DNA from: a virus
Reading direction: 5' to 3' (one strand)
Length of the DNA stretch: 64,000 nt
IMG/VR virus record: IMGVR_UViG_3300017987_000070
Location: 1-64,000 of that record
Shown here: one piece after another, positions 1-64,000 of the stretch
Numbering within the stretch: the first letter of the stretch is position 1
How the letters are laid out: each line of letters begins with the position of its first letter
Program-made: the position numbers and the translations under genes
Notes under the pieces: generated by a model
Told to the model about the DNA's origin: nothing
Databases searched by the model: none
The model's input: only the letters and a program-made list of their open reading frames with translations

Positions 1-71
1 CGTTGATCTCATGACCCCCGACAGGTGGGCCATCTTCACCTTGAACACACACACCATGAGGTCACATTCAG

Positions 72-854
72 ATGACAGAAAAAACTCTTGACATTCTGCC
101 TTCCTTCTCTGGCTACAAAGAAGGCACCTTGTGCTTCAAGACTGGCGCGGGGAGCCTCGAAGACGGAGGTACACTAGGTCCCTCCGCGATCTCTCAATTC
201 TACGAACGTGTGATCTTAGGAGACTCTTTCCCTCCCAAGATGATCATCAACCACACCTCGACGATGGACTTTGCCCTGGCGTTCCTCCTCTTTAGCCGAC
301 CCGAACTCGTCTTGGAGACGAGAACCGCAGGGTTGGTACGTGCGGTTGACCTCTACACGAGGCTCGGGGTCGTGGGCTTGTCTGTTCTCCCGGCATATGA
401 CCGCAGGCTCTTGGAGAAGGCTCAGGGGATGATGCAACAACAGGGTTCCTCGGTCGAAGCTCAGTTTCAAGGGATTCGTAAGGCAGCGGCCATCTTCGAG
501 GAAGAGATCCGCCTCTCTTCCGTACTGCCGGATGAGCCTCCCTTCGAGGTCTTGGACGAACACGACGGCTTCGTCCGGTACAAGGCCAACATGCCCTGTC
601 TACCCGAGGTGTACGCCGCAGGGTATATGGGAGGTCAGTGGGAGGCAGGGTCTTTGTCTATGGTCTTCAAGAGATCTCCCCTGGTTACGGATTTACCTCT
701 TGACAGGCTTCGATCAACCCTGGATAATGACACTCTTAAAGACGTGTGGCTTGCCGTCGACGACGCCACGCTCATGTCTAAACGAGGTCTCACGGAGACC
801 GAACACGAGAGGACCTGGGTGACCCTCAAGTCCTTTCTAGGAGAAGCAGGATGA
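72..854 (+). CDS. Hypothetical protein (possible degenerate DHH-like phosphoesterase fold)
   Basis: 260-aa ORF with ATGA coupling to the next gene. The NHTSTMDFALAFLLF..P.LV segment loosely resembles DHH-type motifs, but catalytic residues are not clear. Confidence 0.5.
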   Translation: MTEKTLDILPSFSGYKEGTLCFKTGAGSLEDGGTLGPSAISQFYERVILGDSFPPKMIINHTSTMDFALAFLLFSRPELVLETRTAGLVRAVDLYTRLGVVGLSVLPAYDRRLLEKAQGMMQQQGSSVEAQFQGIRKAAAIFEEEIRLSSVLPDEPPFEVLDEHDGFVRYKANMPCLPEVYAAGYMGGQWEAGSLSMVFKRSPLVTDLPLDRLRSTLDNDTLKDVWLAVDDATLMSKRGLTETEHERTWVTLKSFLGEAG

Positions 855-1486
855 ACGTTCATCAGGTACTCGAAGCCGCTTTCGTTACGATCTCTCTGTA
901 CTTCAACCCTACCCCGGAACCCGTAGCGGCCCCGGAGCCTCAGTACGTCGTGCAGCTTCCTCCTGTTCAGCAGGAGGGGCTAGCTTCGTTCTACGGCGCG
1001 GGTGAGAAGGGGATGCATGGGAAGAAGACCGCCACGGGTGAGAAGTTCAACCCCGAGGATCACACCTGTGCGTCACGGTCTCTTCCTTTGAACTCCACGG
1101 TCATCGTGGAAGATGTCCTCACTGGCAACTGGACGTACTGTAGGGTCAACGATCGTGGTCCGTATGGCGCCAAGCTTTACGACCGAGCCGGAGGGGGTTG
1201 GGCGGCCATGTTCAGGCGTAAGGGGGGCTACCTCATCAAGCGCCGGATCGATGGCAAGTGGCAACCCGGCGAGTTCTTCAAGCGGAGGCCGGGTAAGTAC
1301 CGAGGAGTCATGGATATGTCCTACGGAACCGCCAAGGCCCTTGGGGTAGACCTTGACGCGGGTTTGAACCGTGTCAGGGTTCGGTACTGGGATGGGAACC
1401 CTCGCTATGGGTTCTCTCCTCTGGTTCGCCGCGTCCCTTCTCCTACGGCTCAGTGTTCATCGAAGGCGCCTATCTGCGGGGGCTGA
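851..1486 (+). CDS. rlpA: RlpA-like (double-psi beta-barrel) lytic transglycosylase
   Basis: Motifs GLASFYG, TATGEKFN, TCASRSLPLNS, VNDRGPY and MDMSYGTAKALG match the RlpA DPBB domain. Hydrophobic N-terminus. Confidence 0.85.
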   Translation: MNVHQVLEAAFVTISLYFNPTPEPVAAPEPQYVVQLPPVQQEGLASFYGAGEKGMHGKKTATGEKFNPEDHTCASRSLPLNSTVIVEDVLTGNWTYCRVNDRGPYGAKLYDRAGGGWAAMFRRKGGYLIKRRIDGKWQPGEFFKRRPGKYRGVMDMSYGTAKALGVDLDAGLNRVRVRYWDGNPRYGFSPLVRRVPSPTAQCSSKAPICGG

Positions 1487-1609
1487 ACCGCAAGCATCTT
1501 CTTATACACCTCGGTCATTGAGTGTTGTGCGCTAGTTTTTTTGTACGAACTGGTCACAGAACTTCTACTCAATGCATAGAGCATCTCCGCTCGCGAACCG
1601 AGGTACCCC

Positions 1610-3322
1610 ATGAAAGACATGCAAGAGATTGAACGCGCGCTTCGTATCGTAGAAGCGAAGTTGGCGCGCGTAAAGACCGCCGCCAAGGAGCGTCAAGCTC
1701 GAATCCGTGCCAAGATCGCGGGCCTGCAAGGCTTCGCCGCCTCGGAGGAAGCGACGGACGCACAGCGTCTAGAGATCCGCAAGGCTCTGGCTTCCCTTGA
1801 AGCCGGGATGCAGAACATCATGCCTCCCCTTGAGGACGTTGAGAAGGAAGTGGACCGTATCTACGGCGATCAGTCCCTCAACTCCACCTATTACTTCTCT
1901 CGCCGCAACCTCAAGAGCGCTTCTTCAAGCGCTTTGGACAAGTTTCACGACGAGTTGGAGGCGTTTCTTTACCCCCCAGGACAAGGGTCAAGAGAGCCTC
2001 GTGGCGATGTTGATTCCATGCTTAGTGTTTATTATCAAGATCTTGGGAGTGCAGATGAACGAAGGTTGATGGACGATTTGCCTGCAATGAAGAAGCTTTT
2101 GGAACGGGAAAAGCGTCGGCTGAACAATCGTAGAGCCTCGACCAAGCGTGACCCGAAGGTCGCAGCTTTCTTGCGTCAAAGCGAGGCGAGGGAGATCCCC
2201 TGGACTGAACTCACTTACGAGCAGGTTCAAGAGGTTATCGACGACATCTACGGCAACCAGAGCGACAACCAGACCTACTACTTCAACCGCGCTGCCCACA
2301 CTCTTCGCGCGATCGAAGCATCTATGGGAGGTCGCACTGAGATGTCTCTCGTAGACGTCATGAAGCAGATGGATTCTCTCTACGGAGACCTCTCCAAGAA
2401 TGAGACGTACTACCCCTCTCGTCGTCACGAAGACACGATGGACATGGTATCCATCGCAGGTGAAGACGAAGAGATGGAAGACGACGAGTCAAAAAAAAAG
2501 GACTCTAATTGGCAAGTAGACGAGCAGCACTACCTGCTCTCGGATGACTTCTCCGACTCGGGGCATCAGCGCATGTCAGGGTATGAGATCCCCGGCTACT
2601 TCGCTAACGACAACTTCGACTCTCATAATACGGTGGCTCCGACGTACCGCGTAGACAACACGGTGGATACCTTTGGTTACTGGGGCGACGAGGTGGACGA
2701 GATGCCTCACGTGGTCCAGAACCGTGCTCCGGTGCAAGCTCAGACGCGTGAGGCGGGTTCCATGAACCCCATCGCTAAGACCATCTATCAGCAGATGGGT
2801 GGCCGTCGCATGGGCGCCATGATTGGTGTGCAGCAGTACATCAACCTCCCGAACGGCCTCGGCATCAAGTGGCCAAACAAGCAGCGCTCCAGAGGCAACT
2901 ACGTTGAGGTGCTCCTCAACGGTAAAGACCTCTACGATATGACGTTCTACAATGTCTCCCGTAGTGGTAAGAAGCTCGTGAAGAAGTACGCTGACCTCTA
3001 CGCGGAGAGCCTCGTACCTGTCTTCGAGGACCAAACGGGCTGGTACCTGCGGATGTCTTCGGTCAAGACCGCAGCGCTTTCGGGCGCTGACAAGAACGTG
3101 CTCATGGCTTTCCTTGACCACCGTCCAATGGAAGGCAAGATGCTCGTCACCGATGGGGTCAAGCTGGAGAAGATGGGCATGGGAGGACGCGTCATGGCAG
3201 AGTGGGTTCGTGGTAAGGTAGAGGCCACAGATGACCCTCACACCCGCTCGGATGAGGTCATTCTTCGAGCCCTCAAAAAGCACACTCCGAGCAAACTACT
3301 CATCACCTCTCCTACGCTTTGA
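1610..3322 (+). CDS. Modular virion/head-associated protein (coiled-coil N-terminus, 3 internal repeats, conserved phage domain)
   Basis: 570 aa with RBS GAGG. Three D-x-(I/L)YG-x-x-S-x-N-x-TYY repeats, KTAA motifs, and an IAKTIYQQMGG...DLYDMTF...FEDQTG domain typical of phage hypotheticals. Confidence 0.65.
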   Translation: MKDMQEIERALRIVEAKLARVKTAAKERQARIRAKIAGLQGFAASEEATDAQRLEIRKALASLEAGMQNIMPPLEDVEKEVDRIYGDQSLNSTYYFSRRNLKSASSSALDKFHDELEAFLYPPGQGSREPRGDVDSMLSVYYQDLGSADERRLMDDLPAMKKLLEREKRRLNNRRASTKRDPKVAAFLRQSEAREIPWTELTYEQVQEVIDDIYGNQSDNQTYYFNRAAHTLRAIEASMGGRTEMSLVDVMKQMDSLYGDLSKNETYYPSRRHEDTMDMVSIAGEDEEMEDDESKKKDSNWQVDEQHYLLSDDFSDSGHQRMSGYEIPGYFANDNFDSHNTVAPTYRVDNTVDTFGYWGDEVDEMPHVVQNRAPVQAQTREAGSMNPIAKTIYQQMGGRRMGAMIGVQQYINLPNGLGIKWPNKQRSRGNYVEVLLNGKDLYDMTFYNVSRSGKKLVKKYADLYAESLVPVFEDQTGWYLRMSSVKTAALSGADKNVLMAFLDHRPMEGKMLVTDGVKLEKMGMGGRVMAEWVRGKVEATDDPHTRSDEVILRALKKHTPSKLLITSPTL

Positions 3323-3331
3323 AGATCCTCT

Positions 3332-3418
3332 TATGAGGTAGGTTGATACCGACTGCAACCTACCTCATACCTCCTTTTAGGGCTCCTGTCCTACCTTCAT
3401 GTCGGTACCGTTTTGAAG
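3332..3418 (+). ncRNA. Candidate structured cis-RNA (14-bp hairpin plus two small hairpins, possible kissing loop) upstream of the tail tube gene
   Basis: tatgaggtaggttg (3332-3345) pairs perfectly with caacctacctcata (3356-3369). Loop taccgac is complementary to gtcggta (3401-3407) inside the cttca/tgaag hairpin. Confidence 0.4.
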
Positions 3419-3464
3419 AAGTTGATGCGAAAGATCTGACCTTAACCCTTCGCAGGAGACTTCT

Positions 3465-4133
3465 GTGAGAGACAACGACTCATACATTTACCGTCGCGGC
3501 ACGACTCCCAACACACGAGTCGTCGTGAGCCAGAAGAACAAGATCTTCTCTGTCGCTCATGATAACGCCGCCTTCTCCCAGGTGGGCGTCATGTCCTCCT
3601 TCTCCGTTTCGGAGGCCCGTAGTGTCGAGCCCGTCCGTGGTATCGGTTACGGCGATCAGATTGCCGAGCTTGTCCCCGGTGTCACGGACCCCATCGGGCT
3701 CTCAATCGAGCGTCAGTTGCTCTACCTCGCGAACGCGCACCAAGTGTTCGGTTACGCAGGTGGTGTTGACGGTCTCGTGCGATCTCTGAAGCATCACCAG
3801 TGGCCGTTTGATATCAAGCACGAGCTTGTGTTCTCGCGTATCGCGACGAACGCTTCTGTTCCCAAGCAGGTCTCCCCTGCGACGGATGGCGCCAACGAGG
3901 CTCTCTTGACCTTCTTCGAGGCGTGCTGGCTCAACGACTACTCCTACGACTTCGCGGCAGACGGCGCGATGGTCGCGGAGTCGGTTTCAGCTACGGTCTC
4001 CGACATCGTAGACGGTACGAGCACCTACGGGCAGCTCGCTTCCGACGCCGAGTCCACGGGTAACAACCCATTCTCGGATGTCACGGGTGGTTCGTTCCGC
4101 TACGGTTCTGGTACCGGAGTCCCAACCTTCTGA
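3465..4133 (+). CDS. Tail tube protein
   Basis: Strong RBS AGGAGA before GTG and optimised codons. VGVMSSFSVSE..VEPVRGIG...ELVPG, PFDI and CWLNDYS..F...G..VAESVS match myovirus tube proteins. Confidence 0.75.
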   Translation: MRDNDSYIYRRGTTPNTRVVVSQKNKIFSVAHDNAAFSQVGVMSSFSVSEARSVEPVRGIGYGDQIAELVPGVTDPIGLSIERQLLYLANAHQVFGYAGGVDGLVRSLKHHQWPFDIKHELVFSRIATNASVPKQVSPATDGANEALLTFFEACWLNDYSYDFAADGAMVAESVSATVSDIVDGTSTYGQLASDAESTGNNPFSDVTGGSFRYGSGTGVPTF

Positions 4134-4162
4134 TCTCAATTGAGATTCCTTCTTTACCTCAA

Positions 4163-4196
4163 GGGGGATAGGAATGTCCTATCCCCCCTTCTTTTT
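4163..4196 (+). terminator. Rho-independent terminator
   Basis: gggggatagga/tcctatccccc stem followed by cttcttttt, after the tail tube stop codon. Confidence 0.75.
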
Positions 4197-5234
4197 GGAG
4201 CCTTACATGAACAAGCTAGCCAAACAACTGATCAAGCTCGGACATACGAATCCTGAACTTCGAGACCATCTTCGCCCTGTGTTGGATAAGATCGCCGCGC
4301 GGGTAGACTTTGGTGCTGTAGATTGGTATGAAACTTGGGCGGAGGGTTTTGAACGCTCTACAAGTGGTTTAGAATCTTTGGTCCGTCAAGTCAAAGGTGT
4401 CGAAGACCTTTCGTTCGACATCAACTGGAATAAGCATTACATGCTAATCGAGGTAGATACCTCTCTAGTTTCACCTTCCAAGGGAGGTAGACCTCATAGC
4501 TTTGATCTGTATGTAGCTTGGTATGATAAGAAGCCAGAGGTACTTACCGTAGAACTAGAGGGTGCAAAGGACATTTCCCTGCCGCTAGATTTGAAACGCT
4601 ACGTCAAACCGGGTTCAGACCCGGATTGGGATGGAGTTGCTGATCATGTGGATGACGTTCTCTACAAGAACTTCAAAAAGGTTTTGACGAAGGCTTTAAG
4701 CTCTGAAGCCAAGAAACACAAGCTGGTCACACAAGCTGAGTACGATAAGATGGTAGCCGAGAAGGAGAAAGCCGAATCGCCTGCCCAAGAGAAAAAAGAG
4801 CGTGCTAAATCAGCCCCAAGTATTGAGAAGCTTGTTCCTGCTCTTAAGGAAGCTCTCCGCAAGGATCGTAACATCTATGTAAACGGAATCGACCTCCCCG
4901 GTAAAGGTCGTGCTGAAAGAAATGAGATCCTCGTGGATTTCTATGACGAGAGAGTACCAGACCTCTTTGACGATCCCAATTTTTATTCAGCGGTTGACCG
5001 TGCCAACGAGGCCGTTGAGAAGCTTCTGAAAGCCGAGCTGCGACCCTTCAAGTCTATGATCACTAAGATGAACATCGAAGGGGACATGGATGACGCCAAC
5101 AGGTTTCTTCTCGCAATCAAGTTGAAGTGACCCACTTACCCTCATTTTGGAGCCTACCATGAACAAGCTCGCAACACAACTCATTCGTCTGGGACATGAG
5201 CATCCTGACCTTCGAGACCACCTTCGTCCTGTGT
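4192..5234 (+). repeat. Two copies (about 4192-4290 and 5144-5240) of a ~95-bp RBS+leader-coding repeat
   Basis: ttttggagcctt/tac(c)atgaacaagct...cctga(a/c)cttcgagacca(t/c)cttcg(c/t)cctgtgttggat occurs at both gene starts. Confidence 0.8.
4207..5130 (+). CDS. Leader-bearing hypothetical protein (putative internal head/cargo protein)
   Basis: RBS GGAG then ATG at 4207 (the ORF-track start 4174 lies in the terminator). Begins MNKLAKQLIKLGHTNPELRDHLRPVL. More AT-rich than neighbours. Confidence 0.7.
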   Translation: MNKLAKQLIKLGHTNPELRDHLRPVLDKIAARVDFGAVDWYETWAEGFERSTSGLESLVRQVKGVEDLSFDINWNKHYMLIEVDTSLVSPSKGGRPHSFDLYVAWYDKKPEVLTVELEGAKDISLPLDLKRYVKPGSDPDWDGVADHVDDVLYKNFKKVLTKALSSEAKKHKLVTQAEYDKMVAEKEKAESPAQEKKERAKSAPSIEKLVPALKEALRKDRNIYVNGIDLPGKGRAERNEILVDFYDERVPDLFDDPNFYSAVDRANEAVEKLLKAELRPFKSMITKMNIEGDMDDANRFLLAIKLK

Positions 5235-5650
5235 TGGATGAGGTCCTCAAGGTGTCGAGTCAGGGTCTCAAGCTCAATGACCTCAAGCTCAACTCTTCGA
5301 CGCGCACGAAGGTAAACACTTGGATGGCTCGCTTCGATCATGATGCCCCTGCGGCAGAGATGGCCGGAGGGAGGGGGTACTTCCCGGCGAACACTGGAGG
5401 TATCTTCCAGAACGCCTCTCGCCCCATGAACCTGGGTGACTTCCGAGACACCGTGGCTATGGGCAATAACACCATCCTCTTCGGCGTCGCGAGTCATGAC
5501 CGTCGTGGGCAGAGGTTCGGGCGCGGCTTTCTGACGACCATGCCTAGCTTCGACGCGGCGAACCTCGCTCGCCAAGGCATCGAGTGTGTTCGGGTTGACG
5601 ACGTTCACCACCTCTGGTACTGTTACATTCCGTTCACTTACGGCTCTTGA
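5159..5650 (+). CDS. Leader-bearing hypothetical protein
   Basis: RBS GGAG, ATG at 5159. Begins MNKLATQLIRLGHEHPDLRDHLRPVL. Confidence 0.7.
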   Translation: MNKLATQLIRLGHEHPDLRDHLRPVLDEVLKVSSQGLKLNDLKLNSSTRTKVNTWMARFDHDAPAAEMAGGRGYFPANTGGIFQNASRPMNLGDFRDTVAMGNNTILFGVASHDRRGQRFGRGFLTTMPSFDAANLARQGIECVRVDDVHHLWYCYIPFTYGS

Positions 5651-5661
5651 GGGAATACCTC

Positions 5662-6726
5662 ATGGACAAACTGTCAAATAAACTCATCAAACTCGGGTAC
5701 ACGAACCCTGAGCTTCGCCCGCACCTCCGAACCCTCTTGAAAAATCTCGATCGTCAAGATACCCATATCCGAGATAGATCGGACAAGATCGCTGGAGGTA
5801 AGATTGAGCCTCTAGGTTTTGACCCTTCAGGGCGCCCTATGTACCTGCACGAGCAGGTGTTCGGCAAGAATAGCTACGTGCGTGACCTCCAGAAGCGCTC
5901 AATCGATCGTAAATACAATTTAGCTATTCGGCACGCAACAAATGGCAGTCTGGCCGAAACCTTGGGCAAGACTCTTAGGCGCAAACTGGAAGGGATATTC
6001 GAAGCAGAGCCAGAGAGCACGCGTGGCGCGGTAATTGACGAGGGTGATGAGGACGGTCAGGCGTGGGCTCGTCTCGTACTGAGGCTTCCCAACACAAACC
6101 TAAAGCTATCTCGGTCCAAGGCCCACACCTTTGCTGTGATTATCGCACAAACCTATTCGGTGGATAAGGTTTGTGTGGCTCAACTCGACGACCTTTCGGA
6201 GTACAATGGCGATCTCTATCTGGAGATTTCATGGTGGGGAGCGATCTGGGACGAAGACCTCGTGAGCTACTACCGTGAGGAAATGGAGCGCAAGCGCAGG
6301 GAAGAAGAGGAGAAAGAGCGTCTCCGTCTTGAGAAAGAGAAGGCTCGTGAAGAGGAAGAGCGCCGTAAGAAGGACCCTGCCTACATTCGGGGCCAGATCA
6401 TGTCTGAACTCGAATACGCCTTGAAAAGTCTGGACTCGGGGAGAGGACGTTACGTTAGTAGTCCCACTCTCGAAGGGAGCTTCATCTATGGAAGCTACCG
6501 CTCCAACCTCGACGAAGACGGTAGTGAGTATGACGACTACTACGAAGACGAGGATGGTGACGATCCGGGCGAGTCCAACTCCTATGAGGAGGCCGTTTCT
6601 TTCGAGGAGGAACGTGCGGAAGAGCGCATAATGAACTACCTTAAAGAGTACGAAAAGCACATCAAAGGCGTTTTTGTTGAGCAAGGCGACAAGAACTACA
6701 TGGAAGTAACCGTGACTCTTAAGTGA
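5662..6726 (+). CDS. Leader-bearing hypothetical protein with charged coiled-coil
   Basis: RBS GAGG, ATG at 5662. Begins MDKLSNKLIKLGYTNPELRPHLRTLL. E/K/R-rich middle and acidic C-terminal domain. Confidence 0.7.
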   Translation: MDKLSNKLIKLGYTNPELRPHLRTLLKNLDRQDTHIRDRSDKIAGGKIEPLGFDPSGRPMYLHEQVFGKNSYVRDLQKRSIDRKYNLAIRHATNGSLAETLGKTLRRKLEGIFEAEPESTRGAVIDEGDEDGQAWARLVLRLPNTNLKLSRSKAHTFAVIIAQTYSVDKVCVAQLDDLSEYNGDLYLEISWWGAIWDEDLVSYYREEMERKRREEEEKERLRLEKEKAREEEERRKKDPAYIRGQIMSELEYALKSLDSGRGRYVSSPTLEGSFIYGSYRSNLDEDGSEYDDYYEDEDGDDPGESNSYEEAVSFEEERAEERIMNYLKEYEKHIKGVFVEQGDKNYMEVTVTLK

Positions 6727-6748
6727 GGCTCACGTACAGTTAGAGCAG

Positions 6749-6785
6749 AGGCCCCCGGAACACACTCCGGGGGCTTTTCTTTTTG
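6749..6785 (+). terminator. Rho-independent terminator
   Basis: gcccccgga/tccgggggc stem followed by ttttcttttt. Confidence 0.85.
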
Positions 6786-6835
6786 TGTAGACCTCAAAGT
6801 GAATGACTAGCTGATTCCATCCAAGAGGCTCTACC

Positions 6836-8827
6836 ATGTTCATTACAGCAAACGTGCCCAAGAAGTACGAGCACATTGACTTCAAACCACCCCAAGGCGT
6901 AGCCGACGCTGCCGAGCGTGGTCTTGAACTCCGCAAAGAGCAATCTGGCGACAAGGCGGGTCTTACGGCTGAAGAGGCCAGTGAGCAGGGCATTGGGTCT
7001 GGAGTCCAGCGCGCCACGAACCTGAAGAACCGCACCAACGTGTCCCCCGAAGTCATCGGGCAGATGGTAGGGTTCTTCGCGCGTCACGGCAAGAACATTG
7101 CCAAGGCTCGTAAGCTCACGACCCAGGAGGAGCAGCTCAAGTCCAACATGTACGTGAGTGACTTGCTCTGGGGAGGTGAGCCCGGCGAGCGGTGGGCCAA
7201 TAAGGTCAAGGAGCAGATGGAAGCCGCAGACGAGAAGGAGAAGAACGCTTCTCTTGCCTCCAGAGTCGCAAGCAGGTACCTCATGGCAGGGAAGCTTGAG
7301 CCGCCTCCCGTCATGTATGCCAAGGCCCTGAAGTGGTTCCAGGGACGTATCGCGCGCCGTATGGAAGATATCATAGACCTTGAGCGCGATAAAGTGCAGG
7401 CTCCAGACCCCTCGTCTCAGTACGAAGACGCGCCCATGTCTTCTATGGAGATCAAGATCGCGGTGAACGAACTCCTCAAGCTCAAAGCCATGTTCAGGGA
7501 CATGGGTAATGAGGATATGATCTATCAAAGAGAGGAGACGATCGATACGTCCCAGGGTCCGCTCAAGGTGAAGCTCTTACCCTCCAATGAAGCTCTGCTG
7601 TCTTACGGGCCGGACACCTTGACGACTCCCCTGGACGACTTCAGGTTCCAGCAAACAGTGGGTCCTTGGATTCGCAAGACGGGCATCACTTCTCGCCGCG
7701 TTTCCAGGGACTACCAAGACAAGATGCGTCGCTACGAAGGAGAGAACCTGACCTACGAGCAACGTGAAGCGAGGCTCAGGGAGCTTTCTGAAGTCGAGGC
7801 AATGTTCCGCCCCTGGAAGGGTAACGATCGTGGCATTGACAACCCTCTGGACGTGGAACTCGACGGGTGGTATCGAGAACTCGACGAGTTCACCTTCAAA
7901 GACCTCCCTCCCCTTTCAATGAAACTGACCCTCTCCAGGGGTGAGATGAACGGAGGTTTCATCTCGGTGTCGGATGACCCTCTAGTCATGATTGACATGC
8001 CCAATGACGTAAGCACTCGTCCGGGCGCTCGTGAGTTGGTCTCCAAGCTCGAAGATCTCCTGCGTCACGAGATGCGTCACTACGCTCAATACCTGTTCCG
8101 TTTGTATCGTGACATCGAAGAGAGAGGTTCCATGTACGGGAATGAGGTCGGACTACCGCACTCTCTCCGTACCCTGGAGTACGATACCATCGTAGCCGAT
8201 GAGATCACTGAACTCCGAAGGTATCTCAAGCATGTCCCCGGAGACCTGCACCCCGTGGTGTTCAAAGCCTGGACCCACGCCTTGACCTCCAGGGACAGGG
8301 ACGACCTCAAGAGGTATATGGTATGGATCAAGCAGAACCCTCGACACGCCATGCCTTCCCGCTTTACGGGCGCTCCTATTGACCCCACACAGGGACGCGA
8401 GTTTTTCCGTCTCATGAAAGATCACGATCACACCAAGTGGAAACGAGCGGTCAAGACCCTGGCTCGTAACGTGAAGATGGGTAAGACCGCGCAAAGGGCA
8501 GCTAACGTCGTGCGTCGTCTCCTCGCGGAGAAGCTGCCTCACATCGCTCGCGTTGACCCCAAGTTCGCGTATGACCTCTACCGTCAGGAAGACCTCAACA
8601 GGGGCAACAACAGCTCCAGGCGAGACTATCCGACCACGGATCTCATGTCTCGTAAGGTCCTCAAGAGCCTCGACGAGAGGATTGAAGCGTTGTCGGACAA
8701 GATCGAACGCTACCAAGACCAGGGCGTGGACCACTCGGGCCTCTGGGATGATCGTGAAGACCTCATGCGTGAGCGCGAGGACATCACCCGCTTCCTCAAA
8801 GATACGCTGGGCTTCAAGGGGAAGTAA
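6836..8827 (+). CDS. Multidomain protein: phage LLWGG-type N-terminal domain + HExxH zincin-like domain
   Basis: N-terminal FKPPQGVADAAERGL...GVQRA...FFARH...DLLWGG..G..WA domain common in phage head-associated proteins. Also LRHEMRHYAQ and the linkers ASRVASRYLMA and KTAQRAANVVRRLLA. Confidence 0.65.
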   Translation: MFITANVPKKYEHIDFKPPQGVADAAERGLELRKEQSGDKAGLTAEEASEQGIGSGVQRATNLKNRTNVSPEVIGQMVGFFARHGKNIAKARKLTTQEEQLKSNMYVSDLLWGGEPGERWANKVKEQMEAADEKEKNASLASRVASRYLMAGKLEPPPVMYAKALKWFQGRIARRMEDIIDLERDKVQAPDPSSQYEDAPMSSMEIKIAVNELLKLKAMFRDMGNEDMIYQREETIDTSQGPLKVKLLPSNEALLSYGPDTLTTPLDDFRFQQTVGPWIRKTGITSRRVSRDYQDKMRRYEGENLTYEQREARLRELSEVEAMFRPWKGNDRGIDNPLDVELDGWYRELDEFTFKDLPPLSMKLTLSRGEMNGGFISVSDDPLVMIDMPNDVSTRPGARELVSKLEDLLRHEMRHYAQYLFRLYRDIEERGSMYGNEVGLPHSLRTLEYDTIVADEITELRRYLKHVPGDLHPVVFKAWTHALTSRDRDDLKRYMVWIKQNPRHAMPSRFTGAPIDPTQGREFFRLMKDHDHTKWKRAVKTLARNVKMGKTAQRAANVVRRLLAEKLPHIARVDPKFAYDLYRQEDLNRGNNSSRRDYPTTDLMSRKVLKSLDERIEALSDKIERYQDQGVDHSGLWDDREDLMREREDITRFLKDTLGFKGK

Positions 8828-8829
8828 AC

Positions 8830-9705
8830 ATGCCCAAGACGCACTACAAGCTGGACCGATCAGACGCCTCCAGACGCGCGTATCGGGACGCAGAGCGCGA
8901 GTTGGAGGAAGCCAAGGCGTATGGGTTCATTACGTGGAAAGAACTCCACATCGTACCTCTCAGGGAGATTGAACCCCAAAAGGTGTGGAACCCTCCCCGT
9001 ATCGAGCGCATCCGTGAGGGGATAGAGCGTGGGGTAGCCCTCCCTGCGGTGTCTCTAGCTCGAAACGAGGGTGGTCGTTACAAATACAGCATCTCGGACG
9101 GCATTCATCGCTACAATGCTTCAGTGGAAGCGGGGTTCACTCATATCCCCGCCATGATCACCTTCTCCAAGGAGACGCCCGAACTCTTGGAGGAGCCCAA
9201 GGTCTTCCAAGAGGGTACTTACGTTCGCTTCAAGAGGCCCATAGACGGCTTCGAGGTTGGATACCTCGTGGAGAACATCTTCGGGGATGTCTTCGTGACA
9301 GTCGCAGGCAATGCGACGGACGCCGAGTGGATAGGCGACATCCCTGCTAGCAGCTTCGAGGAGGAGATTGACCCTCCCCGTCAAATCAAAGAGAAAATTC
9401 AAGGACACTGGTTCATGCAAAAAACCTCTTCCCGTATCGCCTCGACCTACCTCTCCCACATGCTTCGTGATCGCACGGCAAAAAACCTACCCAAGAAGGT
9501 CGAGGAGTACGTCAAGAAATTCGAGGACGAGGGCAAAGACCCAGGGTACTCTTACGCGCTGGCTTGGAGCATCTACTGCAAGCATAAGAACCCCGACTCG
9601 CCTCACTGCATGGCAGACAGTTACCTAGACAATCAGGGTAAGAAGTCGACTCAAGACCTCTCCCAAGCGGTACTCAGGCGCTATCTGGAGAACCTGAATG
9701 ACTGA
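8830..9705 (+). CDS. ParB/Srx-like N-terminal domain multidomain protein
   Basis: LPAVSL...YSISDGIHRYNAS...GFTHIPA is the ParB/Srx DG-HR motif. Small C-terminal module YALAWSIYCK. Confidence 0.7.
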   Translation: MPKTHYKLDRSDASRRAYRDAERELEEAKAYGFITWKELHIVPLREIEPQKVWNPPRIERIREGIERGVALPAVSLARNEGGRYKYSISDGIHRYNASVEAGFTHIPAMITFSKETPELLEEPKVFQEGTYVRFKRPIDGFEVGYLVENIFGDVFVTVAGNATDAEWIGDIPASSFEEEIDPPRQIKEKIQGHWFMQKTSSRIASTYLSHMLRDRTAKNLPKKVEEYVKKFEDEGKDPGYSYALAWSIYCKHKNPDSPHCMADSYLDNQGKKSTQDLSQAVLRRYLENLND

Positions 9706-10477
9706 CATCGCATACCACGTCACCTACGCTCGGAACCTCGAAGGTATAGGCTCGTCTGGGCTCGTACCCGGCAGAGGTTCTAACTTCGGTGGAGCCTACC
9801 GAGGGCACTCTTCAGGGCGCATCTTCCTGTGCGACTTCAAGTCTGTCAAGTTTTGGATTGGCAAACTGTGGGACATGGCAGAGGCCAACTCGGATACGCC
9901 GCTTGAAGACGGCTTGATTCCCATCGCGCTCAAGGTCAAGGTGCCCCGAGGGATGGAGCTTCAGGTAGACGAGGCCGGGTCCAGAGACTCACGAGGCGAA
10001 GCCTACTTCGTCGAGGACACGATCCCGGCGAGTAACATCCTCCATTGGGACGGTTCCTCTTATAGTCCAGTGTCAGGGGCAGATGTAGAGTACCTCATTG
10101 ATGTAGCCAAAGACAACTCAGAACTCGAAGACTACGGTGACGGTGAGGTCTTCTACGACTTCGGATACGGAGATCATTTCATGCCCAGACAAGCCACAAT
10201 GGCCCAAAGAGTCGCTACCCGTGTTATGACGGATCAGATGGCCTCACGTGTCGCATCTCGCGTTCTCGTAGCCGAAAACAAGCCCACCAATCCTGACCTT
10301 TGGGAGAAGGTTCAAGAGCTTGTACGGGGCGACCGTAAGAGCCTCTCAGTAGGTGACAAGACCTACGAGTCTCCTAATGACGGCAAGGGCTTCAAGAAAC
10401 ACCCCAGCGCTTACTCGAATGGTTTTGCAGTTAAGGTTTACAATGATCTCGGCGGCGGCTGGAAAGCAAAGGACTGA
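9698..10477 (+). CDS. ADP-ribosyltransferase-like (Tpt1/KptA-type) domain + PSAY-type phage domain
   Basis: AYHVT...LEGI...GLVP...RIFL and IP...I motifs. C-terminal KPTNPDLW...HPSAYSNGFAVKVY..LGGGW. Confidence 0.6.
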   Translation: MTDIAYHVTYARNLEGIGSSGLVPGRGSNFGGAYRGHSSGRIFLCDFKSVKFWIGKLWDMAEANSDTPLEDGLIPIALKVKVPRGMELQVDEAGSRDSRGEAYFVEDTIPASNILHWDGSSYSPVSGADVEYLIDVAKDNSELEDYGDGEVFYDFGYGDHFMPRQATMAQRVATRVMTDQMASRVASRVLVAENKPTNPDLWEKVQELVRGDRKSLSVGDKTYESPNDGKGFKKHPSAYSNGFAVKVYNDLGGGWKAKD

Positions 10478-10480
10478 ACC

Positions 10481-12145
10481 ATGACTCGATACATCCACTT
10501 CACTGATATGTCCGGTGCGAAGGCAATCCGCCACTCGGGTACCCTCATGGCGTCGTCTTTCATCAGCGGCGTGTACGCGGTCAAGGAAGGTTCTCCCTTC
10601 GTTCCCGGCGTACAGCAGACCACTCTAGGTCGCGCCAAGAACCGCAAGGTCGCAGTAGTCTTCACGACCCCCATCAAGCCCGACTACTGCGACCCGGAAG
10701 AGTGCGTCTGGAGGTTGGATGAGATCCCGGTCAAGGTCGAGCGCGTCATGCTGGCCTCTCAAGCGGTCAAAGACTACCTTCAGGTGGTCAAGGAAGCTCG
10801 CACGCCCTATGCCCTGGGTCTCCCAGGTGGCCCCTGCCACATCATCAGGGATGTGGAAGCAGAGAAGCTCCCCGAGCGCGTCAAGCAGGAACTCATCGAA
10901 GACATCGAAAAGGGTAAGGACCTCTCGAACTCGGCAGCGGACTTGATCTATCCTCCGCAGAGGTTCAACGCCAAGGCAGACCTTTTCTCGAAGGTCCTCC
11001 TCACCTCCCACGCTCAGTACCGTATGAACCTCCGTGGGATTACGCTCCCCGAGATTCAGGACGTGTTCGTCGAGTTCGACAAGTGGTACAAGGCTCGCGC
11101 CAAGAAGCCCAAGAGCCTCACCGGCGAACAGCGCAAGCTCATGACAGACCTCGCGTATGGAGAAGCTGCGAGGTTTGAGGGCAGCAGGTCAGGGATCACC
11201 ATCGTGTTTGCGGTAGACTCTCGTAAGAACGAAGCTCGCCTCGTCTCGTGTTGGTGGACGAACTCTCCCAAGACCCCCAAGCCCACTCCAGGGCAGTGTG
11301 ACTTCGTTCCGTATCTGGACAAGGATCGCAGCTTCGAGAGGCCCTCCATCCTGGGGCACACGCTCATGAAAGACATCGCCCACAAGGTCGCCCGCCGCGT
11401 ATGGTTCACGAGCCGTCAAGCTGCCAAGCCCGGTCCCGACCCGGACAAGGGAGATGGCTTGAACACTTGGTTCTCCGACAAAGCCAAAGGGGGCGATTGG
11501 GTTGCCATTTCTCCGGTCAAGAAGACCATTGAGAAGGAGGACGGCACCAAGAAGACCTTCGAGCCCGGTGACATCGTAGGCCCATGCGGTGACCCTGATG
11601 GAGAGTGGAAAGACCTCACCAACGACGGAGATGATCCCCTCAAGTGCCTGAACAAGAGCAGGGCTCAAGGTATGAGCAAGAAAGAGCGCGCCGAGGCTGC
11701 GAAGGCTAAAAAGCGTGAGGAGAAGAAGGCTCCCGAGGGCCAGAAGCCCACGCATGTCGACACGAAGCAAGATAAGAAGTCTCATGAGATCGCTAAAGCC
11801 GTGGCACGCCGTCTGTTTTCTCAAATGCAGCGCACCTCAAAAAAGACCTATCGAGACCTTCTAAATGAAAACGAAGTCTCGGAAATCCAAAGACTTCTGG
11901 GCATTGCTCGTAATAACTTGGATGTTTACCAAGCGACAGATACTTTGGATAGGAATGACCTCCAGTCAAGGGAAGTCCTGAGCGTTCTCGAAGAGGTTAC
12001 AGGCTCAGCCGCCTTGTTTGAGGTTGACCGGGGTCGTATGCATCACGACCTCGTAGACCACATGAATACCTGGGAGAAGATCTGTAAGGCTGCTCGTTTC
12101 GACTGGAAAGCTAGCTACCAAAAAACGTTGGACATCTTTTCCTGA
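10481..12145 (+). CDS. Multidomain protein: ART-like (H-F-T) domain, DUF4258/RelE-like domain, WF..WV..CG..KC domain
   Basis: YIHFT...AKAI..SG.L...GVY; LTSHAQYRMNLRGIT; GLNTWFS...DWVAI...CG...KCL...GMSKKERAEAAKAKKR. Domains are separated by KEA, RQA and RTS linkers. Confidence 0.6.
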   Translation: MTRYIHFTDMSGAKAIRHSGTLMASSFISGVYAVKEGSPFVPGVQQTTLGRAKNRKVAVVFTTPIKPDYCDPEECVWRLDEIPVKVERVMLASQAVKDYLQVVKEARTPYALGLPGGPCHIIRDVEAEKLPERVKQELIEDIEKGKDLSNSAADLIYPPQRFNAKADLFSKVLLTSHAQYRMNLRGITLPEIQDVFVEFDKWYKARAKKPKSLTGEQRKLMTDLAYGEAARFEGSRSGITIVFAVDSRKNEARLVSCWWTNSPKTPKPTPGQCDFVPYLDKDRSFERPSILGHTLMKDIAHKVARRVWFTSRQAAKPGPDPDKGDGLNTWFSDKAKGGDWVAISPVKKTIEKEDGTKKTFEPGDIVGPCGDPDGEWKDLTNDGDDPLKCLNKSRAQGMSKKERAEAAKAKKREEKKAPEGQKPTHVDTKQDKKSHEIAKAVARRLFSQMQRTSKKTYRDLLNENEVSEIQRLLGIARNNLDVYQATDTLDRNDLQSREVLSVLEEVTGSAALFEVDRGRMHHDLVDHMNTWEKICKAARFDWKASYQKTLDIFS

Positions 12146-12160
12146 TGAGGAGGGAGTAAC

Positions 12161-12820
12161 ATGGCCTATTCAAAAGAGATTCAGAAGCATTTGGACAAGA
12201 GGAACCTATTATCGAAGGGTACGTGGACTGCCCCGAACAAGCTCCGTCTCAGGAGCATCTGGCAGGAGATGTGGTTCATGCTTCCCTTCCTGGCATTCGT
12301 GACCTTGGTGACCGTGGGGTTCTTCTCGGCGGCAGCGGCTCAAGGTGCGCTTGGGGTTCTCCTGGGGTTCTTCGGGGGATGTTGGGCTCTCGGCGTATGG
12401 GGGGCAATCTGGCATGGTCACCTACACTGGAAGCCCTTCTATGAGGTCCTGGGGGTATACGTTCGTTTTGACGGTCCCGAGTGGTATGTCCCGCCCGAGA
12501 TCATGCAGGCGTTCCTCCAAGAGATCGCAGACAAGTGGGACGAAGCAGGTGTCGTGGACTTCCCTGCCGTGCAGTTGCTTGAAGGCTCACATCTGTACCT
12601 CGTTGAAGAGCGTCCGGTAGACCCCCTGGGTAGGATTGAGCATGAGCGCATGGTCGGGTTGACCTACCCTTCCAAGCAACAGTCTTACGTCTACGCTCCG
12701 TATGCTCTCTCGCATGGAGGCGCTGGGTACGAACTCCGCCTGCAAATGGTACACATTTTGTTCCCTTACCGCTCAGAGCAAGATGACATTGAGTGGTTCG
12801 AAGAGAACGATGTGCTCTGA
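12161..12820 (+). CDS. Membrane protein with two N-terminal transmembrane helices
   Basis: Strong RBS GAGGAGGGAG. Hydrophobic segments WFMLPFLAFVTLVTVGFF and LGVLLGFFGGCWALGVWGAIW. Confidence 0.7.
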   Translation: MAYSKEIQKHLDKRNLLSKGTWTAPNKLRLRSIWQEMWFMLPFLAFVTLVTVGFFSAAAAQGALGVLLGFFGGCWALGVWGAIWHGHLHWKPFYEVLGVYVRFDGPEWYVPPEIMQAFLQEIADKWDEAGVVDFPAVQLLEGSHLYLVEERPVDPLGRIEHERMVGLTYPSKQQSYVYAPYALSHGGAGYELRLQMVHILFPYRSEQDDIEWFEENDVL

Positions 12821-12842
12821 CCTTATCTCATAGAGACCTTTG

Positions 12843-12877
12843 GACCCTCGGCATTCGTGTCGGGGGTCTTTTGTTTA
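12843..12877 (+). terminator. Rho-independent terminator
   Basis: gaccctcggca-ttcg-tgtcgggggtc followed by ttttgttt. Confidence 0.8.
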
Positions 12878-12991
12878 TCCTGAGATTCCATTTATCCCGA
12901 AGGATCAGTGCTTCATCCTCTCACGGCTTCGACTCGTGCTGGAAACCCTTCCAGCACAGGAAGGTCGAGTTACATCCAAAAAGGTACAGCT

Positions 12992-14056
12992 ATGTCTACA
13001 CTCAAGCTCTCCTCGATTCGTAAGGGCATGTCCAAGCTTAGGAGGCTTGGGCACGAAACCGACACGTTCACGGTCCTGGGTATCGAGTTCCAGATCCGAA
13101 CCATCACCCGCCACGAGCTTACCATCGCGAACGAGCGCGCACAACCTCTCTTCGAGCAGGCTCAGGAAAGCGATGACTCGTATACTCTCGCTAACTGGCT
13201 AAAGACCGTCCAGCTTGGAGTCCTGTCCTTTGCGATCATGCGTATCGACGATATGGACTTCAACGGGCAGGAGTATATCCTTGACGATACCAACCCCGCC
13301 GACCCGGAGACGGTAGAGAAGGCCCTCTTCGTACACACACTCTTGGATGAGTGGGAGGACAGTCTCATCAGCGTGCTCTACCGTAAGTTCCAAGAGCTTA
13401 CCCAGCAAGCCGAAGAGAAGGCAACCAAGGGCGTCAAGTTCCTCTCAGAGTCCCCCGAGGAAGAGTTGGCGGAATTGGAGGAGCAGGTGGCGGGTCTCCG
13501 TAGCAAGCTCGGGCTCCCCCCTCTGGTTCCCGCGACTCAAGCGACGACCTCCGAGCCCGTAAGAGCCGAATCCGTGCCACAGGGGTCTCCTTCGGCAGAC
13601 GTTGACGTGAGGGAACTCAAGACTCAAATGCTCCAGCCGGTACCCCAGGATGCGCTTCAGCAACCGCCCGTCGTCGAGAGAGACGGGTACCACTACGAAC
13701 TACCCCAGGAACAAGCATCTCAGACGGCCTCAGAGCCCTCACAAGACGACGAAGTGCAGCGGGAGCATGAGAGGCTATACCAAGAGCGTCAAGAGCGTCA
13801 GCGTGGACGTGAGCCCTTGAACCAAGCTCCTATCCAAGTGTACTCGGAGCCCTCGCCTCAAGATAGCCCTGTGAGGACGGCTAATGCCCCTCAGCAGATG
13901 ACGGATGCTCAGTACATCCCGAACCCGAACGGGGCTACTCTCTTGAGTCCTGCGACGCAGCAGCAAGAGACTCAGCAAGGTCCCGCGTTCAAGGCCAATC
14001 AGAAGCCAAGCGGCAAGGGCAACCCCAACTTCTATAACCCAAACCGCAGGCAGTGA
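12992..14056 (+). CDS. Tail assembly chaperone-like protein with long Q/P/E-rich tail
   Basis: AAGG RBS before ATG 12992. Lies two genes upstream of the tape measure. N-terminal IRTIT..E...LSFAIMRID...W...LISVLY pattern typical of myovirus tail chaperones. Confidence 0.55.
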   Translation: MSTLKLSSIRKGMSKLRRLGHETDTFTVLGIEFQIRTITRHELTIANERAQPLFEQAQESDDSYTLANWLKTVQLGVLSFAIMRIDDMDFNGQEYILDDTNPADPETVEKALFVHTLLDEWEDSLISVLYRKFQELTQQAEEKATKGVKFLSESPEEELAELEEQVAGLRSKLGLPPLVPATQATTSEPVRAESVPQGSPSADVDVRELKTQMLQPVPQDALQQPPVVERDGYHYELPQEQASQTASEPSQDDEVQREHERLYQERQERQRGREPLNQAPIQVYSEPSPQDSPVRTANAPQQMTDAQYIPNPNGATLLSPATQQQETQQGPAFKANQKPSGKGNPNFYNPNRRQ

Positions 14057-14071
14057 CCGGGGGAGGTAGCA

Positions 14072-15244
14072 ATGGCTCTCCCAGACTACACCGACGTTGA
14101 GCGCATGATCTTCAGGGGCTTCCTTGTCGAAGCCGTCGAAGTAGAAGGTGTACCCATCATCTTCAAGACGGTCAACGAGACCGAATACGACCTCGCTCTA
14201 CTCTATTCGGTCAGCTCCGATTCCGCCAAGGAGAATCTCCTTCAAGAGTGCTACTTCATAGCCTCTTCGGTATATTTGTTCAACCGGGTTTCGGTTCTTG
14301 ACGACAGGGAGACCTTCTTTCATGAGTTCGTCGACGTGCTCATGGAATACTCTCCCGAGGTCCGTCTTGAACTCCTACGCAAGATTCAGGGACTCAATGC
14401 GCGCGCGCTCAAAGCCATCAAGCGCGTTGAAGGGTTCTCTTATGGACAAGATTCGAGGCAAATGTGGTCTATTGTCCACCGTATGTCTCCAAACGACCCC
14501 AGGGTCACAGGTATCCAGGGGACGCAGTGCTTGGGTCTCAACGCCCACCAACGCCTCTGGTACCACTACAATCTACTCGAAGACAAGCGAGAGGAAGTCG
14601 AGACGGACTGGGCTCACACCAAGTTCGCCGCTTCGGTTCACTCGAAAGAGATCAGCAAGATCGATTCTCAAGACAAGACGCGCCGCAGAGACGAGCAGCG
14701 CAGACGTGAGGCCATCTTCTACGGAGAGATCCCTGAAGAAGGGACACGTGGTGTCAATGGGGAGGTCAAGGTGTCACACGAGAGCGTGGACGACCTTCTG
14801 GGTCAGTTGAAGCGTGACATCGAGGGTCAGAAAGACTTCCACGATCAGGTGGTCGAAGCTCATGAGCGTAAGGTCCGCGAGCAGTGGGAGAAGGCTCAAG
14901 CCGCGAAAGCAGAGCGCGCTTTGAGGGCTCGTCAAGCCAAGCGGGAGCAGTTCAGCCCTGATGTCGAAGATCCAATCATATTCTATGATGAGGAAGCTGT
15001 CAAGAGGTTGACTCAGGAGCGTAAGCAAGCCAAGCGCACGGCGCTCTTACGTGGCGACTTCGAGGCAGAAGGGAAGTATCAGGAGCAAACTGAGAGGATG
15101 AGGAAGTGGGGCATTATAGGAACGGAAGACCCTGAACCTACCCAGGATCAAGGGACGCATCCTCTCTCGGGCACCATCATGGACGACTACTACGATGTCC
15201 AGATGCCGGATATGACCAACAGATCCCCTTTTGACGATGAGTGA
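14072..15244 (+). CDS. Second tail assembly chaperone-like protein
   Basis: RBS GGAGG; immediately precedes the tape measure. N-terminus parallels the previous gene. TGIQGTQCLGLNAHQRLW motif. Confidence 0.55.
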   Translation: MALPDYTDVERMIFRGFLVEAVEVEGVPIIFKTVNETEYDLALLYSVSSDSAKENLLQECYFIASSVYLFNRVSVLDDRETFFHEFVDVLMEYSPEVRLELLRKIQGLNARALKAIKRVEGFSYGQDSRQMWSIVHRMSPNDPRVTGIQGTQCLGLNAHQRLWYHYNLLEDKREEVETDWAHTKFAASVHSKEISKIDSQDKTRRRDEQRRREAIFYGEIPEEGTRGVNGEVKVSHESVDDLLGQLKRDIEGQKDFHDQVVEAHERKVREQWEKAQAAKAERALRARQAKREQFSPDVEDPIIFYDEEAVKRLTQERKQAKRTALLRGDFEAEGKYQEQTERMRKWGIIGTEDPEPTQDQGTHPLSGTIMDDYYDVQMPDMTNRSPFDDE

Positions 15245-18200
15245 GCTTCATGGCCGACGAAGAATTTGATTTTCTGCTGCATGTGGACGACAACATTGGC
15301 GATACGCTCCTGCGGCTCGGCAACTTGTCCAAGGGTCTAGACCAAGCCAAGAAAGAGCTTGAAGGTCTGGCCACGGTCAGCAAGAAAAACAAGAAGGCGT
15401 TCACCGACCTTGAGTTGGGCGTCGCGAACCTTGTGGACGTGTCGACGGAAGCCGTCAAGGCCGCACACTATGGTCACACCTTCAAAGACGCCGCAAAGGA
15501 CGTGGAGGGTCTGGTAGGGAAAGTCAAGGATCTCCGAGCCGTTCATGCGGAAGCACTTGACGCTCAAACCAAAGGGCAGGAAGAACTCGCCAAGCAGAAG
15601 ACTGCCGAGTACAAAGAACGCTTCAAGATGATCAGTCAAGAGAAGAAGGCGGTTCTTGACTCTATGTCCGCTCAGTCGAAGAAGCTCAAGAAGATCTTCG
15701 TCGACGACAAGAAGAAGCTCGACGAGTTCGCGGATAAGAAGCTCCCCGACACTTTGGGGAAGGGTATCGGCAACGCCATCAAGTCGGCTCTGGGAGGAGA
15801 CCTCCAGGGTGTCATAGGAGGTCTGGGTCAAAGCGCGGGCGGTCTTGGTCAGTTAGGTGCGGGGCGAATCCGTAACAAAAGTCAACAGCGAGCGTTGCGC
15901 CGTCAAATGGCGGGCAAGGGTAAAGGAGGAATCCCAGGAGGCGGCAAAGCGATGGCGGCTCTGGGCAAGTTCGCCAAGGTCTTGGGGCCTCTTGCAATCG
16001 CGGTCGGAGGTCTGGGTGCCATCGTCAAGCTCCTCATGGATGCGGAAGCTCAAACCAAGGAACTCAACTCTGAGTTACTAAACCAAGTTCCCTATTACAC
16101 CCTCGCACAAGACGGGTTTGAAGGCGCGAACGATCGCCTCTCTCAGATGCGAGAGGTGGCTACGGATTTCTCTCGTAACATGCGCCTGGGTATGGACCCC
16201 AAGATGCACTATGAGGTCATCGGGGCTCTCCAAGAGCACAACGCGAACCTCATGACACTCGAAGAGGGGTACGCGGACTTCGGCGCTATGGCCGCTGATG
16301 TCATTGAGACCGTGCGTCAGACCTCTCTGAACATGGGAACCTCTTTGTCTGAGACCGCAGGCTTTGTGGCCGAACTCAGGGACATTCACGGGCAGTCTAT
16401 GGATGTGATCAAGTCCGACTTGCAGTTGATGGTCACGCTCTCCCGAGAGGCAGGCATCTCCACCAAGAAGTTCTTCGGTACGATCGCTCAGTTGTCGGGG
16501 CAGATGGGCCTCTACAACTTCAAGCTCGAAGAGGCCGCAGGCTTGCTCACTCAAATGAACAAGATCATGGACTCCAAGTCCGCTGAGGCGTTCACCACTC
16601 AGATGGTCACGGGGCTCAAGGAGCAGAACGCACAGGAGCGTTTGAAGACTATCATTTTGGCAGGGCAGGGGAAGGTCACCAAGATGCTTAGAGAGACCTC
16701 TCAAGACATGCTCACCGACATCGTGAAGGTGGACAAGGGGTTTGGGGGAATCAATGCTCAGCTTGCCGCTATGGGTTATGAGGGGGTGACCAATGCCAAG
16801 GAACTTGGAAAACGACTCAAAGAACTCAGGAAGGATGGAGAGTACCAAGAACTGATGTTCCGGGTCAACAGGAATGTGAGCGAAGAGGCGGGTCGTCAGT
16901 TGTCTATGGCGGGTAAGATGGCTCAAGACGTGGAAAAGGGGGGTCTTCGTCTTGTAGACGCTTTGGGTAACCTTGGCGCGATGGACAATGTAGAAGTTCA
17001 GATTGAGATGCTGGAGAACATCTTCGGCCCTATCGAAGATATCCCTGTCATCATGGCAGAGCAGCTCGGGTTTAGTGAAGCGCAACTCAAGCAAATGCAG
17101 AGGTTTTCGGAGATTTCGCAAGGTCAAGCCGACCTACTGTTCGATCAGCTCAAGAGAGTCGACGCTTCGGATGAGGACCAACGTAAAGACTTCAACGCCT
17201 TCGCAAAGCAAATGGGGATCAACGCCAAGCTTCAGGAGGACGGAACACTCATTAACGCCGAGACCAAGCAAATCATCAAAGATGAGTACGACGTCACGCG
17301 CGCCATGACCTCAGAGGCTAAAGATAGAGCCAAGAAGAGCGCCAAGTCGCAGAAGAGCGCTGCGGAAAAGCAGATAGACGCGACCCGTAAAGTCTCCGAC
17401 ATCCTCCAGCTCCTCGTGTATCAAGCTCTGAATTCTATCTCGTTTGCAGTGGAAGGTATTTACGGATTCATGCGCAAGGTCTTCGGTAAGTCCGAGAGCA
17501 AAAGTGAACAAATGGCGCGCGGAGTACGCAATCGTCAAGCCGAGATCAGAAACTTGAGATCCCGACGTATGCAATCTACCGACCCTCTTGAAAAGGCAAG
17601 GCTCTCCGAGGAGATCAGTCGGAAAGAGGCGGATCTCAAGCCCCTGGAAGGAAAGCTTGCTATGCAGCGTCGCATGGACGCCGAGATGGCACTTGCTAAA
17701 AGTGAAGGGCGCTCTCAACAGGGTTATCAAGAGTACCGGAAGTTCCTAGAAGGCGGCGGCGACATGACGTTCAAAGACTTTCAGGGCCTCAAGTCAAAGT
17801 CTGTATCTCAGGCTCAAGAGTCTCTCGACTTCCGTAAGAGAAAGTATAACTCCCTTCTAGACCCCAACGTCTACGTCGACCCAGAAGGTAAGAACCTTAC
17901 GGGGACACAGGTCGCCAAAAAGACAAATGAAAAAGCTTCGGAGATCTTTGAGGAAGAGCTTAGCGCTCATAAAACCATTTCAGAAGAAGGTAATGCCATT
18001 CAATCCGAGATTAGAGATAAGATCTCAGAGGGGATGTATACCCAAGCCCAGAAGGCCGTTATCACCAATGATATCCTGAAGAACCGTGGTATCAACATTA
18101 ACACTGAAGCTGCAAAGAAGTTCCGAGACGCTCAGGTGGAGGCCCTTCAGATCGCGGAGATGACCAAGCGTCTAGGCGGAGCGTTCGGAGGCTCCGCAGG

Positions 18201-18642
18201 CAGGGTGGCTCGTATGATGGTTGAATCTGGTATGACTGCCGGGGATAAGGATGTGTCATCTTTGCTCGGGGCGGACCTTAGTTCTGCACAGAAAGAAGCT
18301 CTCAAGTCGGAGAGGGCCTACGACTCCAAGCTGTTAAAACAGCAATTTGAGGGAGTTAAGAAGAGGCTCCTCCCCGCTCAGGACGCCAAGATCCTCTCGG
18401 GAGGATTTGCACCCCTGGCGTTCTCGCCCGGCGATCTGGTGATCAAGGAGAGCGCCATCGCCCGTACCCAGAGAGGAGGTCCCGGTTCCATGCTCAAGGC
18501 TCTCGGTGGAGCTGCCGGAGGTGGTGGCGGTGGAGGTACGGTCAACTTCAACGTGACCGTGAACAACCCGCAGCAAGGCGACGTGCAGGAAGAGATTCTT
18601 CGCGCCTACGAGATGATCAAACGTAAAGAGATGGGAGGCTGA
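15241..18642 (+). CDS. Tape measure protein
   Basis: ~1130 aa, helical and A/G/K/Q-rich with a hydrophobic LAIAVGGLGAIV segment and C-terminal GGGG-TVNFNVTVN. Sits between the chaperones and baseplate. Start could be ATG 15250. Confidence 0.8.
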   Translation: MSFMADEEFDFLLHVDDNIGDTLLRLGNLSKGLDQAKKELEGLATVSKKNKKAFTDLELGVANLVDVSTEAVKAAHYGHTFKDAAKDVEGLVGKVKDLRAVHAEALDAQTKGQEELAKQKTAEYKERFKMISQEKKAVLDSMSAQSKKLKKIFVDDKKKLDEFADKKLPDTLGKGIGNAIKSALGGDLQGVIGGLGQSAGGLGQLGAGRIRNKSQQRALRRQMAGKGKGGIPGGGKAMAALGKFAKVLGPLAIAVGGLGAIVKLLMDAEAQTKELNSELLNQVPYYTLAQDGFEGANDRLSQMREVATDFSRNMRLGMDPKMHYEVIGALQEHNANLMTLEEGYADFGAMAADVIETVRQTSLNMGTSLSETAGFVAELRDIHGQSMDVIKSDLQLMVTLSREAGISTKKFFGTIAQLSGQMGLYNFKLEEAAGLLTQMNKIMDSKSAEAFTTQMVTGLKEQNAQERLKTIILAGQGKVTKMLRETSQDMLTDIVKVDKGFGGINAQLAAMGYEGVTNAKELGKRLKELRKDGEYQELMFRVNRNVSEEAGRQLSMAGKMAQDVEKGGLRLVDALGNLGAMDNVEVQIEMLENIFGPIEDIPVIMAEQLGFSEAQLKQMQRFSEISQGQADLLFDQLKRVDASDEDQRKDFNAFAKQMGINAKLQEDGTLINAETKQIIKDEYDVTRAMTSEAKDRAKKSAKSQKSAAEKQIDATRKVSDILQLLVYQALNSISFAVEGIYGFMRKVFGKSESKSEQMARGVRNRQAEIRNLRSRRMQSTDPLEKARLSEEISRKEADLKPLEGKLAMQRRMDAEMALAKSEGRSQQGYQEYRKFLEGGGDMTFKDFQGLKSKSVSQAQESLDFRKRKYNSLLDPNVYVDPEGKNLTGTQVAKKTNEKASEIFEEELSAHKTISEEGNAIQSEIRDKISEGMYTQAQKAVITNDILKNRGININTEAAKKFRDAQVEALQIAEMTKRLGGAFGGSAGRVARMMVESGMTAGDKDVSSLLGADLSSAQKEALKSERAYDSKLLKQQFEGVKKRLLPAQDAKILSGGFAPLAFSPGDLVIKESAIARTQRGGPGSMLKALGGAAGGGGGGGTVNFNVTVNNPQQGDVQEEILRAYEMIKRKEMGG

Positions 18643-18645
18643 TCC

Positions 18646-19197
18646 ATGCCACAACCAACGACCAACTATGCTCAAATCCCGAGCGCCTTTTCGGGGGCAG
18701 ACGATCCCCGGTACGTCCCCATGCTCTTCCAAGTGGTGTCCCCAGACCTCACCACGCTCTTGCTTCCCGAGTTCCTATATCTCCACGTCAACCCGTCGAG
18801 CCTGGACCTCGGGTACTCCAAGGTCATCACGAGGATACAGACGCTTGGGGGCTTTGTCGAGCAACACTTTGGAGATCAACTCACGACCGTGAGCGCCTCT
18901 ATGGTGACGGGAGGGTTCATTTCGGTGGAGAGAGGTCTCACTACCTTCGACCGTCGAAACACGATCGCGTACCGCAAGTTCCAGCAGCTCTTGAGCGTGT
19001 TCAAGTCCAACGGCTCGGTCTACGACGATAGGGGAGTTGTCCAGTTCAACGGACGCATCCGAATCGTCTTTGGAGGGGGAACCTATGACGGCTACTTCAC
19101 CAACTTCGAGGTGAGTGAGAGCGCTGAAAAGCCGTTCATGTTCGACCTCTCGTTCAGCTTCAAGGCCACCAAGGAAGCGCGCTCACTACTATTCTGA
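18646..19197 (+). CDS. Baseplate/tail-tube initiator protein (gp48/gp54-like)
   Basis: LHVNPSSL...TLGGFVEQHFG...YDGYFTNFEVSESAEKPFMFDLSFSF. Follows the tape measure. Confidence 0.6.
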   Translation: MPQPTTNYAQIPSAFSGADDPRYVPMLFQVVSPDLTTLLLPEFLYLHVNPSSLDLGYSKVITRIQTLGGFVEQHFGDQLTTVSASMVTGGFISVERGLTTFDRRNTIAYRKFQQLLSVFKSNGSVYDDRGVVQFNGRIRIVFGGGTYDGYFTNFEVSESAEKPFMFDLSFSFKATKEARSLLF

Positions 19198-19206
19198 GGA
19201 GCCCTC

Positions 19207-20634
19207 ATGACCATCGTGCAAGTCGATCCGCGCATCAGGGCCTTCCTGAACGAAGACGAGTCAATCAACAACTTTCAGCGGGATCAGATCCGTAAGACAT
19301 TCCAGACCACGATCACAGAGCTGTTCGAGTACGGCGCCTTGGAGTTCGGTCAGGGCTACGACCTCAAGCTGACACCCACCACGTTCCAGGCGGTTCGTCC
19401 TACCAAGAGACCCCTGATCCCTATGGTGATCTCCCTCATTCCCCCGGATGAGTTCCCCTCGGGAGAGTTCCGTACCACACGGGTACCTTCTCCCCAAGAC
19501 GTCCCTCTTCGTCTGGTCCGCACGACCCGGAACGGGGGCGCGCAAACCGGAAGGCAGGTCAACGTCGAGACCGTGCGTGAGATAGCAAGCATCGTGCCTG
19601 ACCAAAACGGCTTCCTCGTGACCGCCGTACCGTTCACCACGACGCTGAGCTTCAGCTTTCGAACAGACGTCAACACGCTCGCTCAAGCTCGAATCCCGGT
19701 TCAGTTCACCTCATCGAACCCTGAAGTCTTGGAGGTAGACGAAGCCGGTGTCGTGACCGTCAACGAGATTCCCCTCCAGGGGGAGTCGGTTACGATCTCC
19801 GGGTTCACGCAAGAGGGTCAGCCTCTCAACGCGACCGTACTGTTCACCGCCAGTCCTATCTTCACGCCTGAGCAAGCTCCACCCCCTACTCCCATCGAGG
19901 AAGTGAGCGACAACGCCATAGAGACTCGTGTGGCGGTCAACGCAGACACGTTGGGAACGGAGTTTCTGGAGTCTCAGGAGCAACGGTACCGGACTCTCTT
20001 GACTCAGGGTCAGCGTAGTGACGTGGAACTCGAAGACAACTTGGAAGTCATCACCGAACGTAGGCAGCGGATCGTAGACATCTTCGCAGAAGAGTCACAG
20101 AGCATCCAACAGCAACGCACGATCGGAGCCAACGAGGACTTCATTCGTCGTCAAGTGCAAGTGTTCAAGGCTCTCCCTCCTCTGGTGATGTATATCAACC
20201 CTGAGAGCTTCTCAGTATCGTACTCTCATATGGTCTCGGACGGAAACCGTGGCCGTGATGGTTATATCATAGAACACTGGGGTCTAGAGCAACCTACCAT
20301 CAGCGCGTCCGGTAAGATCGGTGCCGCGTACATCTCTACGGTAGGCACGAACGGTCAAGCCGCAGGTGGTCTTACGAGAAAGCTCCGCCGAGGGTCGGCT
20401 GCGTACCAGAAGTTCATGTCGCTCTACCAGAGCTACCGGAACAACTCCTACATCTACAACAACGATGGTCGTATCGCCCTGATGGGATCTGTCAAGATCT
20501 TTTACGGGGAGAAGGTCTATACAGGAACCTTCGACTCATTCTCTATCAACGAGACTGAGGATAGCCCCTTCTCTCTTCAGTACAGCTTCGACTTCACCGT
20601 TCGTTTTGAAGACCACATCTTTGAGGATACATGA
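19207..20634 (+). CDS. Tube initiator paralog with inserted Ig-like (Big_2-type) domain
   Basis: C-terminal MYINPESF...GYIIEHWG...YTGTFDSFSINETEDSPFSLQYSFDF is paralogous to the previous gene. FTSSNPEVLEVDEAGVVT is an Ig-like group 2 motif. Confidence 0.6.
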   Translation: MTIVQVDPRIRAFLNEDESINNFQRDQIRKTFQTTITELFEYGALEFGQGYDLKLTPTTFQAVRPTKRPLIPMVISLIPPDEFPSGEFRTTRVPSPQDVPLRLVRTTRNGGAQTGRQVNVETVREIASIVPDQNGFLVTAVPFTTTLSFSFRTDVNTLAQARIPVQFTSSNPEVLEVDEAGVVTVNEIPLQGESVTISGFTQEGQPLNATVLFTASPIFTPEQAPPPTPIEEVSDNAIETRVAVNADTLGTEFLESQEQRYRTLLTQGQRSDVELEDNLEVITERRQRIVDIFAEESQSIQQQRTIGANEDFIRRQVQVFKALPPLVMYINPESFSVSYSHMVSDGNRGRDGYIIEHWGLEQPTISASGKIGAAYISTVGTNGQAAGGLTRKLRRGSAAYQKFMSLYQSYRNNSYIYNNDGRIALMGSVKIFYGEKVYTGTFDSFSINETEDSPFSLQYSFDFTVRFEDHIFEDT

Positions 20635-23600
20635 TGCCCTATCGAGGTACATACGAGGACAACAAACGTCCCGTCATCGCGACGGCACCCGACTGTCTGG
20701 TCTTCCTCAACGGTCAGTTGGCGCTCCCCTCGGGAGGCAACCCAACCAAGAAGGTGAACATCCAACCTTATGTGACGGGCGTGAGCTGCACCCTGGGTAT
20801 CGAGAACTCTCCCGGCAACGCCTCGGTATCCTTGCATATCCCGCGCCATGCCACGGATGACTTCTTTCGTGGAGGTCAGTTGATCCTCACGACCATGATG
20901 GAAGTGCGTATCTACATCAAGGGACACTTCCTCGTGGGAGGTGCCCCACGCTACTACCCCGCTTTCTGGGGAGTCGTCACCTCAGTCAACCATCAGTGGT
21001 CCGGGGGAGAGCGTACCGTGGACCTCGCGTGTCAGGACATCCTGTATTGGTGGACGATTCAACGTATCAACATCAACCCGTCTTATCAAGGTGCAAAGAC
21101 GACGACTCAGAGCAAGTTCAACGTCAAGGGCTCAGGTGTCTTCACGGGCAACAACCCTTACGACGTCATTTACTCGCTCTCTCGCTATGCCTACGGTGAT
21201 GCGGTCAACGCAAACATCTTCCTCCGAGGACGTCAGCAGCGAACCGAGCCCAATCAGCAAGAGAATCTTCAGCTCATGGCCTACTGGACTCGTCAGTGGG
21301 GCAGAATCGCTTATGCGTTGAGGATGTATGGCCCCAACGGAGAGATTATCCAGGGCAACACGCTCGCGGCCCTCTTGAGCAAGGAGAACCGTCAGGCAGC
21401 TTTCCTTGGGCGCTCAGGAACCACCGCAAGGAACCGCTCCCAGAAAGCAGGTGGGTTCAAGCAGTTAGACGTTGATCTCACCAAGATTTCTGCGTTCTCA
21501 GAGGTCGCATCACGTATCGGTTCGTTCGATTTGTTCACCTCCGAGTTCCAGACCAAGAAGGAGATCGCGGACACCGCCAAGACCGCCATCGGCTACGAAC
21601 TCTTCATGGATGTCACCGGCGAGATCGTCTTCAAGCCTCCCTTCTACAACTTGGATGTGATCCCCAACAAGCCGGTTTCTTGGATTCGCCCTATCGACAT
21701 CATCTCCGAGTCTTACGCAGAGAACCCTCCTGATGTGACGTTCCTCGAAGGCACAGGTAACGCGGTTCGTAACCTTCAGATTGGTGAAGCCGAGGTGGTC
21801 AAGCCTCGCGCTACCTACGTGGACTACAGGCTCGTAGCCAAGTATGGGTGGAAGCCGGGATCGTACAACTCGGAGTTCTTTGGTGCAGGTCTGGGTGTCA
21901 ATGCCTCAAGGAACCTCTTCTTTCACCTCGTCGACGAACTGGACCGCCAGAACGCTCGTGTCCACACCAGTCAGATCACGATCCCCATCCGCCCCGAGCT
22001 TCGGCTTGGCTACCCCGTGTATGTCGAGTCTCAGGACGCGTACTACTACGTGGAGGGTATCTCTCACAACTTCTCCTTTGCGGGCAACTGCACGACGTCC
22101 CTCACGCTCATGGCGCGCCGTACCAAGTTCTATGCTGCGTTCCCGTTTTGGAACCGGACCCTCAACACGGAAGGGCAGGAGCGTGATCAGTCTCAGTTGA
22201 ATAGCGTGCCAGGAGACAACCCGGAGGCTCAGGCTTCCCCTGGAGAGACCACGAACCCCAACCTGTACCCCACGAACCTGTACGCGCGCCCTATCGACCC
22301 TCTCTCGGGTAACCCCGTTGGGGATCGCAACGTCATCCTCACACCGGAACCTCCCACGAACTCCGATGATGAGCAGAGCACGACGGGACCTGCCATTGAT
22401 AGCTTCGATGAAATTGAGTCAGAATCCGAGGCGGCGTTGCGAGACCTCGTGAGCTTCAGGACACAGTTCCGAATCTTCGGGAACTTCGACTACGTGTACC
22501 AGATCGATCCCAACCGGGACAACGTGATTGACGCGGAGAACGCACCTTTGCAGAGCCTCTCTCTCACGAAGGTCAACGGGCGAAACCTCGCCCGCTTCCC
22601 GGTCTCGGATGAGCGTGGCTACGAGGTCGTGGGAGGATACCTCTACGGCAGGAACGTCAAGCTCACTCGCTCGGGCTTCGACTTCTCTAGACAAGGAGAT
22701 CGTCGCAGCAAGGCTCTCCTTGGGCTAGCACCTGACCAACCCGGCAAGGCGTCTAGCCAGACGAGCATGGACCCTCTCTTCATGACACCTCAAGCCGCCA
22801 ACGAGGAGTTCTCGACTCGAAAGGACAACGTGGTTCAGATCGATCCGAACAATTATGGCCGCCGTCTATTCGAGATCGCCCCTCAGACGTCGGGGATTGG
22901 GTCTGTGGCGTTCGCCCGTGGTATCCTTCCCTCTCTGGCAAAGGGCGTTAACTCACCTTCGTCCCCGTCTGGAAAGTACGCAGGAGTGCCTCAGTTCACA
23001 GGAACCACCGAGAGGTCATTCAGGAAGTCCTCTGCTGTGTCGAGGTGGCTACCCGCAATCAACCGCGCGCGTCAAGCCGTTGGTGTATCCGCTGAACAGT
23101 ATCCTGATGATGTGATCCTCGCTTTCATCGCCGTCGAGTCCAATGGACGATCGAACGCGCGCCGTACTACAGAGAGCGGTCAGCCCTCTCAGTTCAACGG
23201 ACTCTTGCAGATTGGTGTGGACAACGCTGCTTTCCTGGGTAGAACCAACACGGAGTTCCTTGGTACTGAGAGCTTTGATGAGGCAGCGGGGCAGGATGCC
23301 ATCGAGCACTTTCTTCGCGTTCAAGAGCGGTCCAAAGATATCCATGATTATGACCCGGACCGCCTCGCGATTGCATGGAAGGGAGGGCAGGGGACTACCA
23401 AGACGTTCAACCGGCTGCAATCTGAAGGCGCTACTGAGGAAGAACTCATCGCGTTTTTGGACAAGAGATGGGGCACCGATGGGTATGTAGAGGAGTTCCG
23501 TAGGGCTCGCTCCGTATGGCTTGACCCCGACTCTCAGGTCGTCGAGGTGCCTGAAGAGGAACTGGAAGAGTTGCCTGTCAACACGTTTGGTAACCCTCCA

Positions 23601-24074
23601 GAGGATGGTGATGTCGAGGCAACCCGAGCCTCGAACGTGCTCTTCGCTCGTGAGTTGCAGGCCAACCAAGAACAGGGTATCGACGCGTTGCCTTCTCTCT
23701 TCAGGCCAGTACGTGACCCCGAGATTCTGGACCAGATCAACACCTTCTTGCAGGATATATACCAGCAAGCCTTCGAGAGCGAGAAAGAGGTCGAGGCACG
23801 CCTCAGAGGACTCACACGTCGTCGCCCTCGCGTGAACACGCTCTCTCAAGTCCCTGTGCAGAATCCTCAGCCCGTGGATTCAAGGATCGTGGACACGCCG
23901 ATCAGTCGTAGCGAGGTCCAAGAGGGCCTGGAGGCTGGAGAATCTCTGGGTGAGATCTTCTCTCAAGAGGGTAGATGGGGGCAGGTGGAGAGCCAGTGGA
24001 CACGGGCGAAGGCTGAGTTCAACCGCGCGGGTGAGGCGATCAACCCCGGTGATGATGATGGAGACGACACATGA
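20631..24074 (+). CDS. Baseplate hub (gp27/gpD-like) protein with C-terminal lytic transglycosylase domain
   Basis: Hub motifs ELFMDVTGEIVFKPPFY, IPIRPELRLGYP and YYVEGISHNF. SLT motifs IAVESNG, NGLLQIG and IAWKGG. Confidence 0.75.
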   Translation: MMPYRGTYEDNKRPVIATAPDCLVFLNGQLALPSGGNPTKKVNIQPYVTGVSCTLGIENSPGNASVSLHIPRHATDDFFRGGQLILTTMMEVRIYIKGHFLVGGAPRYYPAFWGVVTSVNHQWSGGERTVDLACQDILYWWTIQRININPSYQGAKTTTQSKFNVKGSGVFTGNNPYDVIYSLSRYAYGDAVNANIFLRGRQQRTEPNQQENLQLMAYWTRQWGRIAYALRMYGPNGEIIQGNTLAALLSKENRQAAFLGRSGTTARNRSQKAGGFKQLDVDLTKISAFSEVASRIGSFDLFTSEFQTKKEIADTAKTAIGYELFMDVTGEIVFKPPFYNLDVIPNKPVSWIRPIDIISESYAENPPDVTFLEGTGNAVRNLQIGEAEVVKPRATYVDYRLVAKYGWKPGSYNSEFFGAGLGVNASRNLFFHLVDELDRQNARVHTSQITIPIRPELRLGYPVYVESQDAYYYVEGISHNFSFAGNCTTSLTLMARRTKFYAAFPFWNRTLNTEGQERDQSQLNSVPGDNPEAQASPGETTNPNLYPTNLYARPIDPLSGNPVGDRNVILTPEPPTNSDDEQSTTGPAIDSFDEIESESEAALRDLVSFRTQFRIFGNFDYVYQIDPNRDNVIDAENAPLQSLSLTKVNGRNLARFPVSDERGYEVVGGYLYGRNVKLTRSGFDFSRQGDRRSKALLGLAPDQPGKASSQTSMDPLFMTPQAANEEFSTRKDNVVQIDPNNYGRRLFEIAPQTSGIGSVAFARGILPSLAKGVNSPSSPSGKYAGVPQFTGTTERSFRKSSAVSRWLPAINRARQAVGVSAEQYPDDVILAFIAVESNGRSNARRTTESGQPSQFNGLLQIGVDNAAFLGRTNTEFLGTESFDEAAGQDAIEHFLRVQERSKDIHDYDPDRLAIAWKGGQGTTKTFNRLQSEGATEEELIAFLDKRWGTDGYVEEFRRARSVWLDPDSQVVEVPEEELEELPVNTFGNPPEDGDVEATRASNVLFARELQANQEQGIDALPSLFRPVRDPEILDQINTFLQDIYQQAFESEKEVEARLRGLTRRRPRVNTLSQVPVQNPQPVDSRIVDTPISRSEVQEGLEAGESLGEIFSQEGRWGQVESQWTRAKAEFNRAGEAINPGDDDGDDT

Positions 24075-26221
24075 CCTACAGTAAGAAGTTCGGCCCCATC
24101 ATTGGGACACCAAGCGAGAGCATCGCGAGCGCCAAGATGTACGGGCGCACGAACGAGATGAGGTACGCGCTTCGTTTGGCAGAGGTCATCCGTGTAGACT
24201 ATGAGCGCATGACGTGCGACCTCGCTTACATCCAGGGCGATTCTCCCAACGCCGAGGAGGTGCCCATCTCCGCCGCGTACTGGAGCCGTAGAGGCTTTCT
24301 GGGAGCGATGCCGGAGGTTGGAGCAGTAGCCGTGCTCGGGTTCTCTGCGTCGCATCAGAACCGCCACACGCGCCCTTTCATCGTAGGGTTCATCCCCAAC
24401 GGCGTCAAGACCGCGTTGAACTTCGACCCCCTGGGTCCAATCCCCCGTGACGCCGAAGGGCTCAACCTCCCTCAAGACAAGGTAGTCCAAGAGCTTGCAG
24501 GCTTCTATGGTCCCACGCGCTACAAGATGCGCAAGATCTATCCGGGCGACATCCTCGCTATGAGCCGTCAAGGTGCCGAGATGCTCTTGAACTCGTCTGT
24601 GAGCCTCTTCGATCGTTCGGGCATGGAACTCTTGCTCAGGAGCGACGATGGGGCTCTCGTGAGGACCTCTCTTGAAGAGATCGCAGCTACTTCGGCGGGG
24701 AGGAGCATGTTCGGGCGCGTCGTGCGAAACGCCTTGAACGTTCCAACGGACTTTCTGGTCGAAGGATCGTTCCCCGAGGACAACCCGTTGTTTGAAGACC
24801 TCGTGCAAGCGGGTCTCATCTTCGAAGACGGGACACTCGTACCCGACATCAACGGGCTCCCCAGCGTCGTGCTACCCGACGGAAGGCGTCATTCTGTAGT
24901 TACCCGCGACGGGGTGGACTTCAATCAAGCTCGCGCCGAGGCATTCACAGAGCGTCGCCTTGAACTCTATGAGACCTCGGACGGGCTCATGCCTTCCAAC
25001 CCTGCACATGGGTTTGACCCGGACTACATAGGACCAGATCCTCTCCCCGCTCCCTTCATTACGTCGGTTGACGGTACGATCGTAGGGAACGACCCCTACT
25101 CGGCAGAAGGGAGATCCTTGTACGGGAGGCTGTTACGTCCAGCTCTGTTCTCCACGCCCAATGACTCAGTAGGCGTGCCACGTCTCGAAGCCGTAGAGAA
25201 CACTGAAGAGGGCACCGAACAATCTCTGGCCGCTGCCAAGCTCTACCGTATGCGCCGCCCTGACGACCTCGGGGAACTCTTCTACGCGCACGACAAAGAG
25301 GGTCACGTCTTCTTCTCGGTCCCTGCGTCCACGTCGAAGGGCTCGAACCTTGGAGCCGGTCGATCCGTAGAAGGCGAACTCAAGGGCAGCGCCAAGTTGG
25401 TCATGGGAGCCAACCGCCGCGACAACGAGTCACTTGACCTCCGAACTCAGGGTGGTCTCAAGTGGAACCTGGGGACGCTCAACCGAACCAAGAGATCCCT
25501 GGATGTGAGAGCCGAAGGAGGCTTGAGCTTCGAGGTTCGTAGGAGTGATGCCAACGGGGACGGGGCACGGTTCATCATCTCGGGGAACTACCAACTGGCG
25601 GTGGATGGAGGCATTGGCATCATCGCTTCCAATGGAGATCACCTCGAAGAAACCTCGGGCAAGCGTGAGATCAAAGCCGAGAGCATGGCGGTTCAAGTCG
25701 GCTCGGGAGACCTGAACCAGAACGTGCTCTCCAACGTGAATGTCTCTGTTCAAGGTGAGCAAACGTCAAGCTTCGGTCAGGGGACGAGCACCACGATCGT
25801 CTCAGGTGGAGAGAGCACCGACATCTTGCTCGGGAATTCGGACCTCACGTTCTCGGCACCGGCTCAGAGGAACATCACGTTCCAGTCGGCGGGTACGCAT
25901 CGTATCTCCGCGACCGGGGCCTTGACCGTAGAGAGGAGTGCGATGGGCACGGGTACCTATTCGTTCAATGCTCCTATGGGCTCGTACACGGTGGGTTTGG
26001 GTTCGGGAAGTATTTCACTCAACGCGGGTGCAGGTAACGTGAACATCACGCCTGGAGCGGTTCGTCTTGCTGCACCTGCCATCTCCCTCACGGGATCGGT
26101 GGCTTTGGGCAATGCACAAGCCGTAAACGCGGTCGTAGGAGGCGTTCCGGGTCCAAGTCCTCATATTGATTTTGTAACTGGTCTACCATTGACGGGTAAC
26201 CCCATCGTTCGGACTCTTTGA
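24071..26221 (+). CDS. Baseplate central spike (gp5/VgrG-like OB-fold + beta-helix)
   Basis: N-terminal LAEVIRVDYERMTCDL...GAMPEVGAVAVLGF OB-fold pattern. C-terminal G/S/T/V-rich beta-strand repeats. Confidence 0.7.
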   Translation: MTYSKKFGPIIGTPSESIASAKMYGRTNEMRYALRLAEVIRVDYERMTCDLAYIQGDSPNAEEVPISAAYWSRRGFLGAMPEVGAVAVLGFSASHQNRHTRPFIVGFIPNGVKTALNFDPLGPIPRDAEGLNLPQDKVVQELAGFYGPTRYKMRKIYPGDILAMSRQGAEMLLNSSVSLFDRSGMELLLRSDDGALVRTSLEEIAATSAGRSMFGRVVRNALNVPTDFLVEGSFPEDNPLFEDLVQAGLIFEDGTLVPDINGLPSVVLPDGRRHSVVTRDGVDFNQARAEAFTERRLELYETSDGLMPSNPAHGFDPDYIGPDPLPAPFITSVDGTIVGNDPYSAEGRSLYGRLLRPALFSTPNDSVGVPRLEAVENTEEGTEQSLAAAKLYRMRRPDDLGELFYAHDKEGHVFFSVPASTSKGSNLGAGRSVEGELKGSAKLVMGANRRDNESLDLRTQGGLKWNLGTLNRTKRSLDVRAEGGLSFEVRRSDANGDGARFIISGNYQLAVDGGIGIIASNGDHLEETSGKREIKAESMAVQVGSGDLNQNVLSNVNVSVQGEQTSSFGQGTSTTIVSGGESTDILLGNSDLTFSAPAQRNITFQSAGTHRISATGALTVERSAMGTGTYSFNAPMGSYTVGLGSGSISLNAGAGNVNITPGAVRLAAPAISLTGSVALGNAQAVNAVVGGVPGPSPHIDFVTGLPLTGNPIVRTL

Positions 26222-26245
26222 TCTGACCCTCTACAGGTGCTTCAC

Positions 26246-29200
26246 ATGCCTTCCTCCCTTTCTACTCGAGTAGCGCTCCAAGAGTTCTTCCGCTCGTATC
26301 CGTGCTCGGAGTCGTTCCGTAAGTTCGCGCTCAAGCATCCCGACAAGATCGCCCGCCTGTACTGCGTGGAGCATCCTGAACTCATGGGGAGGGACTGGAC
26401 GAGGAAGGTCAAGGCCGCTGACCCCCAGTACACGTACTCTTCTACGGTCCGCCGCGCCTTGCGTAAGGCTTACCGCAAGAACATGGGCCTCTTCGACCTC
26501 TACGAAGACCTCAAGAACAAGCTTTCAGACCCTACTACCCCTTACATCCCCGAAGATGAGGAGGGGAAGCTTCCCTCGGAGATCTTCGAGTCTGAGATGC
26601 GTCGCCTTGTCGTCCGTAAGGAGAAGGCAGAGAAGAAAGCCCTGCGCGTTCACTACCAGCGCTTGAAGGTTTTCTTGGAGCGTATGGAGAAAGAGTCGTA
26701 CCCTTCCAAGGTCCTCGTCAAGAAGGTGAACACGGTCTACATCGATCTCATCTCTGTACTGTGCAGGCAAGCCGATGTGTATGTCAAGGCACAAACCAAG
26801 GGTAACCCTGGGTGGGCATCGTTCCGTAAGATGAGCGAACAGGAAGAAGAGACTGCACGCCTCAAGCATGAGAACCCTGACCTCTACGAGAAGATCATGG
26901 AGGAAAGGAAGCTTCGTAAAGAGATTGAAGAGGCGATTGAGAAGCAGATCGTCCGTGACGGGCTCGTCCCAACCCGCACGATGCTCTACGGTTCCGTTGT
27001 TCAGGTTGGTAAGGACGTGCGCACGAGCATGACAGGGGTAGCCGCTTCGGATGTAGGCGCGCCCGAGGTTCTCATTGCTCTCGACGAGGATCGTGAGGTT
27101 TTTGAAGACGCCCTCTCTCGTGGCTTGCGGGTTGACCTCAAGATCGGTTCCAAGACTCACCGTGTAGCAGAGGTGCTCCCTGAAGGCAAGTTCCTTCTCG
27201 ACCCTCCCTTAGCCGAAGAGTCTTCGGCGTTCGAGTACACGGCTTCGATCTATGAAGAGCTGGTGTACGATAAAGATGGGGATGTGATCGGAGTGGACGA
27301 TTTCATCAAGGAGCGCAAGCGTCACCTCTCCGCGATGCGCAAGCTTCAGCGCGTCTTCCCTGAAGACCTCGAAGACCTCAGAAAGTACCCCGAGGCAGAC
27401 CTCGACGCTCTCTTGGAAGGTCGTGAGGTCACTTACGCAGCTCTTACCGACGACATCGCGAAGCAAAAGCCCGTGACCCGTATTCTCCCCTGCGTGGAGA
27501 TCTTCGGTGAGCGTGTGATCTCCGAGGGTCGCTTCAAGGGCTTCGTCTTGGATGACATGATCAACGCCAACGGTCGTCAAATCGAAGGCACAGCGTATGA
27601 CTATGACCCCAAGCTCAGGCGTCCCGTGTCCCTGGAAACTCATATGGAAGACGGGTCCCTCAAGGTAGAGCTTCCGGCCAACCGTGAACCTTATATGACC
27701 GTGGACCCGGACGGAAGACTGTACCTCAAGATCCCCTCGACCCGTGAGTTTACGCACTTGCGTAAAGCGGTCCGTGGTATCTCCAAGGAGACCGTCGATG
27801 TCGAGTATGTCGAAGGAACCCGTAACTCGGTGTTCAAGTTCGATCCCAGTCAGTTCATGATGGTGCGGGATGCTCTGGCGTCTATGGCCATGAGCAAGAG
27901 CGCGATGGAACTCGTACAGGAGCACTTCGAGAAGCAAAGGGAAGAGTCTCAAGAGGCCGCCTACGCGAACATCCACGAGTTCGACGCCGACCTCATGGGA
28001 GGGTTCAAGGAAGGCTTCGACTTCTTCAACAAACAGAAGCACGCGATGGCTTGGCTTGAGCAGAGAGGTAACACAGGGCTCCTTGCTCTTGATACCGGAT
28101 GTGGGAAGAGCCTCACGAGCGTGGGATACCTCAAGAACATCGTCAACCAAGCCGACGAGGAGCTTGAGCCCAACTCGATTCTCTTTGTCTGCCCCGCCAA
28201 CCTCCGAGGCAACCTTGAGCATGAGGTACGTCAGCGTCTCAAGGACCCTGAGCCCTTCCTCATGTTGATTGAAACGATGTCTTACGCTCAGTTCAGCCGC
28301 GAAGACGAAGATGTCATGGACCGTTACTATGCCGTCGTCTTCGATGAGGCTCATAACCTCGCCTCTTTGAACTCGAAGCGTGCCCGTAACGCCATGCGTG
28401 CTCACCCTCGGAAGATGCTCATGACAGCTTCTCCTATGGAGAACGATGTCATGGATGTACGCATCCTCGCGGGTATCGCGAACAATGAGGACTTGCTCTC
28501 CAAGGAAGGCAAGCAGAGGGTCCGCGAGTTCCGCGACCGCTTCACCGAGCGCATCGGAGGACGCACGGTAGGGATCAAGCAGGACGCCTCCTTGAAGGAG
28601 GCCATGCAAGATTGGGTCCAGGGTAACGTGTTCTTCGCTCACAAGCTCGACATAGAAGAGTATGACCTCAAGAAGCTCGAAACAGAGACTCGTACTGTGA
28701 TGATGGACGCCGACACAGAAGAGGAGTACCGTCGCGCTGCGGATGAGGTCAAGACGGTTCTGGAGGGGATGGTACGTCGCTACCGTGACCGTGACCAAAC
28801 CGCCTCGGACTCGGAGATTGACGCTGCGATCATCAAGCTCGCAGGTCACTTCAAGACTCTGGGTCAGATCGTCAACCTCCCCAGGGGAGGACAGCCCTCT
28901 CCCAAAGTCATCGAAGCCTCCAACATCATCCGGGAGCGCGTCGAGAGCCGTGGACGCACCATGCTCTGGACGGACGACCCCGAGGTGGCAGAGGCTACCG
29001 CACGTGACCTCTCACGTGAGCTTCCAGGCACCGACCATGTGGCCGGTCTCTCAGGTGAGATTCAGGTCTGGCGTAACGGGGAGAAGGTCAAGAGCTACAC
29101 CCCTCGAAACTACACGTTCGGGGAACAGTCTTACGACCGCACCAACTGGCGTATGGGAGTCGTGAACCACGTCCTCAAGCCCTCTCTCTCCATTGTCTCT

Positions 29201-29602
29201 GCGACCCTGACCTCCGCGTACACCACGGGCATGAACCTACAGGAGTTCGATACGATCGTTCACCTCGACAGGGACTCATGGTCGTCTGAGGATATGAAGC
29301 AGAGAACCGCGCGCGCCTACCGTCAAGGTCAGGACAAGCAATGCAGGGAGATCACCCTTGACACGGTGTTTGAGAGCCGTCAGGACGACCTAGACCTCAC
29401 TCTCGATGAGATTCGCGGCATCATGCAGAACATGGAAGCGGACCTCTTTGACAAGGTGATCGTCGAGAGCCAGAGCAAGGCTACGGGTAAGGAGTTCTTT
29501 GCGATGGATCAGATAGCGGCTCGTAGCATCCATCTGGACCGTAAGATCTTCGAGCATGTCCTCTCGCCGTACATCAAAAACGCTCCTGAAAGCACAACCT
29601 GA
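26246..29602 (+). CDS. SNF2-family (SF2) helicase/ATPase with long N-terminal extension
   Basis: Walker A DTGCGKS, DEAH, TASP, TTGMNLQ and QRTARAYRQGQ motifs. Confidence 0.9.
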   Translation: MPSSLSTRVALQEFFRSYPCSESFRKFALKHPDKIARLYCVEHPELMGRDWTRKVKAADPQYTYSSTVRRALRKAYRKNMGLFDLYEDLKNKLSDPTTPYIPEDEEGKLPSEIFESEMRRLVVRKEKAEKKALRVHYQRLKVFLERMEKESYPSKVLVKKVNTVYIDLISVLCRQADVYVKAQTKGNPGWASFRKMSEQEEETARLKHENPDLYEKIMEERKLRKEIEEAIEKQIVRDGLVPTRTMLYGSVVQVGKDVRTSMTGVAASDVGAPEVLIALDEDREVFEDALSRGLRVDLKIGSKTHRVAEVLPEGKFLLDPPLAEESSAFEYTASIYEELVYDKDGDVIGVDDFIKERKRHLSAMRKLQRVFPEDLEDLRKYPEADLDALLEGREVTYAALTDDIAKQKPVTRILPCVEIFGERVISEGRFKGFVLDDMINANGRQIEGTAYDYDPKLRRPVSLETHMEDGSLKVELPANREPYMTVDPDGRLYLKIPSTREFTHLRKAVRGISKETVDVEYVEGTRNSVFKFDPSQFMMVRDALASMAMSKSAMELVQEHFEKQREESQEAAYANIHEFDADLMGGFKEGFDFFNKQKHAMAWLEQRGNTGLLALDTGCGKSLTSVGYLKNIVNQADEELEPNSILFVCPANLRGNLEHEVRQRLKDPEPFLMLIETMSYAQFSREDEDVMDRYYAVVFDEAHNLASLNSKRARNAMRAHPRKMLMTASPMENDVMDVRILAGIANNEDLLSKEGKQRVREFRDRFTERIGGRTVGIKQDASLKEAMQDWVQGNVFFAHKLDIEEYDLKKLETETRTVMMDADTEEEYRRAADEVKTVLEGMVRRYRDRDQTASDSEIDAAIIKLAGHFKTLGQIVNLPRGGQPSPKVIEASNIIRERVESRGRTMLWTDDPEVAEATARDLSRELPGTDHVAGLSGEIQVWRNGEKVKSYTPRNYTFGEQSYDRTNWRMGVVNHVLKPSLSIVSATLTSAYTTGMNLQEFDTIVHLDRDSWSSEDMKQRTARAYRQGQDKQCREITLDTVFESRQDDLDLTLDEIRGIMQNMEADLFDKVIVESQSKATGKEFFAMDQIAARSIHLDRKIFEHVLSPYIKNAPESTT

Positions 29603-29616
29603 GTAGGAGACCTCCA

Positions 29617-29880
29617 ATGAAACCTGATACCCTTGAACAGTGGACCACCTACCTCTCGGGACTCACAGATGAGCGCCTCGGTGTCGAATCTATCACGGCG
29701 AACTCATTGCAATTCGTCCAGATTCTCAAAGAAGAGGGCAAGGAGCCCGGTGAGATCGGTGCGATCCTGAAAGCCTTCGCGGTAGAGCTTGACAAGAGGG
29801 GGATGCCTTTGAGTGATCGTGGCCCTCGTCAGATGGTGTCCTACTACCGACTGATCAACGATTACCCTGATGGAAAGTGA
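29617..29880 (+). CDS. Hypothetical protein
   Basis: RBS AGGAG; 87 aa; coupled to the next gene. Confidence 0.65.
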   Translation: MKPDTLEQWTTYLSGLTDERLGVESITANSLQFVQILKEEGKEPGEIGAILKAFAVELDKRGMPLSDRGPRQMVSYYRLINDYPDGK

Positions 29881-30340
29881 TACCATGCTCACACTTGCTT
29901 CACAGCTACTACACGTCGCGAAAGACTTCCCCGAGTTCTCCGAAGACTTGGACCCTCTCATCGCGAACGTAATCTATACCCAAAGCAAGAGGGAGGCCCA
30001 AGTCAAGACGGCGGGCACCAAGCTCAAGGACATCATGGGAGGCAAGTCTATCCTGGGACTGAAGAAGAGCGTGGCCCACCGTATCGAGCGTCAGCTCAGG
30101 ATGTATGGGCTCGACGCAGACTCGGCAGCGATCCTTCTGGGGTCAAGAGAGATCAAGATCGTCATTACGGCGAGCATCACGGACCCTGATGAAGATCCTT
30201 ATACCGACTTTGCGGCGAACTACATCGCTCAGGAGATTGTTATGGATCTCCAGCGGTCCCTTGCGTACAAGGTCACCGGGAAAGGTCGGTACTCCACGTT
30301 CACCGACTCGGTAGTAATCACCCTCTTTCAGAAAGTCTAA
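29870..30340 (+). CDS. Hypothetical protein with degenerate leader and KTA motif
   Basis: TLASQLLHVAKDFPEFSEDLDPLI resembles the leader of the 4207/5159/5662 proteins; followed by QVKTAG. Confidence 0.6.
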   Translation: MESDTMLTLASQLLHVAKDFPEFSEDLDPLIANVIYTQSKREAQVKTAGTKLKDIMGGKSILGLKKSVAHRIERQLRMYGLDADSAAILLGSREIKIVITASITDPDEDPYTDFAANYIAQEIVMDLQRSLAYKVTGKGRYSTFTDSVVITLFQKV

Positions 30341-30341
30341 G

Positions 30342-30929
30342 ATGCCCATCTCCCCGGTCACATTGACGCCCAACCTCGTAGGGCCGTTCAAGGCTTTCGG
30401 TCTTAACGGCCCTTCTTCTTTGCAGCTCGCACAAGGGCTCGCTCAGGCGTTCACACAGTTCTTGGTGACCATACCCGTCACCACGGCTCACGTAGGTATC
30501 GTAGGAGCCGGTACGGGCACAGGGAAGGTCACGATTGACCCCGTTAGTGGGGTAGGTCTCGTGACCTCTTCCCTCGCCTCTGCGGGCATTGTAGGCCCTT
30601 CTGCGGCAGGATTGGCGTCAGGGGTCGTGCAAGCTTTGGCGGTGGAGGTCAACACGAATGCGTTGGTGCAAGTAGTGATCGCCGGAAGTTCTACAGGAGC
30701 CGGGACAGGAACACTCGCCGCAGCAAGTGCGACGGCGTTCGTGCCCCTCCTAGTAGCGAACTTCACGTCCGTGGCTTTGTCGGGAGTCAGTGCCGCTCAG
30801 TTGGCTCAGGGGTTAGGAATCGGAATCGCCACTTGGCTCAAGACCGCTCTCATCACCACCGTCGACGTCGGGACCCCCGTCTTCCCCTTCGCCACTACCC
30901 CAGGGGTAGGAACGGGCAAGGTCCTCTAG
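30342..30929 (+). CDS. Gly/Ala/Val-rich structural protein (baseplate/spike-associated, putative)
   Basis: 195 aa with an internal triplication (GP-SA..LA.G; GAGTGT). Located in the tail module. Confidence 0.55.
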   Translation: MPISPVTLTPNLVGPFKAFGLNGPSSLQLAQGLAQAFTQFLVTIPVTTAHVGIVGAGTGTGKVTIDPVSGVGLVTSSLASAGIVGPSAAGLASGVVQALAVEVNTNALVQVVIAGSSTGAGTGTLAAASATAFVPLLVANFTSVALSGVSAAQLAQGLGIGIATWLKTALITTVDVGTPVFPFATTPGVGTGKVL

Positions 30930-31202
30930 CCGACGCGTGACTTCTGCCGTAAGTACGCACTCAGGGAGCCCAACCGTAAGGCTCATGATAGCGTAGACTG
31001 CCCCCGAGAAGCCTCCCCCTTCACGGCTCTGGTCGTAGTAGTCATCGTTGTTGAGGTAGTCCAGGCCGTCAGACATCATCTCGTCTACGGAAGCATACTC
31101 CCCCTCTTGCAGCTTGGAGGCCACCTCGTCGAGAATGTAGTCGGCCTCTGCCTCGAAGCAATGATCGATCTGGTCTTGTGTGCTCTTGCTCAGGTACTTC
31201 AT
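30813..31202 (-). CDS. Hypothetical acidic protein
   Basis: RBS GGAGAGGG upstream; coupled to 31204..31662. Its 3' end overlaps the convergent gene. Confidence 0.55.
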   Translation of the reverse strand: MKYLSKSTQDQIDHCFEAEADYILDEVASKLQEGEYASVDEMMSDGLDYLNNDDYYDQSREGGGFSGAVYAIMSLTVGLPECVLTAEVTRRLEDLARSYPWGSGEGEDGGPDVDGGDESGLEPSGDSDS

Positions 31203-31203
31203 T

Positions 31204-31662
31204 TCAGCCCTCTCCTGTCAGACGCTTGCCCACCACATCGGGCAGGTAAGGCGTCGGATCGATCTTCCTGTAGACCCTGCGATATTTGAACGTGTCGCCC
31301 ACTTGGGCCGCACGGAAGAGGTCACGGAACTTCTCGTACACCATCCCCACGTCTACCCTCTGCTCGGGCTCACCCATGTTCCGCAGGATAGCCCAGTGCA
31401 GGACATCCATGCTTCCCAGAAGGTCATCCAGCTCCGACTGAGAAGGGATATCGAAGAAGCCCCCGAAGTTGGGCCGCTTCAGGGTTTGGAGTTCGCAGAT
31501 GAGCCTGACAGACTCGCCCTCTTGACGGCTCCGGGGATTGACGACTTCGACCGCCCCGACGATCTCGTATGTGTTGTAGAGCAAGGGACCCGGACGGACT
31601 CCCGCGCGGCGGTTCGGGGGCATCTTGTAGCGGTGGTCAGCGGCCCATTCAAACTTATTCAT
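31204..31662 (-). CDS. Hypothetical protein
   Basis: RBS AAGGAG; 152 aa with genome-like codon usage. Confidence 0.65.
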   Translation of the reverse strand: MNKFEWAADHRYKMPPNRRAGVRPGPLLYNTYEIVGAVEVVNPRSRQEGESVRLICELQTLKRPNFGGFFDIPSQSELDDLLGSMDVLHWAILRNMGEPEQRVDVGMVYEKFRDLFRAAQVGDTFKYRRVYRKIDPTPYLPDVVGKRLTGEG

Positions 31663-31692
31663 GATCTCTTCTCCTTCCTTTTGTGTTACGTT

Positions 31693-31722
31693 ACTCTAAC
31701 TTAGGTTCGCACTCGTTGTCAA
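31693..31722 (-). promoter_or_regulatory. Sigma70-like promoter (TTGACA-18-TAGAGT)
   Basis: The minus strand reads TTGACA acgagtgcgaacctaagt TAGAGT, about 30 nt upstream of ATG 31662. Confidence 0.5.
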
Positions 31723-32936
31723 CCGAAGATTTTACGCATGAGCTTGGCGTTGGTCGTGTAAACGACCTTCTCATCGAAGAAAGCCTGCCATTCGTCCTCG
31801 CGGCAGTTGTCAAACGCTTCCGTGTCTGTGGTACCGATGTATTCGAGGTTCGGGTGGTCCCTAAGAACCTTAAACGTGGGGCCGTGTAGCCCACGGACAT
31901 AGTAGTCAAGGAAGACCGCTTTGAGATGGGGGTAGCCAGGGAGGTACCCCATTCTATCAAAGCTAAGAGTGAGCTTCACGTACTCGAAGTTGCCTGGAAG
32001 CTTGCCTTCTCCAAACGCCTCACACCCTTTCAAGGTCTTGAGGTCCCAGACCTTGACGTACCGGCCTACCAGATTGTTATCAAACTTGCCGTAAGAGTCC
32101 ATTGTGAGATGCTTCGGCTCCCACTGACGCAAGATACCGTCCACATAGGGCAGGAAGACCTCATGGTACTCACGATTCTTCTCGCAGTTCTGGAGCATGG
32201 CCAGCACCGTCTTGAACCCACTCTTGCTCGGCTTGATGGTTTGCATGGCCGATCGCAAGTCACCGAAGTTATCGACGCCCAGACCCATGAAGTATGAGTT
32301 GACCTTGCTCGCGATGCGCTTGATCCGCTTCTTTTCGTGGCTAGCACCCTTAAAGCTGAGTTCAAGCCTTGACCATTCGTGAGAGTTCAGCTTGACCGAC
32401 AGTTGCCAGTCGTGACGCCAATGACTGTTGTACTCTTTATTCTTCCGGCGCATGAGGTCAGACCACACTGACCCCACGTGCTCTAGGACCCCCTTAAAGA
32501 TCTGTTTCAGGTTGAACTTGGGGATGACACCCTGACCCCTCACGACACACTCTTGAATGTACGCCTTGAAGACACTGGGTCTCCCGACCCCTTCGGCAAG
32601 AGGCTTCCATGAGAGGGACATGTCTTCCGGCCACTCTTCAGGGTATACCTCGTCATGCCACACCGAACGGGCGTCGAAGCTATCCTGAACCAAAGTGAGA
32701 AGCTCGGGGGAGAGGTCTTCAAGACGGATAGAAGGTGTAGTTAGATCGCTGAATCCCGCGTCGACCTCTTCGCGAGTCTCCCGCCACCCCTTGAAGAAGA
32801 CTACGTGGTAGGACTCCCCGAAGATCGGGAGGAAGAACTTCCAGTCGAACACTTCCAGGGACTTGATTTCCGCATCGAGCTTGTGCATAAGCTCGATGGC
32901 GTCATAGGTCTTTGAGAGATCGTCGGCGGTAATCAT
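31719..32936 (-). CDS. FG-x-LRS domain + LRR-like protein
   Basis: RBS GAGGA before ATG 32936. FGDLRS...PS...F..VL...EY.EV.LPYV..IL..W, then short LRR-like strands (LKAVFLD, LEYIGT). Confidence 0.65.
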   Translation of the reverse strand: MITADDLSKTYDAIELMHKLDAEIKSLEVFDWKFFLPIFGESYHVVFFKGWRETREEVDAGFSDLTTPSIRLEDLSPELLTLVQDSFDARSVWHDEVYPEEWPEDMSLSWKPLAEGVGRPSVFKAYIQECVVRGQGVIPKFNLKQIFKGVLEHVGSVWSDLMRRKNKEYNSHWRHDWQLSVKLNSHEWSRLELSFKGASHEKKRIKRIASKVNSYFMGLGVDNFGDLRSAMQTIKPSKSGFKTVLAMLQNCEKNREYHEVFLPYVDGILRQWEPKHLTMDSYGKFDNNLVGRYVKVWDLKTLKGCEAFGEGKLPGNFEYVKLTLSFDRMGYLPGYPHLKAVFLDYYVRGLHGPTFKVLRDHPNLEYIGTTDTEAFDNCREDEWQAFFDEKVVYTTNAKLMRKIFG

Positions 32937-32974
32937 GTCGTTCCTCTTCACGAGTAGTAGCTTGTCTCACCTTG

Positions 32975-33004
32975 CTTATAGCAGCTACGAGCCCGTTTTT
33001 TGAA
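32975..33004 (-). promoter_or_regulatory. Sigma70-like promoter TTCAAA-18-TATAAG with GCTGC extension
   Basis: Same architecture at 34773-34801 (-) and 53581-53609 (+). Confidence 0.6.
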
Positions 33005-33011
33005 ACTTTCT

Positions 33012-33425
33012 TCAGTCTTCTTCTATGACCTCGGCTTGCAGCCTCTTCACGCCCCATACGCCATCGAACTCGTAAGGGTACTCCACTTCCAGCAGTTCGT
33101 TCAAGGGCTCTTCGAAATGTCTTCGCACATAGTGAGGCCCTCGGGCGTACATGTAGAGCAGGATGAAGGGGATCGCGAAGGCGAGTCCGATGATCTTGAG
33201 GATATCGGTGACCTGGAACCAGCTAGGAGCGCTGAAGAAGGCGCTTAGGCTGTTCCTAAGCGCTCTGAGGATGCCACCGTACATTTCGATGCCGTCGCTC
33301 TGGTTCCTCCACATGTAGAGACGTGGATGCTTCATGACCTCTCGAAGCTCTTTCTCCCTCTTACGGATCATGTAGTTACGGCGCATGTGCCAGAGGTCTT
33401 CGTCAATGTCGCAACGGTAACGCAT
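33012..33425 (-). CDS. Small membrane protein
   Basis: RBS GAGGAG; hydrophobic ILKIIGLAFAIPFILLYMY segment. Confidence 0.65.
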   Translation of the reverse strand: MRYRCDIDEDLWHMRRNYMIRKREKELREVMKHPRLYMWRNQSDGIEMYGGILRALRNSLSAFFSAPSWFQVTDILKIIGLAFAIPFILLYMYARGPHYVRRHFEEPLNELLEVEYPYEFDGVWGVKRLQAEVIEED

Positions 33426-33435
33426 GGGTGTCTCC

Positions 33436-34746
33436 TCACTTTTTTGAAAAGAAATCGTTGATGGCGCTTGTGGGACTCTTGCCGTCCAGATATTCAGCTT
33501 GAGGATACATCTCCTCCACCTCCTTCACGAAGTTCACCCGGCACGTGGTGTAGACCTTCTCCACGTTGGGGAACCTCTCCGAGACGGGAACGAGCCAGCC
33601 CGGAGTGTAGTCGAAGATGAGCACCTTCACGTTTGGATAAGACACCCTCTCCGCCAAGGGAGAGAGTTGGGGAATTCCGTTCTGGAACTTGAAGAAGATC
33701 ACCTCGGGGTCCCCTGGGAGGGCGTTGTGACTGTGAAAGAGCTTGTACCCCTTCATCGTCTCGACCTTCCACACCTTCGTGAGACCCGCGATCTCCTTGT
33801 CATACTTGTCGGTCGTGAGTTCACGGTCCGACACACGCCAGGATCGGTCCATCACGGAGTGAACGTAAGGGAGAGTGACGTTGTAGAACTCCCCGTTCTT
33901 CTCCATGTTCTGAAGCGTCTTGAGGACCTTACGGAAGTGCTTCTTCGACCCCGGCTGCTGCATGAGAGAGCGGATAGCCCCGAACCCGTCAGGCTCCAAT
34001 ATCGAGAAGACCTCTTCGATCACCTCCAGCCCGCCCTTGATTACCTCTTTCGGGTTGCGAAGATAACCTGTCAGGGACTTGGACCTCTCGTGGAAGTGAA
34101 TCTTATTCAGGTTGTGCGACGTTGCCGTGGTGATGTGAGCGAGCGCATGAGAACTCGAGTTAGGGTGCGCACTGTACGCGACTCGGATCTTCTCGACTTC
34201 CTCATCCCAGCTCTGGTAGAGAAGGGTCTTCAGCTCATTCAAGACCCGCTCAAGAACCCGGACCGGGATGTAACCATACCCCGACTCCATCTTCTCGTAC
34301 ATGTCTTCGACGGCACGGTCTCGCAGGCTCTCGTAGCGATCTCCCCATACCTCATCGATCCCAAAAATCCTCTCATCGAACCCCAGAGGGACGACGGAAA
34401 TTAGGGGACCACCCATAGGGCGGTGTTGGAGGACCTTCTGAAGCCAAGGTGTCTCCCATTCACGGTCCAGGGTGAGGTTCTCCTTCTCGTCGAGAATCCA
34501 ACCTCTAAGGTCTTCATTCAGGGATGAGGCCGCGATGAAGGTAGCCGAAAGGTTGGAGGACCTGCGGTAAAGGTCCCGAGAGTTATGATCCCAGTGTTGT
34601 TTCTTGGTCTCACACTCAAAGCCGAGACCCCTCACGTACTCTTCCGCGCTCAGGTACTCAGAGACCACCTGGGTCTTGAGCATCGTGTAGAAGGTCTGGA
34701 GCACTTCTCCAGAGGCTTGAAGGGCGGCGGTATCTGCTTTCATCAT
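33436..34746 (-). CDS. FG-x-IRS domain + LRR-like protein (paralog of 31719..32936)
   Basis: RBS GGAG before ATG 34746. FGAIRSLMQQPGSKKHFRKVL...EFYNVTLPYV..VM..SW...TKVWKVETMKG, then LRR-like VKVLIFD and VEKVYT. Confidence 0.65.
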   Translation of the reverse strand: MMKADTAALQASGEVLQTFYTMLKTQVVSEYLSAEEYVRGLGFECETKKQHWDHNSRDLYRRSSNLSATFIAASSLNEDLRGWILDEKENLTLDREWETPWLQKVLQHRPMGGPLISVVPLGFDERIFGIDEVWGDRYESLRDRAVEDMYEKMESGYGYIPVRVLERVLNELKTLLYQSWDEEVEKIRVAYSAHPNSSSHALAHITTATSHNLNKIHFHERSKSLTGYLRNPKEVIKGGLEVIEEVFSILEPDGFGAIRSLMQQPGSKKHFRKVLKTLQNMEKNGEFYNVTLPYVHSVMDRSWRVSDRELTTDKYDKEIAGLTKVWKVETMKGYKLFHSHNALPGDPEVIFFKFQNGIPQLSPLAERVSYPNVKVLIFDYTPGWLVPVSERFPNVEKVYTTCRVNFVKEVEEMYPQAEYLDGKSPTSAINDFFSKK

Positions 34747-34772
34747 CTTACTCCACAAGGGGTTCTACGAGG

Positions 34773-34801
34773 AGTATAGCAGCGATGGGAGAGATTTTGA
34801 A
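34773..34801 (-). promoter_or_regulatory. Sigma70-like promoter TTCAAA-17-TATACT with GCTGC extension
   Basis: Read directly on the minus strand, 27 nt upstream of the start codon. Confidence 0.65.
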
Positions 34802-34808
34802 GAGTTTT

Positions 34809-36383
34809 TCAGTACGTTTCAAAAAACTCGCGATATCTCTTGGCGAGAGTTGATGATCGCTCTTCAGGGTCTAGACTGAGCGTTTTGGGATCAATGCCAT
34901 TGAGCTTGAGCAACTCCGGGTGATGCCACCAGTTGTTTTTTGCCGACTTTGGGATGCGGATTAAGTTCGAGATCGTCTCGCCCGCAGAGTGCAGAACTAC
35001 CTCTTCTGAAGACTCAGGGTCTATCCAAATGATATCTTCGTTAGGGTACTCAGCCTTGATTTGTCGTGTGAGCCACTCTTCAGCCGCTCGAACGGTCTCG
35101 ACGTATTTTTTACCGAAGAACACCCTGTCCGTCTTTGACAGATCAACTAGATACCCTTTGTATTGAAAAGGTTTACCCTTCTCTAGCCGGACTAAGCCGT
35201 CATAAAGAGCACTTCGACAACCGTCTTCCGACTTCATGACAGTCCCATAGCATGACCATTTGAAGAGAAGGTCTTCACCTGAATTCTTCAAGCTAGTGTT
35301 GAACACATCGGGGTTATGATGCCACCTTGCTAGAAGTGCTACCGTCATACTTTCGGTTATCTTTCCGCCCTTAAACATGGGCATTACAGTATAGAAAGCT
35401 TCCATGCAATCGCGGTACTCTTGGCAGAGCAAGTCCCAATTCTCTCTGATGTAAGTATAGTGCTTACGCTCGCTGACCACAAAAGAACTCAGTTCTGTCG
35501 TGGTATACTCAGGAGTTCGGAGCATGTAAGCTCTTAGCATGTTCGCGTAAGCTTTTTTTGTCATGGTTTCGTTGGTGTAGTCTGTACGGCTCAGCTGAGC
35601 TGTAAACTTATCGACGGCTTTATGCGCATCGAAGTCAGGACCGCTAATGCAGCTTTTTGAGTAGGTTTCATCGCTCATAACCTTCCCGTTTTTATTAACG
35701 CTTCGGAAGACCGCTTGTAAATCCGGGTCCGTAAAATCAGCGCTAAGAGTCTCATGTAAAAGATTCTTTTCACTGTAAGCCGAAAGCATATGCGAGAACT
35801 GGACCCAATCTGAAGGGGTTTTGAATTTGCCCTGAAGGAGGGGGAACCAGTAGGAGTGGGGAGTGTCAAACACAAGACAAAGAGGGAAGTACCCTTCAAA
35901 AGTGCTTGGGTCCTTTATGTCAATGTGGTCGATAACGGTGAAGAACCTGTCATACAGGAACGAGTCTGGGATCTCAGAGATTGGTCTATTCACGTACTCC
36001 GATACAGCGTCTAGACAGATCGCGAAGGTTCCTTCCTGGGGCCGGGTTCGGGAGCGTTTTTTGTCCTCGTAAGGATTCTCGTACCCTTCAAAGGTATTAC
36101 ATCGGAGTAGCGTGGTGGTCCTTTGTAGACCGTCACATACTTCGAACGCACATTGGGTTAAGTCGTACTGAGGGCCTCCCCTGTACGTGATTCGACGCGA
36201 TACTGCGTCTGGGGTATTAACGTGGTTGATCAAGAACAGGCCAGAACTAGCGTTCCGAAGCATCGAGTGGATGAACTTGCACTCGCGCTCGAAGTCCCAT
36301 TCAGGTGTCCTCTGGTAGTAGGCCACTCGGTAACGGCCTTGTTGGAGTTCTTTGAGGTAAGTGCGAAGGGGTGTGTTTGACAT
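34809..36383 (-). CDS. DUF262 (GmrSD N-terminal, ParB/Srx-fold) domain protein
   Basis: YQRTPEWD...FIHSML, EVCDGLQRTTTL and VFRSVNKNG correspond to the DUF262 QR / DGQQR / FxxxN motifs. AT-richer than flanks. Confidence 0.75.
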   Translation of the reverse strand: MSNTPLRTYLKELQQGRYRVAYYQRTPEWDFERECKFIHSMLRNASSGLFLINHVNTPDAVSRRITYRGGPQYDLTQCAFEVCDGLQRTTTLLRCNTFEGYENPYEDKKRSRTRPQEGTFAICLDAVSEYVNRPISEIPDSFLYDRFFTVIDHIDIKDPSTFEGYFPLCLVFDTPHSYWFPLLQGKFKTPSDWVQFSHMLSAYSEKNLLHETLSADFTDPDLQAVFRSVNKNGKVMSDETYSKSCISGPDFDAHKAVDKFTAQLSRTDYTNETMTKKAYANMLRAYMLRTPEYTTTELSSFVVSERKHYTYIRENWDLLCQEYRDCMEAFYTVMPMFKGGKITESMTVALLARWHHNPDVFNTSLKNSGEDLLFKWSCYGTVMKSEDGCRSALYDGLVRLEKGKPFQYKGYLVDLSKTDRVFFGKKYVETVRAAEEWLTRQIKAEYPNEDIIWIDPESSEEVVLHSAGETISNLIRIPKSAKNNWWHHPELLKLNGIDPKTLSLDPEERSSTLAKRYREFFETY

Positions 36384-36443
36384 GCTCAAAACCTTTGGGT
36401 GGGGTGGGGTGGTCTCAGATTCTCCCCGGTAGATTACGAACAC

Positions 36444-36472
36444 AACTTAGAGCCCGCTCTCGTCTTTGTCAA
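36444..36472 (-). promoter_or_regulatory. Sigma70-like promoter TTGACA-17-TAAGTT
   Basis: Perfect -35 box with a 17-nt spacer and an upstream A-tract, in the divergent intergenic region before the DUF262 gene. Confidence 0.6.
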
Positions 36473-36560
36473 GCTTTTTTGTGGGCATTCGCGTCTCTCC
36501 CGTATGTTTTTGTGCCGATGGTGATGTACTACCACAGTCCAAGAGCATACGGGAGCCCTC

Positions 36561-39500
36561 ATGTTCGACTCCGGCTACGTTTTGCGCCAGCCTAGAGTGT
36601 CTAGCGCTAACAATCCTACACAAGATGACCCTAGCGTTCATGTCCTTGACCGTGATTCCGATGGTAACCTGACTTCGGACCGTGACGAGTACCTCGCGAC
36701 GTTCATCAATGACCCCACCGCCCAACGCAGAGAATACCTCGTGGTTCCCAAGGCTACGGCGAATCTGGTTGCGGGAGAGGACTTCATTCAGGAGACTCCG
36801 GTCAACGTGGACGATGCAGGTTTGGTGTATCAGTTCAATCAAGCGGGTCTTGCGATCCGAGATTTCTCCCTCGTGTCTGGCGATGCTCCCGATAAGGTAG
36901 ACCTCCAGGCGGGTCTCTTGATGTACGACACCGCGCCGGGTACAACTCCCGTGGTGCAGTACCGTCGTGAAGCTCTGTCTCTCTTCTACACGAGAAATGA
37001 CTCCAACGTCACGCGCTTTGGCTTCGACGATCGTGTCCAGAGGTGGCGCACGCTTCCCGGCGCACCCCCGGAGCTTATAGGAAACGTACCCGAGGACGCC
37101 CTCACGCCTCTCACACTGGCCGCTACGGAGCCAGACGCGGGAACACCCAGGATTGTCCTCGGGAGCCTTGAGAACGCCCCTGTGCCCGTCTCCTACATCC
37201 CTACCCAAGCCCGGTGGCAAGACTACCTCGACGGCGTGCTCACCCCCAATGCAGGGGAAGCCGCAGCGTTTGCGGACACGGGCGAGATCCTCTTCGCGGC
37301 AGACATTATCGCGTCTTCGGTGAACCTACCCGTCTTCCAGTACCGCTACTCTTTCTTCGCCCTCGACACTTCCTCGGGTCTCCTGGGTTCCGTGGGAGAA
37401 GACATCTTTCTCAATCCTGTACCCCAAGGTACAGAGTTCCCACTACTCAGAACGCGCTACGGCAGCTACTTGACCGTCGCACGGAGCACTGATCCCGTGG
37501 GTACCGAGGAAGTTAGATACGATGTGAACTCGGGGAAGCTAACCTTCCAGAACGCCGATCGTGACGGAGAGAGTCTCTACTACGACGGCGTGTACTCTAT
37601 CACCGAGCCTGTTCAGGCGTTTCCTCCTACGGACTTGGGCACGATCACTCCCAACTTCGCTTCGACCCCTGGCATCGCGAACATAGACGCGTCCGTGTAC
37701 GATCGCACGGCGCTCTTGCTGTATGTTCGAGAGTCTGGAGAGGTAATCCAAGACCTTGAGTTCGTCGAAGAGGCGAGTGATCTCCCCCAGCCTTCGCGCA
37801 TCCCGGCCACGAAAGCTTTCCTCTTCTACGACGAGGGCGCGGATGAGGTCCAAGTTCAGTTGAGCTTCTCTTTCATGCAGGCGAACTCGGGGCTAACCCT
37901 GAGCGTCGGGACGGGTGACTTCTACCTCGAAGATGGCATCACCTTCCGTGTGGCACGTTCTTTGCGTCCAGGCGTTGATCCCGATGCGCGCTCTCGCGTG
38001 CGCATCCAAGACGAGGTGCTCATTGATGGGATCTCTCAAGGTGCCTTCGCGATCCTACCTCAGATTCCCTTACAGGATGTAGCTGGATACTCCGAGGACA
38101 CGTTCTTTCGTGTACGAAGCAACGGCAGCACGCGCACACTTGTACCTGACGAAGATGTGGTGTACGACTTCGACGCGAGTTCTATCCGTTGGGCAGAGCG
38201 AGAATCACAGACTCAGAGCATCACTCAGGTAGCCTCTTCCGTGAAGCTCCCACATGAGGTCTTGCTTGACCGTAACTTCAGCTTCGAGCTTGACGAGGGT
38301 AATGGGTTCCAAGCCTTGACCCCAGGTGAGACCGTCGTGGTGGACTTCGACCTCGGGAACATCGCCTTTGCCGAGCCCTTCGGTAAACCGCTCTATGAGG
38401 GCTTCGGTTCTCTCTCGGGGAGCACGTTCACCGACACAGGTGCAGCGTTCAACTTCGCCCTTGACCTCGGAAGCACACCTTCAGCACTCGACGCGTTCGA
38501 GCGTCCCTTGCTCATCCTCACGAACACCAACGAAGTGTTCCGCGTGGACGACTCCACCGCGACCTCGCTCACGATCTCTACTTCAAGCGGCCCTCAGACG
38601 AACGTACCTTACGTCGTCGTGGAGGGACCCGATGTGGTTTATGAGTACGCCTTCGAGGATGTCGACCTCACGCGCCGGACGGTATTCCCTTCGATCATCT
38701 CTCCTTTGGGATCTTTCGTACCCGATGGAGAGAGCTTTGCGTTCGAGCTGGACGGGGCTGAGGTACCTCACGTGACCCTGGAGAGAGAAACGCTCGGGTT
38801 CATTCAAGACGCCCTGGTGGTTCCTGCCTACTACCTCGCTCCTGAAGCGAACTTCGAGCTTTACCGGGACTCAACGCTCCTGAGCTTCGTGCCCGGTGCT
38901 CCCGCATCCTCGGGAGAGTACACCTTCGACTCTGGAACGGGAGCGATCACGTTCTTCGCGGGGGATGTCACGACCTTCGAGGGGTCCTCCATCGTCTTGC
39001 GTCCTCTCCTCTCGACGGGACGCGCCACGGGACCCGTGGAAGTTCTCGCAGAGAATCGCAGCGTAGGTTTGCCTCTCGACCTTGTAAGTGAAAATGTAAA
39101 ATCAGTCGTGCTTTTAAGCGAAAGCCAGTACAGCGTGCAACCTTCCAACGGACAGTTGTTCTTCAACTCCGCATTCCGTGCGGGTGATCGGCTACAAGTA
39201 AGGTACTATGTTGATAGCTTGAATAGCTTAGTTAATTTAATTACCTTTAATGCAAGAGAGAATTTAACTTACGCGCCTGCTACGAGTGTTTTCAATTTCG
39301 CCTCTGGAATCGAGGTGGATACCACCAAGCCCGGCACGCTGTTCATCAACGGATCGCCAAGCTCTCAGGGGACAGTGGACCTCCTCAACAAGACCGTGAC
39401 GCTCAATGCACCGGCGAATCCCAACCGCACGTATCAGGTCGGCTACTTCCGTCTTGACGCTGCCGGAGGGGAGAAGACCGCCGTCTTGCCCTCTCTACCT

Positions 39501-42500
39501 TTTGACCCTCCCGTGCAGTTCGTCGGGGGGACCCAACAGACGTTTCTTGGAGACCACACGTCAGTTCTCCAACCTGACGTGGTGTTGGAGGTAGACGACG
39601 TGTCCGTTCGTGTCGTGAGTTCGTCTTACGATGCGGGTACGGATCTCACGACCGCCGAGGTGTCCCCAGCGATCTCGACCCCAGTGACGAGCCCCTCCCT
39701 CTTGAGGGTCACATCCTCTCCATTGGACCGCACATCTGTGGTCCCGGCTCAAGCAGAGGTCAACGCGGTAGACAACCAAGAACTGCGCCTCTTCGGGGAC
39801 TTCACGGGCGCGGTCTTCGCGAACCGCGTGCTCTTCCTCGACGGCGAGCCTTATGGTGTTCAGGGGGTGGCTTATGATGAAGGGGCACGGGTAACGCGTG
39901 TGACGCTTAGGTCTCGTTTGCAGCGGGAGTACGTCAACCCTACGATCACCATCTCGGATGAGGTAGTCTACGATCCTGCACCTGGGGTACTCGCAACGAA
40001 CCGGCCTCTCTTTGCGGCTCAAGACGTGCGCCTCGTGCAGTTGGACGAGGATGGTTCGGGTACGCTTCTGGAGAGAGGCGTACAGTACGAAGTGACTGAC
40101 GCAGGGGACATCGCGCTTGACCCCACGAACGTGACTCTACCTCAACCGGGGCAGAGGTGGGTGCTGTCTTATCTCGCAAGAGAGGATGTTGGACCGTTTA
40201 CCTCCAACGCAGGGACTTTGGTGATCCCACGCTTGCGTTCAACGTACACGAGGTTCGTCGCGGCAACCAACCAGACCTTCGCGGGCGGCCAACTTCTGGC
40301 CACCTACAGCATATACTCCCCGGACACGTTCTACTTCCGCGCTCTACCTCTCTCCGAGTACGCTGCCGAGGTTCAAGCGACGCTGGGTTCTTCCTCGGGG
40401 TCATCGGGTCCTTCGACCTCCTTCCGAAGCACGCAAGCTCTCTCTGACAAGGGCAACCTCACCCTGGTAGGGGAGGAACTCGACGTTCGAGATCGCGACC
40501 GTGTAGGACGTGCTTTCATTTCCCTCTACAACGATGTCGCTCAGGACTTCGAGACCTACCTCCAGGCAGTCGACGGGAGGGTCATTGGAGACCGGGACGG
40601 GCAGTTCAAGTTCTTCCTCGCTCCCGACGGTCAACCGGGAGGGGAAGACCCCGTATCGGGAGAGCTTCTGCCCTATTACGTCAACCCTGACGGCAGCGGA
40701 TCAAAGCCTACCCCCGCTCAAGTGGAGGACATTGACATCCTAGCACAAGAAGGGTTCGTCCGCAACTCGATTGACGATCTCATCTTGAGGTCCAAGAAGC
40801 CCTTCCAGTTCACCTTCCCTGCCACCTTCGAGTACCTTGGTACGTTCGCGAGGGCCTGGGAACCTTCCCGCCTGTCGAGGTTCTACCCCCAACGCTCCAA
40901 GGTAGTCACGCTAACCCCTCCTGATGTAAGTGGTTCGGGCTCCTACGATTTCTTCGAGGACTTCGGCTTGACCCTGGGTGACTTGAAGCAAGACGACGTG
41001 ATCTCGATTGAGACCCTCGAAGAGAGGCCGCCTCAAGCATGGCTCATCAACGGGGTCGTGTCAACGGGGTCGGGCACAGCTACGGTCAACGCGGGTATGG
41101 TCTTCCCTCTGGGAGCCTCACAAGCCTCTAACCCTGGTGCGGGTCAGAACCTCACCGATGGTGACGCGAGCAAACAGATCCCAGGCTTCGCAGTAGACGA
41201 TGTGGTCAACCTCGGACGCATCTCTTACACGACGAACCCCTCCACGGGACTCGTAGAGAGGCAAGAGACAATCTATGCACAGAACATGGTGGTCACGGCA
41301 ATCTCGGGAGACCAAGTGACCCTGGGGCAGTTGGATCAGACCTTCTTTGACAACCTCTTCCCCGACGCAGGGATCGTGTTCGGCAGCTTGACGATCACCG
41401 TCACCGACCCTGAGACGCTTGATGGGGTGACCTCTCCAGCCGCAGGGTACTCGGCTGCGACCTCAACGCCAAGACAAAACGACACGGTGTTCGGGACATC
41501 ACTCAACCCGTTCAGGCAAGGCTTCGACTTCGGCCTCGATGCGAGCGAAGGGGAACTCATCAACCGCGCCTTGCCAGACTTCCTCGCGAGCATCACGGGT
41601 CAGGTAGCTCCTCCTCCCTTGACCTACCTCAACGCGACCATCAGCTACAAGAACCAGCGCACAGAGCCTTTCAGGTTCCCCGCCCTTGATGGGGAGGCCG
41701 TCGACGATGATGGCTTGCAGAACGCTCCCTACGGCTACCCTCTCCTCTCTTCGGAGAGCGTGTCCTTTGGTAACGAAGAGAGCGCACTTACAAACGTCCT
41801 CAACGGCACTACTCCGGGTCTCGTGATTGATGCGACTCAAAGCTCACCCTCGGTCCTGACGACGACTCAAGACCTCACTGACCCAAGCTCATATCCCACA
41901 CCGCCACGCCCGTATGACCTGCTCCTACTCGAAGGAGAGACCTTGGGAGGAACCCCTGCTACGGGAGGGTCGACGGCGTTCGTCTTCTCCGAGGTCACGA
42001 GCCCTACCGACTTCAGGCTTGCCGCGTTCGAGGCGTTTGACTCAGGCGTCTCCTATGCCATTGACGATGCCTTCTCGGGCACAGGTACGGGAGTCGGTGC
42101 CGTGTGGACTGACGATCTGGGAAGAGACTTCACGGTCTTGAATGGACTCACGGGGACCCTGGACATTGGAGGGAGCCTGTTCTCCATCCTGTCTTTTGGG
42201 GTTGGTACGATCACGGTAGTAGCAGGACCTCTCCCCGCTTCGGGAGCGTTCAACCTTGACCTCTCGGGCAACGGGGACATCAACTCCCTGCACGCCCTCA
42301 CGGACTCAGTGGATTTCTCTACATGGGCTGACGGTCTCACACTCCGTGTGCTCTCGGGAGTGAACACGGGGACCTACACGATCGCCACCGGGTTCAACGG
42401 CTCAGTCGAACCCGAGACGCTTCCTGCGGGATTCGCGTCTGGAAACGCTGCGATAGCGTCTACGAGCATTGAGGTTCAAGGCTCAGGTAGCGCGGGTGCG

Positions 42501-43901
42501 GGTACTCCGACGTTGTTTGATGTCGTGGGGGTAGACTTCACTTCTTACGGTCCTGCCTCCGTGCTTTATGTGCTCAACACGAACGTCAACGGAGACGTGG
42601 ACGACGTGGACATCCATGACGTCGTGACCTTTGGGAACGAGGTGCTGGAAGTCACTCCGGCGATTGCAAACACGGGCACGAGCCTGGAGTTCTACTTGAC
42701 GAGTGACCCGCTCTTCTCAGTAGGGGATGCAGCCGTGGACCTTGGTACGAGCGCGACTACCTTGTTCGTTCTCACAGACCTCGGGAACCTTGACGTGCGC
42801 GTGGGAGACACCCTGGTCATTCCTCCCACCTCCCCAAACGGGGGTCGTTACGTCATTGAGAATGTAGACCTCACGGCAGCTCCGTATACAGAGATTCAGG
42901 TGAGCCCACCTTTGCGTCAGACTCAAGGCGACGTCTCCAACGCGAACCCGGTCTTGGACGATTTCCCGGTGAGGTTTACGACTTCTCGCCCTCGACGATT
43001 CTCACCCGAGCTTGACGCCTTACGGGACATTCAGTTGCAGCGGCGCGTCCTCTACGACACCGTGGCGAATGCGCCTACAAGCCCCGTAGACATCCAAGAC
43101 TTGCTTACCCTGGGGGGATATGAGAACACGAACCCCTCGGGACCCACGCTTGCCATCTTGGAGCGTCTGATAGACAACGCGTTCGATCAGGAACTCACGC
43201 AAGCTTCAGACGGGACCCTTGTAGACCTTGGAGGAGGCGTGTTCGCGCTGGAATCTCTGTCCTCAGACTTCGTGGCAGACGAAGTTCAAGACGACTCGGA
43301 CACACGTGCGAGCTTCGTGCTCATTGAAGAAGGCTTCGCCCGAGGGTTCTATCGTGTGGGTGAGGTCCTGTCTCCCACCCGTGTAGAGCTTCGGGAGGCG
43401 ACTGAGTTCCCCGTGGACTTCTTGACGACCTTGGCACCGGGTTCAGGAGTCTCCTTCCGTGTTCTTCAGGGAGAGCGATTCTCCGAGCGCACGTATGAGC
43501 TTGTCCTCTATGAACTCATCAATGTCAAGGAGATTCTAGACCGTCTCGACAAGGGAATCCAGAGCACCCTCCATGACCCTGCTACCTTCGATTCTCCCGA
43601 TCTTCTTATAGCCAACCCAGGTGAGCCCCTGGACGCTACTCTCCAGAATCATCTGGATGGGGCGTATTCAACTCTCCCTGTGGGAGTTCAGGATCGTCAA
43701 GCGTTCCTGACCGGGGCACCGAGTTTGGTAGACGAAGTGGAAGCGGTGCTCTCTGGCACAGAGAATCTCTACGACTTGAGGTTCTCATGGATTGACTTCC
43801 GAATCAACCTTGAAACCGGAACCCTGCCTACCCGCCGTAGGCTTTTACAAGACCGAGCGAAGCGCCGTAGGGCTCGCGTTCGGGATGCTCTGAGGACCTG
43901 A
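36561..43901 (+). CDS. Very large baseplate wedge/structural protein
   Basis: 2446 aa, acidic and beta-rich, with repeated DY..D...G.I/L.F and G.Y.I..V motifs. Heads the baseplate gene cluster. Confidence 0.65.
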   Translation: MFDSGYVLRQPRVSSANNPTQDDPSVHVLDRDSDGNLTSDRDEYLATFINDPTAQRREYLVVPKATANLVAGEDFIQETPVNVDDAGLVYQFNQAGLAIRDFSLVSGDAPDKVDLQAGLLMYDTAPGTTPVVQYRREALSLFYTRNDSNVTRFGFDDRVQRWRTLPGAPPELIGNVPEDALTPLTLAATEPDAGTPRIVLGSLENAPVPVSYIPTQARWQDYLDGVLTPNAGEAAAFADTGEILFAADIIASSVNLPVFQYRYSFFALDTSSGLLGSVGEDIFLNPVPQGTEFPLLRTRYGSYLTVARSTDPVGTEEVRYDVNSGKLTFQNADRDGESLYYDGVYSITEPVQAFPPTDLGTITPNFASTPGIANIDASVYDRTALLLYVRESGEVIQDLEFVEEASDLPQPSRIPATKAFLFYDEGADEVQVQLSFSFMQANSGLTLSVGTGDFYLEDGITFRVARSLRPGVDPDARSRVRIQDEVLIDGISQGAFAILPQIPLQDVAGYSEDTFFRVRSNGSTRTLVPDEDVVYDFDASSIRWAERESQTQSITQVASSVKLPHEVLLDRNFSFELDEGNGFQALTPGETVVVDFDLGNIAFAEPFGKPLYEGFGSLSGSTFTDTGAAFNFALDLGSTPSALDAFERPLLILTNTNEVFRVDDSTATSLTISTSSGPQTNVPYVVVEGPDVVYEYAFEDVDLTRRTVFPSIISPLGSFVPDGESFAFELDGAEVPHVTLERETLGFIQDALVVPAYYLAPEANFELYRDSTLLSFVPGAPASSGEYTFDSGTGAITFFAGDVTTFEGSSIVLRPLLSTGRATGPVEVLAENRSVGLPLDLVSENVKSVVLLSESQYSVQPSNGQLFFNSAFRAGDRLQVRYYVDSLNSLVNLITFNARENLTYAPATSVFNFASGIEVDTTKPGTLFINGSPSSQGTVDLLNKTVTLNAPANPNRTYQVGYFRLDAAGGEKTAVLPSLPFDPPVQFVGGTQQTFLGDHTSVLQPDVVLEVDDVSVRVVSSSYDAGTDLTTAEVSPAISTPVTSPSLLRVTSSPLDRTSVVPAQAEVNAVDNQELRLFGDFTGAVFANRVLFLDGEPYGVQGVAYDEGARVTRVTLRSRLQREYVNPTITISDEVVYDPAPGVLATNRPLFAAQDVRLVQLDEDGSGTLLERGVQYEVTDAGDIALDPTNVTLPQPGQRWVLSYLAREDVGPFTSNAGTLVIPRLRSTYTRFVAATNQTFAGGQLLATYSIYSPDTFYFRALPLSEYAAEVQATLGSSSGSSGPSTSFRSTQALSDKGNLTLVGEELDVRDRDRVGRAFISLYNDVAQDFETYLQAVDGRVIGDRDGQFKFFLAPDGQPGGEDPVSGELLPYYVNPDGSGSKPTPAQVEDIDILAQEGFVRNSIDDLILRSKKPFQFTFPATFEYLGTFARAWEPSRLSRFYPQRSKVVTLTPPDVSGSGSYDFFEDFGLTLGDLKQDDVISIETLEERPPQAWLINGVVSTGSGTATVNAGMVFPLGASQASNPGAGQNLTDGDASKQIPGFAVDDVVNLGRISYTTNPSTGLVERQETIYAQNMVVTAISGDQVTLGQLDQTFFDNLFPDAGIVFGSLTITVTDPETLDGVTSPAAGYSAATSTPRQNDTVFGTSLNPFRQGFDFGLDASEGELINRALPDFLASITGQVAPPPLTYLNATISYKNQRTEPFRFPALDGEAVDDDGLQNAPYGYPLLSSESVSFGNEESALTNVLNGTTPGLVIDATQSSPSVLTTTQDLTDPSSYPTPPRPYDLLLLEGETLGGTPATGGSTAFVFSEVTSPTDFRLAAFEAFDSGVSYAIDDAFSGTGTGVGAVWTDDLGRDFTVLNGLTGTLDIGGSLFSILSFGVGTITVVAGPLPASGAFNLDLSGNGDINSLHALTDSVDFSTWADGLTLRVLSGVNTGTYTIATGFNGSVEPETLPAGFASGNAAIASTSIEVQGSGSAGAGTPTLFDVVGVDFTSYGPASVLYVLNTNVNGDVDDVDIHDVVTFGNEVLEVTPAIANTGTSLEFYLTSDPLFSVGDAAVDLGTSATTLFVLTDLGNLDVRVGDTLVIPPTSPNGGRYVIENVDLTAAPYTEIQVSPPLRQTQGDVSNANPVLDDFPVRFTTSRPRRFSPELDALRDIQLQRRVLYDTVANAPTSPVDIQDLLTLGGYENTNPSGPTLAILERLIDNAFDQELTQASDGTLVDLGGGVFALESLSSDFVADEVQDDSDTRASFVLIEEGFARGFYRVGEVLSPTRVELREATEFPVDFLTTLAPGSGVSFRVLQGERFSERTYELVLYELINVKEILDRLDKGIQSTLHDPATFDSPDLLIANPGEPLDATLQNHLDGAYSTLPVGVQDRQAFLTGAPSLVDEVEAVLSGTENLYDLRFSWIDFRINLETGTLPTRRRLLQDRAKRRRARVRDALRT

Positions 43902-43902
43902 C

Positions 43903-44121
43903 ATGGACGACAAGAATGGCAAGAAATCCGCTTGCTGGCGTAAGACACGAACGCTCACCCCTTCTTTCCGTGACGTGCTCGACAAGTTAGAGGAGCTACG
44001 GGTCACTATTGAGGACGAGCAGAAGACCCTTCAAGCTCAACTGGCAGCAACCCACACTGAACCTCACTCGGAAGAGACTGAGACCGAAGCGGTGGGCGTA
44101 GGTACGGTGAACGATGGCTGA
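43903..44121 (+). CDS. Small coiled-coil protein
   Basis: RBS GAGGA; coupled on both sides within the baseplate operon. Confidence 0.55.
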   Translation: MDDKNGKKSACWRKTRTLTPSFRDVLDKLEELRVTIEDEQKTLQAQLAATHTEPHSEETETEAVGVGTVNDG

Positions 44122-46261
44122 TTGGCAGCAACTAGACCTTGGATTTGAGGCAGTTCTTTCGCCCCTCTCTACGGGCATCTCCGGTTCGGTTGGAGGTCTG
44201 GCAGGTATCTTGCAGACCGGCATCGCCGTGTTGGACGTACTCTCCTCTTTCCTCGTCGTCAACAGCAGCCCTCTCCTGGGTGCCGTGGAGACATTGCGTG
44301 CCGAGATCCTCAACCTTTTGCAAGACCTGGGGGAAACCGGCGTGTACGGTCTCTTTCTGGTACCCGAGACCCTTGAGGAGTATGTTCAGTACCGTGGTGG
44401 GTACGGTAAGTTCCAGCAGTTGTTTCTGGAGTCCCTCAACGACGTGGACGATCTGGAGCGCCCTCAATTCCCTTCGACGGCGGCTCTTGGCGGCGTCATT
44501 CTGTACCTGAGTTCCGAGGACCCCCTCAACCTCCTCCTCAACGGCGCCGAACTCTTCGAGTTCTTCTCCCGCCCCTTCCCTCTGGGCCTCCCCGCCCCGG
44601 TCAACCTCACGGCATCTCCTGTCTTCAATGACGGGTCGGGTAACGTGAGCCGGATCAAGGTCATAGACACCTTCACCGGCAACACGAGTCAGCCTAACGC
44701 GCTCCTCTTCGAGTGGCAAGAGCCCCGTGTATCCAGGGATGTATTCTTCGACTTCTTTCGTAGCACGAAGTTCATTCTGGAGCGATCCAAGAGCCGTGAG
44801 GGTACCCTCATCCTCAAGCCCTCGGAAGACGAATCTCCTACCCGAGTGACTCCGCTGGACAAGCGCGTCAGCCGAGAGGGACGAGCCAAGTCGGCTTCTG
44901 AACCTCTCTTGGACGCCAAGGGAAGGCCGATATACTACTGGGAGCCCGTGGACCCCAACGACCCCTTCATTGAGGCGGCTGACCTCCTAGACGATACGTC
45001 GGATGTGACGAACTTCAACTTCATCGCAGGCTCCTACGCGTTCGTTCTGAACGTCCCCCCTGGGATTGACAACGGGTTCTACTACCGAGTACGAGCCGTT
45101 CCTCAAGACGCGACCTTGGATACGGTTCAAGGCCGGGTGTTCACGCCCGAAGGGGAGGAAGATCGCTTGTACTTCGTGCTTAAGAGGAACGGTGAGGTTC
45201 TTTCGTCGGACACGGCACCTGCTTCGGCTCCTGTCAAGGGGTTTATCCCCGAGGTCGACACGACCTTCGACTTGCCGTCAGCCTTGCTCAATGTGTACCG
45301 CGCTGCGTACAAGCTCCGCTTCGACACGGACGTGTTCAACACCTCGGGTGACTTGGCGATCGGGTCTTCATCTATCACCCCAACGCTCCCTGAATCTCTC
45401 TTCAGGAGTCTCCGTCAAACCCTTGTGTATGAGCAAGGCGACAACCCGGACGTGCTCTACTTCCCCGAGCCTCTCTTCGAGACCAGTGACATCACGACGT
45501 ACACGACGTCGGCGGGGAGTCTGGAGAACAACCTCGTAGCCGACGCGGCGGAATTCGATCCCTTCGGAGGTATCGACGAGTTCATTCAACCCAGGCTCTC
45601 TTTGACCGACTCCGAGCGTGTTCTCCTGGCGATTGACCGGGTGGCGATTCCTCAAGTCCAGAGCATCACTTCCATCGTCGCCAACAATGAAGGTCTCTTC
45701 GAGGTCTTCCGTCAACTTTACACGGCGAACCAAGTGTCCATTGAAGGTGTCTTGGAGTCCGAGGTACCTCTCTTCCTGTTCAACGGGGACGATGCTCAGG
45801 TACGTGGGGAGGTCTTCAGCCTCCTCCAGCTCGTCAATGGGTTCTCACGCACGGGCGCTCCTCCCAACTGGCAGTCGGTCAAGGTCCTAGACGACCTCTT
45901 CCCTGACGCGAGCGAGGCCGTGGACCGCCTGTTCAACCTCATCACCAGCTTCGAGGCTCTCTTGCAAGATGCGACCACGGAGCTGCAAGGGACGATCGAA
46001 GGCATCCAAGACCGGCTCGCCACGCTCACGGCGCTCTTGGATCGAATCGACACGCTCATCGCCTCTCTCAACGCGATCCTGACCCTGGACTTCGACATCA
46101 ACCTCCTCTACATCCCGCCCGCAGCAGGGGGCAACTCGCGTGTGATCTCCGAGGTCTTGACGGCAACGAACCCTCCCGACTCGGACCCCAACGATTACTT
46201 CCTGGCTATCGCTCTCCTGGGAGGCACGGCAGACATTTTCTCACTCATCTTCGGGGTCTGA
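44114..46261 (+). CDS. Baseplate-associated structural protein (FN3-like middle domain, helical ends)
   Basis: PAPVNLTA...FEWQEP...FYYRVRAVP FN3-like pattern. Terminal YGLFLVP and NLLYIPP..GG repeats. Confidence 0.55.
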   Translation: MADWQQLDLGFEAVLSPLSTGISGSVGGLAGILQTGIAVLDVLSSFLVVNSSPLLGAVETLRAEILNLLQDLGETGVYGLFLVPETLEEYVQYRGGYGKFQQLFLESLNDVDDLERPQFPSTAALGGVILYLSSEDPLNLLLNGAELFEFFSRPFPLGLPAPVNLTASPVFNDGSGNVSRIKVIDTFTGNTSQPNALLFEWQEPRVSRDVFFDFFRSTKFILERSKSREGTLILKPSEDESPTRVTPLDKRVSREGRAKSASEPLLDAKGRPIYYWEPVDPNDPFIEAADLLDDTSDVTNFNFIAGSYAFVLNVPPGIDNGFYYRVRAVPQDATLDTVQGRVFTPEGEEDRLYFVLKRNGEVLSSDTAPASAPVKGFIPEVDTTFDLPSALLNVYRAAYKLRFDTDVFNTSGDLAIGSSSITPTLPESLFRSLRQTLVYEQGDNPDVLYFPEPLFETSDITTYTTSAGSLENNLVADAAEFDPFGGIDEFIQPRLSLTDSERVLLAIDRVAIPQVQSITSIVANNEGLFEVFRQLYTANQVSIEGVLESEVPLFLFNGDDAQVRGEVFSLLQLVNGFSRTGAPPNWQSVKVLDDLFPDASEAVDRLFNLITSFEALLQDATTELQGTIEGIQDRLATLTALLDRIDTLIASLNAILTLDFDINLLYIPPAAGGNSRVISEVLTATNPPDSDPNDYFLAIALLGGTADIFSLIFGV

Positions 46262-46262
46262 T

Positions 46263-46898
46263 ATGGCGTTCAACTTCCTCGGCACGTTCTCGGCAGATGA
46301 AATACAAGCGCTCTTGCTCTTTGCGCAAGACCAACTTCCCGACATTGACGCCAAGGTAGCGTACCTTCAAGGTCAGATCAACCGGATCGGGTGGATTCAG
46401 TACACGCTGGATGAACAGAGGGTACCTTCCTCTTACGTCATTGAACCCGAGAATTCCCTCCTCGCCAAGTATGTCCGCTCCTATCAGTTCTATGGGGGCG
46501 ACTTGCTCGACCTCTCTGTACGTTCAAGAGGTCAGTGGATTTCGTTCACTCAGGCAGAACCCTCCCTTGACTCAAACCAAGTGAGCGATGCTGGATCTCT
46601 TGTCGGAACGGCTCAGGTGCAAGACGAAGAGAACCTGCACGCAGACGACATCGTGCCTGCCATCGCGGTGAGCAAGGTCAAGGATTTCATCACCCCGGCC
46701 CTCCAGGGTAAGCGGGAGCACTACGAGTTCAAGATCAAGAAAGCCATTGACCTCGCGGACCAATACCTCGAAGAGATTATTCTATTGGTTCGTAGGGCAA
46801 CTGATGGTGACGAATCCCTAGAGTTTCTGCAACAGCAGATTCAGTTCTACCTCAATGACGCAGCGTTCCCCTCAGCCGGGAGGAAGCCACGTCTTTGA
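46263..46898 (+). CDS. Hypothetical structural protein
   Basis: 211 aa, tightly packed in the baseplate operon. Confidence 0.6.
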   Translation: MAFNFLGTFSADEIQALLLFAQDQLPDIDAKVAYLQGQINRIGWIQYTLDEQRVPSSYVIEPENSLLAKYVRSYQFYGGDLLDLSVRSRGQWISFTQAEPSLDSNQVSDAGSLVGTAQVQDEENLHADDIVPAIAVSKVKDFITPALQGKREHYEFKIKKAIDLADQYLEEIILLVRRATDGDESLEFLQQQIQFYLNDAAFPSAGRKPRL

Positions 46899-46916
46899 GC
46901 CTTCTGGACGTGAAGC

Positions 46917-47993
46917 ATGGCGAAAGACCTCCTACTCAAACATGTATGCCCGCACTTCGTGGTACGAGAGTGGTTGGCGATCGAATCCGACCGGACGATC
47001 ATCAACACGGTGCGTCTCCCCTCCTCAGTCCGGGTGGAAGTCAGGGCGAACGGGATCATCATCCCCAACGGGGGCCTCACCTCCCCGGTGAGTGTAGCTT
47101 CCCGCAACGCAGAGCCCTTCGAGATCACCCGCAACGTCAATGACGAGCTTCGCTTTACCGTAAACGAAGGCTCGCTTCAGACGGTGTTCCTCCCCACGGG
47201 TCAGAACGTCACGACGGCGCTCATCGTCGAGGCGATCAACGAGCAAGCTCAAGGTCTCGTGGCAGAAGAGAGCAACCGTCGCATACGCCTGACTACCGAC
47301 ACGACAGGAGAGAGCACAACTCTCTATCTCCAGGGCGGCTCGGCACACACGACGCTGGGGTTCACTTCCTCCCGCTTCTACCGAGGGAAGACGATCTTTC
47401 CTGCCTGGAACCTCACGCGCCGTCCTAACACGGTTGACCCTCTGGAGCGTCGGATTGAGTTTGCCAATCCAGTCCGCACCGCTGATGACATCTTCGAGGT
47501 GTCCTACTTCACGCGCCGTCAAGAATGCCGAAGGTGCTCGGGTCTGGGCATAGAAAACGACATCCGATTCGACGACCGGGGTGACCCCATCTTCGTGACC
47601 GGCATCGATCTCCTCGCCCAAGAGGTGGAGAAGATCACGTTCACGATCCGAGGGAGCAACGTCTTCTACAATTGGTACGGCACCTCGATCACGGATCTCA
47701 TCGGGACCAAGATCATCCGGGGAGGCTCTCTAATCGAGACGCAGTTGCTCACTGAGATCAGCAACACGCTGGAGAGGTTCCGGTCGGTCAAGACTCAGCA
47801 GGCAGGCTTGCAGCCGGTGGGAGACCAAGAGTTCTTCCAACGGGTCCGAAACATCAGCGTCGTGCAAGACCCTGACGACCCTACCGTGTTCCGCATCCGA
47901 ATCGACATCCAAAACGCCGCCGATGAGGTAGCTCAGTTGCAGCAGAACCTCGTATTGCAAGGCGGAGTTCAAGGCCCCCAACTCGTAGGATAA
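46917..47993 (+). CDS. Baseplate wedge protein, gp25-like C-terminal domain
   Basis: LLAQEVEKITFTIRGSNVFYNWYGTSI...DDPTVFRIRIDI is gp25/GPW-like. CPH and CRRC motifs. Precedes baseplate J. Confidence 0.7.
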   Translation: MAKDLLLKHVCPHFVVREWLAIESDRTIINTVRLPSSVRVEVRANGIIIPNGGLTSPVSVASRNAEPFEITRNVNDELRFTVNEGSLQTVFLPTGQNVTTALIVEAINEQAQGLVAEESNRRIRLTTDTTGESTTLYLQGGSAHTTLGFTSSRFYRGKTIFPAWNLTRRPNTVDPLERRIEFANPVRTADDIFEVSYFTRRQECRRCSGLGIENDIRFDDRGDPIFVTGIDLLAQEVEKITFTIRGSNVFYNWYGTSITDLIGTKIIRGGSLIETQLLTEISNTLERFRSVKTQQAGLQPVGDQEFFQRVRNISVVQDPDDPTVFRIRIDIQNAADEVAQLQQNLVLQGGVQGPQLVG

Positions 47994-47996
47994 ACC

Positions 47997-50900
47997 ATGC
48001 CCGCTACACCCCCACAGTTCAATCGAGTCCAGGGAGGCACGTCCACCACGTTGAATCTGGTCACGACGATCCGCGATCAGGTCTTCACCGGGGTCATTGA
48101 TACCAACACCGTCGACCTCCAAGTGAGCGTGGACGGTGCTCCTTTTCGCGCGGACCCAACGCTCGTGGAGTTCGATCAGTCCACGTTCACGATCCCCAAC
48201 AGGAACGTGTTCCCTGACGGCTTGAGCTTGAACTTCGGGAGGAACGTCATCCAAGTGCGCGCCGTGGACACCACTGGAGCGGTCTCGTCTCCCTCTACTG
48301 TCACGGTCGACCTCCTCCGTGAAACCGAGGTGGACCTCGTGAGCGCTCCTCCTACGGGCATCCGTCTACGCAGGAAGCGTGCCAGCGTGGAGGTCGTTTT
48401 CGCTCAAAGCGATCTCCAGAACGTGAGAGGTTACAATGTTTACGCGTCTACCGAGCCCGGAGGGGGGACCTCGGGTTACTTCAAGCTCAACCGAGACCTC
48501 ATCACCGACGTGGCGTTTCAAGAAGAAACTCTCACCGCTGTATCTGAGAATGACACCTCCACTTCGGGCATCAGGACCGTGTTCTTGGACTCGGAGTTCG
48601 GTGAGGTCGGGGTCACTATTGATCAAAGAGACTTCAACGATACCGTCCTCTCCTCGAATGAGACCCAGTTGGTAGACGCGTCCCTGGGGGGAGCGAGACT
48701 GAAGGTCACCACGACCGTCGAGAGCGTGACGACCACGAACTTCCTCCTCTTCGAACATAACCGAAGTGCGACCGAAGCTCAAGGCACGATCAACAATGAG
48801 TTCTTCGTGGACATCCCCGATGATGAGCCCTTGTACTACGTGATCACCACGGTGGTCTACGACCCCATCACCAATCGAGAGATAGAGTCTGCGTTCTCCT
48901 CGGAACTCACGGGACTCCCCCTGGCGATTGATTCCCAGATTCGAGAGATTCCCCGTAGGACTCGCTTTGACGTCTCAGAGGATTACATTGACTCGATTTT
49001 GAGCATAGACAATGAGATATCGGTCATCCCAGGGTCGGTAGTACGGGACATCTTCATTGACCCGTTCGCCACGGAAGCCGAGCGCCTGTACTTCGTAGCG
49101 GACTTTATCTCACGTTCGCAGAGCTTCGCGACGTTGCTCGTAGTCGACGGGTCCGATTCCTACAAGGCAGCTCTTGCTTCGGCTCTTGGAATCAACGCCA
49201 CGACTGACGTGCAGCCGATCATCGACGACAGTTTCGACAAGCTCGCGGGGAACAATCAGGTCACACGTCAGGGTGCAGAGATCGCCTTGGGTGAAGTGGT
49301 GTTCTTCACTCCCAACGAACCTACTCAGGACATCGTGATCGAAGCCGGTACGTCTGTAGGCACCGACAGTAACGTCACCTTCACGGTGACCGCCACAACA
49401 ACACTGCCCTTCGCAGATCGCGCCTCTTACTTCAACCTTCAGCGTCAACGCTATGAGATCACGGTCCCCGTGCAAGCCGACGATGCAGGATCAGCAGGGA
49501 ACGTCCCTGCGAACACGATCCGCAACACGCTCGGAGGCGTGGGCACGCTTCAGGTGACGAACCTCGAAGCGACTCAGTTTGGACGCGACGAAGAGTCCAA
49601 CGAAGACCTCGCCACCCGAGCCATCCTCGCGTTCTCATCAGTGGACGCAGGAACCGAAGCGGGCTATCTTGCCACCGCGCTCAGACAGCAAGGGGTGTTC
49701 AGGGCACTCGTGGTAGAAGCGGGCGATCAGTACATGGCACGCGACTACGACGAAGTTCGTATGAAGAACATCGGAGGCAAGGTTGACGTCTGGGTTCAAG
49801 GCGAGAAGCTCGTCACCGTCTCTGACACCTTCGCGTTGCAGTTCGATGTGGAGAGGGATGTACGCTTCTTCCTCGACTCCAACCCTTCGGACCTCATCTT
49901 CGTGGCAGACGACGACCGTTTGTCTCCCGAGGCTCCCATCACTCAAGTGTTGGGTGAGACCCCCAGTGAGATCGCGCAAGGGTTTGGGTTCAGGAACCTC
50001 ACGTCGGGAGAGACGTTTGACCTCTCCGGCGTGGCGATTCTCGACTTCAACCGTATCCAGCTCAACACGGCGATCCCACAACCTGCGGTCAACCCAAACG
50101 ACCTCATTTCAGGAGACTACAGGTTCCGTGAGAGTGATCAGTTCGTGTTCACCCGACAGCCGGTAAGGAGCGTCAACTCCGTGCAGAGCATCACCTCGGG
50201 GGACACTCTCGCCCGAGGGACCAACTACGACCTCTTCAAGCTCGAAGATCCTCTCTTCGAGGGGGAGTCGACGCAGGCTCAAGACTTCTTGCAAATCACG
50301 CAGGCCAACGGCATTCCCACAGGTGATGTGGTCATCGTGAACAACGAGAGCCACGTGCTCATCGGTCAAATCCCCGAGGCGTTGAACAACCTGGGTGTAA
50401 GTCCTCTTACGGTACGCGTGTTCAACCTGGGTCGCACCATCGAGTATGCGGGACCCACGGCAGCTACCCCGGACTTCTTTATCAACCCCGGTGACGAGAC
50501 GACTCCTCTGGAGCTTGTCCGCAACCCAGATGGTACGATCACCAACGGTCAAGAAGTCGTCGTCGACTACGAACACGATGAGAACTTCTCCGTCGAGTAC
50601 GTCATCAACGAGGTGGTACAAGACGTCCAGAACGCCGTGGAAGCTCAAAGGCACGTAACGGCTGATGTTCTGGTCAAGCAGGCGATTGAGAACCCGGTGG
50701 ACCTCGAAATCACGATCGTGCTGGCTCCTGGCGCGGTTCAAGCAGTCGTGGACGCTGCGGTAAGGACCAACGTGTCTCAGTTGCTCAACTCTCTGGGCAT
50801 CGGTGAGCCCGTCCACCAGAGCGACATCCTTCGGGTGATTGAGAACACTCCGGGCGTGGACTACGTGGTGGTGCCTCTCGCGCGACTGACACACGCAGAC

Positions 50901-51401
50901 GACAACCTCATCGTGAGGGAAGTCCTGAACAACGCGTTCACCTTCTTGGAGCAGACCGCCGTGTCCAAGCTCTATGTTCTACAAGACGCGCTCAACTTCT
51001 CGACGAGTGATGGGGGTGGTGCCGACAATCTACACAAGGGCGTCTTCCAAGATCGCCTCCCCTTGACCCTCGTGTCTTCTTATGCAGGGCTAGGAAGCAG
51101 GACGAACGCGGCTCTGATCGTGGGCAACGGAGGACTCATCATTGACGGGTACTCCGACGACACGACGCTTGAAGCCGCAGGGTTCGACACAGAGGCGGAG
51201 AAGACAGCTCAGAGGTTGGCCCTCACGGCAAATCGAATCTTCCTCTCCCTGGAGAACGCGGACTCTCCCGAGAACCACGAGTACGAGGTCACTTACGCCT
51301 CCTCGGGGGATACACAGACTCGGAGCACCATCACGCTCACGGATGTGACCTACGCGGAGCTTGGAGACCTGACGATCACGTTCCGTGCTGCCGGTACCTG
51401 A
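47997..51401 (+). CDS. Baseplate J-like (gp6) wedge protein with N-terminal Ig/FN3-like domains
   Basis: PGSVVRDIFIDP, A.GEVVF, GSAGNVPANTI, VTNLEATQFGRDEESNEDL and GGKVDVWVQG are baseplate J signatures. Confidence 0.85.
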   Translation: MPATPPQFNRVQGGTSTTLNLVTTIRDQVFTGVIDTNTVDLQVSVDGAPFRADPTLVEFDQSTFTIPNRNVFPDGLSLNFGRNVIQVRAVDTTGAVSSPSTVTVDLLRETEVDLVSAPPTGIRLRRKRASVEVVFAQSDLQNVRGYNVYASTEPGGGTSGYFKLNRDLITDVAFQEETLTAVSENDTSTSGIRTVFLDSEFGEVGVTIDQRDFNDTVLSSNETQLVDASLGGARLKVTTTVESVTTTNFLLFEHNRSATEAQGTINNEFFVDIPDDEPLYYVITTVVYDPITNREIESAFSSELTGLPLAIDSQIREIPRRTRFDVSEDYIDSILSIDNEISVIPGSVVRDIFIDPFATEAERLYFVADFISRSQSFATLLVVDGSDSYKAALASALGINATTDVQPIIDDSFDKLAGNNQVTRQGAEIALGEVVFFTPNEPTQDIVIEAGTSVGTDSNVTFTVTATTTLPFADRASYFNLQRQRYEITVPVQADDAGSAGNVPANTIRNTLGGVGTLQVTNLEATQFGRDEESNEDLATRAILAFSSVDAGTEAGYLATALRQQGVFRALVVEAGDQYMARDYDEVRMKNIGGKVDVWVQGEKLVTVSDTFALQFDVERDVRFFLDSNPSDLIFVADDDRLSPEAPITQVLGETPSEIAQGFGFRNLTSGETFDLSGVAILDFNRIQLNTAIPQPAVNPNDLISGDYRFRESDQFVFTRQPVRSVNSVQSITSGDTLARGTNYDLFKLEDPLFEGESTQAQDFLQITQANGIPTGDVVIVNNESHVLIGQIPEALNNLGVSPLTVRVFNLGRTIEYAGPTAATPDFFINPGDETTPLELVRNPDGTITNGQEVVVDYEHDENFSVEYVINEVVQDVQNAVEAQRHVTADVLVKQAIENPVDLEITIVLAPGAVQAVVDAAVRTNVSQLLNSLGIGEPVHQSDILRVIENTPGVDYVVVPLARLTHADDNLIVREVLNNAFTFLEQTAVSKLYVLQDALNFSTSDGGGADNLHKGVFQDRLPLTLVSSYAGLGSRTNAALIVGNGGLIIDGYSDDTTLEAAGFDTEAEKTAQRLALTANRIFLSLENADSPENHEYEVTYASSGDTQTRSTITLTDVTYAELGDLTITFRAAGT

Positions 51402-51413
51402 TAGGAGACCCAT

Positions 51414-52724
51414 ATGGCCGATAACGGATTCAACGGGGAGAAGCAGTTCCCCTACCCCCTCACGCACACAGGGAAGGGTTACGACCTCGCAGTCCAGACG
51501 CGAGCGACTGCGATCCAAAGCTCCCTCCAGGGGTTCCTGGCGTCCAACTACCGCGCGACCATCCCTTCCCCCGAGTACGCCAAGTTCCTGCGGTCTATCT
51601 CGTTTGAACTCGCCAAGCTCACCGTAGGTCTGGAAGAGCTTAGCGCGGACATTGACTTCGGAGAGGTGCGTCCCGAGTTCCTCTTCCAGACCGTCGCCTA
51701 CTACATCTTTCGGGATGGGGACCTCCCTGACCTTGAGCTATCGGACGAGGGGTTCAGGGAGTTCCTGTTGACCATCTTGGAGATCTTCTTTCAGGGGTCC
51801 ACCCCAGAGAGCATCCGTGACGCAGTGAGACTCTTCACCGAGGAGAACTTCACGCTCAAGGAGAACTTCGTCGAAGCGCGTTCCCCTACATCACCCCTGG
51901 ACATCTCGGATCAGTTCGGCTTTACGGTGGAGTTTGACCTCCAGAACGGTCAGTTCCCTCCCGACCTCTTCACGCTCCAAGACAACATCAACCTCCTGAT
52001 CAAGATCGTCAAGCCCGCACACACGCTGTTCACGGTCTCATACCTCTTCCAAGACGACTATTCTGGCCCCGTAGACGACGATGGGAACGTCGCCCTGGAC
52101 GATGTGTCTCTGGCCCTCGTAGACAGGCGCTATGACGACGTGAGGCGCTACTGTAAGGGGATGGCAGGCTGGTCAGCGTCAACGGGTTTCGGGACGCTGG
52201 GGTCTCTGTTCACCTTCCGAGACGAAGCTGTAAGTTCACCCTTGTCATCGGTTCGTGTTGGTGCTACACTGACGATCACATCAGGCCCAAACACGGGAGT
52301 GTACCGTGTCACAGGGAACGTAGACGATGACGCCGTGACGATCACTCCTCGCTTGAAGGAACCCGAGACCGACATTGAGTACAAGATCGAAGTGGACCGC
52401 TTGGGTAAGAATCAAGAGAGGTTCATTCAAGGCGAGGACGCTTCAGCTCAGTTCAAGAGCCCGTTGATCTTCGACATCGAACTGGACGGTCCTTATACCG
52501 TGGCAGGTGGAGGGAACTTCACGGCGACGGCAGTAGGGAACTTCTCGGGCGATGTCACCTACGAGTGGAATTTCGGTGACGGCGACTTCCTTTATGATGA
52601 TGCAACGGGAACTATGGCGACGTTCACAGCGCCCGTAGGACCCGCCGAGAGGCTCATCCGAGTCAAAGGAACAACCGCTGATGGTCGTGTAAGAGTGGCA
52701 GAGACCACCGTGACCATCACCTGA
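51414..52724 (+). CDS. Baseplate wedge protein (gpI/gp7-like) with C-terminal PKD-like domain
   Basis: FFQGSTPESI...IVKPAHTLF motif following baseplate J. TYEWNFGDG is a PKD signature. Confidence 0.7.
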   Translation: MADNGFNGEKQFPYPLTHTGKGYDLAVQTRATAIQSSLQGFLASNYRATIPSPEYAKFLRSISFELAKLTVGLEELSADIDFGEVRPEFLFQTVAYYIFRDGDLPDLELSDEGFREFLLTILEIFFQGSTPESIRDAVRLFTEENFTLKENFVEARSPTSPLDISDQFGFTVEFDLQNGQFPPDLFTLQDNINLLIKIVKPAHTLFTVSYLFQDDYSGPVDDDGNVALDDVSLALVDRRYDDVRRYCKGMAGWSASTGFGTLGSLFTFRDEAVSSPLSSVRVGATLTITSGPNTGVYRVTGNVDDDAVTITPRLKEPETDIEYKIEVDRLGKNQERFIQGEDASAQFKSPLIFDIELDGPYTVAGGGNFTATAVGNFSGDVTYEWNFGDGDFLYDDATGTMATFTAPVGPAERLIRVKGTTADGRVRVAETTVTIT

Positions 52725-52735
52725 AAGGAGTTGCT

Positions 52736-53035
52736 ATGCCCGTAAATTATGGAAAGTTCGCTAAAAAAGACCTCGAACCCGAGGTCGTAGCGGAACTGGA
52801 GAAGCTTTCAGAGTACCTTGAGATTCATGGCGCACCCCAATCCTCGGTAGAAATGCTTACACGCCCTAGTCTTGCTGCTCCTGAGAGGCGCTTTAACTCC
52901 AAGGTGGGACCCCTGAGTGTCCTCACCTTCGGCGCACCGAACCCTGAGATTGGAGCCCGAGCTGTCCGAAGGATTCGCAAGAAGCTAGCCAAGGCTTACC
53001 CTGACATGAAGCAGCCCGAGGAAACGAAAGTATGA
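52736..53035 (+). CDS. Hypothetical protein
   Basis: RBS AAGGAG; 99 aa. Confidence 0.6.
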   Translation: MPVNYGKFAKKDLEPEVVAELEKLSEYLEIHGAPQSSVEMLTRPSLAAPERRFNSKVGPLSVLTFGAPNPEIGARAVRRIRKKLAKAYPDMKQPEETKV

Positions 53036-53163
53036 AATGTAAGCTTAACGCCCTGGTTCTTGTAGACGAGGCTCTCGTGAAGAGCGCCGGTAAGCTTCGT
53101 GATAGACTCAAAGACCGCTATCCCGAACTCCACCAGAAGTACCAATCGTGGGAGCCGAAATGA
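53032..53163 (+). CDS. 43-aa ORF (not in ORF track), ATGA-coupled on both sides
   Basis: MKCKLNALVLVDEALVKSAGKLRDRLKDRYPELHQKYQSWEPK* fills the gap exactly. Confidence 0.55.
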   Translation: MKCKLNALVLVDEALVKSAGKLRDRLKDRYPELHQKYQSWEPK

Positions 53164-53570
53164 ACTTTTCCAGACCGTACATGAGCCCTGATCGGATGCG
53201 AGGCATGTTCTCGTGTGAGCCCGGTTGGCATTCTCTGATCGAAGAGTTCGTCACCTCTGTCGACGAAATGATGAGTCAGGATGACAACCCTCTGGGTCTG
53301 TCTCCCTGGAAAGACTTCAGGGTGCTTCAGGTGAAGCAGAAGTGGGGCACGCTCACTATCTATTACACGGGAGAGCCTGAGCACCGGAAGCAAGACCTCA
53401 TCTCCCTCGTGTACGGTCTGGCAGAAAGGTCGGAATCCATGTGCGAGGAGTGCGGCAAGGTCTTCGACAAGCCCCATATGAACGCCCGGTGCTCCGACGA
53501 ATGCGAAGAGACTCGATTGGAGCGCAGGCAGAGGCTCGTCATGGCTCGGAAAGAGTCGAAGAAGAAGTGA
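53160..53570 (+). CDS. Phage protein with QVK(Q/E)K(W/F)G-LxxY and CxxC motifs
   Basis: CEPGW..LI, VLQVKQKWGTLTIYY and SESMCEECG...C..C match a widespread phage hypothetical family. Confidence 0.65.
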   Translation: MNFSRPYMSPDRMRGMFSCEPGWHSLIEEFVTSVDEMMSQDDNPLGLSPWKDFRVLQVKQKWGTLTIYYTGEPEHRKQDLISLVYGLAERSESMCEECGKVFDKPHMNARCSDECEETRLERRQRLVMARKESKKK

Positions 53571-53580
53571 TAGCTTCTTC

Positions 53581-53609
53581 TTGAAGATCTGGGGATAAGC
53601 CGCTATAAG
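53581..53609 (+). promoter_or_regulatory. Sigma70-like promoter TTGAAG-17-TATAAG with GCCGC extension
   Basis: Same motif as the two minus-strand promoters; upstream of the RNA repair gene. Confidence 0.6.
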
Positions 53610-53662
53610 AGGGTGAAAGCTTCTACGGAAGCAACACCCTCTTTCTTTTTGGAGTCCGAGTC

Positions 53663-55732
53663 ATGCATGTAGATAGCAACGAAACGAAGCTGGACGTGGT
53701 GGGAGATGTTCACGGGTGCTACGACGAGTTGATCGAACTCGTCGAGAAGCTCGGATACGTCAAGGGGGAACGTGATTCCCTGTACCGTCACCCCGAGGGA
53801 CGCCATCTGGTCTTCGTGGGTGACCTCACCGACCGTGGCCCGAAGAACCGTCTCGCCCTTCTGTTTGCTCTGAGGCATTCGGAGGCGGGTCTTGCCACAT
53901 ACGTGCAGGGGAACCACGACAACAAGCTTGGGCGCGTGCTCAAGGGCAATGACGTTTACATCGGACATGGCCTTCAGGACACGTTGGATGAGCTACAGGA
54001 CATGAGCGCTGATCAGAAGCTCAAGCTCTCTGAGCGCATCCTGAGCCTCCCCATCTACGCGACGTTCGACGGCGGAAAGCTCCTCGTGGCACACGCCGCT
54101 CCTCCGCCCAAGGGTGCTTCCCGTAAGAAAGCCTTCTCCACTTGCCTGTATGGTCACACGACGGGGAGGAAGACCGAAAAGGGGTTCCCCGAGCGTCTGA
54201 ACTGGGTCCCGACCTACAACGCGGAGGCGGGTGATGATACGCCCTTTGTGGTGTACGGTCACGTGACGCACAAGGAGGCGTACCTCACGGACCACGCGTG
54301 CTGTATCGACACGGCGTGCTTCGCGGGGAACAAGCTCTCTGCGTTCCGCTACCCGGAGCACAAGATCGTCTCGGTGAAGTCGCAGCAGTCGTGGGATGGG
54401 GAGACGGATCTCGTCTTGCATGACAAGAAGAACGCTCCTACTCCCACGCGAGGCATCAAGGCGTCTCCTATGACGACGCTTCACCTCCCCACGCTCTTGA
54501 AGAGGCTTCGTGAGAATGAGGAGGAGGTCCTCTACCTCATTGACACGGACCCGAAGCTCAAGAAGAGAGAGCACGAGAACGGGCTCATCATCGCGAACTC
54601 GTCACCCGCGCTTTTCGAGCCGGAGGAAGAGCACCAGATGTACGCCAAGGGGATCGTCTACACGCGTGACCCCTACCGTCTGGTGTCTCTTCCTCTCATC
54701 AAGATGTTCAACCACACGATGCGAGAGATCTCGGACAACACGACGAAAGAGATGCTCGCGGACAAGGAGGTGAGCGTCATCTTCCCTGACAAGGCAGACG
54801 GCACCATGATTCAGGTGTTCGAGCACGACGGGGAGGTGTACCTGACGACGCGCTCTGTACTGGAAGGTACTGAGACTGACATGGATGAGGGGAACTTCGA
54901 CTATGTGGGAGAAGCGAGGAAGATCCTCGCGGAGAAGTACCCTCTGGCGTTGAAGCATGACATCGTGAAGACGTACAGTCTCGTCTTCGAGATGATTCAC
55001 CCTGACACGCGTATCGTCACCGACTACGGGGACCGTCGTGACATGGTTCTCCTCGCAGTGTACGATCACGTTGAGAACTGCTACAAGTCGAGCGACTTCC
55101 TCAACCGGATGCCCTACCTCTACGGCTTCACGGTAGGGAAGAATCACTCTCCTGACACGGGCAGCTTCGACGGGGACGTCAAGGCGATCCTCGATCACCT
55201 CGACACCGAGTATGACAACATGCCGGAAGGCGTGATCGCGGTCTTCGAGAAGGAAGGGGAGATTCAGCACCGGGTCAAGATCAAGACGCAGGACTACCTT
55301 CGTTACCACCGTCTGAAGTTCCACTGCACCTACAAGAGCGTGGTGCAGATGGCGTGGTTCAATGAGGACCTACACGAGTGGGATGCCTTCCTGGCGTACC
55401 TTCGAGAGAACGGTCTGACCGAGGAAGAGGTCGAGAGCTTCTACAAGGAGCACTTCGAGGAGTTCAAGGTCTGGCTCGACAGCGTGAAGGCGCGGCAGGA
55501 GGAGGTCCTGTCCTGGCTCGAAGGGTACAACTCTGGGGTTGACACCTCGGACAAGCGCCTGTACTATAAGAACCTAGCGATGACTGCCAAGGAGCAGAAG
55601 CCCGACGTCTTCGGGCTCATCATGCTCGCAGCTCGAAAAGGAATCGACCTCATTGAAGTCATGAGGGCCTTCCCTGCCTATGACGGCTTCAAGGGGGAGG
55701 TGGATAAGTGGAGGAAAGAGAATGAAGCTTGA
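53663..55732 (+). CDS. RNA repair enzyme: Pnkp-type metallophosphoesterase fused to T4 Rnl1-like RNA ligase
   Basis: GDVHG, GDLTDRG, GNHD, YGH and IDT.C..G.KLSA phosphoesterase motifs. KMFN, KADGT, FEMI, PEGVI and RVKIK ligase motifs. Confidence 0.85.
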   Translation: MHVDSNETKLDVVGDVHGCYDELIELVEKLGYVKGERDSLYRHPEGRHLVFVGDLTDRGPKNRLALLFALRHSEAGLATYVQGNHDNKLGRVLKGNDVYIGHGLQDTLDELQDMSADQKLKLSERILSLPIYATFDGGKLLVAHAAPPPKGASRKKAFSTCLYGHTTGRKTEKGFPERLNWVPTYNAEAGDDTPFVVYGHVTHKEAYLTDHACCIDTACFAGNKLSAFRYPEHKIVSVKSQQSWDGETDLVLHDKKNAPTPTRGIKASPMTTLHLPTLLKRLRENEEEVLYLIDTDPKLKKREHENGLIIANSSPALFEPEEEHQMYAKGIVYTRDPYRLVSLPLIKMFNHTMREISDNTTKEMLADKEVSVIFPDKADGTMIQVFEHDGEVYLTTRSVLEGTETDMDEGNFDYVGEARKILAEKYPLALKHDIVKTYSLVFEMIHPDTRIVTDYGDRRDMVLLAVYDHVENCYKSSDFLNRMPYLYGFTVGKNHSPDTGSFDGDVKAILDHLDTEYDNMPEGVIAVFEKEGEIQHRVKIKTQDYLRYHRLKFHCTYKSVVQMAWFNEDLHEWDAFLAYLRENGLTEEEVESFYKEHFEEFKVWLDSVKARQEEVLSWLEGYNSGVDTSDKRLYYKNLAMTAKEQKPDVFGLIMLAARKGIDLIEVMRAFPAYDGFKGEVDKWRKENEA

Positions 55733-55738
55733 GGTCCT

Positions 55739-55906
55739 ATGAGGTGGCTAGACAAACCTATTCGGTGGACCTTCTGGCATACCCTCATCCTTACGGTGAG
55801 TGTGCTCGGAGCCCTCTACCTAATGGACGCACCCCTACGAATCATGGTATACGCTGCCTGCGTTTACCCTACCATTCACATAGCCATGCGTATTCTGAGA
55901 GGATAA
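55739..55906 (+). CDS. 55-aa small membrane protein (not in ORF track)
   Basis: GAGG then ATG. MRWLDKPIRWTFWHTLILTVSVLGALYLMDAPLRIMVYAACVYPTIHIAMRILRG* has two hydrophobic segments. Confidence 0.5.
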   Translation: MRWLDKPIRWTFWHTLILTVSVLGALYLMDAPLRIMVYAACVYPTIHIAMRILRG

Positions 55907-55937
55907 CATGCGTATGTCTTGACGGTTTGTGAGAGGG

Positions 55938-56723
55938 TCAGATCTTGAGAGCCTTGCTCACCTGAGTGTAGCCCTGATTGTAAAGGTCAAGGGCTTCCTC
56001 ACGGTTCATGAGCAAGTTCGCGCCGCTCTTGGTGGTCTTGACCCGTATCGTCCTGGCGAACACGGCATCTTCCATGTGCTCTTTGTCGATAGCTCCCATC
56101 ATCGTGCCCAGAACTGCGAACCCGTAGTCGAGTAGAGACTCCACGGGCTTCCTCTCTGGGTCAGAGACGACCTTGATTCCGATCACGTCTTCACCTGACC
56201 CGAAGATGTCCAGTGGGAACCCCACCGCGACGCCTCCGTCTACATAACGCGCGCCTTCTATCTCGACGGGAGTGAACGCGAAGGGTACCGACATGGAAGC
56301 TCTCACCGCCAAGGGCAAATCGGCATCGGGGGTATCATGTGAGGAGAACACCACGCTCTCTTGCGTGTCAATGTTCACGGTCCCTACGTGCAGAGGTATG
56401 ACCGTATGCCCGAAGGTACGTGACATCTCCTGACGGAAGACGTCAAGGAAGGCGTGACCTTTGATCAAGCCCCAGGATAAGGGAGGGAACCACGACGGAT
56501 CGATGAGACCGAGGTTGTCCCCCGGAGCCGTATCCAAGATCACCTGCTTGATGTCCTCTGAGGACTTCCCAGAAGCCACGAGAGCGGCGATGATACTCCC
56601 ACCCGATACCCCGGCTATCTCCTCTATCTCAAAGCTCTCTGTGAGCCTGGAAATGGCTCCAGCGTGAAGGGGATACAGAAGCCCAGAACCGGAAAGCACG
56701 ACTTTGATTTTGGGTTTGCTCAT
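55938..56723 (-). CDS. Patatin-like phospholipase
   Basis: VVLSGSG, AGVSGGS nucleophile elbow, AVRASMSVP and YVDGG catalytic Asp. Confidence 0.9.
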   Translation of the reverse strand: MSKPKIKVVLSGSGLLYPLHAGAISRLTESFEIEEIAGVSGGSIIAALVASGKSSEDIKQVILDTAPGDNLGLIDPSWFPPLSWGLIKGHAFLDVFRQEMSRTFGHTVIPLHVGTVNIDTQESVVFSSHDTPDADLPLAVRASMSVPFAFTPVEIEGARYVDGGVAVGFPLDIFGSGEDVIGIKVVSDPERKPVESLLDYGFAVLGTMMGAIDKEHMEDAVFARTIRVKTTKSGANLLMNREEALDLYNQGYTQVSKALKI

Positions 56724-57778
56724 CAGGCTCTCCCTCTCATGATGTCATAGAGCAGATCGTTGATTTTGCGCACTATCTTGAAGACATGGCGGTTCCCCGT
56801 AAGGTACCCGTCCTCGTCGTCGGTTCGAGGCCAGTCGAAGACTTCTACGCTCTCGTGCTCGTAGCCGTTGCCTTCCACTATAATCTCAAAACGGATGTTC
56901 GTATCATCTTCTCTCACGGGCATCATAGTTACGAGGTAGTGGCCTTGTCGTCCCTCGTGGGCATCGCGACCGAAGCTACCCCGGACTTCAGGAGCACCTC
57001 CGGCCATACTGGACACGCTAGCAGGTCCGTCAAACATGCCTCCCATCCCGCGCGCGAACTCGGCGTACATCTCTTCGACGGGTAGGGGCTCTCCTTCAAG
57101 CTTATCGTAACTCACTACAACGTGAGGATGCTTGGCGAGGAACGCTTCTACCTCAGCCTTTTGAATCTGAGGGTTCCCTTCCACGTAAAGATAGCTTGGA
57201 ATGACCTTGAGCTTCAAGAGCGTGCCCTTGGGCATGTTCCGGTCCTCAAAGCTCAACGAACCCAGGTTGGGGGCGAAGTTGTTAGCTACCCAAAGCGCCT
57301 CCTCGTTGGTCAGAGCTACCTTTCCCAAGACCAAATTGATGATACCCTGGTTCGCTTTGGTCCCGAGTAAGACTTTACGTGCGAGGGCTTTGTTTTTAGA
57401 CAGGGACGAGAATGGTAGGCTTCGGTCATTGTATACCTTGGCGAATTCAATCTTGTACCTTGATGCAGGCTTATCGTAGGTTCTCAAGGTGAGAGGCCCC
57501 ATTGTGCGTACCTCATCGGGGAACTTATCCAACGCTCGATGCACGTAAGGGACGACCTGATTCTCGGTACGAGCACGATCAATCGCATCCATCTCCACCA
57601 CGACCCTGAGTACCTGCTTGTACGTGCGGAGGTCTTTCTTGCCGTTGAGCACAGAGCGGAGTTCGCCAAAGAGCCGGTTGAAGTCGTCGTTGGCGATCAA
57701 CACTCGTAGGTGCGGTCTAAGTTGAGGGTGAATCTTTCCGAGCTTTATAAGATTATATCTAAACTTATCTTCAGTCAT
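56723..57778 (-). CDS. Leader + FGELRS domain + LRR-like protein
   Basis: Begins MTEDKFRYNLIKLGKIHPQLRPHLRVLI, then FGELRSVL...VVPYV...L..FP and LRR-like INLVLG, LGSLSF. Confidence 0.7.
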   Translation of the reverse strand: MTEDKFRYNLIKLGKIHPQLRPHLRVLIANDDFNRLFGELRSVLNGKKDLRTYKQVLRVVVEMDAIDRARTENQVVPYVHRALDKFPDEVRTMGPLTLRTYDKPASRYKIEFAKVYNDRSLPFSSLSKNKALARKVLLGTKANQGIINLVLGKVALTNEEALWVANNFAPNLGSLSFEDRNMPKGTLLKLKVIPSYLYVEGNPQIQKAEVEAFLAKHPHVVVSYDKLEGEPLPVEEMYAEFARGMGGMFDGPASVSSMAGGAPEVRGSFGRDAHEGRQGHYLVTMMPVREDDTNIRFEIIVEGNGYEHESVEVFDWPRTDDEDGYLTGNRHVFKIVRKINDLLYDIMRGRA

Positions 57779-58012
57779 TGGGTTTACCCTCATTCGTCCG
57801 CATCAAGAGTGATGCCGCCGTGATTGAACAGTGGCCTTCTGAATGCCGCAGTTCAGGTTTTTGGTCAGTACGGATAACATGGCATCGTAGTGTGAACGTT
57901 TGATTCGATAAGATCGGCATAACGTTTGATGGTCTCTCCCTCCAGATAACGAAAGATAACCAGAGAGGTCGAATGTCCTCTTCAAGTCTCTCTTCGAGAG
58001 CTTTCCTCGTCC

Positions 58013-59188
58013 TCAGAGGTTAGGGTCTTCTTGTGAGAAGCAATAGAACGTCGCTGTTCCAAACTCGCCGTAGTACGGCTGGTCATTCAGAAGCTTGATG
58101 CGTACTTGCATCCCCGCAGAGGAGTAGAGTGAGATCACCGCCTGATAGTCCCAGGGATACGTGATAACACCATATTGCATATCACGCTCCCCACGCAATT
58201 CTGAGGGCGCTTTGGAAGGAGGGATCGACGGATAGCTACCGTTGGCCTCGTTGATAAAGTCTTTCATGCTCTTATAACGAATCGCCGCGCCGAACGGCAC
58301 ACTATCCCCCGGATTCGGAGTGAACCCCAGAGACGCGGCCAACGCGGCTTGGTCGGAAGCGGGAAGCGCGCCGAATAGACCGAAAGTTTGGAATTCCATC
58401 GTATCTCGAATTGAGATGTCTTCCGAGAATTGAATCTCCACGCTACGAAGCTCCAGTAACTTGCCCATTGTAGGGGTTAAGTAGAACTCCGAGGTCTGAG
58501 CATAGTAGTAGGTGGCCGTCACCACTGCGCCGGGGTCAGGAGCTTCATCAAAGGTGACACAGCCGTTGGTGTAGTCTATAATGTAGTCGCCGCCAGGGTT
58601 TTCAACAGTGATCTCATTTTTTAGGTTCCCATCTACCTTAACTATTGGCGCATAGGATTCCCCGGTCATGGTAGTCAGAAAGTCTTCCATCCAAATGCGC
58701 CCGTGCGTGACATCAATGATATACGGCATGTCCCCGTAAGGTACTGTGATGCCGTCGAAGTTCATTCTGAACGTTCGGTTGTTCTCCTGAGAGGGTATGA
58801 GCACCTGATCCTCAATTTTAGCTGCGCTGGTGTACCACGTGCGGGGATCAGTAAAGTCATGAGTGATGATGTTGACGCGAGACGCGGCGGGGGGGAACGA
58901 GGCCACGTCCAGGCGACCTTCGTTAATTCGCGCACCTTCGATAGCTACTTGTATCGCGCTGCTCCCCGTGGGGGCACCGTCATGACCCGCCACTACCTGA
59001 GTCAAGACCGCCTCATCGGTGGGGTTGAGCGATTGAGCCATGATGATGTCTACCTCATCTCCGCTCTGGTCTATTCGACGCAACGCCACGGTAATCTCTG
59101 AAGTACGAATCTCGGTTTCGAGTTTACTCAGGTTGACACTGCCCCCGAAGTCGGAAGCTACGCTAAATAAATAGGAAGTATCTGCCAT
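58013..59188 (-). CDS. Virion structural/fibre-associated protein
   Basis: RBS GAGGAG. DYIIDYTNGCVTF...VTATYYY structural motif. N-terminal domain shared with the upstream fibre gene. Confidence 0.6.
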   Translation of the reverse strand: MADTSYLFSVASDFGGSVNLSKLETEIRTSEITVALRRIDQSGDEVDIIMAQSLNPTDEAVLTQVVAGHDGAPTGSSAIQVAIEGARINEGRLDVASFPPAASRVNIITHDFTDPRTWYTSAAKIEDQVLIPSQENNRTFRMNFDGITVPYGDMPYIIDVTHGRIWMEDFLTTMTGESYAPIVKVDGNLKNEITVENPGGDYIIDYTNGCVTFDEAPDPGAVVTATYYYAQTSEFYLTPTMGKLLELRSVEIQFSEDISIRDTMEFQTFGLFGALPASDQAALAASLGFTPNPGDSVPFGAAIRYKSMKDFINEANGSYPSIPPSKAPSELRGERDMQYGVITYPWDYQAVISLYSSAGMQVRIKLLNDQPYYGEFGTATFYCFSQEDPNL

Positions 59189-59190
59189 GA

Positions 59191-62100
59191 TTATCTCCTC
59201 TCCAGTACAGTTAAGGATCTGCCAATGGTGATCACGGTAGCTGAAGACACAGCTCGTCTTACCGTGACGACATCTCCCGAGTTCAGGCTGAGCAGGCTCG
59301 AAAAGCTGACCGTGAATTGTCTATTGGCACCTACAAAGGCGACCGTCTCATAGGATCGTAGGGTGTTGGGAACTTGCGTACCATTGACGTAGAGCGCGAA
59401 TGAGGTCGACACAGGCGCATTTGTGGTGATGCTGGTGAGGCTAACGTGTGCGATGTACGAAGATGTGTTGTTCACCGTGATGGACAGATCAGGAACGTCT
59501 ACGAAGGTCGTAGACGTCGTGCTCACCGCGTTGGAGGCACTGACCTGTTGGTCATCAAGAGCGGGCAGCGACACGTTAACCTCAGTTTGGTTCCCGCCCG
59601 CGTTGGCTACGGACACGAGTGGTCCGGTGAAGTTGAGCGTGTCGTAGGTGCCGGGAAGAGACGCGCCCTCATCTTGGATGGTGATCGCACTGCCGGGAGG
59701 CCCTTGCGGCCCTTCAGGACCTTGTACGCCTCGGATAGCATAGATCACCAGACCACATTGATCTGCCACGGTGCGTATATCGTCGTTACCTGAGAGACGG
59801 CGAGCTTCGAGGCGGAGCTGATCTCCCACGTCGAGGTCCAAAATCGTGGTCACACTGGCGTTACCTCGACCTTGTGAGCTGTTACGGTTGTAAACCGCGC
59901 CGGTCATGCCAGGGATGCTCGCAAAGCCTCCTCCCGTGTTTCGGGTGACACGTACCTCCGAGGTGGTACGTCCACCCGAGTCAAAGTTTTCCAAGGTACC
60001 ATAGCCTATGATCACGTAGCGGCCTGCTACATTGACCGTGACGTTGGATGTCCCTGGAATATGTGTAAAAGCTGAGGTTATGAGGTTCTGCGCGCCCAAA
60101 GGGACTGCTGCAAAGGACGTGGGTAGCGTGGGACCATTAACAGTGGTGACACCCGCGAATGCGTTAAGATCTTGAGAGAGGGTACGACTCTCCAGAGTCC
60201 AACCCCCGGACCCGTTCGACACCAAGATGCGATCGGCTACAGCGCCACCGCTCGAAAGGTTTTGAACCACAAGTGAATCAGATCCGCCAGCGCTGTGTGT
60301 TGAGGCGTGAGCGTTGGGATCTCTGGGTTGGGAGGCATCATCCAAAGTAGCGTCAGTGATTTTCCCGTTCAACTCGGCAAGAGTACCTGAACCAAGGTTC
60401 CCTATGTCCGTGTTGTGAGGGTTGTCCGTCCGAGCGATGTGTGTGTTCGTGGTGCTCGCCTGAGCTGACACGTCGATACCGTCAACTGTGGAGACGTTGA
60501 CTACAGCGTTTCCGCCAATATCTACGTTACCTGTGAAGGCTCTACCTCCATCGGTTCGAGCATACTGAGGGTGATCATCATCCCCCAGACCGCTCAAGGA
60601 GCCGTGGTCTGTCGTATCAGTAGGTGTAGGAATGAGCACCCAACCGCCCGTGCCGTTAGACTCCAAGATGCGTCCTGAAGGCGCGGCCCCGCTGGATAGG
60701 TCTTGAGCGGTTACCGGGTCGCTGCCCCCGGCGCTGTGCGTTGAGGCGTGAGCGTTGGGATCTCTGGGTTGGGAGGCATCATCCAAAGTAGCGTCAGTGA
60801 TTTTCCCGTTCAACTCTGCCAGAGTACCTGAACCAAGGTTCCCTATGTCCGTGTTGTGAGGGTTATCTGTGCGAGCGATGTGTGTGTTGGTTGTGGTCGC
60901 TTGAGCTGACACATCCACGCCGTCAACCAAACCCACGTTGGTCACATCATTGGTGCCCAGATCAACATCTCCCGTAAACGCGCGTGTTCCCGATGCCAGC
61001 ACATACTGAGGGTGATCATCATCTGCCAGCCCCCCTAACGCGCCGTGATCTGTGATCACCGTAGGTGTGGCGATCAAAGAGAAGCCCCCTGTTCCATCGG
61101 TCTCCAGCAGTTGTCCCGAAGGTGCAGCCCCACTCCCCAGGTTTTGCACCGTAAGCTCATCACTCCCGCCTTGTTCGTGTGTTGAGGCATGTGCGTTAGG
61201 ATCACGTGGGTCACTGGCATCGTCCAACGTGGCGTCAGTGATCTTACTATTCAACTCGGCAAGAGTACCAGAGCCAAGGTTTCCAATGTCCGTGTTGTGA
61301 GGGTTGTTCTGCTGCGCGATGTGTGTCGTGGCGTTGGTGTTGAGCGCGGACACATTCACGCCATCGACATCCCCTGTAACTTGAATATCTCCTGCGACCG
61401 AAAGATTGCCGCTGTCACTGATGGTCACCGTGGAGTCTTGAATGACCTGACCCGTAACTCCATCAAAGCGCGCCACGGCGTTATCCGTAGAGCCCCCTGC
61501 ATTAGAGACTTGACCGGGCGTCACTGGGCGTTCAAACCATACGCTGCCGTCAAAGATATAAAACAGACCGTTGGATTGGACAAACGCCTCATCCCCCTCT
61601 TGAACTACCAGGGCATCACGAGCCGAAATGTCTGCGACCACATCAAACGAGGGAAGCGCCGATGCCGGAATTTGACTTGTCGGTACCTTGCCCGTAGCGT
61701 CTAGCTCTGCTACCCCGTTATTCGCACCCTTCTGTGAGGTAGGGATTGCTCCAACGTCAGAAGCCGTGGTACCGTGGGGGTTGCCCGAAACGATGTTACG
61801 GTGTACGGTGTTGGCCGCCACGTCGGAGTTCGCGCTGACGCGAGCTTCCGTGTAGTAAAGGTTTGTGCCCCCTTCACTCAACTCATCGGTGTCCTTGTTA
61901 GAAAACGCTGTATCAAAGCGACCCGAGTTCAGGTATTGCGTGTGAGGGTCGCCCACAGTAAGATCGGGCAAGCTGTTGTGGGAGAGGGGATCACTGCCTC
62001 CGTCCTGATGTGTGGCCGCATGAGATACAGGAGGGCGTGCCGTACCCGCTGCGTCTACAGTCTCGGGAAACAGCTTGTCGTTAAACTCTGAGAGGTCAAA

Positions 62101-63312
62101 AGTTCCGCTAAGACTCTGGAAGCTCGTGCCGTGCGGGTTTGTCTGTCCTACATGCGTGTCGAAGTCGCTCTTGAGGGTAGACACGTCAACTCCGTCGACG
62201 TCCCCCACGTTGACTACATCATTCCCACCAAGATCCGCGTCTCCGTTAAAGGCTCTTGTACCGTCTGATCGGATATACTGAGGGTGGTCGTCATCAGCTA
62301 ACCCGCTGAGGCTACCATGATCTGTAATCACAGACGGAGTAGGTATTAACGAGAAGCCTCCCGTCCCATCAGTCTCTAGAAGTTGACCAGACGGGGCGCC
62401 GCCGCTTCCCAAGTCCTGTACGGTAAGCTCATCGCTTCCTCCTTGAGCATGAGAAGCCGCGTGCGCATTCGGGTCTCTAGGGTCACCTGCGTCATCCAAC
62501 GTCGCATCGGTAACCAACGCGTTGAGATCCGACAAGGTACCTGACTCCAAATTATCAAGTCCCGTCAGGTGTGGGTTGTCAGTTCGTCCACGGTGCGTGG
62601 TGTTTGCGCTCACGTTCGAGTTGGCGTTCACCCGAGCTTCCGTATAGTACCGATTCGTACTACCTTCGCTAAGCTCATCTGTAGTGCGTGCAGACAGCCA
62701 AGACGTGATACGGCTCAAATTGAAATACTGAGTGTGCGGATCACCTACGGTCAAGCCTGCCAGCGTGTTGTGAGCTAGAGGGTCGCTACCTGAGACCCCG
62801 TGAGTAACAGCGTGAGCATTTGGGTCTCTTGGGTCTCCTGCATCATCTACATTCGCGTCTGTAAGGGCAGCGTTTAGTTCTGAAAGTGTGCCAGAGCCTA
62901 GATTGCCAAGGTTTGTATCATGCGGGTTGTCTACACGAGAGATGTGCGTGGTGGTGTTCGAGCTGAACGCGTCGAAGTCCACCCCATTGAGAGTTCCAAC
63001 ATTTTCAATGGAATTCCCGGCGAAGTCCTGATTGCTCTCCTGAAGCTCCACATCAGCGGGCTCTTCACCGTCATGAGCCGAGATGACGGCATCAAGCAAA
63101 AGCTTGTTGACGGGTAAGAGCGCCGAAGAATACCGCACTTCGATCTCAGTAGGCGTGGTGCCTCCAAATGCAGGAACGGAGCTAAAGGACACGCTCTCAT
63201 AGCCCAAGAGACGGCCTACCAGAGAATCTTCCAATTCCTGATTGAGCTTGGAAAGGCTCACCGTACCTTCTGCTGTATCAGAGAGAATATTATACGCGTA
63301 GACTACAGACAT
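59191..63312 (-). CDS. Long His-rich repetitive fibre protein with C-terminal BclA/C1q-like domains
   Basis: 1373 aa. Repeats NPH.T..GNLGSGTL.ELN, HA.TH..GGSD and DHG.L.GL.DDDHPQY; GANNGVAELDATGKVP; a short GxY stretch; beta-sandwich C-terminus. Confidence 0.8.
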   Translation of the reverse strand: MSVVYAYNILSDTAEGTVSLSKLNQELEDSLVGRLLGYESVSFSSVPAFGGTTPTEIEVRYSSALLPVNKLLLDAVISAHDGEEPADVELQESNQDFAGNSIENVGTLNGVDFDAFSSNTTTHISRVDNPHDTNLGNLGSGTLSELNAALTDANVDDAGDPRDPNAHAVTHGVSGSDPLAHNTLAGLTVGDPHTQYFNLSRITSWLSARTTDELSEGSTNRYYTEARVNANSNVSANTTHRGRTDNPHLTGLDNLESGTLSDLNALVTDATLDDAGDPRDPNAHAASHAQGGSDELTVQDLGSGGAPSGQLLETDGTGGFSLIPTPSVITDHGSLSGLADDDHPQYIRSDGTRAFNGDADLGGNDVVNVGDVDGVDVSTLKSDFDTHVGQTNPHGTSFQSLSGTFDLSEFNDKLFPETVDAAGTARPPVSHAATHQDGGSDPLSHNSLPDLTVGDPHTQYLNSGRFDTAFSNKDTDELSEGGTNLYYTEARVSANSDVAANTVHRNIVSGNPHGTTASDVGAIPTSQKGANNGVAELDATGKVPTSQIPASALPSFDVVADISARDALVVQEGDEAFVQSNGLFYIFDGSVWFERPVTPGQVSNAGGSTDNAVARFDGVTGQVIQDSTVTISDSGNLSVAGDIQVTGDVDGVNVSALNTNATTHIAQQNNPHNTDIGNLGSGTLAELNSKITDATLDDASDPRDPNAHASTHEQGGSDELTVQNLGSGAAPSGQLLETDGTGGFSLIATPTVITDHGALGGLADDDHPQYVLASGTRAFTGDVDLGTNDVTNVGLVDGVDVSAQATTTNTHIARTDNPHNTDIGNLGSGTLAELNGKITDATLDDASQPRDPNAHASTHSAGGSDPVTAQDLSSGAAPSGRILESNGTGGWVLIPTPTDTTDHGSLSGLGDDDHPQYARTDGGRAFTGNVDIGGNAVVNVSTVDGIDVSAQASTTNTHIARTDNPHNTDIGNLGSGTLAELNGKITDATLDDASQPRDPNAHASTHSAGGSDSLVVQNLSSGGAVADRILVSNGSGGWTLESRTLSQDLNAFAGVTTVNGPTLPTSFAAVPLGAQNLITSAFTHIPGTSNVTVNVAGRYVIIGYGTLENFDSGGRTTSEVRVTRNTGGGFASIPGMTGAVYNRNSSQGRGNASVTTILDLDVGDQLRLEARRLSGNDDIRTVADQCGLVIYAIRGVQGPEGPQGPPGSAITIQDEGASLPGTYDTLNFTGPLVSVANAGGNQTEVNVSLPALDDQQVSASNAVSTTSTTFVDVPDLSITVNNTSSYIAHVSLTSITTNAPVSTSFALYVNGTQVPNTLRSYETVAFVGANRQFTVSFSSLLSLNSGDVVTVRRAVSSATVITIGRSLTVLERR
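60290..61370 (-). repeat. Tandem 441-bp (147-aa) repeat, about 2.5-3 copies, in the fibre gene
   Basis: tgaggc anchor at 60301, 60742 and 61183. The first two copies are near-identical over about 170 bp. Confidence 0.85.
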
Positions 63313-63323
63313 AAGTTACTCTC

Positions 63324-64000
63324 TCAAGAGACGCGATAGAACATCAAGTAAGATGTAAATAGGGTGGATTCGTCGTTACTATCTGAAGTGCCGAACGCGA
63401 ACGTAATCGTGTAAGTAGCAGGATTGAGCGTGAACAAGACAAAACCGGAAGCAGGGTGTACCTGATCCGTACCTGAGCCTCCCAGCGATGTTCCGGCAGA
63501 GTCTTTGGGTTCTTGCCTGTGCAGATAAAACTGCGTGTTATCGAGATAGATAACAGCTACGAAGTCATCCGACTGACTATCATGATTCCACGTATAAGCG
63601 TAATCTAGTCTGTAAACCCCAGCCTCCGCGATGGTAAAGTTGAGTGTCGCTCGCGTCAGCAAGCCGTCTGTGGGAGGATTGCCAGGGTTATACTCTGCGG
63701 TCGTGGTGACGATATTTGTGTTGATATCCGTGATCAGACTCTCAAAGAGTGGTGAGTCTAGCTCAGCATCGATCCCTGCGAGATGCGCCGAGAGATGGTC
63801 CACATCCGAGACCTCGGGAGGCGTTGTGATCGGGGTGTAGTTCGCAGGTGTGAAGTCAATGTCAAGCTGATCTGCATCGATCTCATCTGCGCCGCCTTGG
63901 ATATGACTCGGAGCGTGGGCGTTCGGCGCACTCTCTATAGCGACCCATGTTGTATTGGCGTCGTTTCGACGGTAGATGGTATTCTCATCCGTCTTGTAGA
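63324..64000 (-). CDS. Fibre/structural protein, 5' end outside window
   Basis: The frame is open to the window edge (YKTDENTIYRRND...NAHAPSHIQGGADEI...). Shares the HA.SH..GG.D motif with the neighbouring fibre. Confidence 0.7.
   Translation of the reverse strand, partial: YKTDENTIYRRNDANTTWVAIESAPNAHAPSHIQGGADEIDADQLDIDFTPANYTPITTPPEVSDVDHLSAHLAGIDAELDSPLFESLITDINTNIVTTTAEYNPGNPPTDGLLTRATLNFTIAEAGVYRLDYAYTWNHDSQSDDFVAVIYLDNTQFYLHRQEPKDSAGTSLGGSGTDQVHPASGFVLFTLNPATYTITFAFGTSDSNDESTLFTSYLMFYRVS

Follow-up and report, generated by a model that had tools for sequence, protein, structure and literature searches.

Microcompartments and encapsulins gather unrelated cargo through short amphipathic peptides—single helices of ~10–20 residues—which sit at the N or C terminus or between domains on flexible linkers. 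These peptides serve to aggregate the cargo as well as to attach it to the shell, and are found in cellular operons that also encode the shell genes, the encapsulin shell having the HK97 capsid fold. The capsid targeting sequence (CTS) of phage T4 is strictly N-terminal and is removed by the gp21 protease. It brings a varied set of internal proteins into the scaffolding core (PMC3012670). The scaffolding protein of phage P22 binds coat through a U-shaped, C-terminal helix-turn-helix of ~30 residues; on the inner face of the procapsid, each coat subunit receives one such hairpin (PMC9965877). For the polyvalent proteins of phages and conjugative elements, passages of Iyer et al. 2017 (PMC5512222) predict that the repertoire is packaged and injected and propose that MuF and ArdC-N headers couple effectors to the delivery apparatus.

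How does our locus compare with these systems? The window analyzed here, 64,000 nucleotides long (positions 1 to 64,000 of IMG/VR record IMGVR_UViG_3300017987_000070), comes from an uncultured huge phage with a genome of roughly 500 kb, of which the contig represents ~17%. Sequencing runs matching this DNA are sediment and seawater metagenomes, from which the contig may itself derive, with no RNA run among those listed. A sequence-only reading had proposed that otherwise unrelated proteins in the window share an N-terminal leader with a capsid-targeting or assembly-docking role. We scanned for the motif in all six frames, using a regular expression and an HMM (profile A6, built from 46 sequences), and recovered the four leaders that had been named: copy A (4207–4290, plus strand, 57 bits; MNKLAKQLIKLGHTNPELRDHLRPVLDK), which starts gene A (4207–5130, 307 aa); copy B (5159–5242, plus strand, 54 bits), which starts gene B (5159–5650, 163 aa); copy C (5662–5745, plus strand, 54 bits), which starts gene C (5662–6726, 354 aa); and copy D (57689–57778, minus strand, 43 bits), which starts gene D (56723–57778, 351 aa). 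With the ATG at 57793 as its start instead, gene D would gain five residues. The same search added a fifth copy beyond the window, on the minus strand at contig positions 70813–70277. All five copies are N-terminal and score 43–57 bits (E 2.5e-12 to 7e-17 across 1,945 frames); the next best frame reaches 7 bits (E 0.4), and five copies per 86 kb, on unrelated bodies, is far above chance. A degenerate copy that had been suspected at the start of another gene (29870–30340, plus strand) was missed by every profile and scored 0.9 bits with profile A6, on which ground we rejected it as a sixth copy.

The module is ~27 residues long, with the consensus ASLRSxLIRLAHxNPELRPHLLPLLK—of which the leader in the window is a local subtype—and a conserved core of L-R-x-x-L-I-R-L-A/G-H-x-N-P-E-L-R-x-H-L-L/R-P-L-L. 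Its information content is high at positions 4–26 only, which gives it sharp boundaries, and its flanks are rich in K, E, D and G; P16, R19 and P24 are near-invariant. It is predicted to form two amphipathic helices with an x-N-P turn between them, a small autonomous unit. AF2 models place helices at residues 2–14 and 16–31 of the gene A product (A4207), followed by a linker at residues 30–38 with pLDDT <50, and two such hairpins in the two-tag protein P0087 (H3-14/H16-32 and H70-83/H85-98); the hairpins of both proteins were modeled with pLDDT 56–76. Flexible, charged or low-confidence linkers separate the module from the proteins to which it is attached. The window copies have hydrophobic moments of 0.52–0.65. 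Because their net charge spans −3 to +4, DNA binding via charge is unlikely. A search of PDB sequences with the module profile returned designed helical proteins only, with no natural match among solved structures; a literature string search for the motif gave no match, and a term search of Iyer et al. 2017 (PMC5512222) returned no passage on such a module. No model in Pfam, PHROG or NCBIfam covers it, and this undescribed module therefore lends itself well to an entry of its own among protein families.

Is it the peptide or the underlying DNA that is conserved? Nucleotide identity between copies A and B is 79% across the module and the upstream TTTTGGAGCCTAC, including the RBS context, with pS of 0.39 and pN of 0.14. 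In the remaining pairs pS is 0.6–0.9 and pN 0.2–0.46, synonymous sites being near saturation, and dN/dS of the module is 0.2–0.5 for pairs where it could be computed. These values indicate that selection acts on the peptide, as had been suggested from the synonymous changes between A and B. The further suggestion that the leader could also serve as a recombination handle fared less well: apart from the A/B pair, copies have 50–65% nucleotide identity with saturated synonymous sites, too low for a present-day DNA-level handle, which we rejected, but the cassette that carries A, B and C is clearly a variable island. It is bracketed by two terminator-like hairpins on the plus strand, one directly 5' of gene A (4163–4187, an 11-bp stem and a T run) and one directly 3' of gene C (6747–6778, a 13-bp stem and a T run). 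To its left it is anchored by a 222-aa gene that belongs to the conserved core of the phage clade (3465–4133, plus strand), for which we found 47 related loci at 44–89% identity; the cassette is missing downstream of this gene in all 47. The immediate neighbors of genes A–C have no assignable function and no match in the PDB.

The bodies behind the leader proved unrelated, as the sequence-only reading had held: BLASTP matched the leader only, and body–body hhalign probabilities were all <6%. The sole BLASTP exception, A versus C (E 3e-4), depended on composition and was gone after composition correction. Neither this match nor a C-terminal similarity of A and C seen in alignments was recovered by the A-family HMM or by hhalign (probability 0.3%), and both were discarded. 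No Pfam, PHROG or NCBIfam domain was found in proteins A–D or in the fifth. In the predicted structure of protein A, two alpha/beta domains follow the module (AF2 mean pLDDT 75), and Foldseek searches of PDB, BFVD and VIA-wide assigned them no fold above background level (Z at most 8); the background matches include a ferredoxin-like one for the C-terminal domain (Z 8) and a T3SS-chaperone-like one. Across orthologues, the module is retained while the neighboring body diverges. P0153, the orthologue of A, keeps 28/30 module residues, with roughly 20–25% identity in the adjacent 170 residues (estimated from the alignment). The orthologues of C, P0155 (87% identity) and P0156 (49%), begin with the module, in degenerate form in P0156, and P0158, the orthologue of D (59%), retains it. 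The same body is also seen both with and without the tag. Two leaderless genes on the minus strand (31719–32951 and 33436–34758) resemble, in their middle part, the segment of gene D right after the module (BLASTP E 2e-4 and 0.037; hhalign probability 61%, E 8e-5, 57 columns).

Could the module be a structural capping hairpin, the relic of an LRV/HEAT-like repeat without a common partner, or a trace of very divergent paralogy? Its A-x-x-N-P-x-L...L-L..L pattern resembles an LRV repeat, with a faint echo of LRV_2 (E 0.024), and real LRV arrays occur in two tagged proteins; in a multiple alignment, A, B, C and D also have a loosely similar, beta-hairpin-like C-terminal end. However, the echo is sub-threshold (15 bits, with the cutoff at 27), the copies are mostly solitary, and in the AF2 model of A4207 the module appears set off by its low-confidence linker rather than packed on the body. 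Simple paralogy, which the BLASTP and A-family HMM results also oppose, is excluded because the bodies are unrelated by hhalign and the cargo of tagged proteins includes unrelated known folds. This group of explanations is highly improbable. We also discarded an LRV-array receptor for the tag, LRV (PF01816) having no match in five contigs.

How far does the module extend beyond this contig, and where in proteins does it sit? A library of 1.84 billion proteins yielded 4,397 module-bearing clusters at E≤1e-3 and 537 at E≤1e-10. The search of representative sequences was run without the LR745208.1 rows. Related huge-phage contigs have 6–11 copies each (four contigs of 220–290 kb), and the 485-kb LR745208.1 has 11. 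A degenerate DNA pattern searched against 185,579 species genomes gave one match, on a phage-like MAG contig; the module is virus-only and essentially absent from cellular genomes. It is strongly conserved across contigs that differ in habitat and GC content. As an N-terminal leader, however, the element did not hold up: the best 150 library matches contain 346 copies, of which 109 are N-terminal, 181 internal and 56 C-terminal. Among the 61 copies from the window and phage loci, a less biased set, 45–48 are single N-terminal tags, 9 are internal and 4 C-terminal. The module also occurs in tandem, between the domains of polyproteins and at both ends of mini-proteins.

These arrangements would suit a self-associating sticker. 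Hairpins might pair as four-helix bundles or stack like solenoid repeats with no separate receptor, and tagged proteins, together with multi-tag linker proteins, could then condense into a viral factory, inner body or scaffold-like core. Many proteins are tagged at each end, down to lengths of 86–115 aa (P0140, P0087 and P0025), and these three have only a low-complexity spacer between their tags. Tandem pairs can be directly adjacent (spacing 27–38 residues), polyproteins have one tag per domain, spacer flanks are charged, and an unbroken hydrophobic face runs along the hairpin. Yet the AF2 model of P0087 shows no confident packing of its two hairpins (pTM 0.41, hairpin pLDDT ~70), and single N-terminal tags prevail in the less biased phage set. 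We judge self-association unlikely, both as a property of the hairpins and as a route to condensation.

The interdomain copies also raise the question of whether the module is what a processing or modifying enzyme recognizes, for example a protease that cuts polyproteins or acts in maturation. Tags would then mark the cut boundaries of polyproteins, and N-terminal copies would be propeptides lost after assembly. The polyprotein tags do fall right at the junctions of domains, after G/K-rich linkers (..GK-KASLR..); the first residues of N-terminal copies (M-S-x-L-R) correspond to those of internal ones (A-S-L-R); and proteolytic processing of polyvalent proteins is proposed in a passage of Iyer et al. 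(PMC5512222). The small-residue site said to follow each leader varies in place between copies A and C: copy A has it where helix 2 ends (family positions 27–30, a weakly conserved K-x-A-A), and in gene C the KIA lies ~20 residues downstream of the corresponding site. The family information content revealed no conserved cleavage motif in the flanks. Outside positions 4–26 information is low, with <1 bit per position at K27-x-A29-A30 and no more than 1 bit in the K-x-A-S flank. A structured hairpin of 23 residues is atypical of protease sites, a cut would bring no benefit to stand-alone genes that have a complete tag at each end, and one weak SprT-like match is the only peptidase among the tagged proteins. 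Peptidase_S77 (PF03420) and Gp23 (PF07068) had no match in this contig or in LR745208.1, a search that divergent homologues could escape. A processing signal of this kind, with the propeptide role that it would imply, is distinctly improbable.

What does the module carry? Fifty-six module-bearing sequences fall into 43 body clusters. The cargo in relatives includes ART-PolyVal (E 4e-12), ParBc_2 (ParB-like), pentapeptide, RelA_SpoT and WGR domains besides the SprT-like one, and tagged proteins from relatives string together ART-PolyVal, ParB-like, pentapeptide and unassigned domains. Two or more effector-type domains in one polypeptide occur in L026, L032, L044 and L046 and in none of A–D or the fifth protein. 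Cargo of this host-manipulating type, the virus-only distribution and a position independence that suits a binding motif are all compatible with a hook for a single abundant protein of the host—chaperone, polymerase subunit, or membrane or secretion component—by which many phage proteins would be recruited to the same host machine or act on it. However, conservation across habitats and GC contents is more easily reconciled with a conserved partner in the phage than with diverse hosts, and the cargo-free two-tag mini-proteins are hard to explain. Such a hook is improbable, whichever of these host proteins it would bind.

Gene D adjoins a tail-fiber-like gene, with baseplate wedge genes ~6 kb away, and the fifth copy sits near an intein-bearing UvrD-type helicase gene (a 258-aa ORF lies between) and not within a virion block. 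No capsid, portal or protease gene is recognizable in this contig. YGDQSKN-x-TYY repeats, present in an upstream gene (window 1838–2428), co-occur with the tag in proteins L047 and P0087. Because they are missing from four tag-rich contigs, LR745208.1 and 157 of 158 stored proteins, we rejected them as a general partner of the tag.

Our preferred reading, which we rate somewhat short of an even chance, is that the module is a portable docking tag for a common phage-made partner, most likely the interior of the capsid during assembly or its scaffold/core. Any protein or polyprotein domain bearing the tag would be tethered to this one partner. Variable cargo, including the ADP-ribosyltransferase, ParB-like and pentapeptide effectors of relatives, could then be packed and delivered with the DNA, and multi-copy proteins and two-tag mini-proteins may provide higher avidity or cross-linking. 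The analysis establishes that the module exists, where it ends, how it is distributed, that it is selected and portable, and that its cargo is varied and turns over, with a helix-turn-helix shape as the prediction; binding to a partner, its identity and the arrival of cargo in the virion are what we infer. This retains from the original proposal the portable unit, the selected peptide and the unrelated, fast-changing bodies, but drops the restriction to the N terminus. The position of gene D, beside a tail-fiber-like gene and near baseplate wedge genes, counts for a docking tag. Against it count the internal, C-terminal and tandem copies, which a simple address tag does not need, the place of the fifth copy near a helicase gene, the unassigned neighbors of A–C, a contig in which no capsid, portal or protease gene was recognized, and a net charge unlike that of the basic P22 hairpin. 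In its broadest form—a universal, position-independent loading address or self-assembling sticker with which an entire clade of uncultured 400- to 500-kb phages would fill its capsids with hypervariable injected effectors—the idea is more tentative.

Why would such a tag matter? Huge phages have hundreds of genes without an assigned role, and here a single tag marks several thousand otherwise unrelated families. It would mark out a class by function, the proteins bound for a single place whatever their individual roles, and this class includes recognized host-attack domains. If a loading address is what it is, the "injectome" of such phages, mostly of unassigned function, could be read straight from sequence, and a 27-residue tag could be used for loading foreign proteins into these capsids. 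The experimental handle is concrete and cheap: one peptide, one partner. Should the partner be the capsid interior, the tag would identify proteins delivered to the host upon infection.

Among the known systems, the P22 scaffold hairpin, which reportedly loads foreign proteins into P22 capsids when fused to them, matches the module in size and in its helix-turn-helix shape as predicted by AF2. However, the P22 hairpin is a single copy at the C terminus of one protein and binds largely electrostatically; it is basic, whereas the charge of the module spans both signs, and the module is found on thousands of proteins at any position. Like the peptides of microcompartments and encapsulins, which are single helices of cellular operons, it joins unrelated cargo, but it is a two-helix unit of phage contigs only. 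With polyvalent proteins the likeness lies in the relatives' tagged proteins, which carry the repertoire of Iyer et al.; the five proteins of this contig differ in having no recognized polyvalent domain, and no MuF domain was found in tagged proteins. The T4 CTS analogy drawn by the sequence-only reading stands loosely, for the portable peptide on varied proteins and not for the N-terminal restriction. As in IPI–III and Alt, a short conserved peptide is the sole feature common to diverse, fast-evolving proteins, and the ART, ParB and pentapeptide cargo of relatives recalls the anti-host or defense-related cargo of T-even phages. The module differs in being ~27 residues long, against ~10, with a predicted helix-turn-helix, in its internal, C-terminal and tandem copies without a conserved cleavage motif, and in that gp21- or gp23-type genes were not detected in this contig or LR745208.1. 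A partner in the capsid interior would mean that the internal-protein principle of T4 extends to a different tag architecture, with tags between domains and at both ends.

How often does the leader recur on this contig, and is it the peptide or the DNA that is conserved? A regular expression and two profile HMMs applied in six frames placed this tag, a ~27-residue peptide with two predicted helices, at 4207, 5159, and 5662 (+) and 57778 (-), confirming four copies recognized in the sequence-only reading, and revealed a fifth beyond the window, at contig position 70813 (-). These five score 43 to 57 bits against 7 bits for the next-best frame; a supposed copy at 29870 scored 0.9 bits and was dropped. 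The small-residue site described behind each leader was not confirmed either. The window genes concerned are A (4207-5130, +), B (5159-5650, +), C (5662-6726, +), and D (56723-57778, -). As proposed, their bodies, the remainder of each protein, are unrelated as judged with BLASTP, an A-family HMM, and hhalign comparisons of small family alignments, in which every probability stayed below 6%. No recognizable domain was found in the contig's five tagged proteins, and the best fold matches of A were not above background. The reported DNA-level likeness of A and B holds (79% identity, with a common TTTTGGAGCCTAC preceding the ATG), and theirs is the only pair still alike in DNA. Because this likeness is kept only there, because pS (0.6-0.9) exceeds pN (0.2-0.46) among tag copies in a codon analysis, and because dN/dS is 0.2-0.5 for pairs where computable, conservation acts on the peptide, as the earlier reading had it. 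Its further idea of a recombination handle finds no support at the DNA level; the cargo turnover itself is real.

The five-copy profile matched 11 places in LR745208.1, a 485-kb uncultured phage in GenBank, and patterns back-translated from it recovered 25 loci on IMG/VR contigs, with the consensus (K)ASLRSxLIRLAHxNPELRPHLLPLLK; the window subtype is LIKLG..NPELRxHLRPxL. A 46-sequence profile run against 1.84 billion cluster representatives retrieved 4,397 proteins with E<=1e-3, of which 537 reached E<=1e-10. Tag copies in the best 150 of these matches, a set biased toward multicopy proteins, were N-terminal in 109 cases, internal in 181, and C-terminal in 56; the less biased set of window and phage loci gave 45-48/61, 9/61, and 4/61, respectively. 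The tag is thus not bound to the N terminus, and in its position it departs from a strict analogy to a T4-like leader, N-terminal and cleaved. Position-specific information is high at module positions 4-26 only, and the flanks are rich in K/E/D/G, with a weak K-x-A-S before and K-x-A-A after. Strong conservation is confined to the hairpin, which makes it less likely that the tag is a processing site. AF2 predicts a helix-turn-helix in every copy modeled and, for gene A, a hairpin followed by a linker with pLDDT <50 and two alpha/beta domains.

How portable is the module among relatives? An A orthologue (P0153) shares 28 of 30 module residues, whereas by estimates from the alignment the next ~170 residues are roughly 20-25% identical and the last 100 about 85%. 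The tag is kept in orthologues of C (P0155 and P0156) and D (P0158) from other huge phages, and the D segment just behind it resembles the middle of two leaderless window genes (hhalign probability 61%). A FGxLRS paralogue relation was confirmed weakly. Window gene 6836-8827 has no tag, whereas its orthologue at locus L048 has a degenerate N-terminal one (11.7 bits over the full length).

Grouping by body sorted 56 tagged sequences, taken from the window and from phage loci, into 43 clusters. Most bodies had no match; those that did carry typical polyvalent-protein domains, including ART-PolyVal (E 4e-12), ParBc_2, pentapeptide repeats, RelA_SpoT, WGR, SprT-like, and LRV arrays. Iyer et al. 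2017 (PMC5512222) argue that polyvalent proteins are packaged and delivered together with DNA; a term search of their paper found no description of the module. Another short module, (K)EFPSxEALKKYLKxHPxADxSKHTV, frequently comes straight after the tag and ahead of ParB-like domains (L026, L032, L035, L044, L046, and many library matches, e.g., P0014, P0018, and P0040); a strict pattern counted it at only 10/346 tags. A third motif, GCEKLPEGPMRDNCEKKK, repeatedly follows tags in the mini-proteins P0140, P0033, P0011, and P0066.

Pfam, PHROG, NCBIfam, and PDB contain no entry covering the module, and a literature string search did not find the motif in paper texts. When the consensus was searched as a degenerate DNA pattern, 185,579 species genomes yielded a single match, located on a MAG contig whose polyvalent organization is the same. 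LR745208.1 is the only real match (E 2e-8) among 50,697 GenBank phage records, two others at the E<=10 limit being chance-level (E 9) and within DNA polymerase genes. Each of four 220-290-kb contigs holds 6-11 copies scattered along it.

A strong terminator-like hairpin stands on either side of the A-B-C cassette (4207-6726), at 4163-4187 and at 6747-6778. To the left of the cassette lies a 222-aa gene (3465-4133, +), a well-conserved core gene of the phage clade with 47 IMG/VR loci (44-89% identity, contigs up to 452 kb). The gene is useful as a clade marker; its product, which matched neither a family nor a structure, may be structural. None of A, B, and C follows the gene in any of the 47 related loci; the cassette is a variable island adjoining a core gene. 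The gene preceding the 222-aa gene in L047, the closest relative, terminates in a C-terminal tag. The four genes behind the cassette (6836-12145) resemble multidomain cargo proteins, one a weak ParB_N protein (8830-9705, E 4e-4); a RVAxRY helix recurrent there also occurs in relatives (L047, 9246-10964; L048, 10967-11578). Upstream, a 570-aa protein (1610-3322) has three copies of the 24-residue motif VEKEVDxIYGDQSKNxTYYFxRxx (1838-1909, 2225-2296, and 2357-2428) and then a phrog_9437 domain. Its orthologues carry one to five copies, that of L047 having five and then a helix-hairpin tag at its end, and the 99-aa P0087 places the repeat between its two tags. A universal link between tag and repeat was rejected, as the repeat was not found in four other tag-rich contigs or LR745208.1.

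The record totals 85.8 kb (55% GC; the window is its first 64 kb), and because CheckV estimates its completeness at 17%, it represents a fragment of a roughly 500-kb phage. Only a handful of genes could be assigned a name: baseplate wedge genes (46917-51401), an RNA-ligase/phosphoesterase fusion, a 1373-aa tail-fibre-like protein, an SNF2 helicase, and, beyond the window, an intein-bearing 1703-aa UvrD-type helicase (contig 71604-76715, L001:7604-12715, -). Segments of the Hint/intein and LAGLIDADG homing-endonuclease types break up the latter, and only a 258-aa ORF separates it from the fifth tagged gene downstream. A protein near the cassette with a lytic-transglycosylase-like DPBB_1 (RlpA-like) domain (851-1486, E 9e-9) may be a virion-associated cell-wall enzyme. 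LR745208.1 is the nearest GenBank phage, with 36% identity across a baseplate wedge protein.

What might the tag do? These observations show the tag to be a portable and autonomous module, specific to viruses and selected at the protein level; flexible linkers join it to extremely diverse, quickly exchanged cargo. The best explanation for such a unit would be docking to a single shared partner. Recurrent architectures are a single tag ahead of a body; a tag at either end, down to proteins of 86-115 aa that consist of a charged spacer between two tags and little else; tandem pairs in direct contact; and polyproteins whose consecutive domains are separated by tags. The bivalent mini-proteins, tandem pairs, and tag-per-domain polyproteins would suit multivalent attachment to a repeating lattice, and they fit association of tags with one another equally well. 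Capsid targeting, as first proposed for the leader, is the leading reading, still unproven. We favor the interior of the assembling capsid, or the scaffold, as the candidate partner because of the cargo repertoire, because some copies lie among virion genes, and because there are two precedents: the capsid targeting sequence of T4 internal proteins (PMC3012670) and the coat-binding helix-turn-helix of the P22 scaffold (PMC9965877).

Follow-up and report, generated by a model that had tools for sequence, protein, structure and literature searches.

Phages inject proteins that disarm host defences, and to our knowledge it is not known by what means large uncultured phages select and take up such cargo. 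In T4, the internal proteins IPI–III and Alt carry a strictly N-terminal capsid targeting sequence (CTS) of about 10 residues, which is removed by the gp21 prohead protease at L/I-x-E and can also carry foreign cargo. The scaffold proteins of herpesviruses and tailed phages have a C-terminal, capsid-binding amphipathic helix that an assemblin-type protease releases through cleavage of an Ala↓Ser maturation site, and the non-viral encapsulins use a short terminal cargo-loading peptide, one per cargo and uncleaved, to dock diverse enzymes inside an HK97-fold shell. Phage-type polyvalent proteins, as described by Iyer, Burroughs, Anand, de Souza and Aravind (2017, PMC5512222), contain 2–15 unrelated domains per polypeptide, are encoded with virion genes and are predicted to be packaged, delivered and proteolytically processed; multi-effector, virion-delivered examples with embedded peptidases are already described there. 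A sequence-only reading of the locus studied here had not recognised its modular cargo system as described, and in that form the claim to novelty is not supported.

The window, the whole stretch of 64,000 nucleotides that we analysed, comes from an 85.8-kb fragment of an uncultured huge phage (IMG/VR record IMGVR_UViG_3300017987_000070, ~17% complete; proteome of 65 ORFs and 27,725 aa). It contains an array of four genes that carry a recurrent 13-residue helix motif, h-A-x-R-V-A-x-R-Y/V-L, often followed by x-A, which we call the tag. The array lies in a terminator-bounded unit of five genes:

6747..6778, plus strand: terminator-like hairpin, 13-bp stem and T-run, directly upstream of the array
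6836..8827, plus strand: gene 1 (P0001, 663 aa), in the order N-module, tag, HExxH module, tag, C-module
8830..9705, plus strand: gene 2 (P0002, 291 aa), weak ParB_N-like domain (aa 46–111), tag, small Cys module, C-terminal tag
9698..10477, plus strand: gene 3 (P0003, 259 aa), ART-superfamily-like domain (aa 1–163), tandem tags, PF19197-type small module (aa 193–259)
10481..12145, plus strand: gene 4 (P0004, 554 aa), modules at aa 1–100, 101–297, 311–431 and 449–554
12161..12820, plus strand: gene five, a 219-aa membrane-spanning protein without tag, kept in the syntenic relatives L018 and L019
12842..12869, plus strand: terminator-like hairpin that closes the unit

The start of gene 3 overlaps the stop of gene 2 by 8 nt. 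The neighbours of the array look tail- or baseplate-like, together with the membrane protein, and not like head genes; the array shares its strand with baseplate, spike and tail-like genes. Searches of the four proteins against Pfam and PHROGs returned weak matches to ParB_N and phrog_2859/4715 only, PDB sequence searches with the array proteins found nothing, and a search of the phage collection for similar DNA gave no match. Homology breakpoints, stand-alone homologues and AlphaFold (AF2) domains divide the four coupled polypeptides into about 11 modules, including the following:

6836..7252, plus strand: N-module (aa 1–139, 'PKKYEHIDF...WGGD...QMEAAD'), a widespread phage domain
7289..8482, plus strand: HExxH module (aa 152–549; H411-E412-x-x-H415, E448), a putative zincin-like peptidase
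8534..8824, plus strand: C-terminal module of gene 1 (aa 567–663)
11825..12142, plus strand: last module of gene 4, present in L018 and missing from L019

In other proteins, the N-module forms fusions with prohead proteases of the XkdF and Mu types (Peptidase_S78_2, Mu-like_Pro). Its Atlas model resembles domains from prohead-protease, MuF and portal clusters, a resemblance that serves as a lead only. Because of these fusions and Atlas matches, it is plausible, as judged from sequence and predicted structure, that the array proteins are head-associated. In the HExxH module, the motif and the downstream Glu are invariant across 11 sequences of the family, which is rare (14 matches in 1.84 billion representatives); the module also occurs in other phages as a stand-alone tagged protein that starts with the tag and ends at the next junction. 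Its model has no convincing fold match (Foldseek PDB, VIA wide) and no Pfam match. At 20.7 bits, the ParB_N match of P0002 falls short of the cut-off of 26.3 (phrog_4715, E 6.6e-4). P0003 has no Pfam match, and its model best matches Tpt1/KptA, DarT and pertussis S1, with Foldseek E values of at least 7e-3 and TM scores of ~0.25–0.34. The last module of gene 4 is AT-rich (GC 0.475 versus 0.556, 2.4th percentile), as had been suggested for it and for 1915–2140, where the deviation is marginal (GC 0.496, 7.8th percentile).

The tags lie at eight junctions, most of them accompanied by a basic-x-small-residue site:

7241..7288, plus strand: junction 1, K-N-A-S and helix tag (aa 136–151), pLDDT <50
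8480..8530, plus strand: junction 2, G-K-T-A and helix tag (aa 549–565), where stand-alone homologues stop, pLDDT <50
9418..9480, plus strand: junction 3, K-T-S-S, helix and R-T-A, in gene 2
9640..9693, plus strand: junction 4, K-K-S-T and the C-terminal helix tag of gene 2
10187..10273, plus strand: junctions 5 and 6, R-Q-A-T and two tandem helix tags (aa 164–192), where homology breaks
11372..11428, plus strand: junction 7, helix tag and S-R-Q-A-A (aa 298–316), at homology breakpoints
11774..11842, plus strand: junction 8, K-K-S-H, helix tag and Q-R-T-S (aa 432–454), at homology breakpoints

Around junction 1, 142 homology HSPs stop at aa 120–169 of P0001. The AF2 models show domains at pLDDT ~90 separated by unanchored helices at pLDDT <50, including aa 167–190 of P0003 at junctions 5/6, and in these models the tag helices are not packed against the flanking domains. 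All eight helix linkers of the sequence-only reading proved to lie where it had placed them. Its statement that nearly every domain boundary carries one holds for this phage, in which 4 of the 5 homology-defined borders have the tag, but not for the wider family, in which the helix directly follows the N-module in only 13 of 116 N-module proteins. Another of its linker examples, VKEAR (P0004 aa 102–106), marks a genuine border between modules, yet lacks the helix.

The 27,725-residue proteome contains eight tag copies, all in the genes at 6836–12145 and two per protein; all eight are internal or C-terminal, N-terminal copies being found in some relatives only. A first regular expression, derived from the same instances that it later counted, gave six matches in the 65-ORF proteome, all in the four genes (0.086 expected from shuffles). 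HMMER with a 13-residue profile was uninformative, and a position-wise PSSM was used instead. When this PSSM was rebuilt from instances in other phages only, with a threshold of at least 12 bits, it yielded eight matches, all in the four genes, compared to 0.39 in shuffles; at 9 bits or more, just 1 of the 61 other proteins of the proteome is matched. Among 46 instances, the Ala is conserved in 40, the Val in 35 and both Arg residues in ~34, and the helices are amphipathic and basic (mean hydrophobic moment 0.54 versus 0.34). A K/R-x-A/S site falls within −10 to +3 of the helix in 27 of these 46 instances, versus a background of 22%, usually upstream; since the instances are partly homologous, the p-value of this enrichment is inflated. 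The layout is that of a small-residue site just before an amphipathic helix. By itself, a K/R-x-A/S tripeptide has little information content; its occurrences after the leaders of 4207, 5159, 5662 and 29870 come from inspection by eye. The eight copies are encoded by differing codons, on which ground we rejected a DNA-level recombination linker. The tag-coding DNA is not conserved, and selection therefore acts on the peptide, as expected of the portable peptide element that had been proposed.

In L018 and L019, whole modules are gained, lost, fused or split exactly at tags, and the module change in P0006 likewise occurs at a tag. At junction 3, the 13-aa helix is an indel, missing in both relatives with the flanking sites kept, and genes 2 and 3 are fused in L019 at junction 4 without the helix. 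This module exchange, with the homology breakpoints and AF2 domains, bears out the view of the four genes as strings of unrelated, interchangeable modules. Exactly two strong tags are present in 10 of the 11 polypeptides of the three arrays. In other huge phages, 175 proteins contain 87 tag matches, 14 of them terminal versus 3.6 expected, and a 266-kb phage has terminal tags on TopoIB-like and HAD_SAK_1 enzymes. The 116 N-module proteins hold 56 matches (2.3 when shuffled), although only 40 carry the tag. The tag is thus a real, portable peptide element at module borders, and many other large phages place it at either end of unrelated enzymes or at joints within them.

Profile searches of the 17% complete record gave no match to PF05065, PF04586 or PF03237, and three other tag-bearing phage records, all fragments, gave none to PF03420 (S77 prohead protease), PF07068 or PF05065. 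Capsid, portal, protease and terminase genes were not recognisable in any of these four fragments; because all records searched are fragments, this is no evidence that head genes are absent.

The tag probably labels virus-particle proteins, either as an address or for cutting. In the reading that we put forward, the four translationally coupled genes would represent one phage-type polyvalent protein divided into four polypeptides, a chain of ~11 unrelated small modules that may comprise the head-associated N-module, the putative HExxH peptidase, ParB-like, ART-fold and PF19197-type modules, and others. The junction element of ~13–20 residues consists of a basic-x-Ala/Ser-Ser/Thr site followed by the amphipathic, Arg-striped helix. 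We infer that the helix acts as a docking peptide, whose conserved partner in virion assembly could be the capsid interior, scaffold, protease or portal; docking would load the cargo into the particle, and a maturation protease would then free the modules at the small-residue sites beside the helix. This whole reading, a split polyvalent protein with docking tags and maturation-protease release sites, has in our estimate an even chance of being correct. The broader proposal, in which K/R-x-A-S plus RVAxRY(L) forms a code, general and independent of position, by which uncultured huge phages would load any protein into the procapsid and have it released by the maturation protease, is tentative, possible rather than likely.

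Several observations speak against the docking and release reading. Some joints do without the helix (junctions 3 and 4 in the relatives), and two copies per polypeptide exceed the need of an address label. The array adjoins tail- and baseplate-like genes and a membrane protein, the protease-fused N-module proteins P0140 and the L012 ORF have no tag, and most N-module proteins are untagged.

The small-residue sites might instead belong to a self-processing polyprotein, whose embedded HExxH metallopeptidase would read the helix and cut at the neighbouring sites, either ahead of injection or following it, with no docking involved. The invariant catalytic-type residues of the HExxH module, the HExxH protein that is also included in the L018 array, the C39- and C45-type peptidase domains common among N-module proteins and the autoproteolysis through embedded MPTases predicted by Iyer et al. 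(PMC5512222) are all consistent with this. However, so rare a module contrasts with a widespread tag, many tagged proteins have no peptidase, and single-domain enzymes with terminal tags offer nothing to separate; the lack of a zincin fold match for the HExxH model is inconclusive. We therefore regard self-processing as improbable. It is unlikely, though deserving of attention, that the tag works during ejection or in the host, where an Arg-striped helix would bind DNA, the tape measure or the channel of the tail, or else a membrane or protein of the host, and the modules would travel with the DNA or localise after entry. The helix is indeed basic and amphipathic, and the array shares its unit with a membrane protein and adjoins tail and baseplate genes, with no head gene nearby; yet the residue-specific conservation accords more with a defined groove on a protein than with general affinity for membranes or DNA, and the fusion partners of the N-module are head-assembly proteins.

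If the tag were a passive linker, a helical spacer that tolerates shuffling and is kept as recombination in linker DNA swaps modules, the exchange seen at tags would follow naturally. This explanation is already disfavoured, and we consider it very unlikely, since the codons of the eight copies differ, the peptide is conserved between phages at 55% and 64% GC, and an excess of tags lies at protein termini, with nothing there to join. Chance likeness among Ala/Arg-rich helices might be suspected for a short motif whose first regular expression was built from the instances themselves, but it has next to no probability: it is refuted by the other-phage PSSM, which finds exactly those eight sites, and by the match between tag positions and independent homology breakpoints.

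If the broader proposal of a general code is true, injected enzymes would be added, dropped and swapped by cassette exchange, and the tag would correspond, for phage cargo, to the M-site and capsid-binding tail of the herpesvirus scaffold, as well as being a ready-made packaging tag for foreign proteins. A conserved tag at the borders and ends of enzyme modules in huge phages would make cargo loading directly testable, would explain the turnover of effector repertoires through module exchange and would aid the prediction of virion cargo from nothing but sequence; it could also serve to load proteins into phage particles.

Of the described systems, the array resembles polyvalent proteins (PMC5512222). 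Common to both are many unrelated effector or enzyme domains per chain, and the repertoire here may include HExxH peptidase, ART-fold and ParB-like domains, joined in the relatives by PolyA_pol, InPase, 2H phosphoesterase and TopoIB; the differences are that the chain here is split into four coupled genes and that its header is the N-module, not MuF or portal. A search by term of that text found no conserved inter-domain peptide and no use of the word 'linker', nor did literature searches on capsid targeting and on the cargo of huge phages turn up a description of the tag. The Pfam and PHROGs scans of the four proteins did not recover it either. The array genes are of a known kind, the phage-type polyvalent protein, and only the tag appears new. 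Like the T4 CTS, the tag is a short portable peptide beside a small-residue, here putative, protease site on unrelated proteins; unlike the CTS, it is internal, C- or N-terminal, occurs twice per protein, has an unrelated sequence and is flanked by K/R-x-A/S, not x-x-E. As in scaffold proteins, an x-A↓S site directly precedes an amphipathic helix, for example in the C-terminal tag ...K-K-A-S-A-S-R-V-A-A-Q-Y-L-S-S-R-stop, whereas the tag is found on enzymes and is repeated inside polyproteins, with binding and cleavage both putative. In its proposed role, the tag resembles encapsulin cargo-loading peptides as a short peptide on diverse cargo enzymes, and differs from them in its sequence motif and in being present twice per protein instead of once per cargo.

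The window covers the first 64 kb of a linear IMG/VR virus record of 85,796 bp, whose CheckV completeness of ~17% marks the record as part of a huge-phage genome. Among the ~65 large ORFs of the record, many of which exceed 1,000 aa, we recognised genes for baseplate wedge proteins and a spike trimerisation domain, for an SNF2 helicase, an intein-bearing UvrD helicase, and an RNA ligase/phosphoesterase, and for a head-decoration-like protein. Searches for families of capsid proteins, prohead proteases, and terminases gave no match within this ~17% fragment. The genes around the cargo array are tail-like. The array and the two helicases are laid out as follows (window coordinates unless stated).

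6836-8827, plus strand: P0001, 663 aa
8830-9705, plus strand: P0002, 291 aa
9698-10477, plus strand: P0003, 259 aa
10481-12145, plus strand: P0004, 554 aa
12161-12820: conserved membrane protein, fifth gene of the unit
26237-29602: SNF2 helicase, N-terminally extended by 580 aa, in the baseplate/spike operon
Genome 71604-76715 (L014:8604-13715), minus strand, outside the window: UvrD-type helicase, 1,703 aa, interrupted by intein and LAGLIDADG elements

P0001 and P0002 are separated by 2 nt, P0002 and P0003 overlap by 8 nt, and P0003 and P0004 are 3 nt apart. The four cargo genes and the membrane protein gene form a unit bounded by two strong terminator-like hairpins (6747-6778 and 12842-12869), and no sigma-70-like promoter was found between the hairpins. 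An intein-bearing gene similar to the UvrD helicase lies at 98071-100827 of an unrelated huge-phage record, G001.

All eight instances of the ~13-residue helix listed by the sequence-only reading are present where it placed them, and the motif occurs well above its frequency in shuffled sequence and is confined to the four array genes. A regular expression, built from the very instances it then matched, gave six matches in the 27,725-aa proteome (0.086 expected), every one in these genes. Because of this circularity, we rebuilt a PSSM solely from instances in other phages; at ≥12 bits it recovered exactly the same eight sites and none elsewhere in the proteome (0.39 expected from shuffles). 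Only 1 of 61 proteins outside the array reached 9 bits, and the tag was not found in the SNF2 helicase (best PSSM score 7.6). The aligned instances give the consensus h-A-x-(R/K)-V-A-x-R-(Y/V/F)-(L/W/M), with the Ala, the Val, and both Arg residues each kept in about 33–40 of 46 instances. Its mean hydrophobic moment, 0.54 versus 0.34 for the same proteins, marks the helix as amphipathic. The eight copies use different codons, so conservation acts on the peptide rather than the DNA. Of the 46 instances, which are partly homologous so that binomial p-values come out too strong, 27 have a [KR]-x-[AS] site a short way upstream (background 22%).

The tag marks module borders in the array. In BLASTP comparisons of P0001–P0004 against all gathered sequences, alignment ends pile up at residues 120–169 of P0001, 170–199 of P0003, and 100–119, 290–329, and 420–459 of P0004; helices lie nearby at 139 (P0001), 167/180 (P0003), and 298 and 436 (P0004), leaving the border near residue 100 of P0004 as the only one without a helix. 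Two syntenic relatives, L018 (a 23.6-kb contig) and L019 (a 188-kb contig), keep the flanking gene order, while the differences between the arrays involve whole modules and fall at the junctions. In L019, genes 2 and 3 are fused, gene 3 lacks its last module, and gene 4 is short of two; the helices are retained and now C-terminal. In L018, the N-module (residues 1–139 of P0001) is joined directly to the ParB-like gene, and the HExxH gene is a different one. Exactly two strong tags occur in 10 of the 11 polypeptides of the three syntenic arrays. At junction 3 the helix behaves as a clean 13-residue indel, flanked by K-T-S-S and R-T-A sites. P0006, 68% identical to P0003, changes to an unrelated C-terminal module straight after the first helix, and P0182 and P0183, stand-alone versions of the inter-tag segment of P0001, carry a tag at the start and end where the second P0001 junction begins. 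AlphaFold2 models place the tags between or beside confident domains (pLDDT about 90), as helices with pLDDT <50 that are not packed on either neighbouring domain.

Residues 1–163 of P0003 have a predicted fold nearest to Tpt1/KptA, DarT, and pertussis S1 of the ADP-ribosyltransferase superfamily, albeit with weak scores, and its C-terminal module is a PF19197-type domain, as in its relatives. A ParB_N match in P0002 fell below threshold. The N-module has at least 170 relatives of 364–1,161 aa, many on 266–438 kb contigs, with fusion partners that include PolyA_pol, InPase, 2H phosphoesterase, TopoIB, PAP2, SOD, and C39 and C45 peptidases. In P0140 the partner of the N-module is an XkdF-type prohead protease, and on contig L012 it is a Mu-type protease-scaffold; the tag was not seen in either of these two fusions. 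The Atlas model of the N-module matches domains in prohead protease, MuF, and portal clusters, which we treat as a lead only. The identity of the fusion partners suggests a location in the head. Superoxide dismutase and Dps/ferritin-like domains occur in fusions with the N-module and with small PF19197-type modules (P0016, P0017, P0021, P0135, and P0161), which makes oxidative-stress enzymes possible candidates for virion cargo.

The tag extends across these phages. The PSSM found 56 tags in 116 N-module proteins versus 2.3 in shuffles; 40 of the 116 carry at least one, directly after the N-module in only 13. Over all 175 gathered proteins there are 87 tags, 14 of them terminal (3.6 expected), and in 43 of the 87 an Ala stands two residues past the tag's Leu. 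On a 266-kb, 64%-GC phage record, TopoIB-like and HAD_SAK_1 enzymes end in the tag, which also starts a small protein and joins modules of larger ones. The pattern [KR]-x-A-[ASD] occurs upstream of the N-module in 37 of 69 contexts (background 4.7%) and downstream in 69 of 102 (background 9.5%). The tag plus 'K-R-A-C' recurs in front of a C45/Ntn-hydrolase-like module ('...ALLKNRDRNY'; P0116, P0130, P0138, and ORFs of contigs L003 and L008), so that the tag lies right where such enzymes self-cleave to expose the catalytic Cys.

The record holds further elements outside the array. A second, different shared element is an N-terminal leader of ~30 aa, 'KLxxxLIKLGxxNPELRxHLRPVL' followed by K/L-I/V-A/S, which is carried by otherwise unrelated proteins and conserved in L018.

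4174-5130, 5147-5650, and 5647-6726: leader-bearing genes
29870-30340: degenerate leader copy
56723-57793, minus strand: leader-bearing gene
Genome 70277-70834, minus strand: leader-bearing gene

No other gene is nearly as well conserved among relatives as that for the 222-aa protein at 3465-4133 (88% and 96% identity versus 45–77% for its neighbours); this protein has no family match and may be a tube or other core virion protein. Three 'IYGDQSxNxTYYFxRR'-type repeats occur in the 570-aa protein at 1610-3322, together with several V-K-T-A-A sites; because similarity to relatives is confined to parts of this protein, it is modular too.

What the tag does can be read in several ways. Its properties fit a passive linker less well than a docking peptide that a conserved partner would recognise, since the tag is conserved residue by residue, is amphipathic and basic, is not packed against its own domains, is used at either end of single-domain enzymes, and is present in at least one copy per polypeptide. 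Alternatively, the array polyprotein could process itself through the HExxH module (residues 152–549 of P0001), in which the HExxH and a Glu are invariant and for which no fold match was found. This possibility is weakened because the module, with 14 matches among 1.84 billion representatives, is too rare to serve as the general reader for a tag so widespread. We favor docking, in which the helix would bind a conserved partner and the adjoining small-residue sites, whose pattern fits protease sites, would be candidates for cleavage. Herpesvirus and phage scaffold proteins combine a maturation site with a capsid-binding tail, an arrangement that the tag layout, x-A|S and then an amphipathic helix, recalls by analogy.

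The sequence-only reading did not recognise modular capsid cargo as a system already described. Multi-domain cargo that is packaged, delivered, and proteolytically processed had already been predicted for phage-type polyvalent proteins (Iyer et al. 2017, PMC5512222), so that part is known. The junction tag itself was not found by term searches of PMC5512222, is absent from Pfam and PHROGs scans of P0001–P0004, and had no description in our literature searches. In architecture the array matches the polyvalent proteins, and it resembles them in its putative domain repertoire and probable virion-gene setting.
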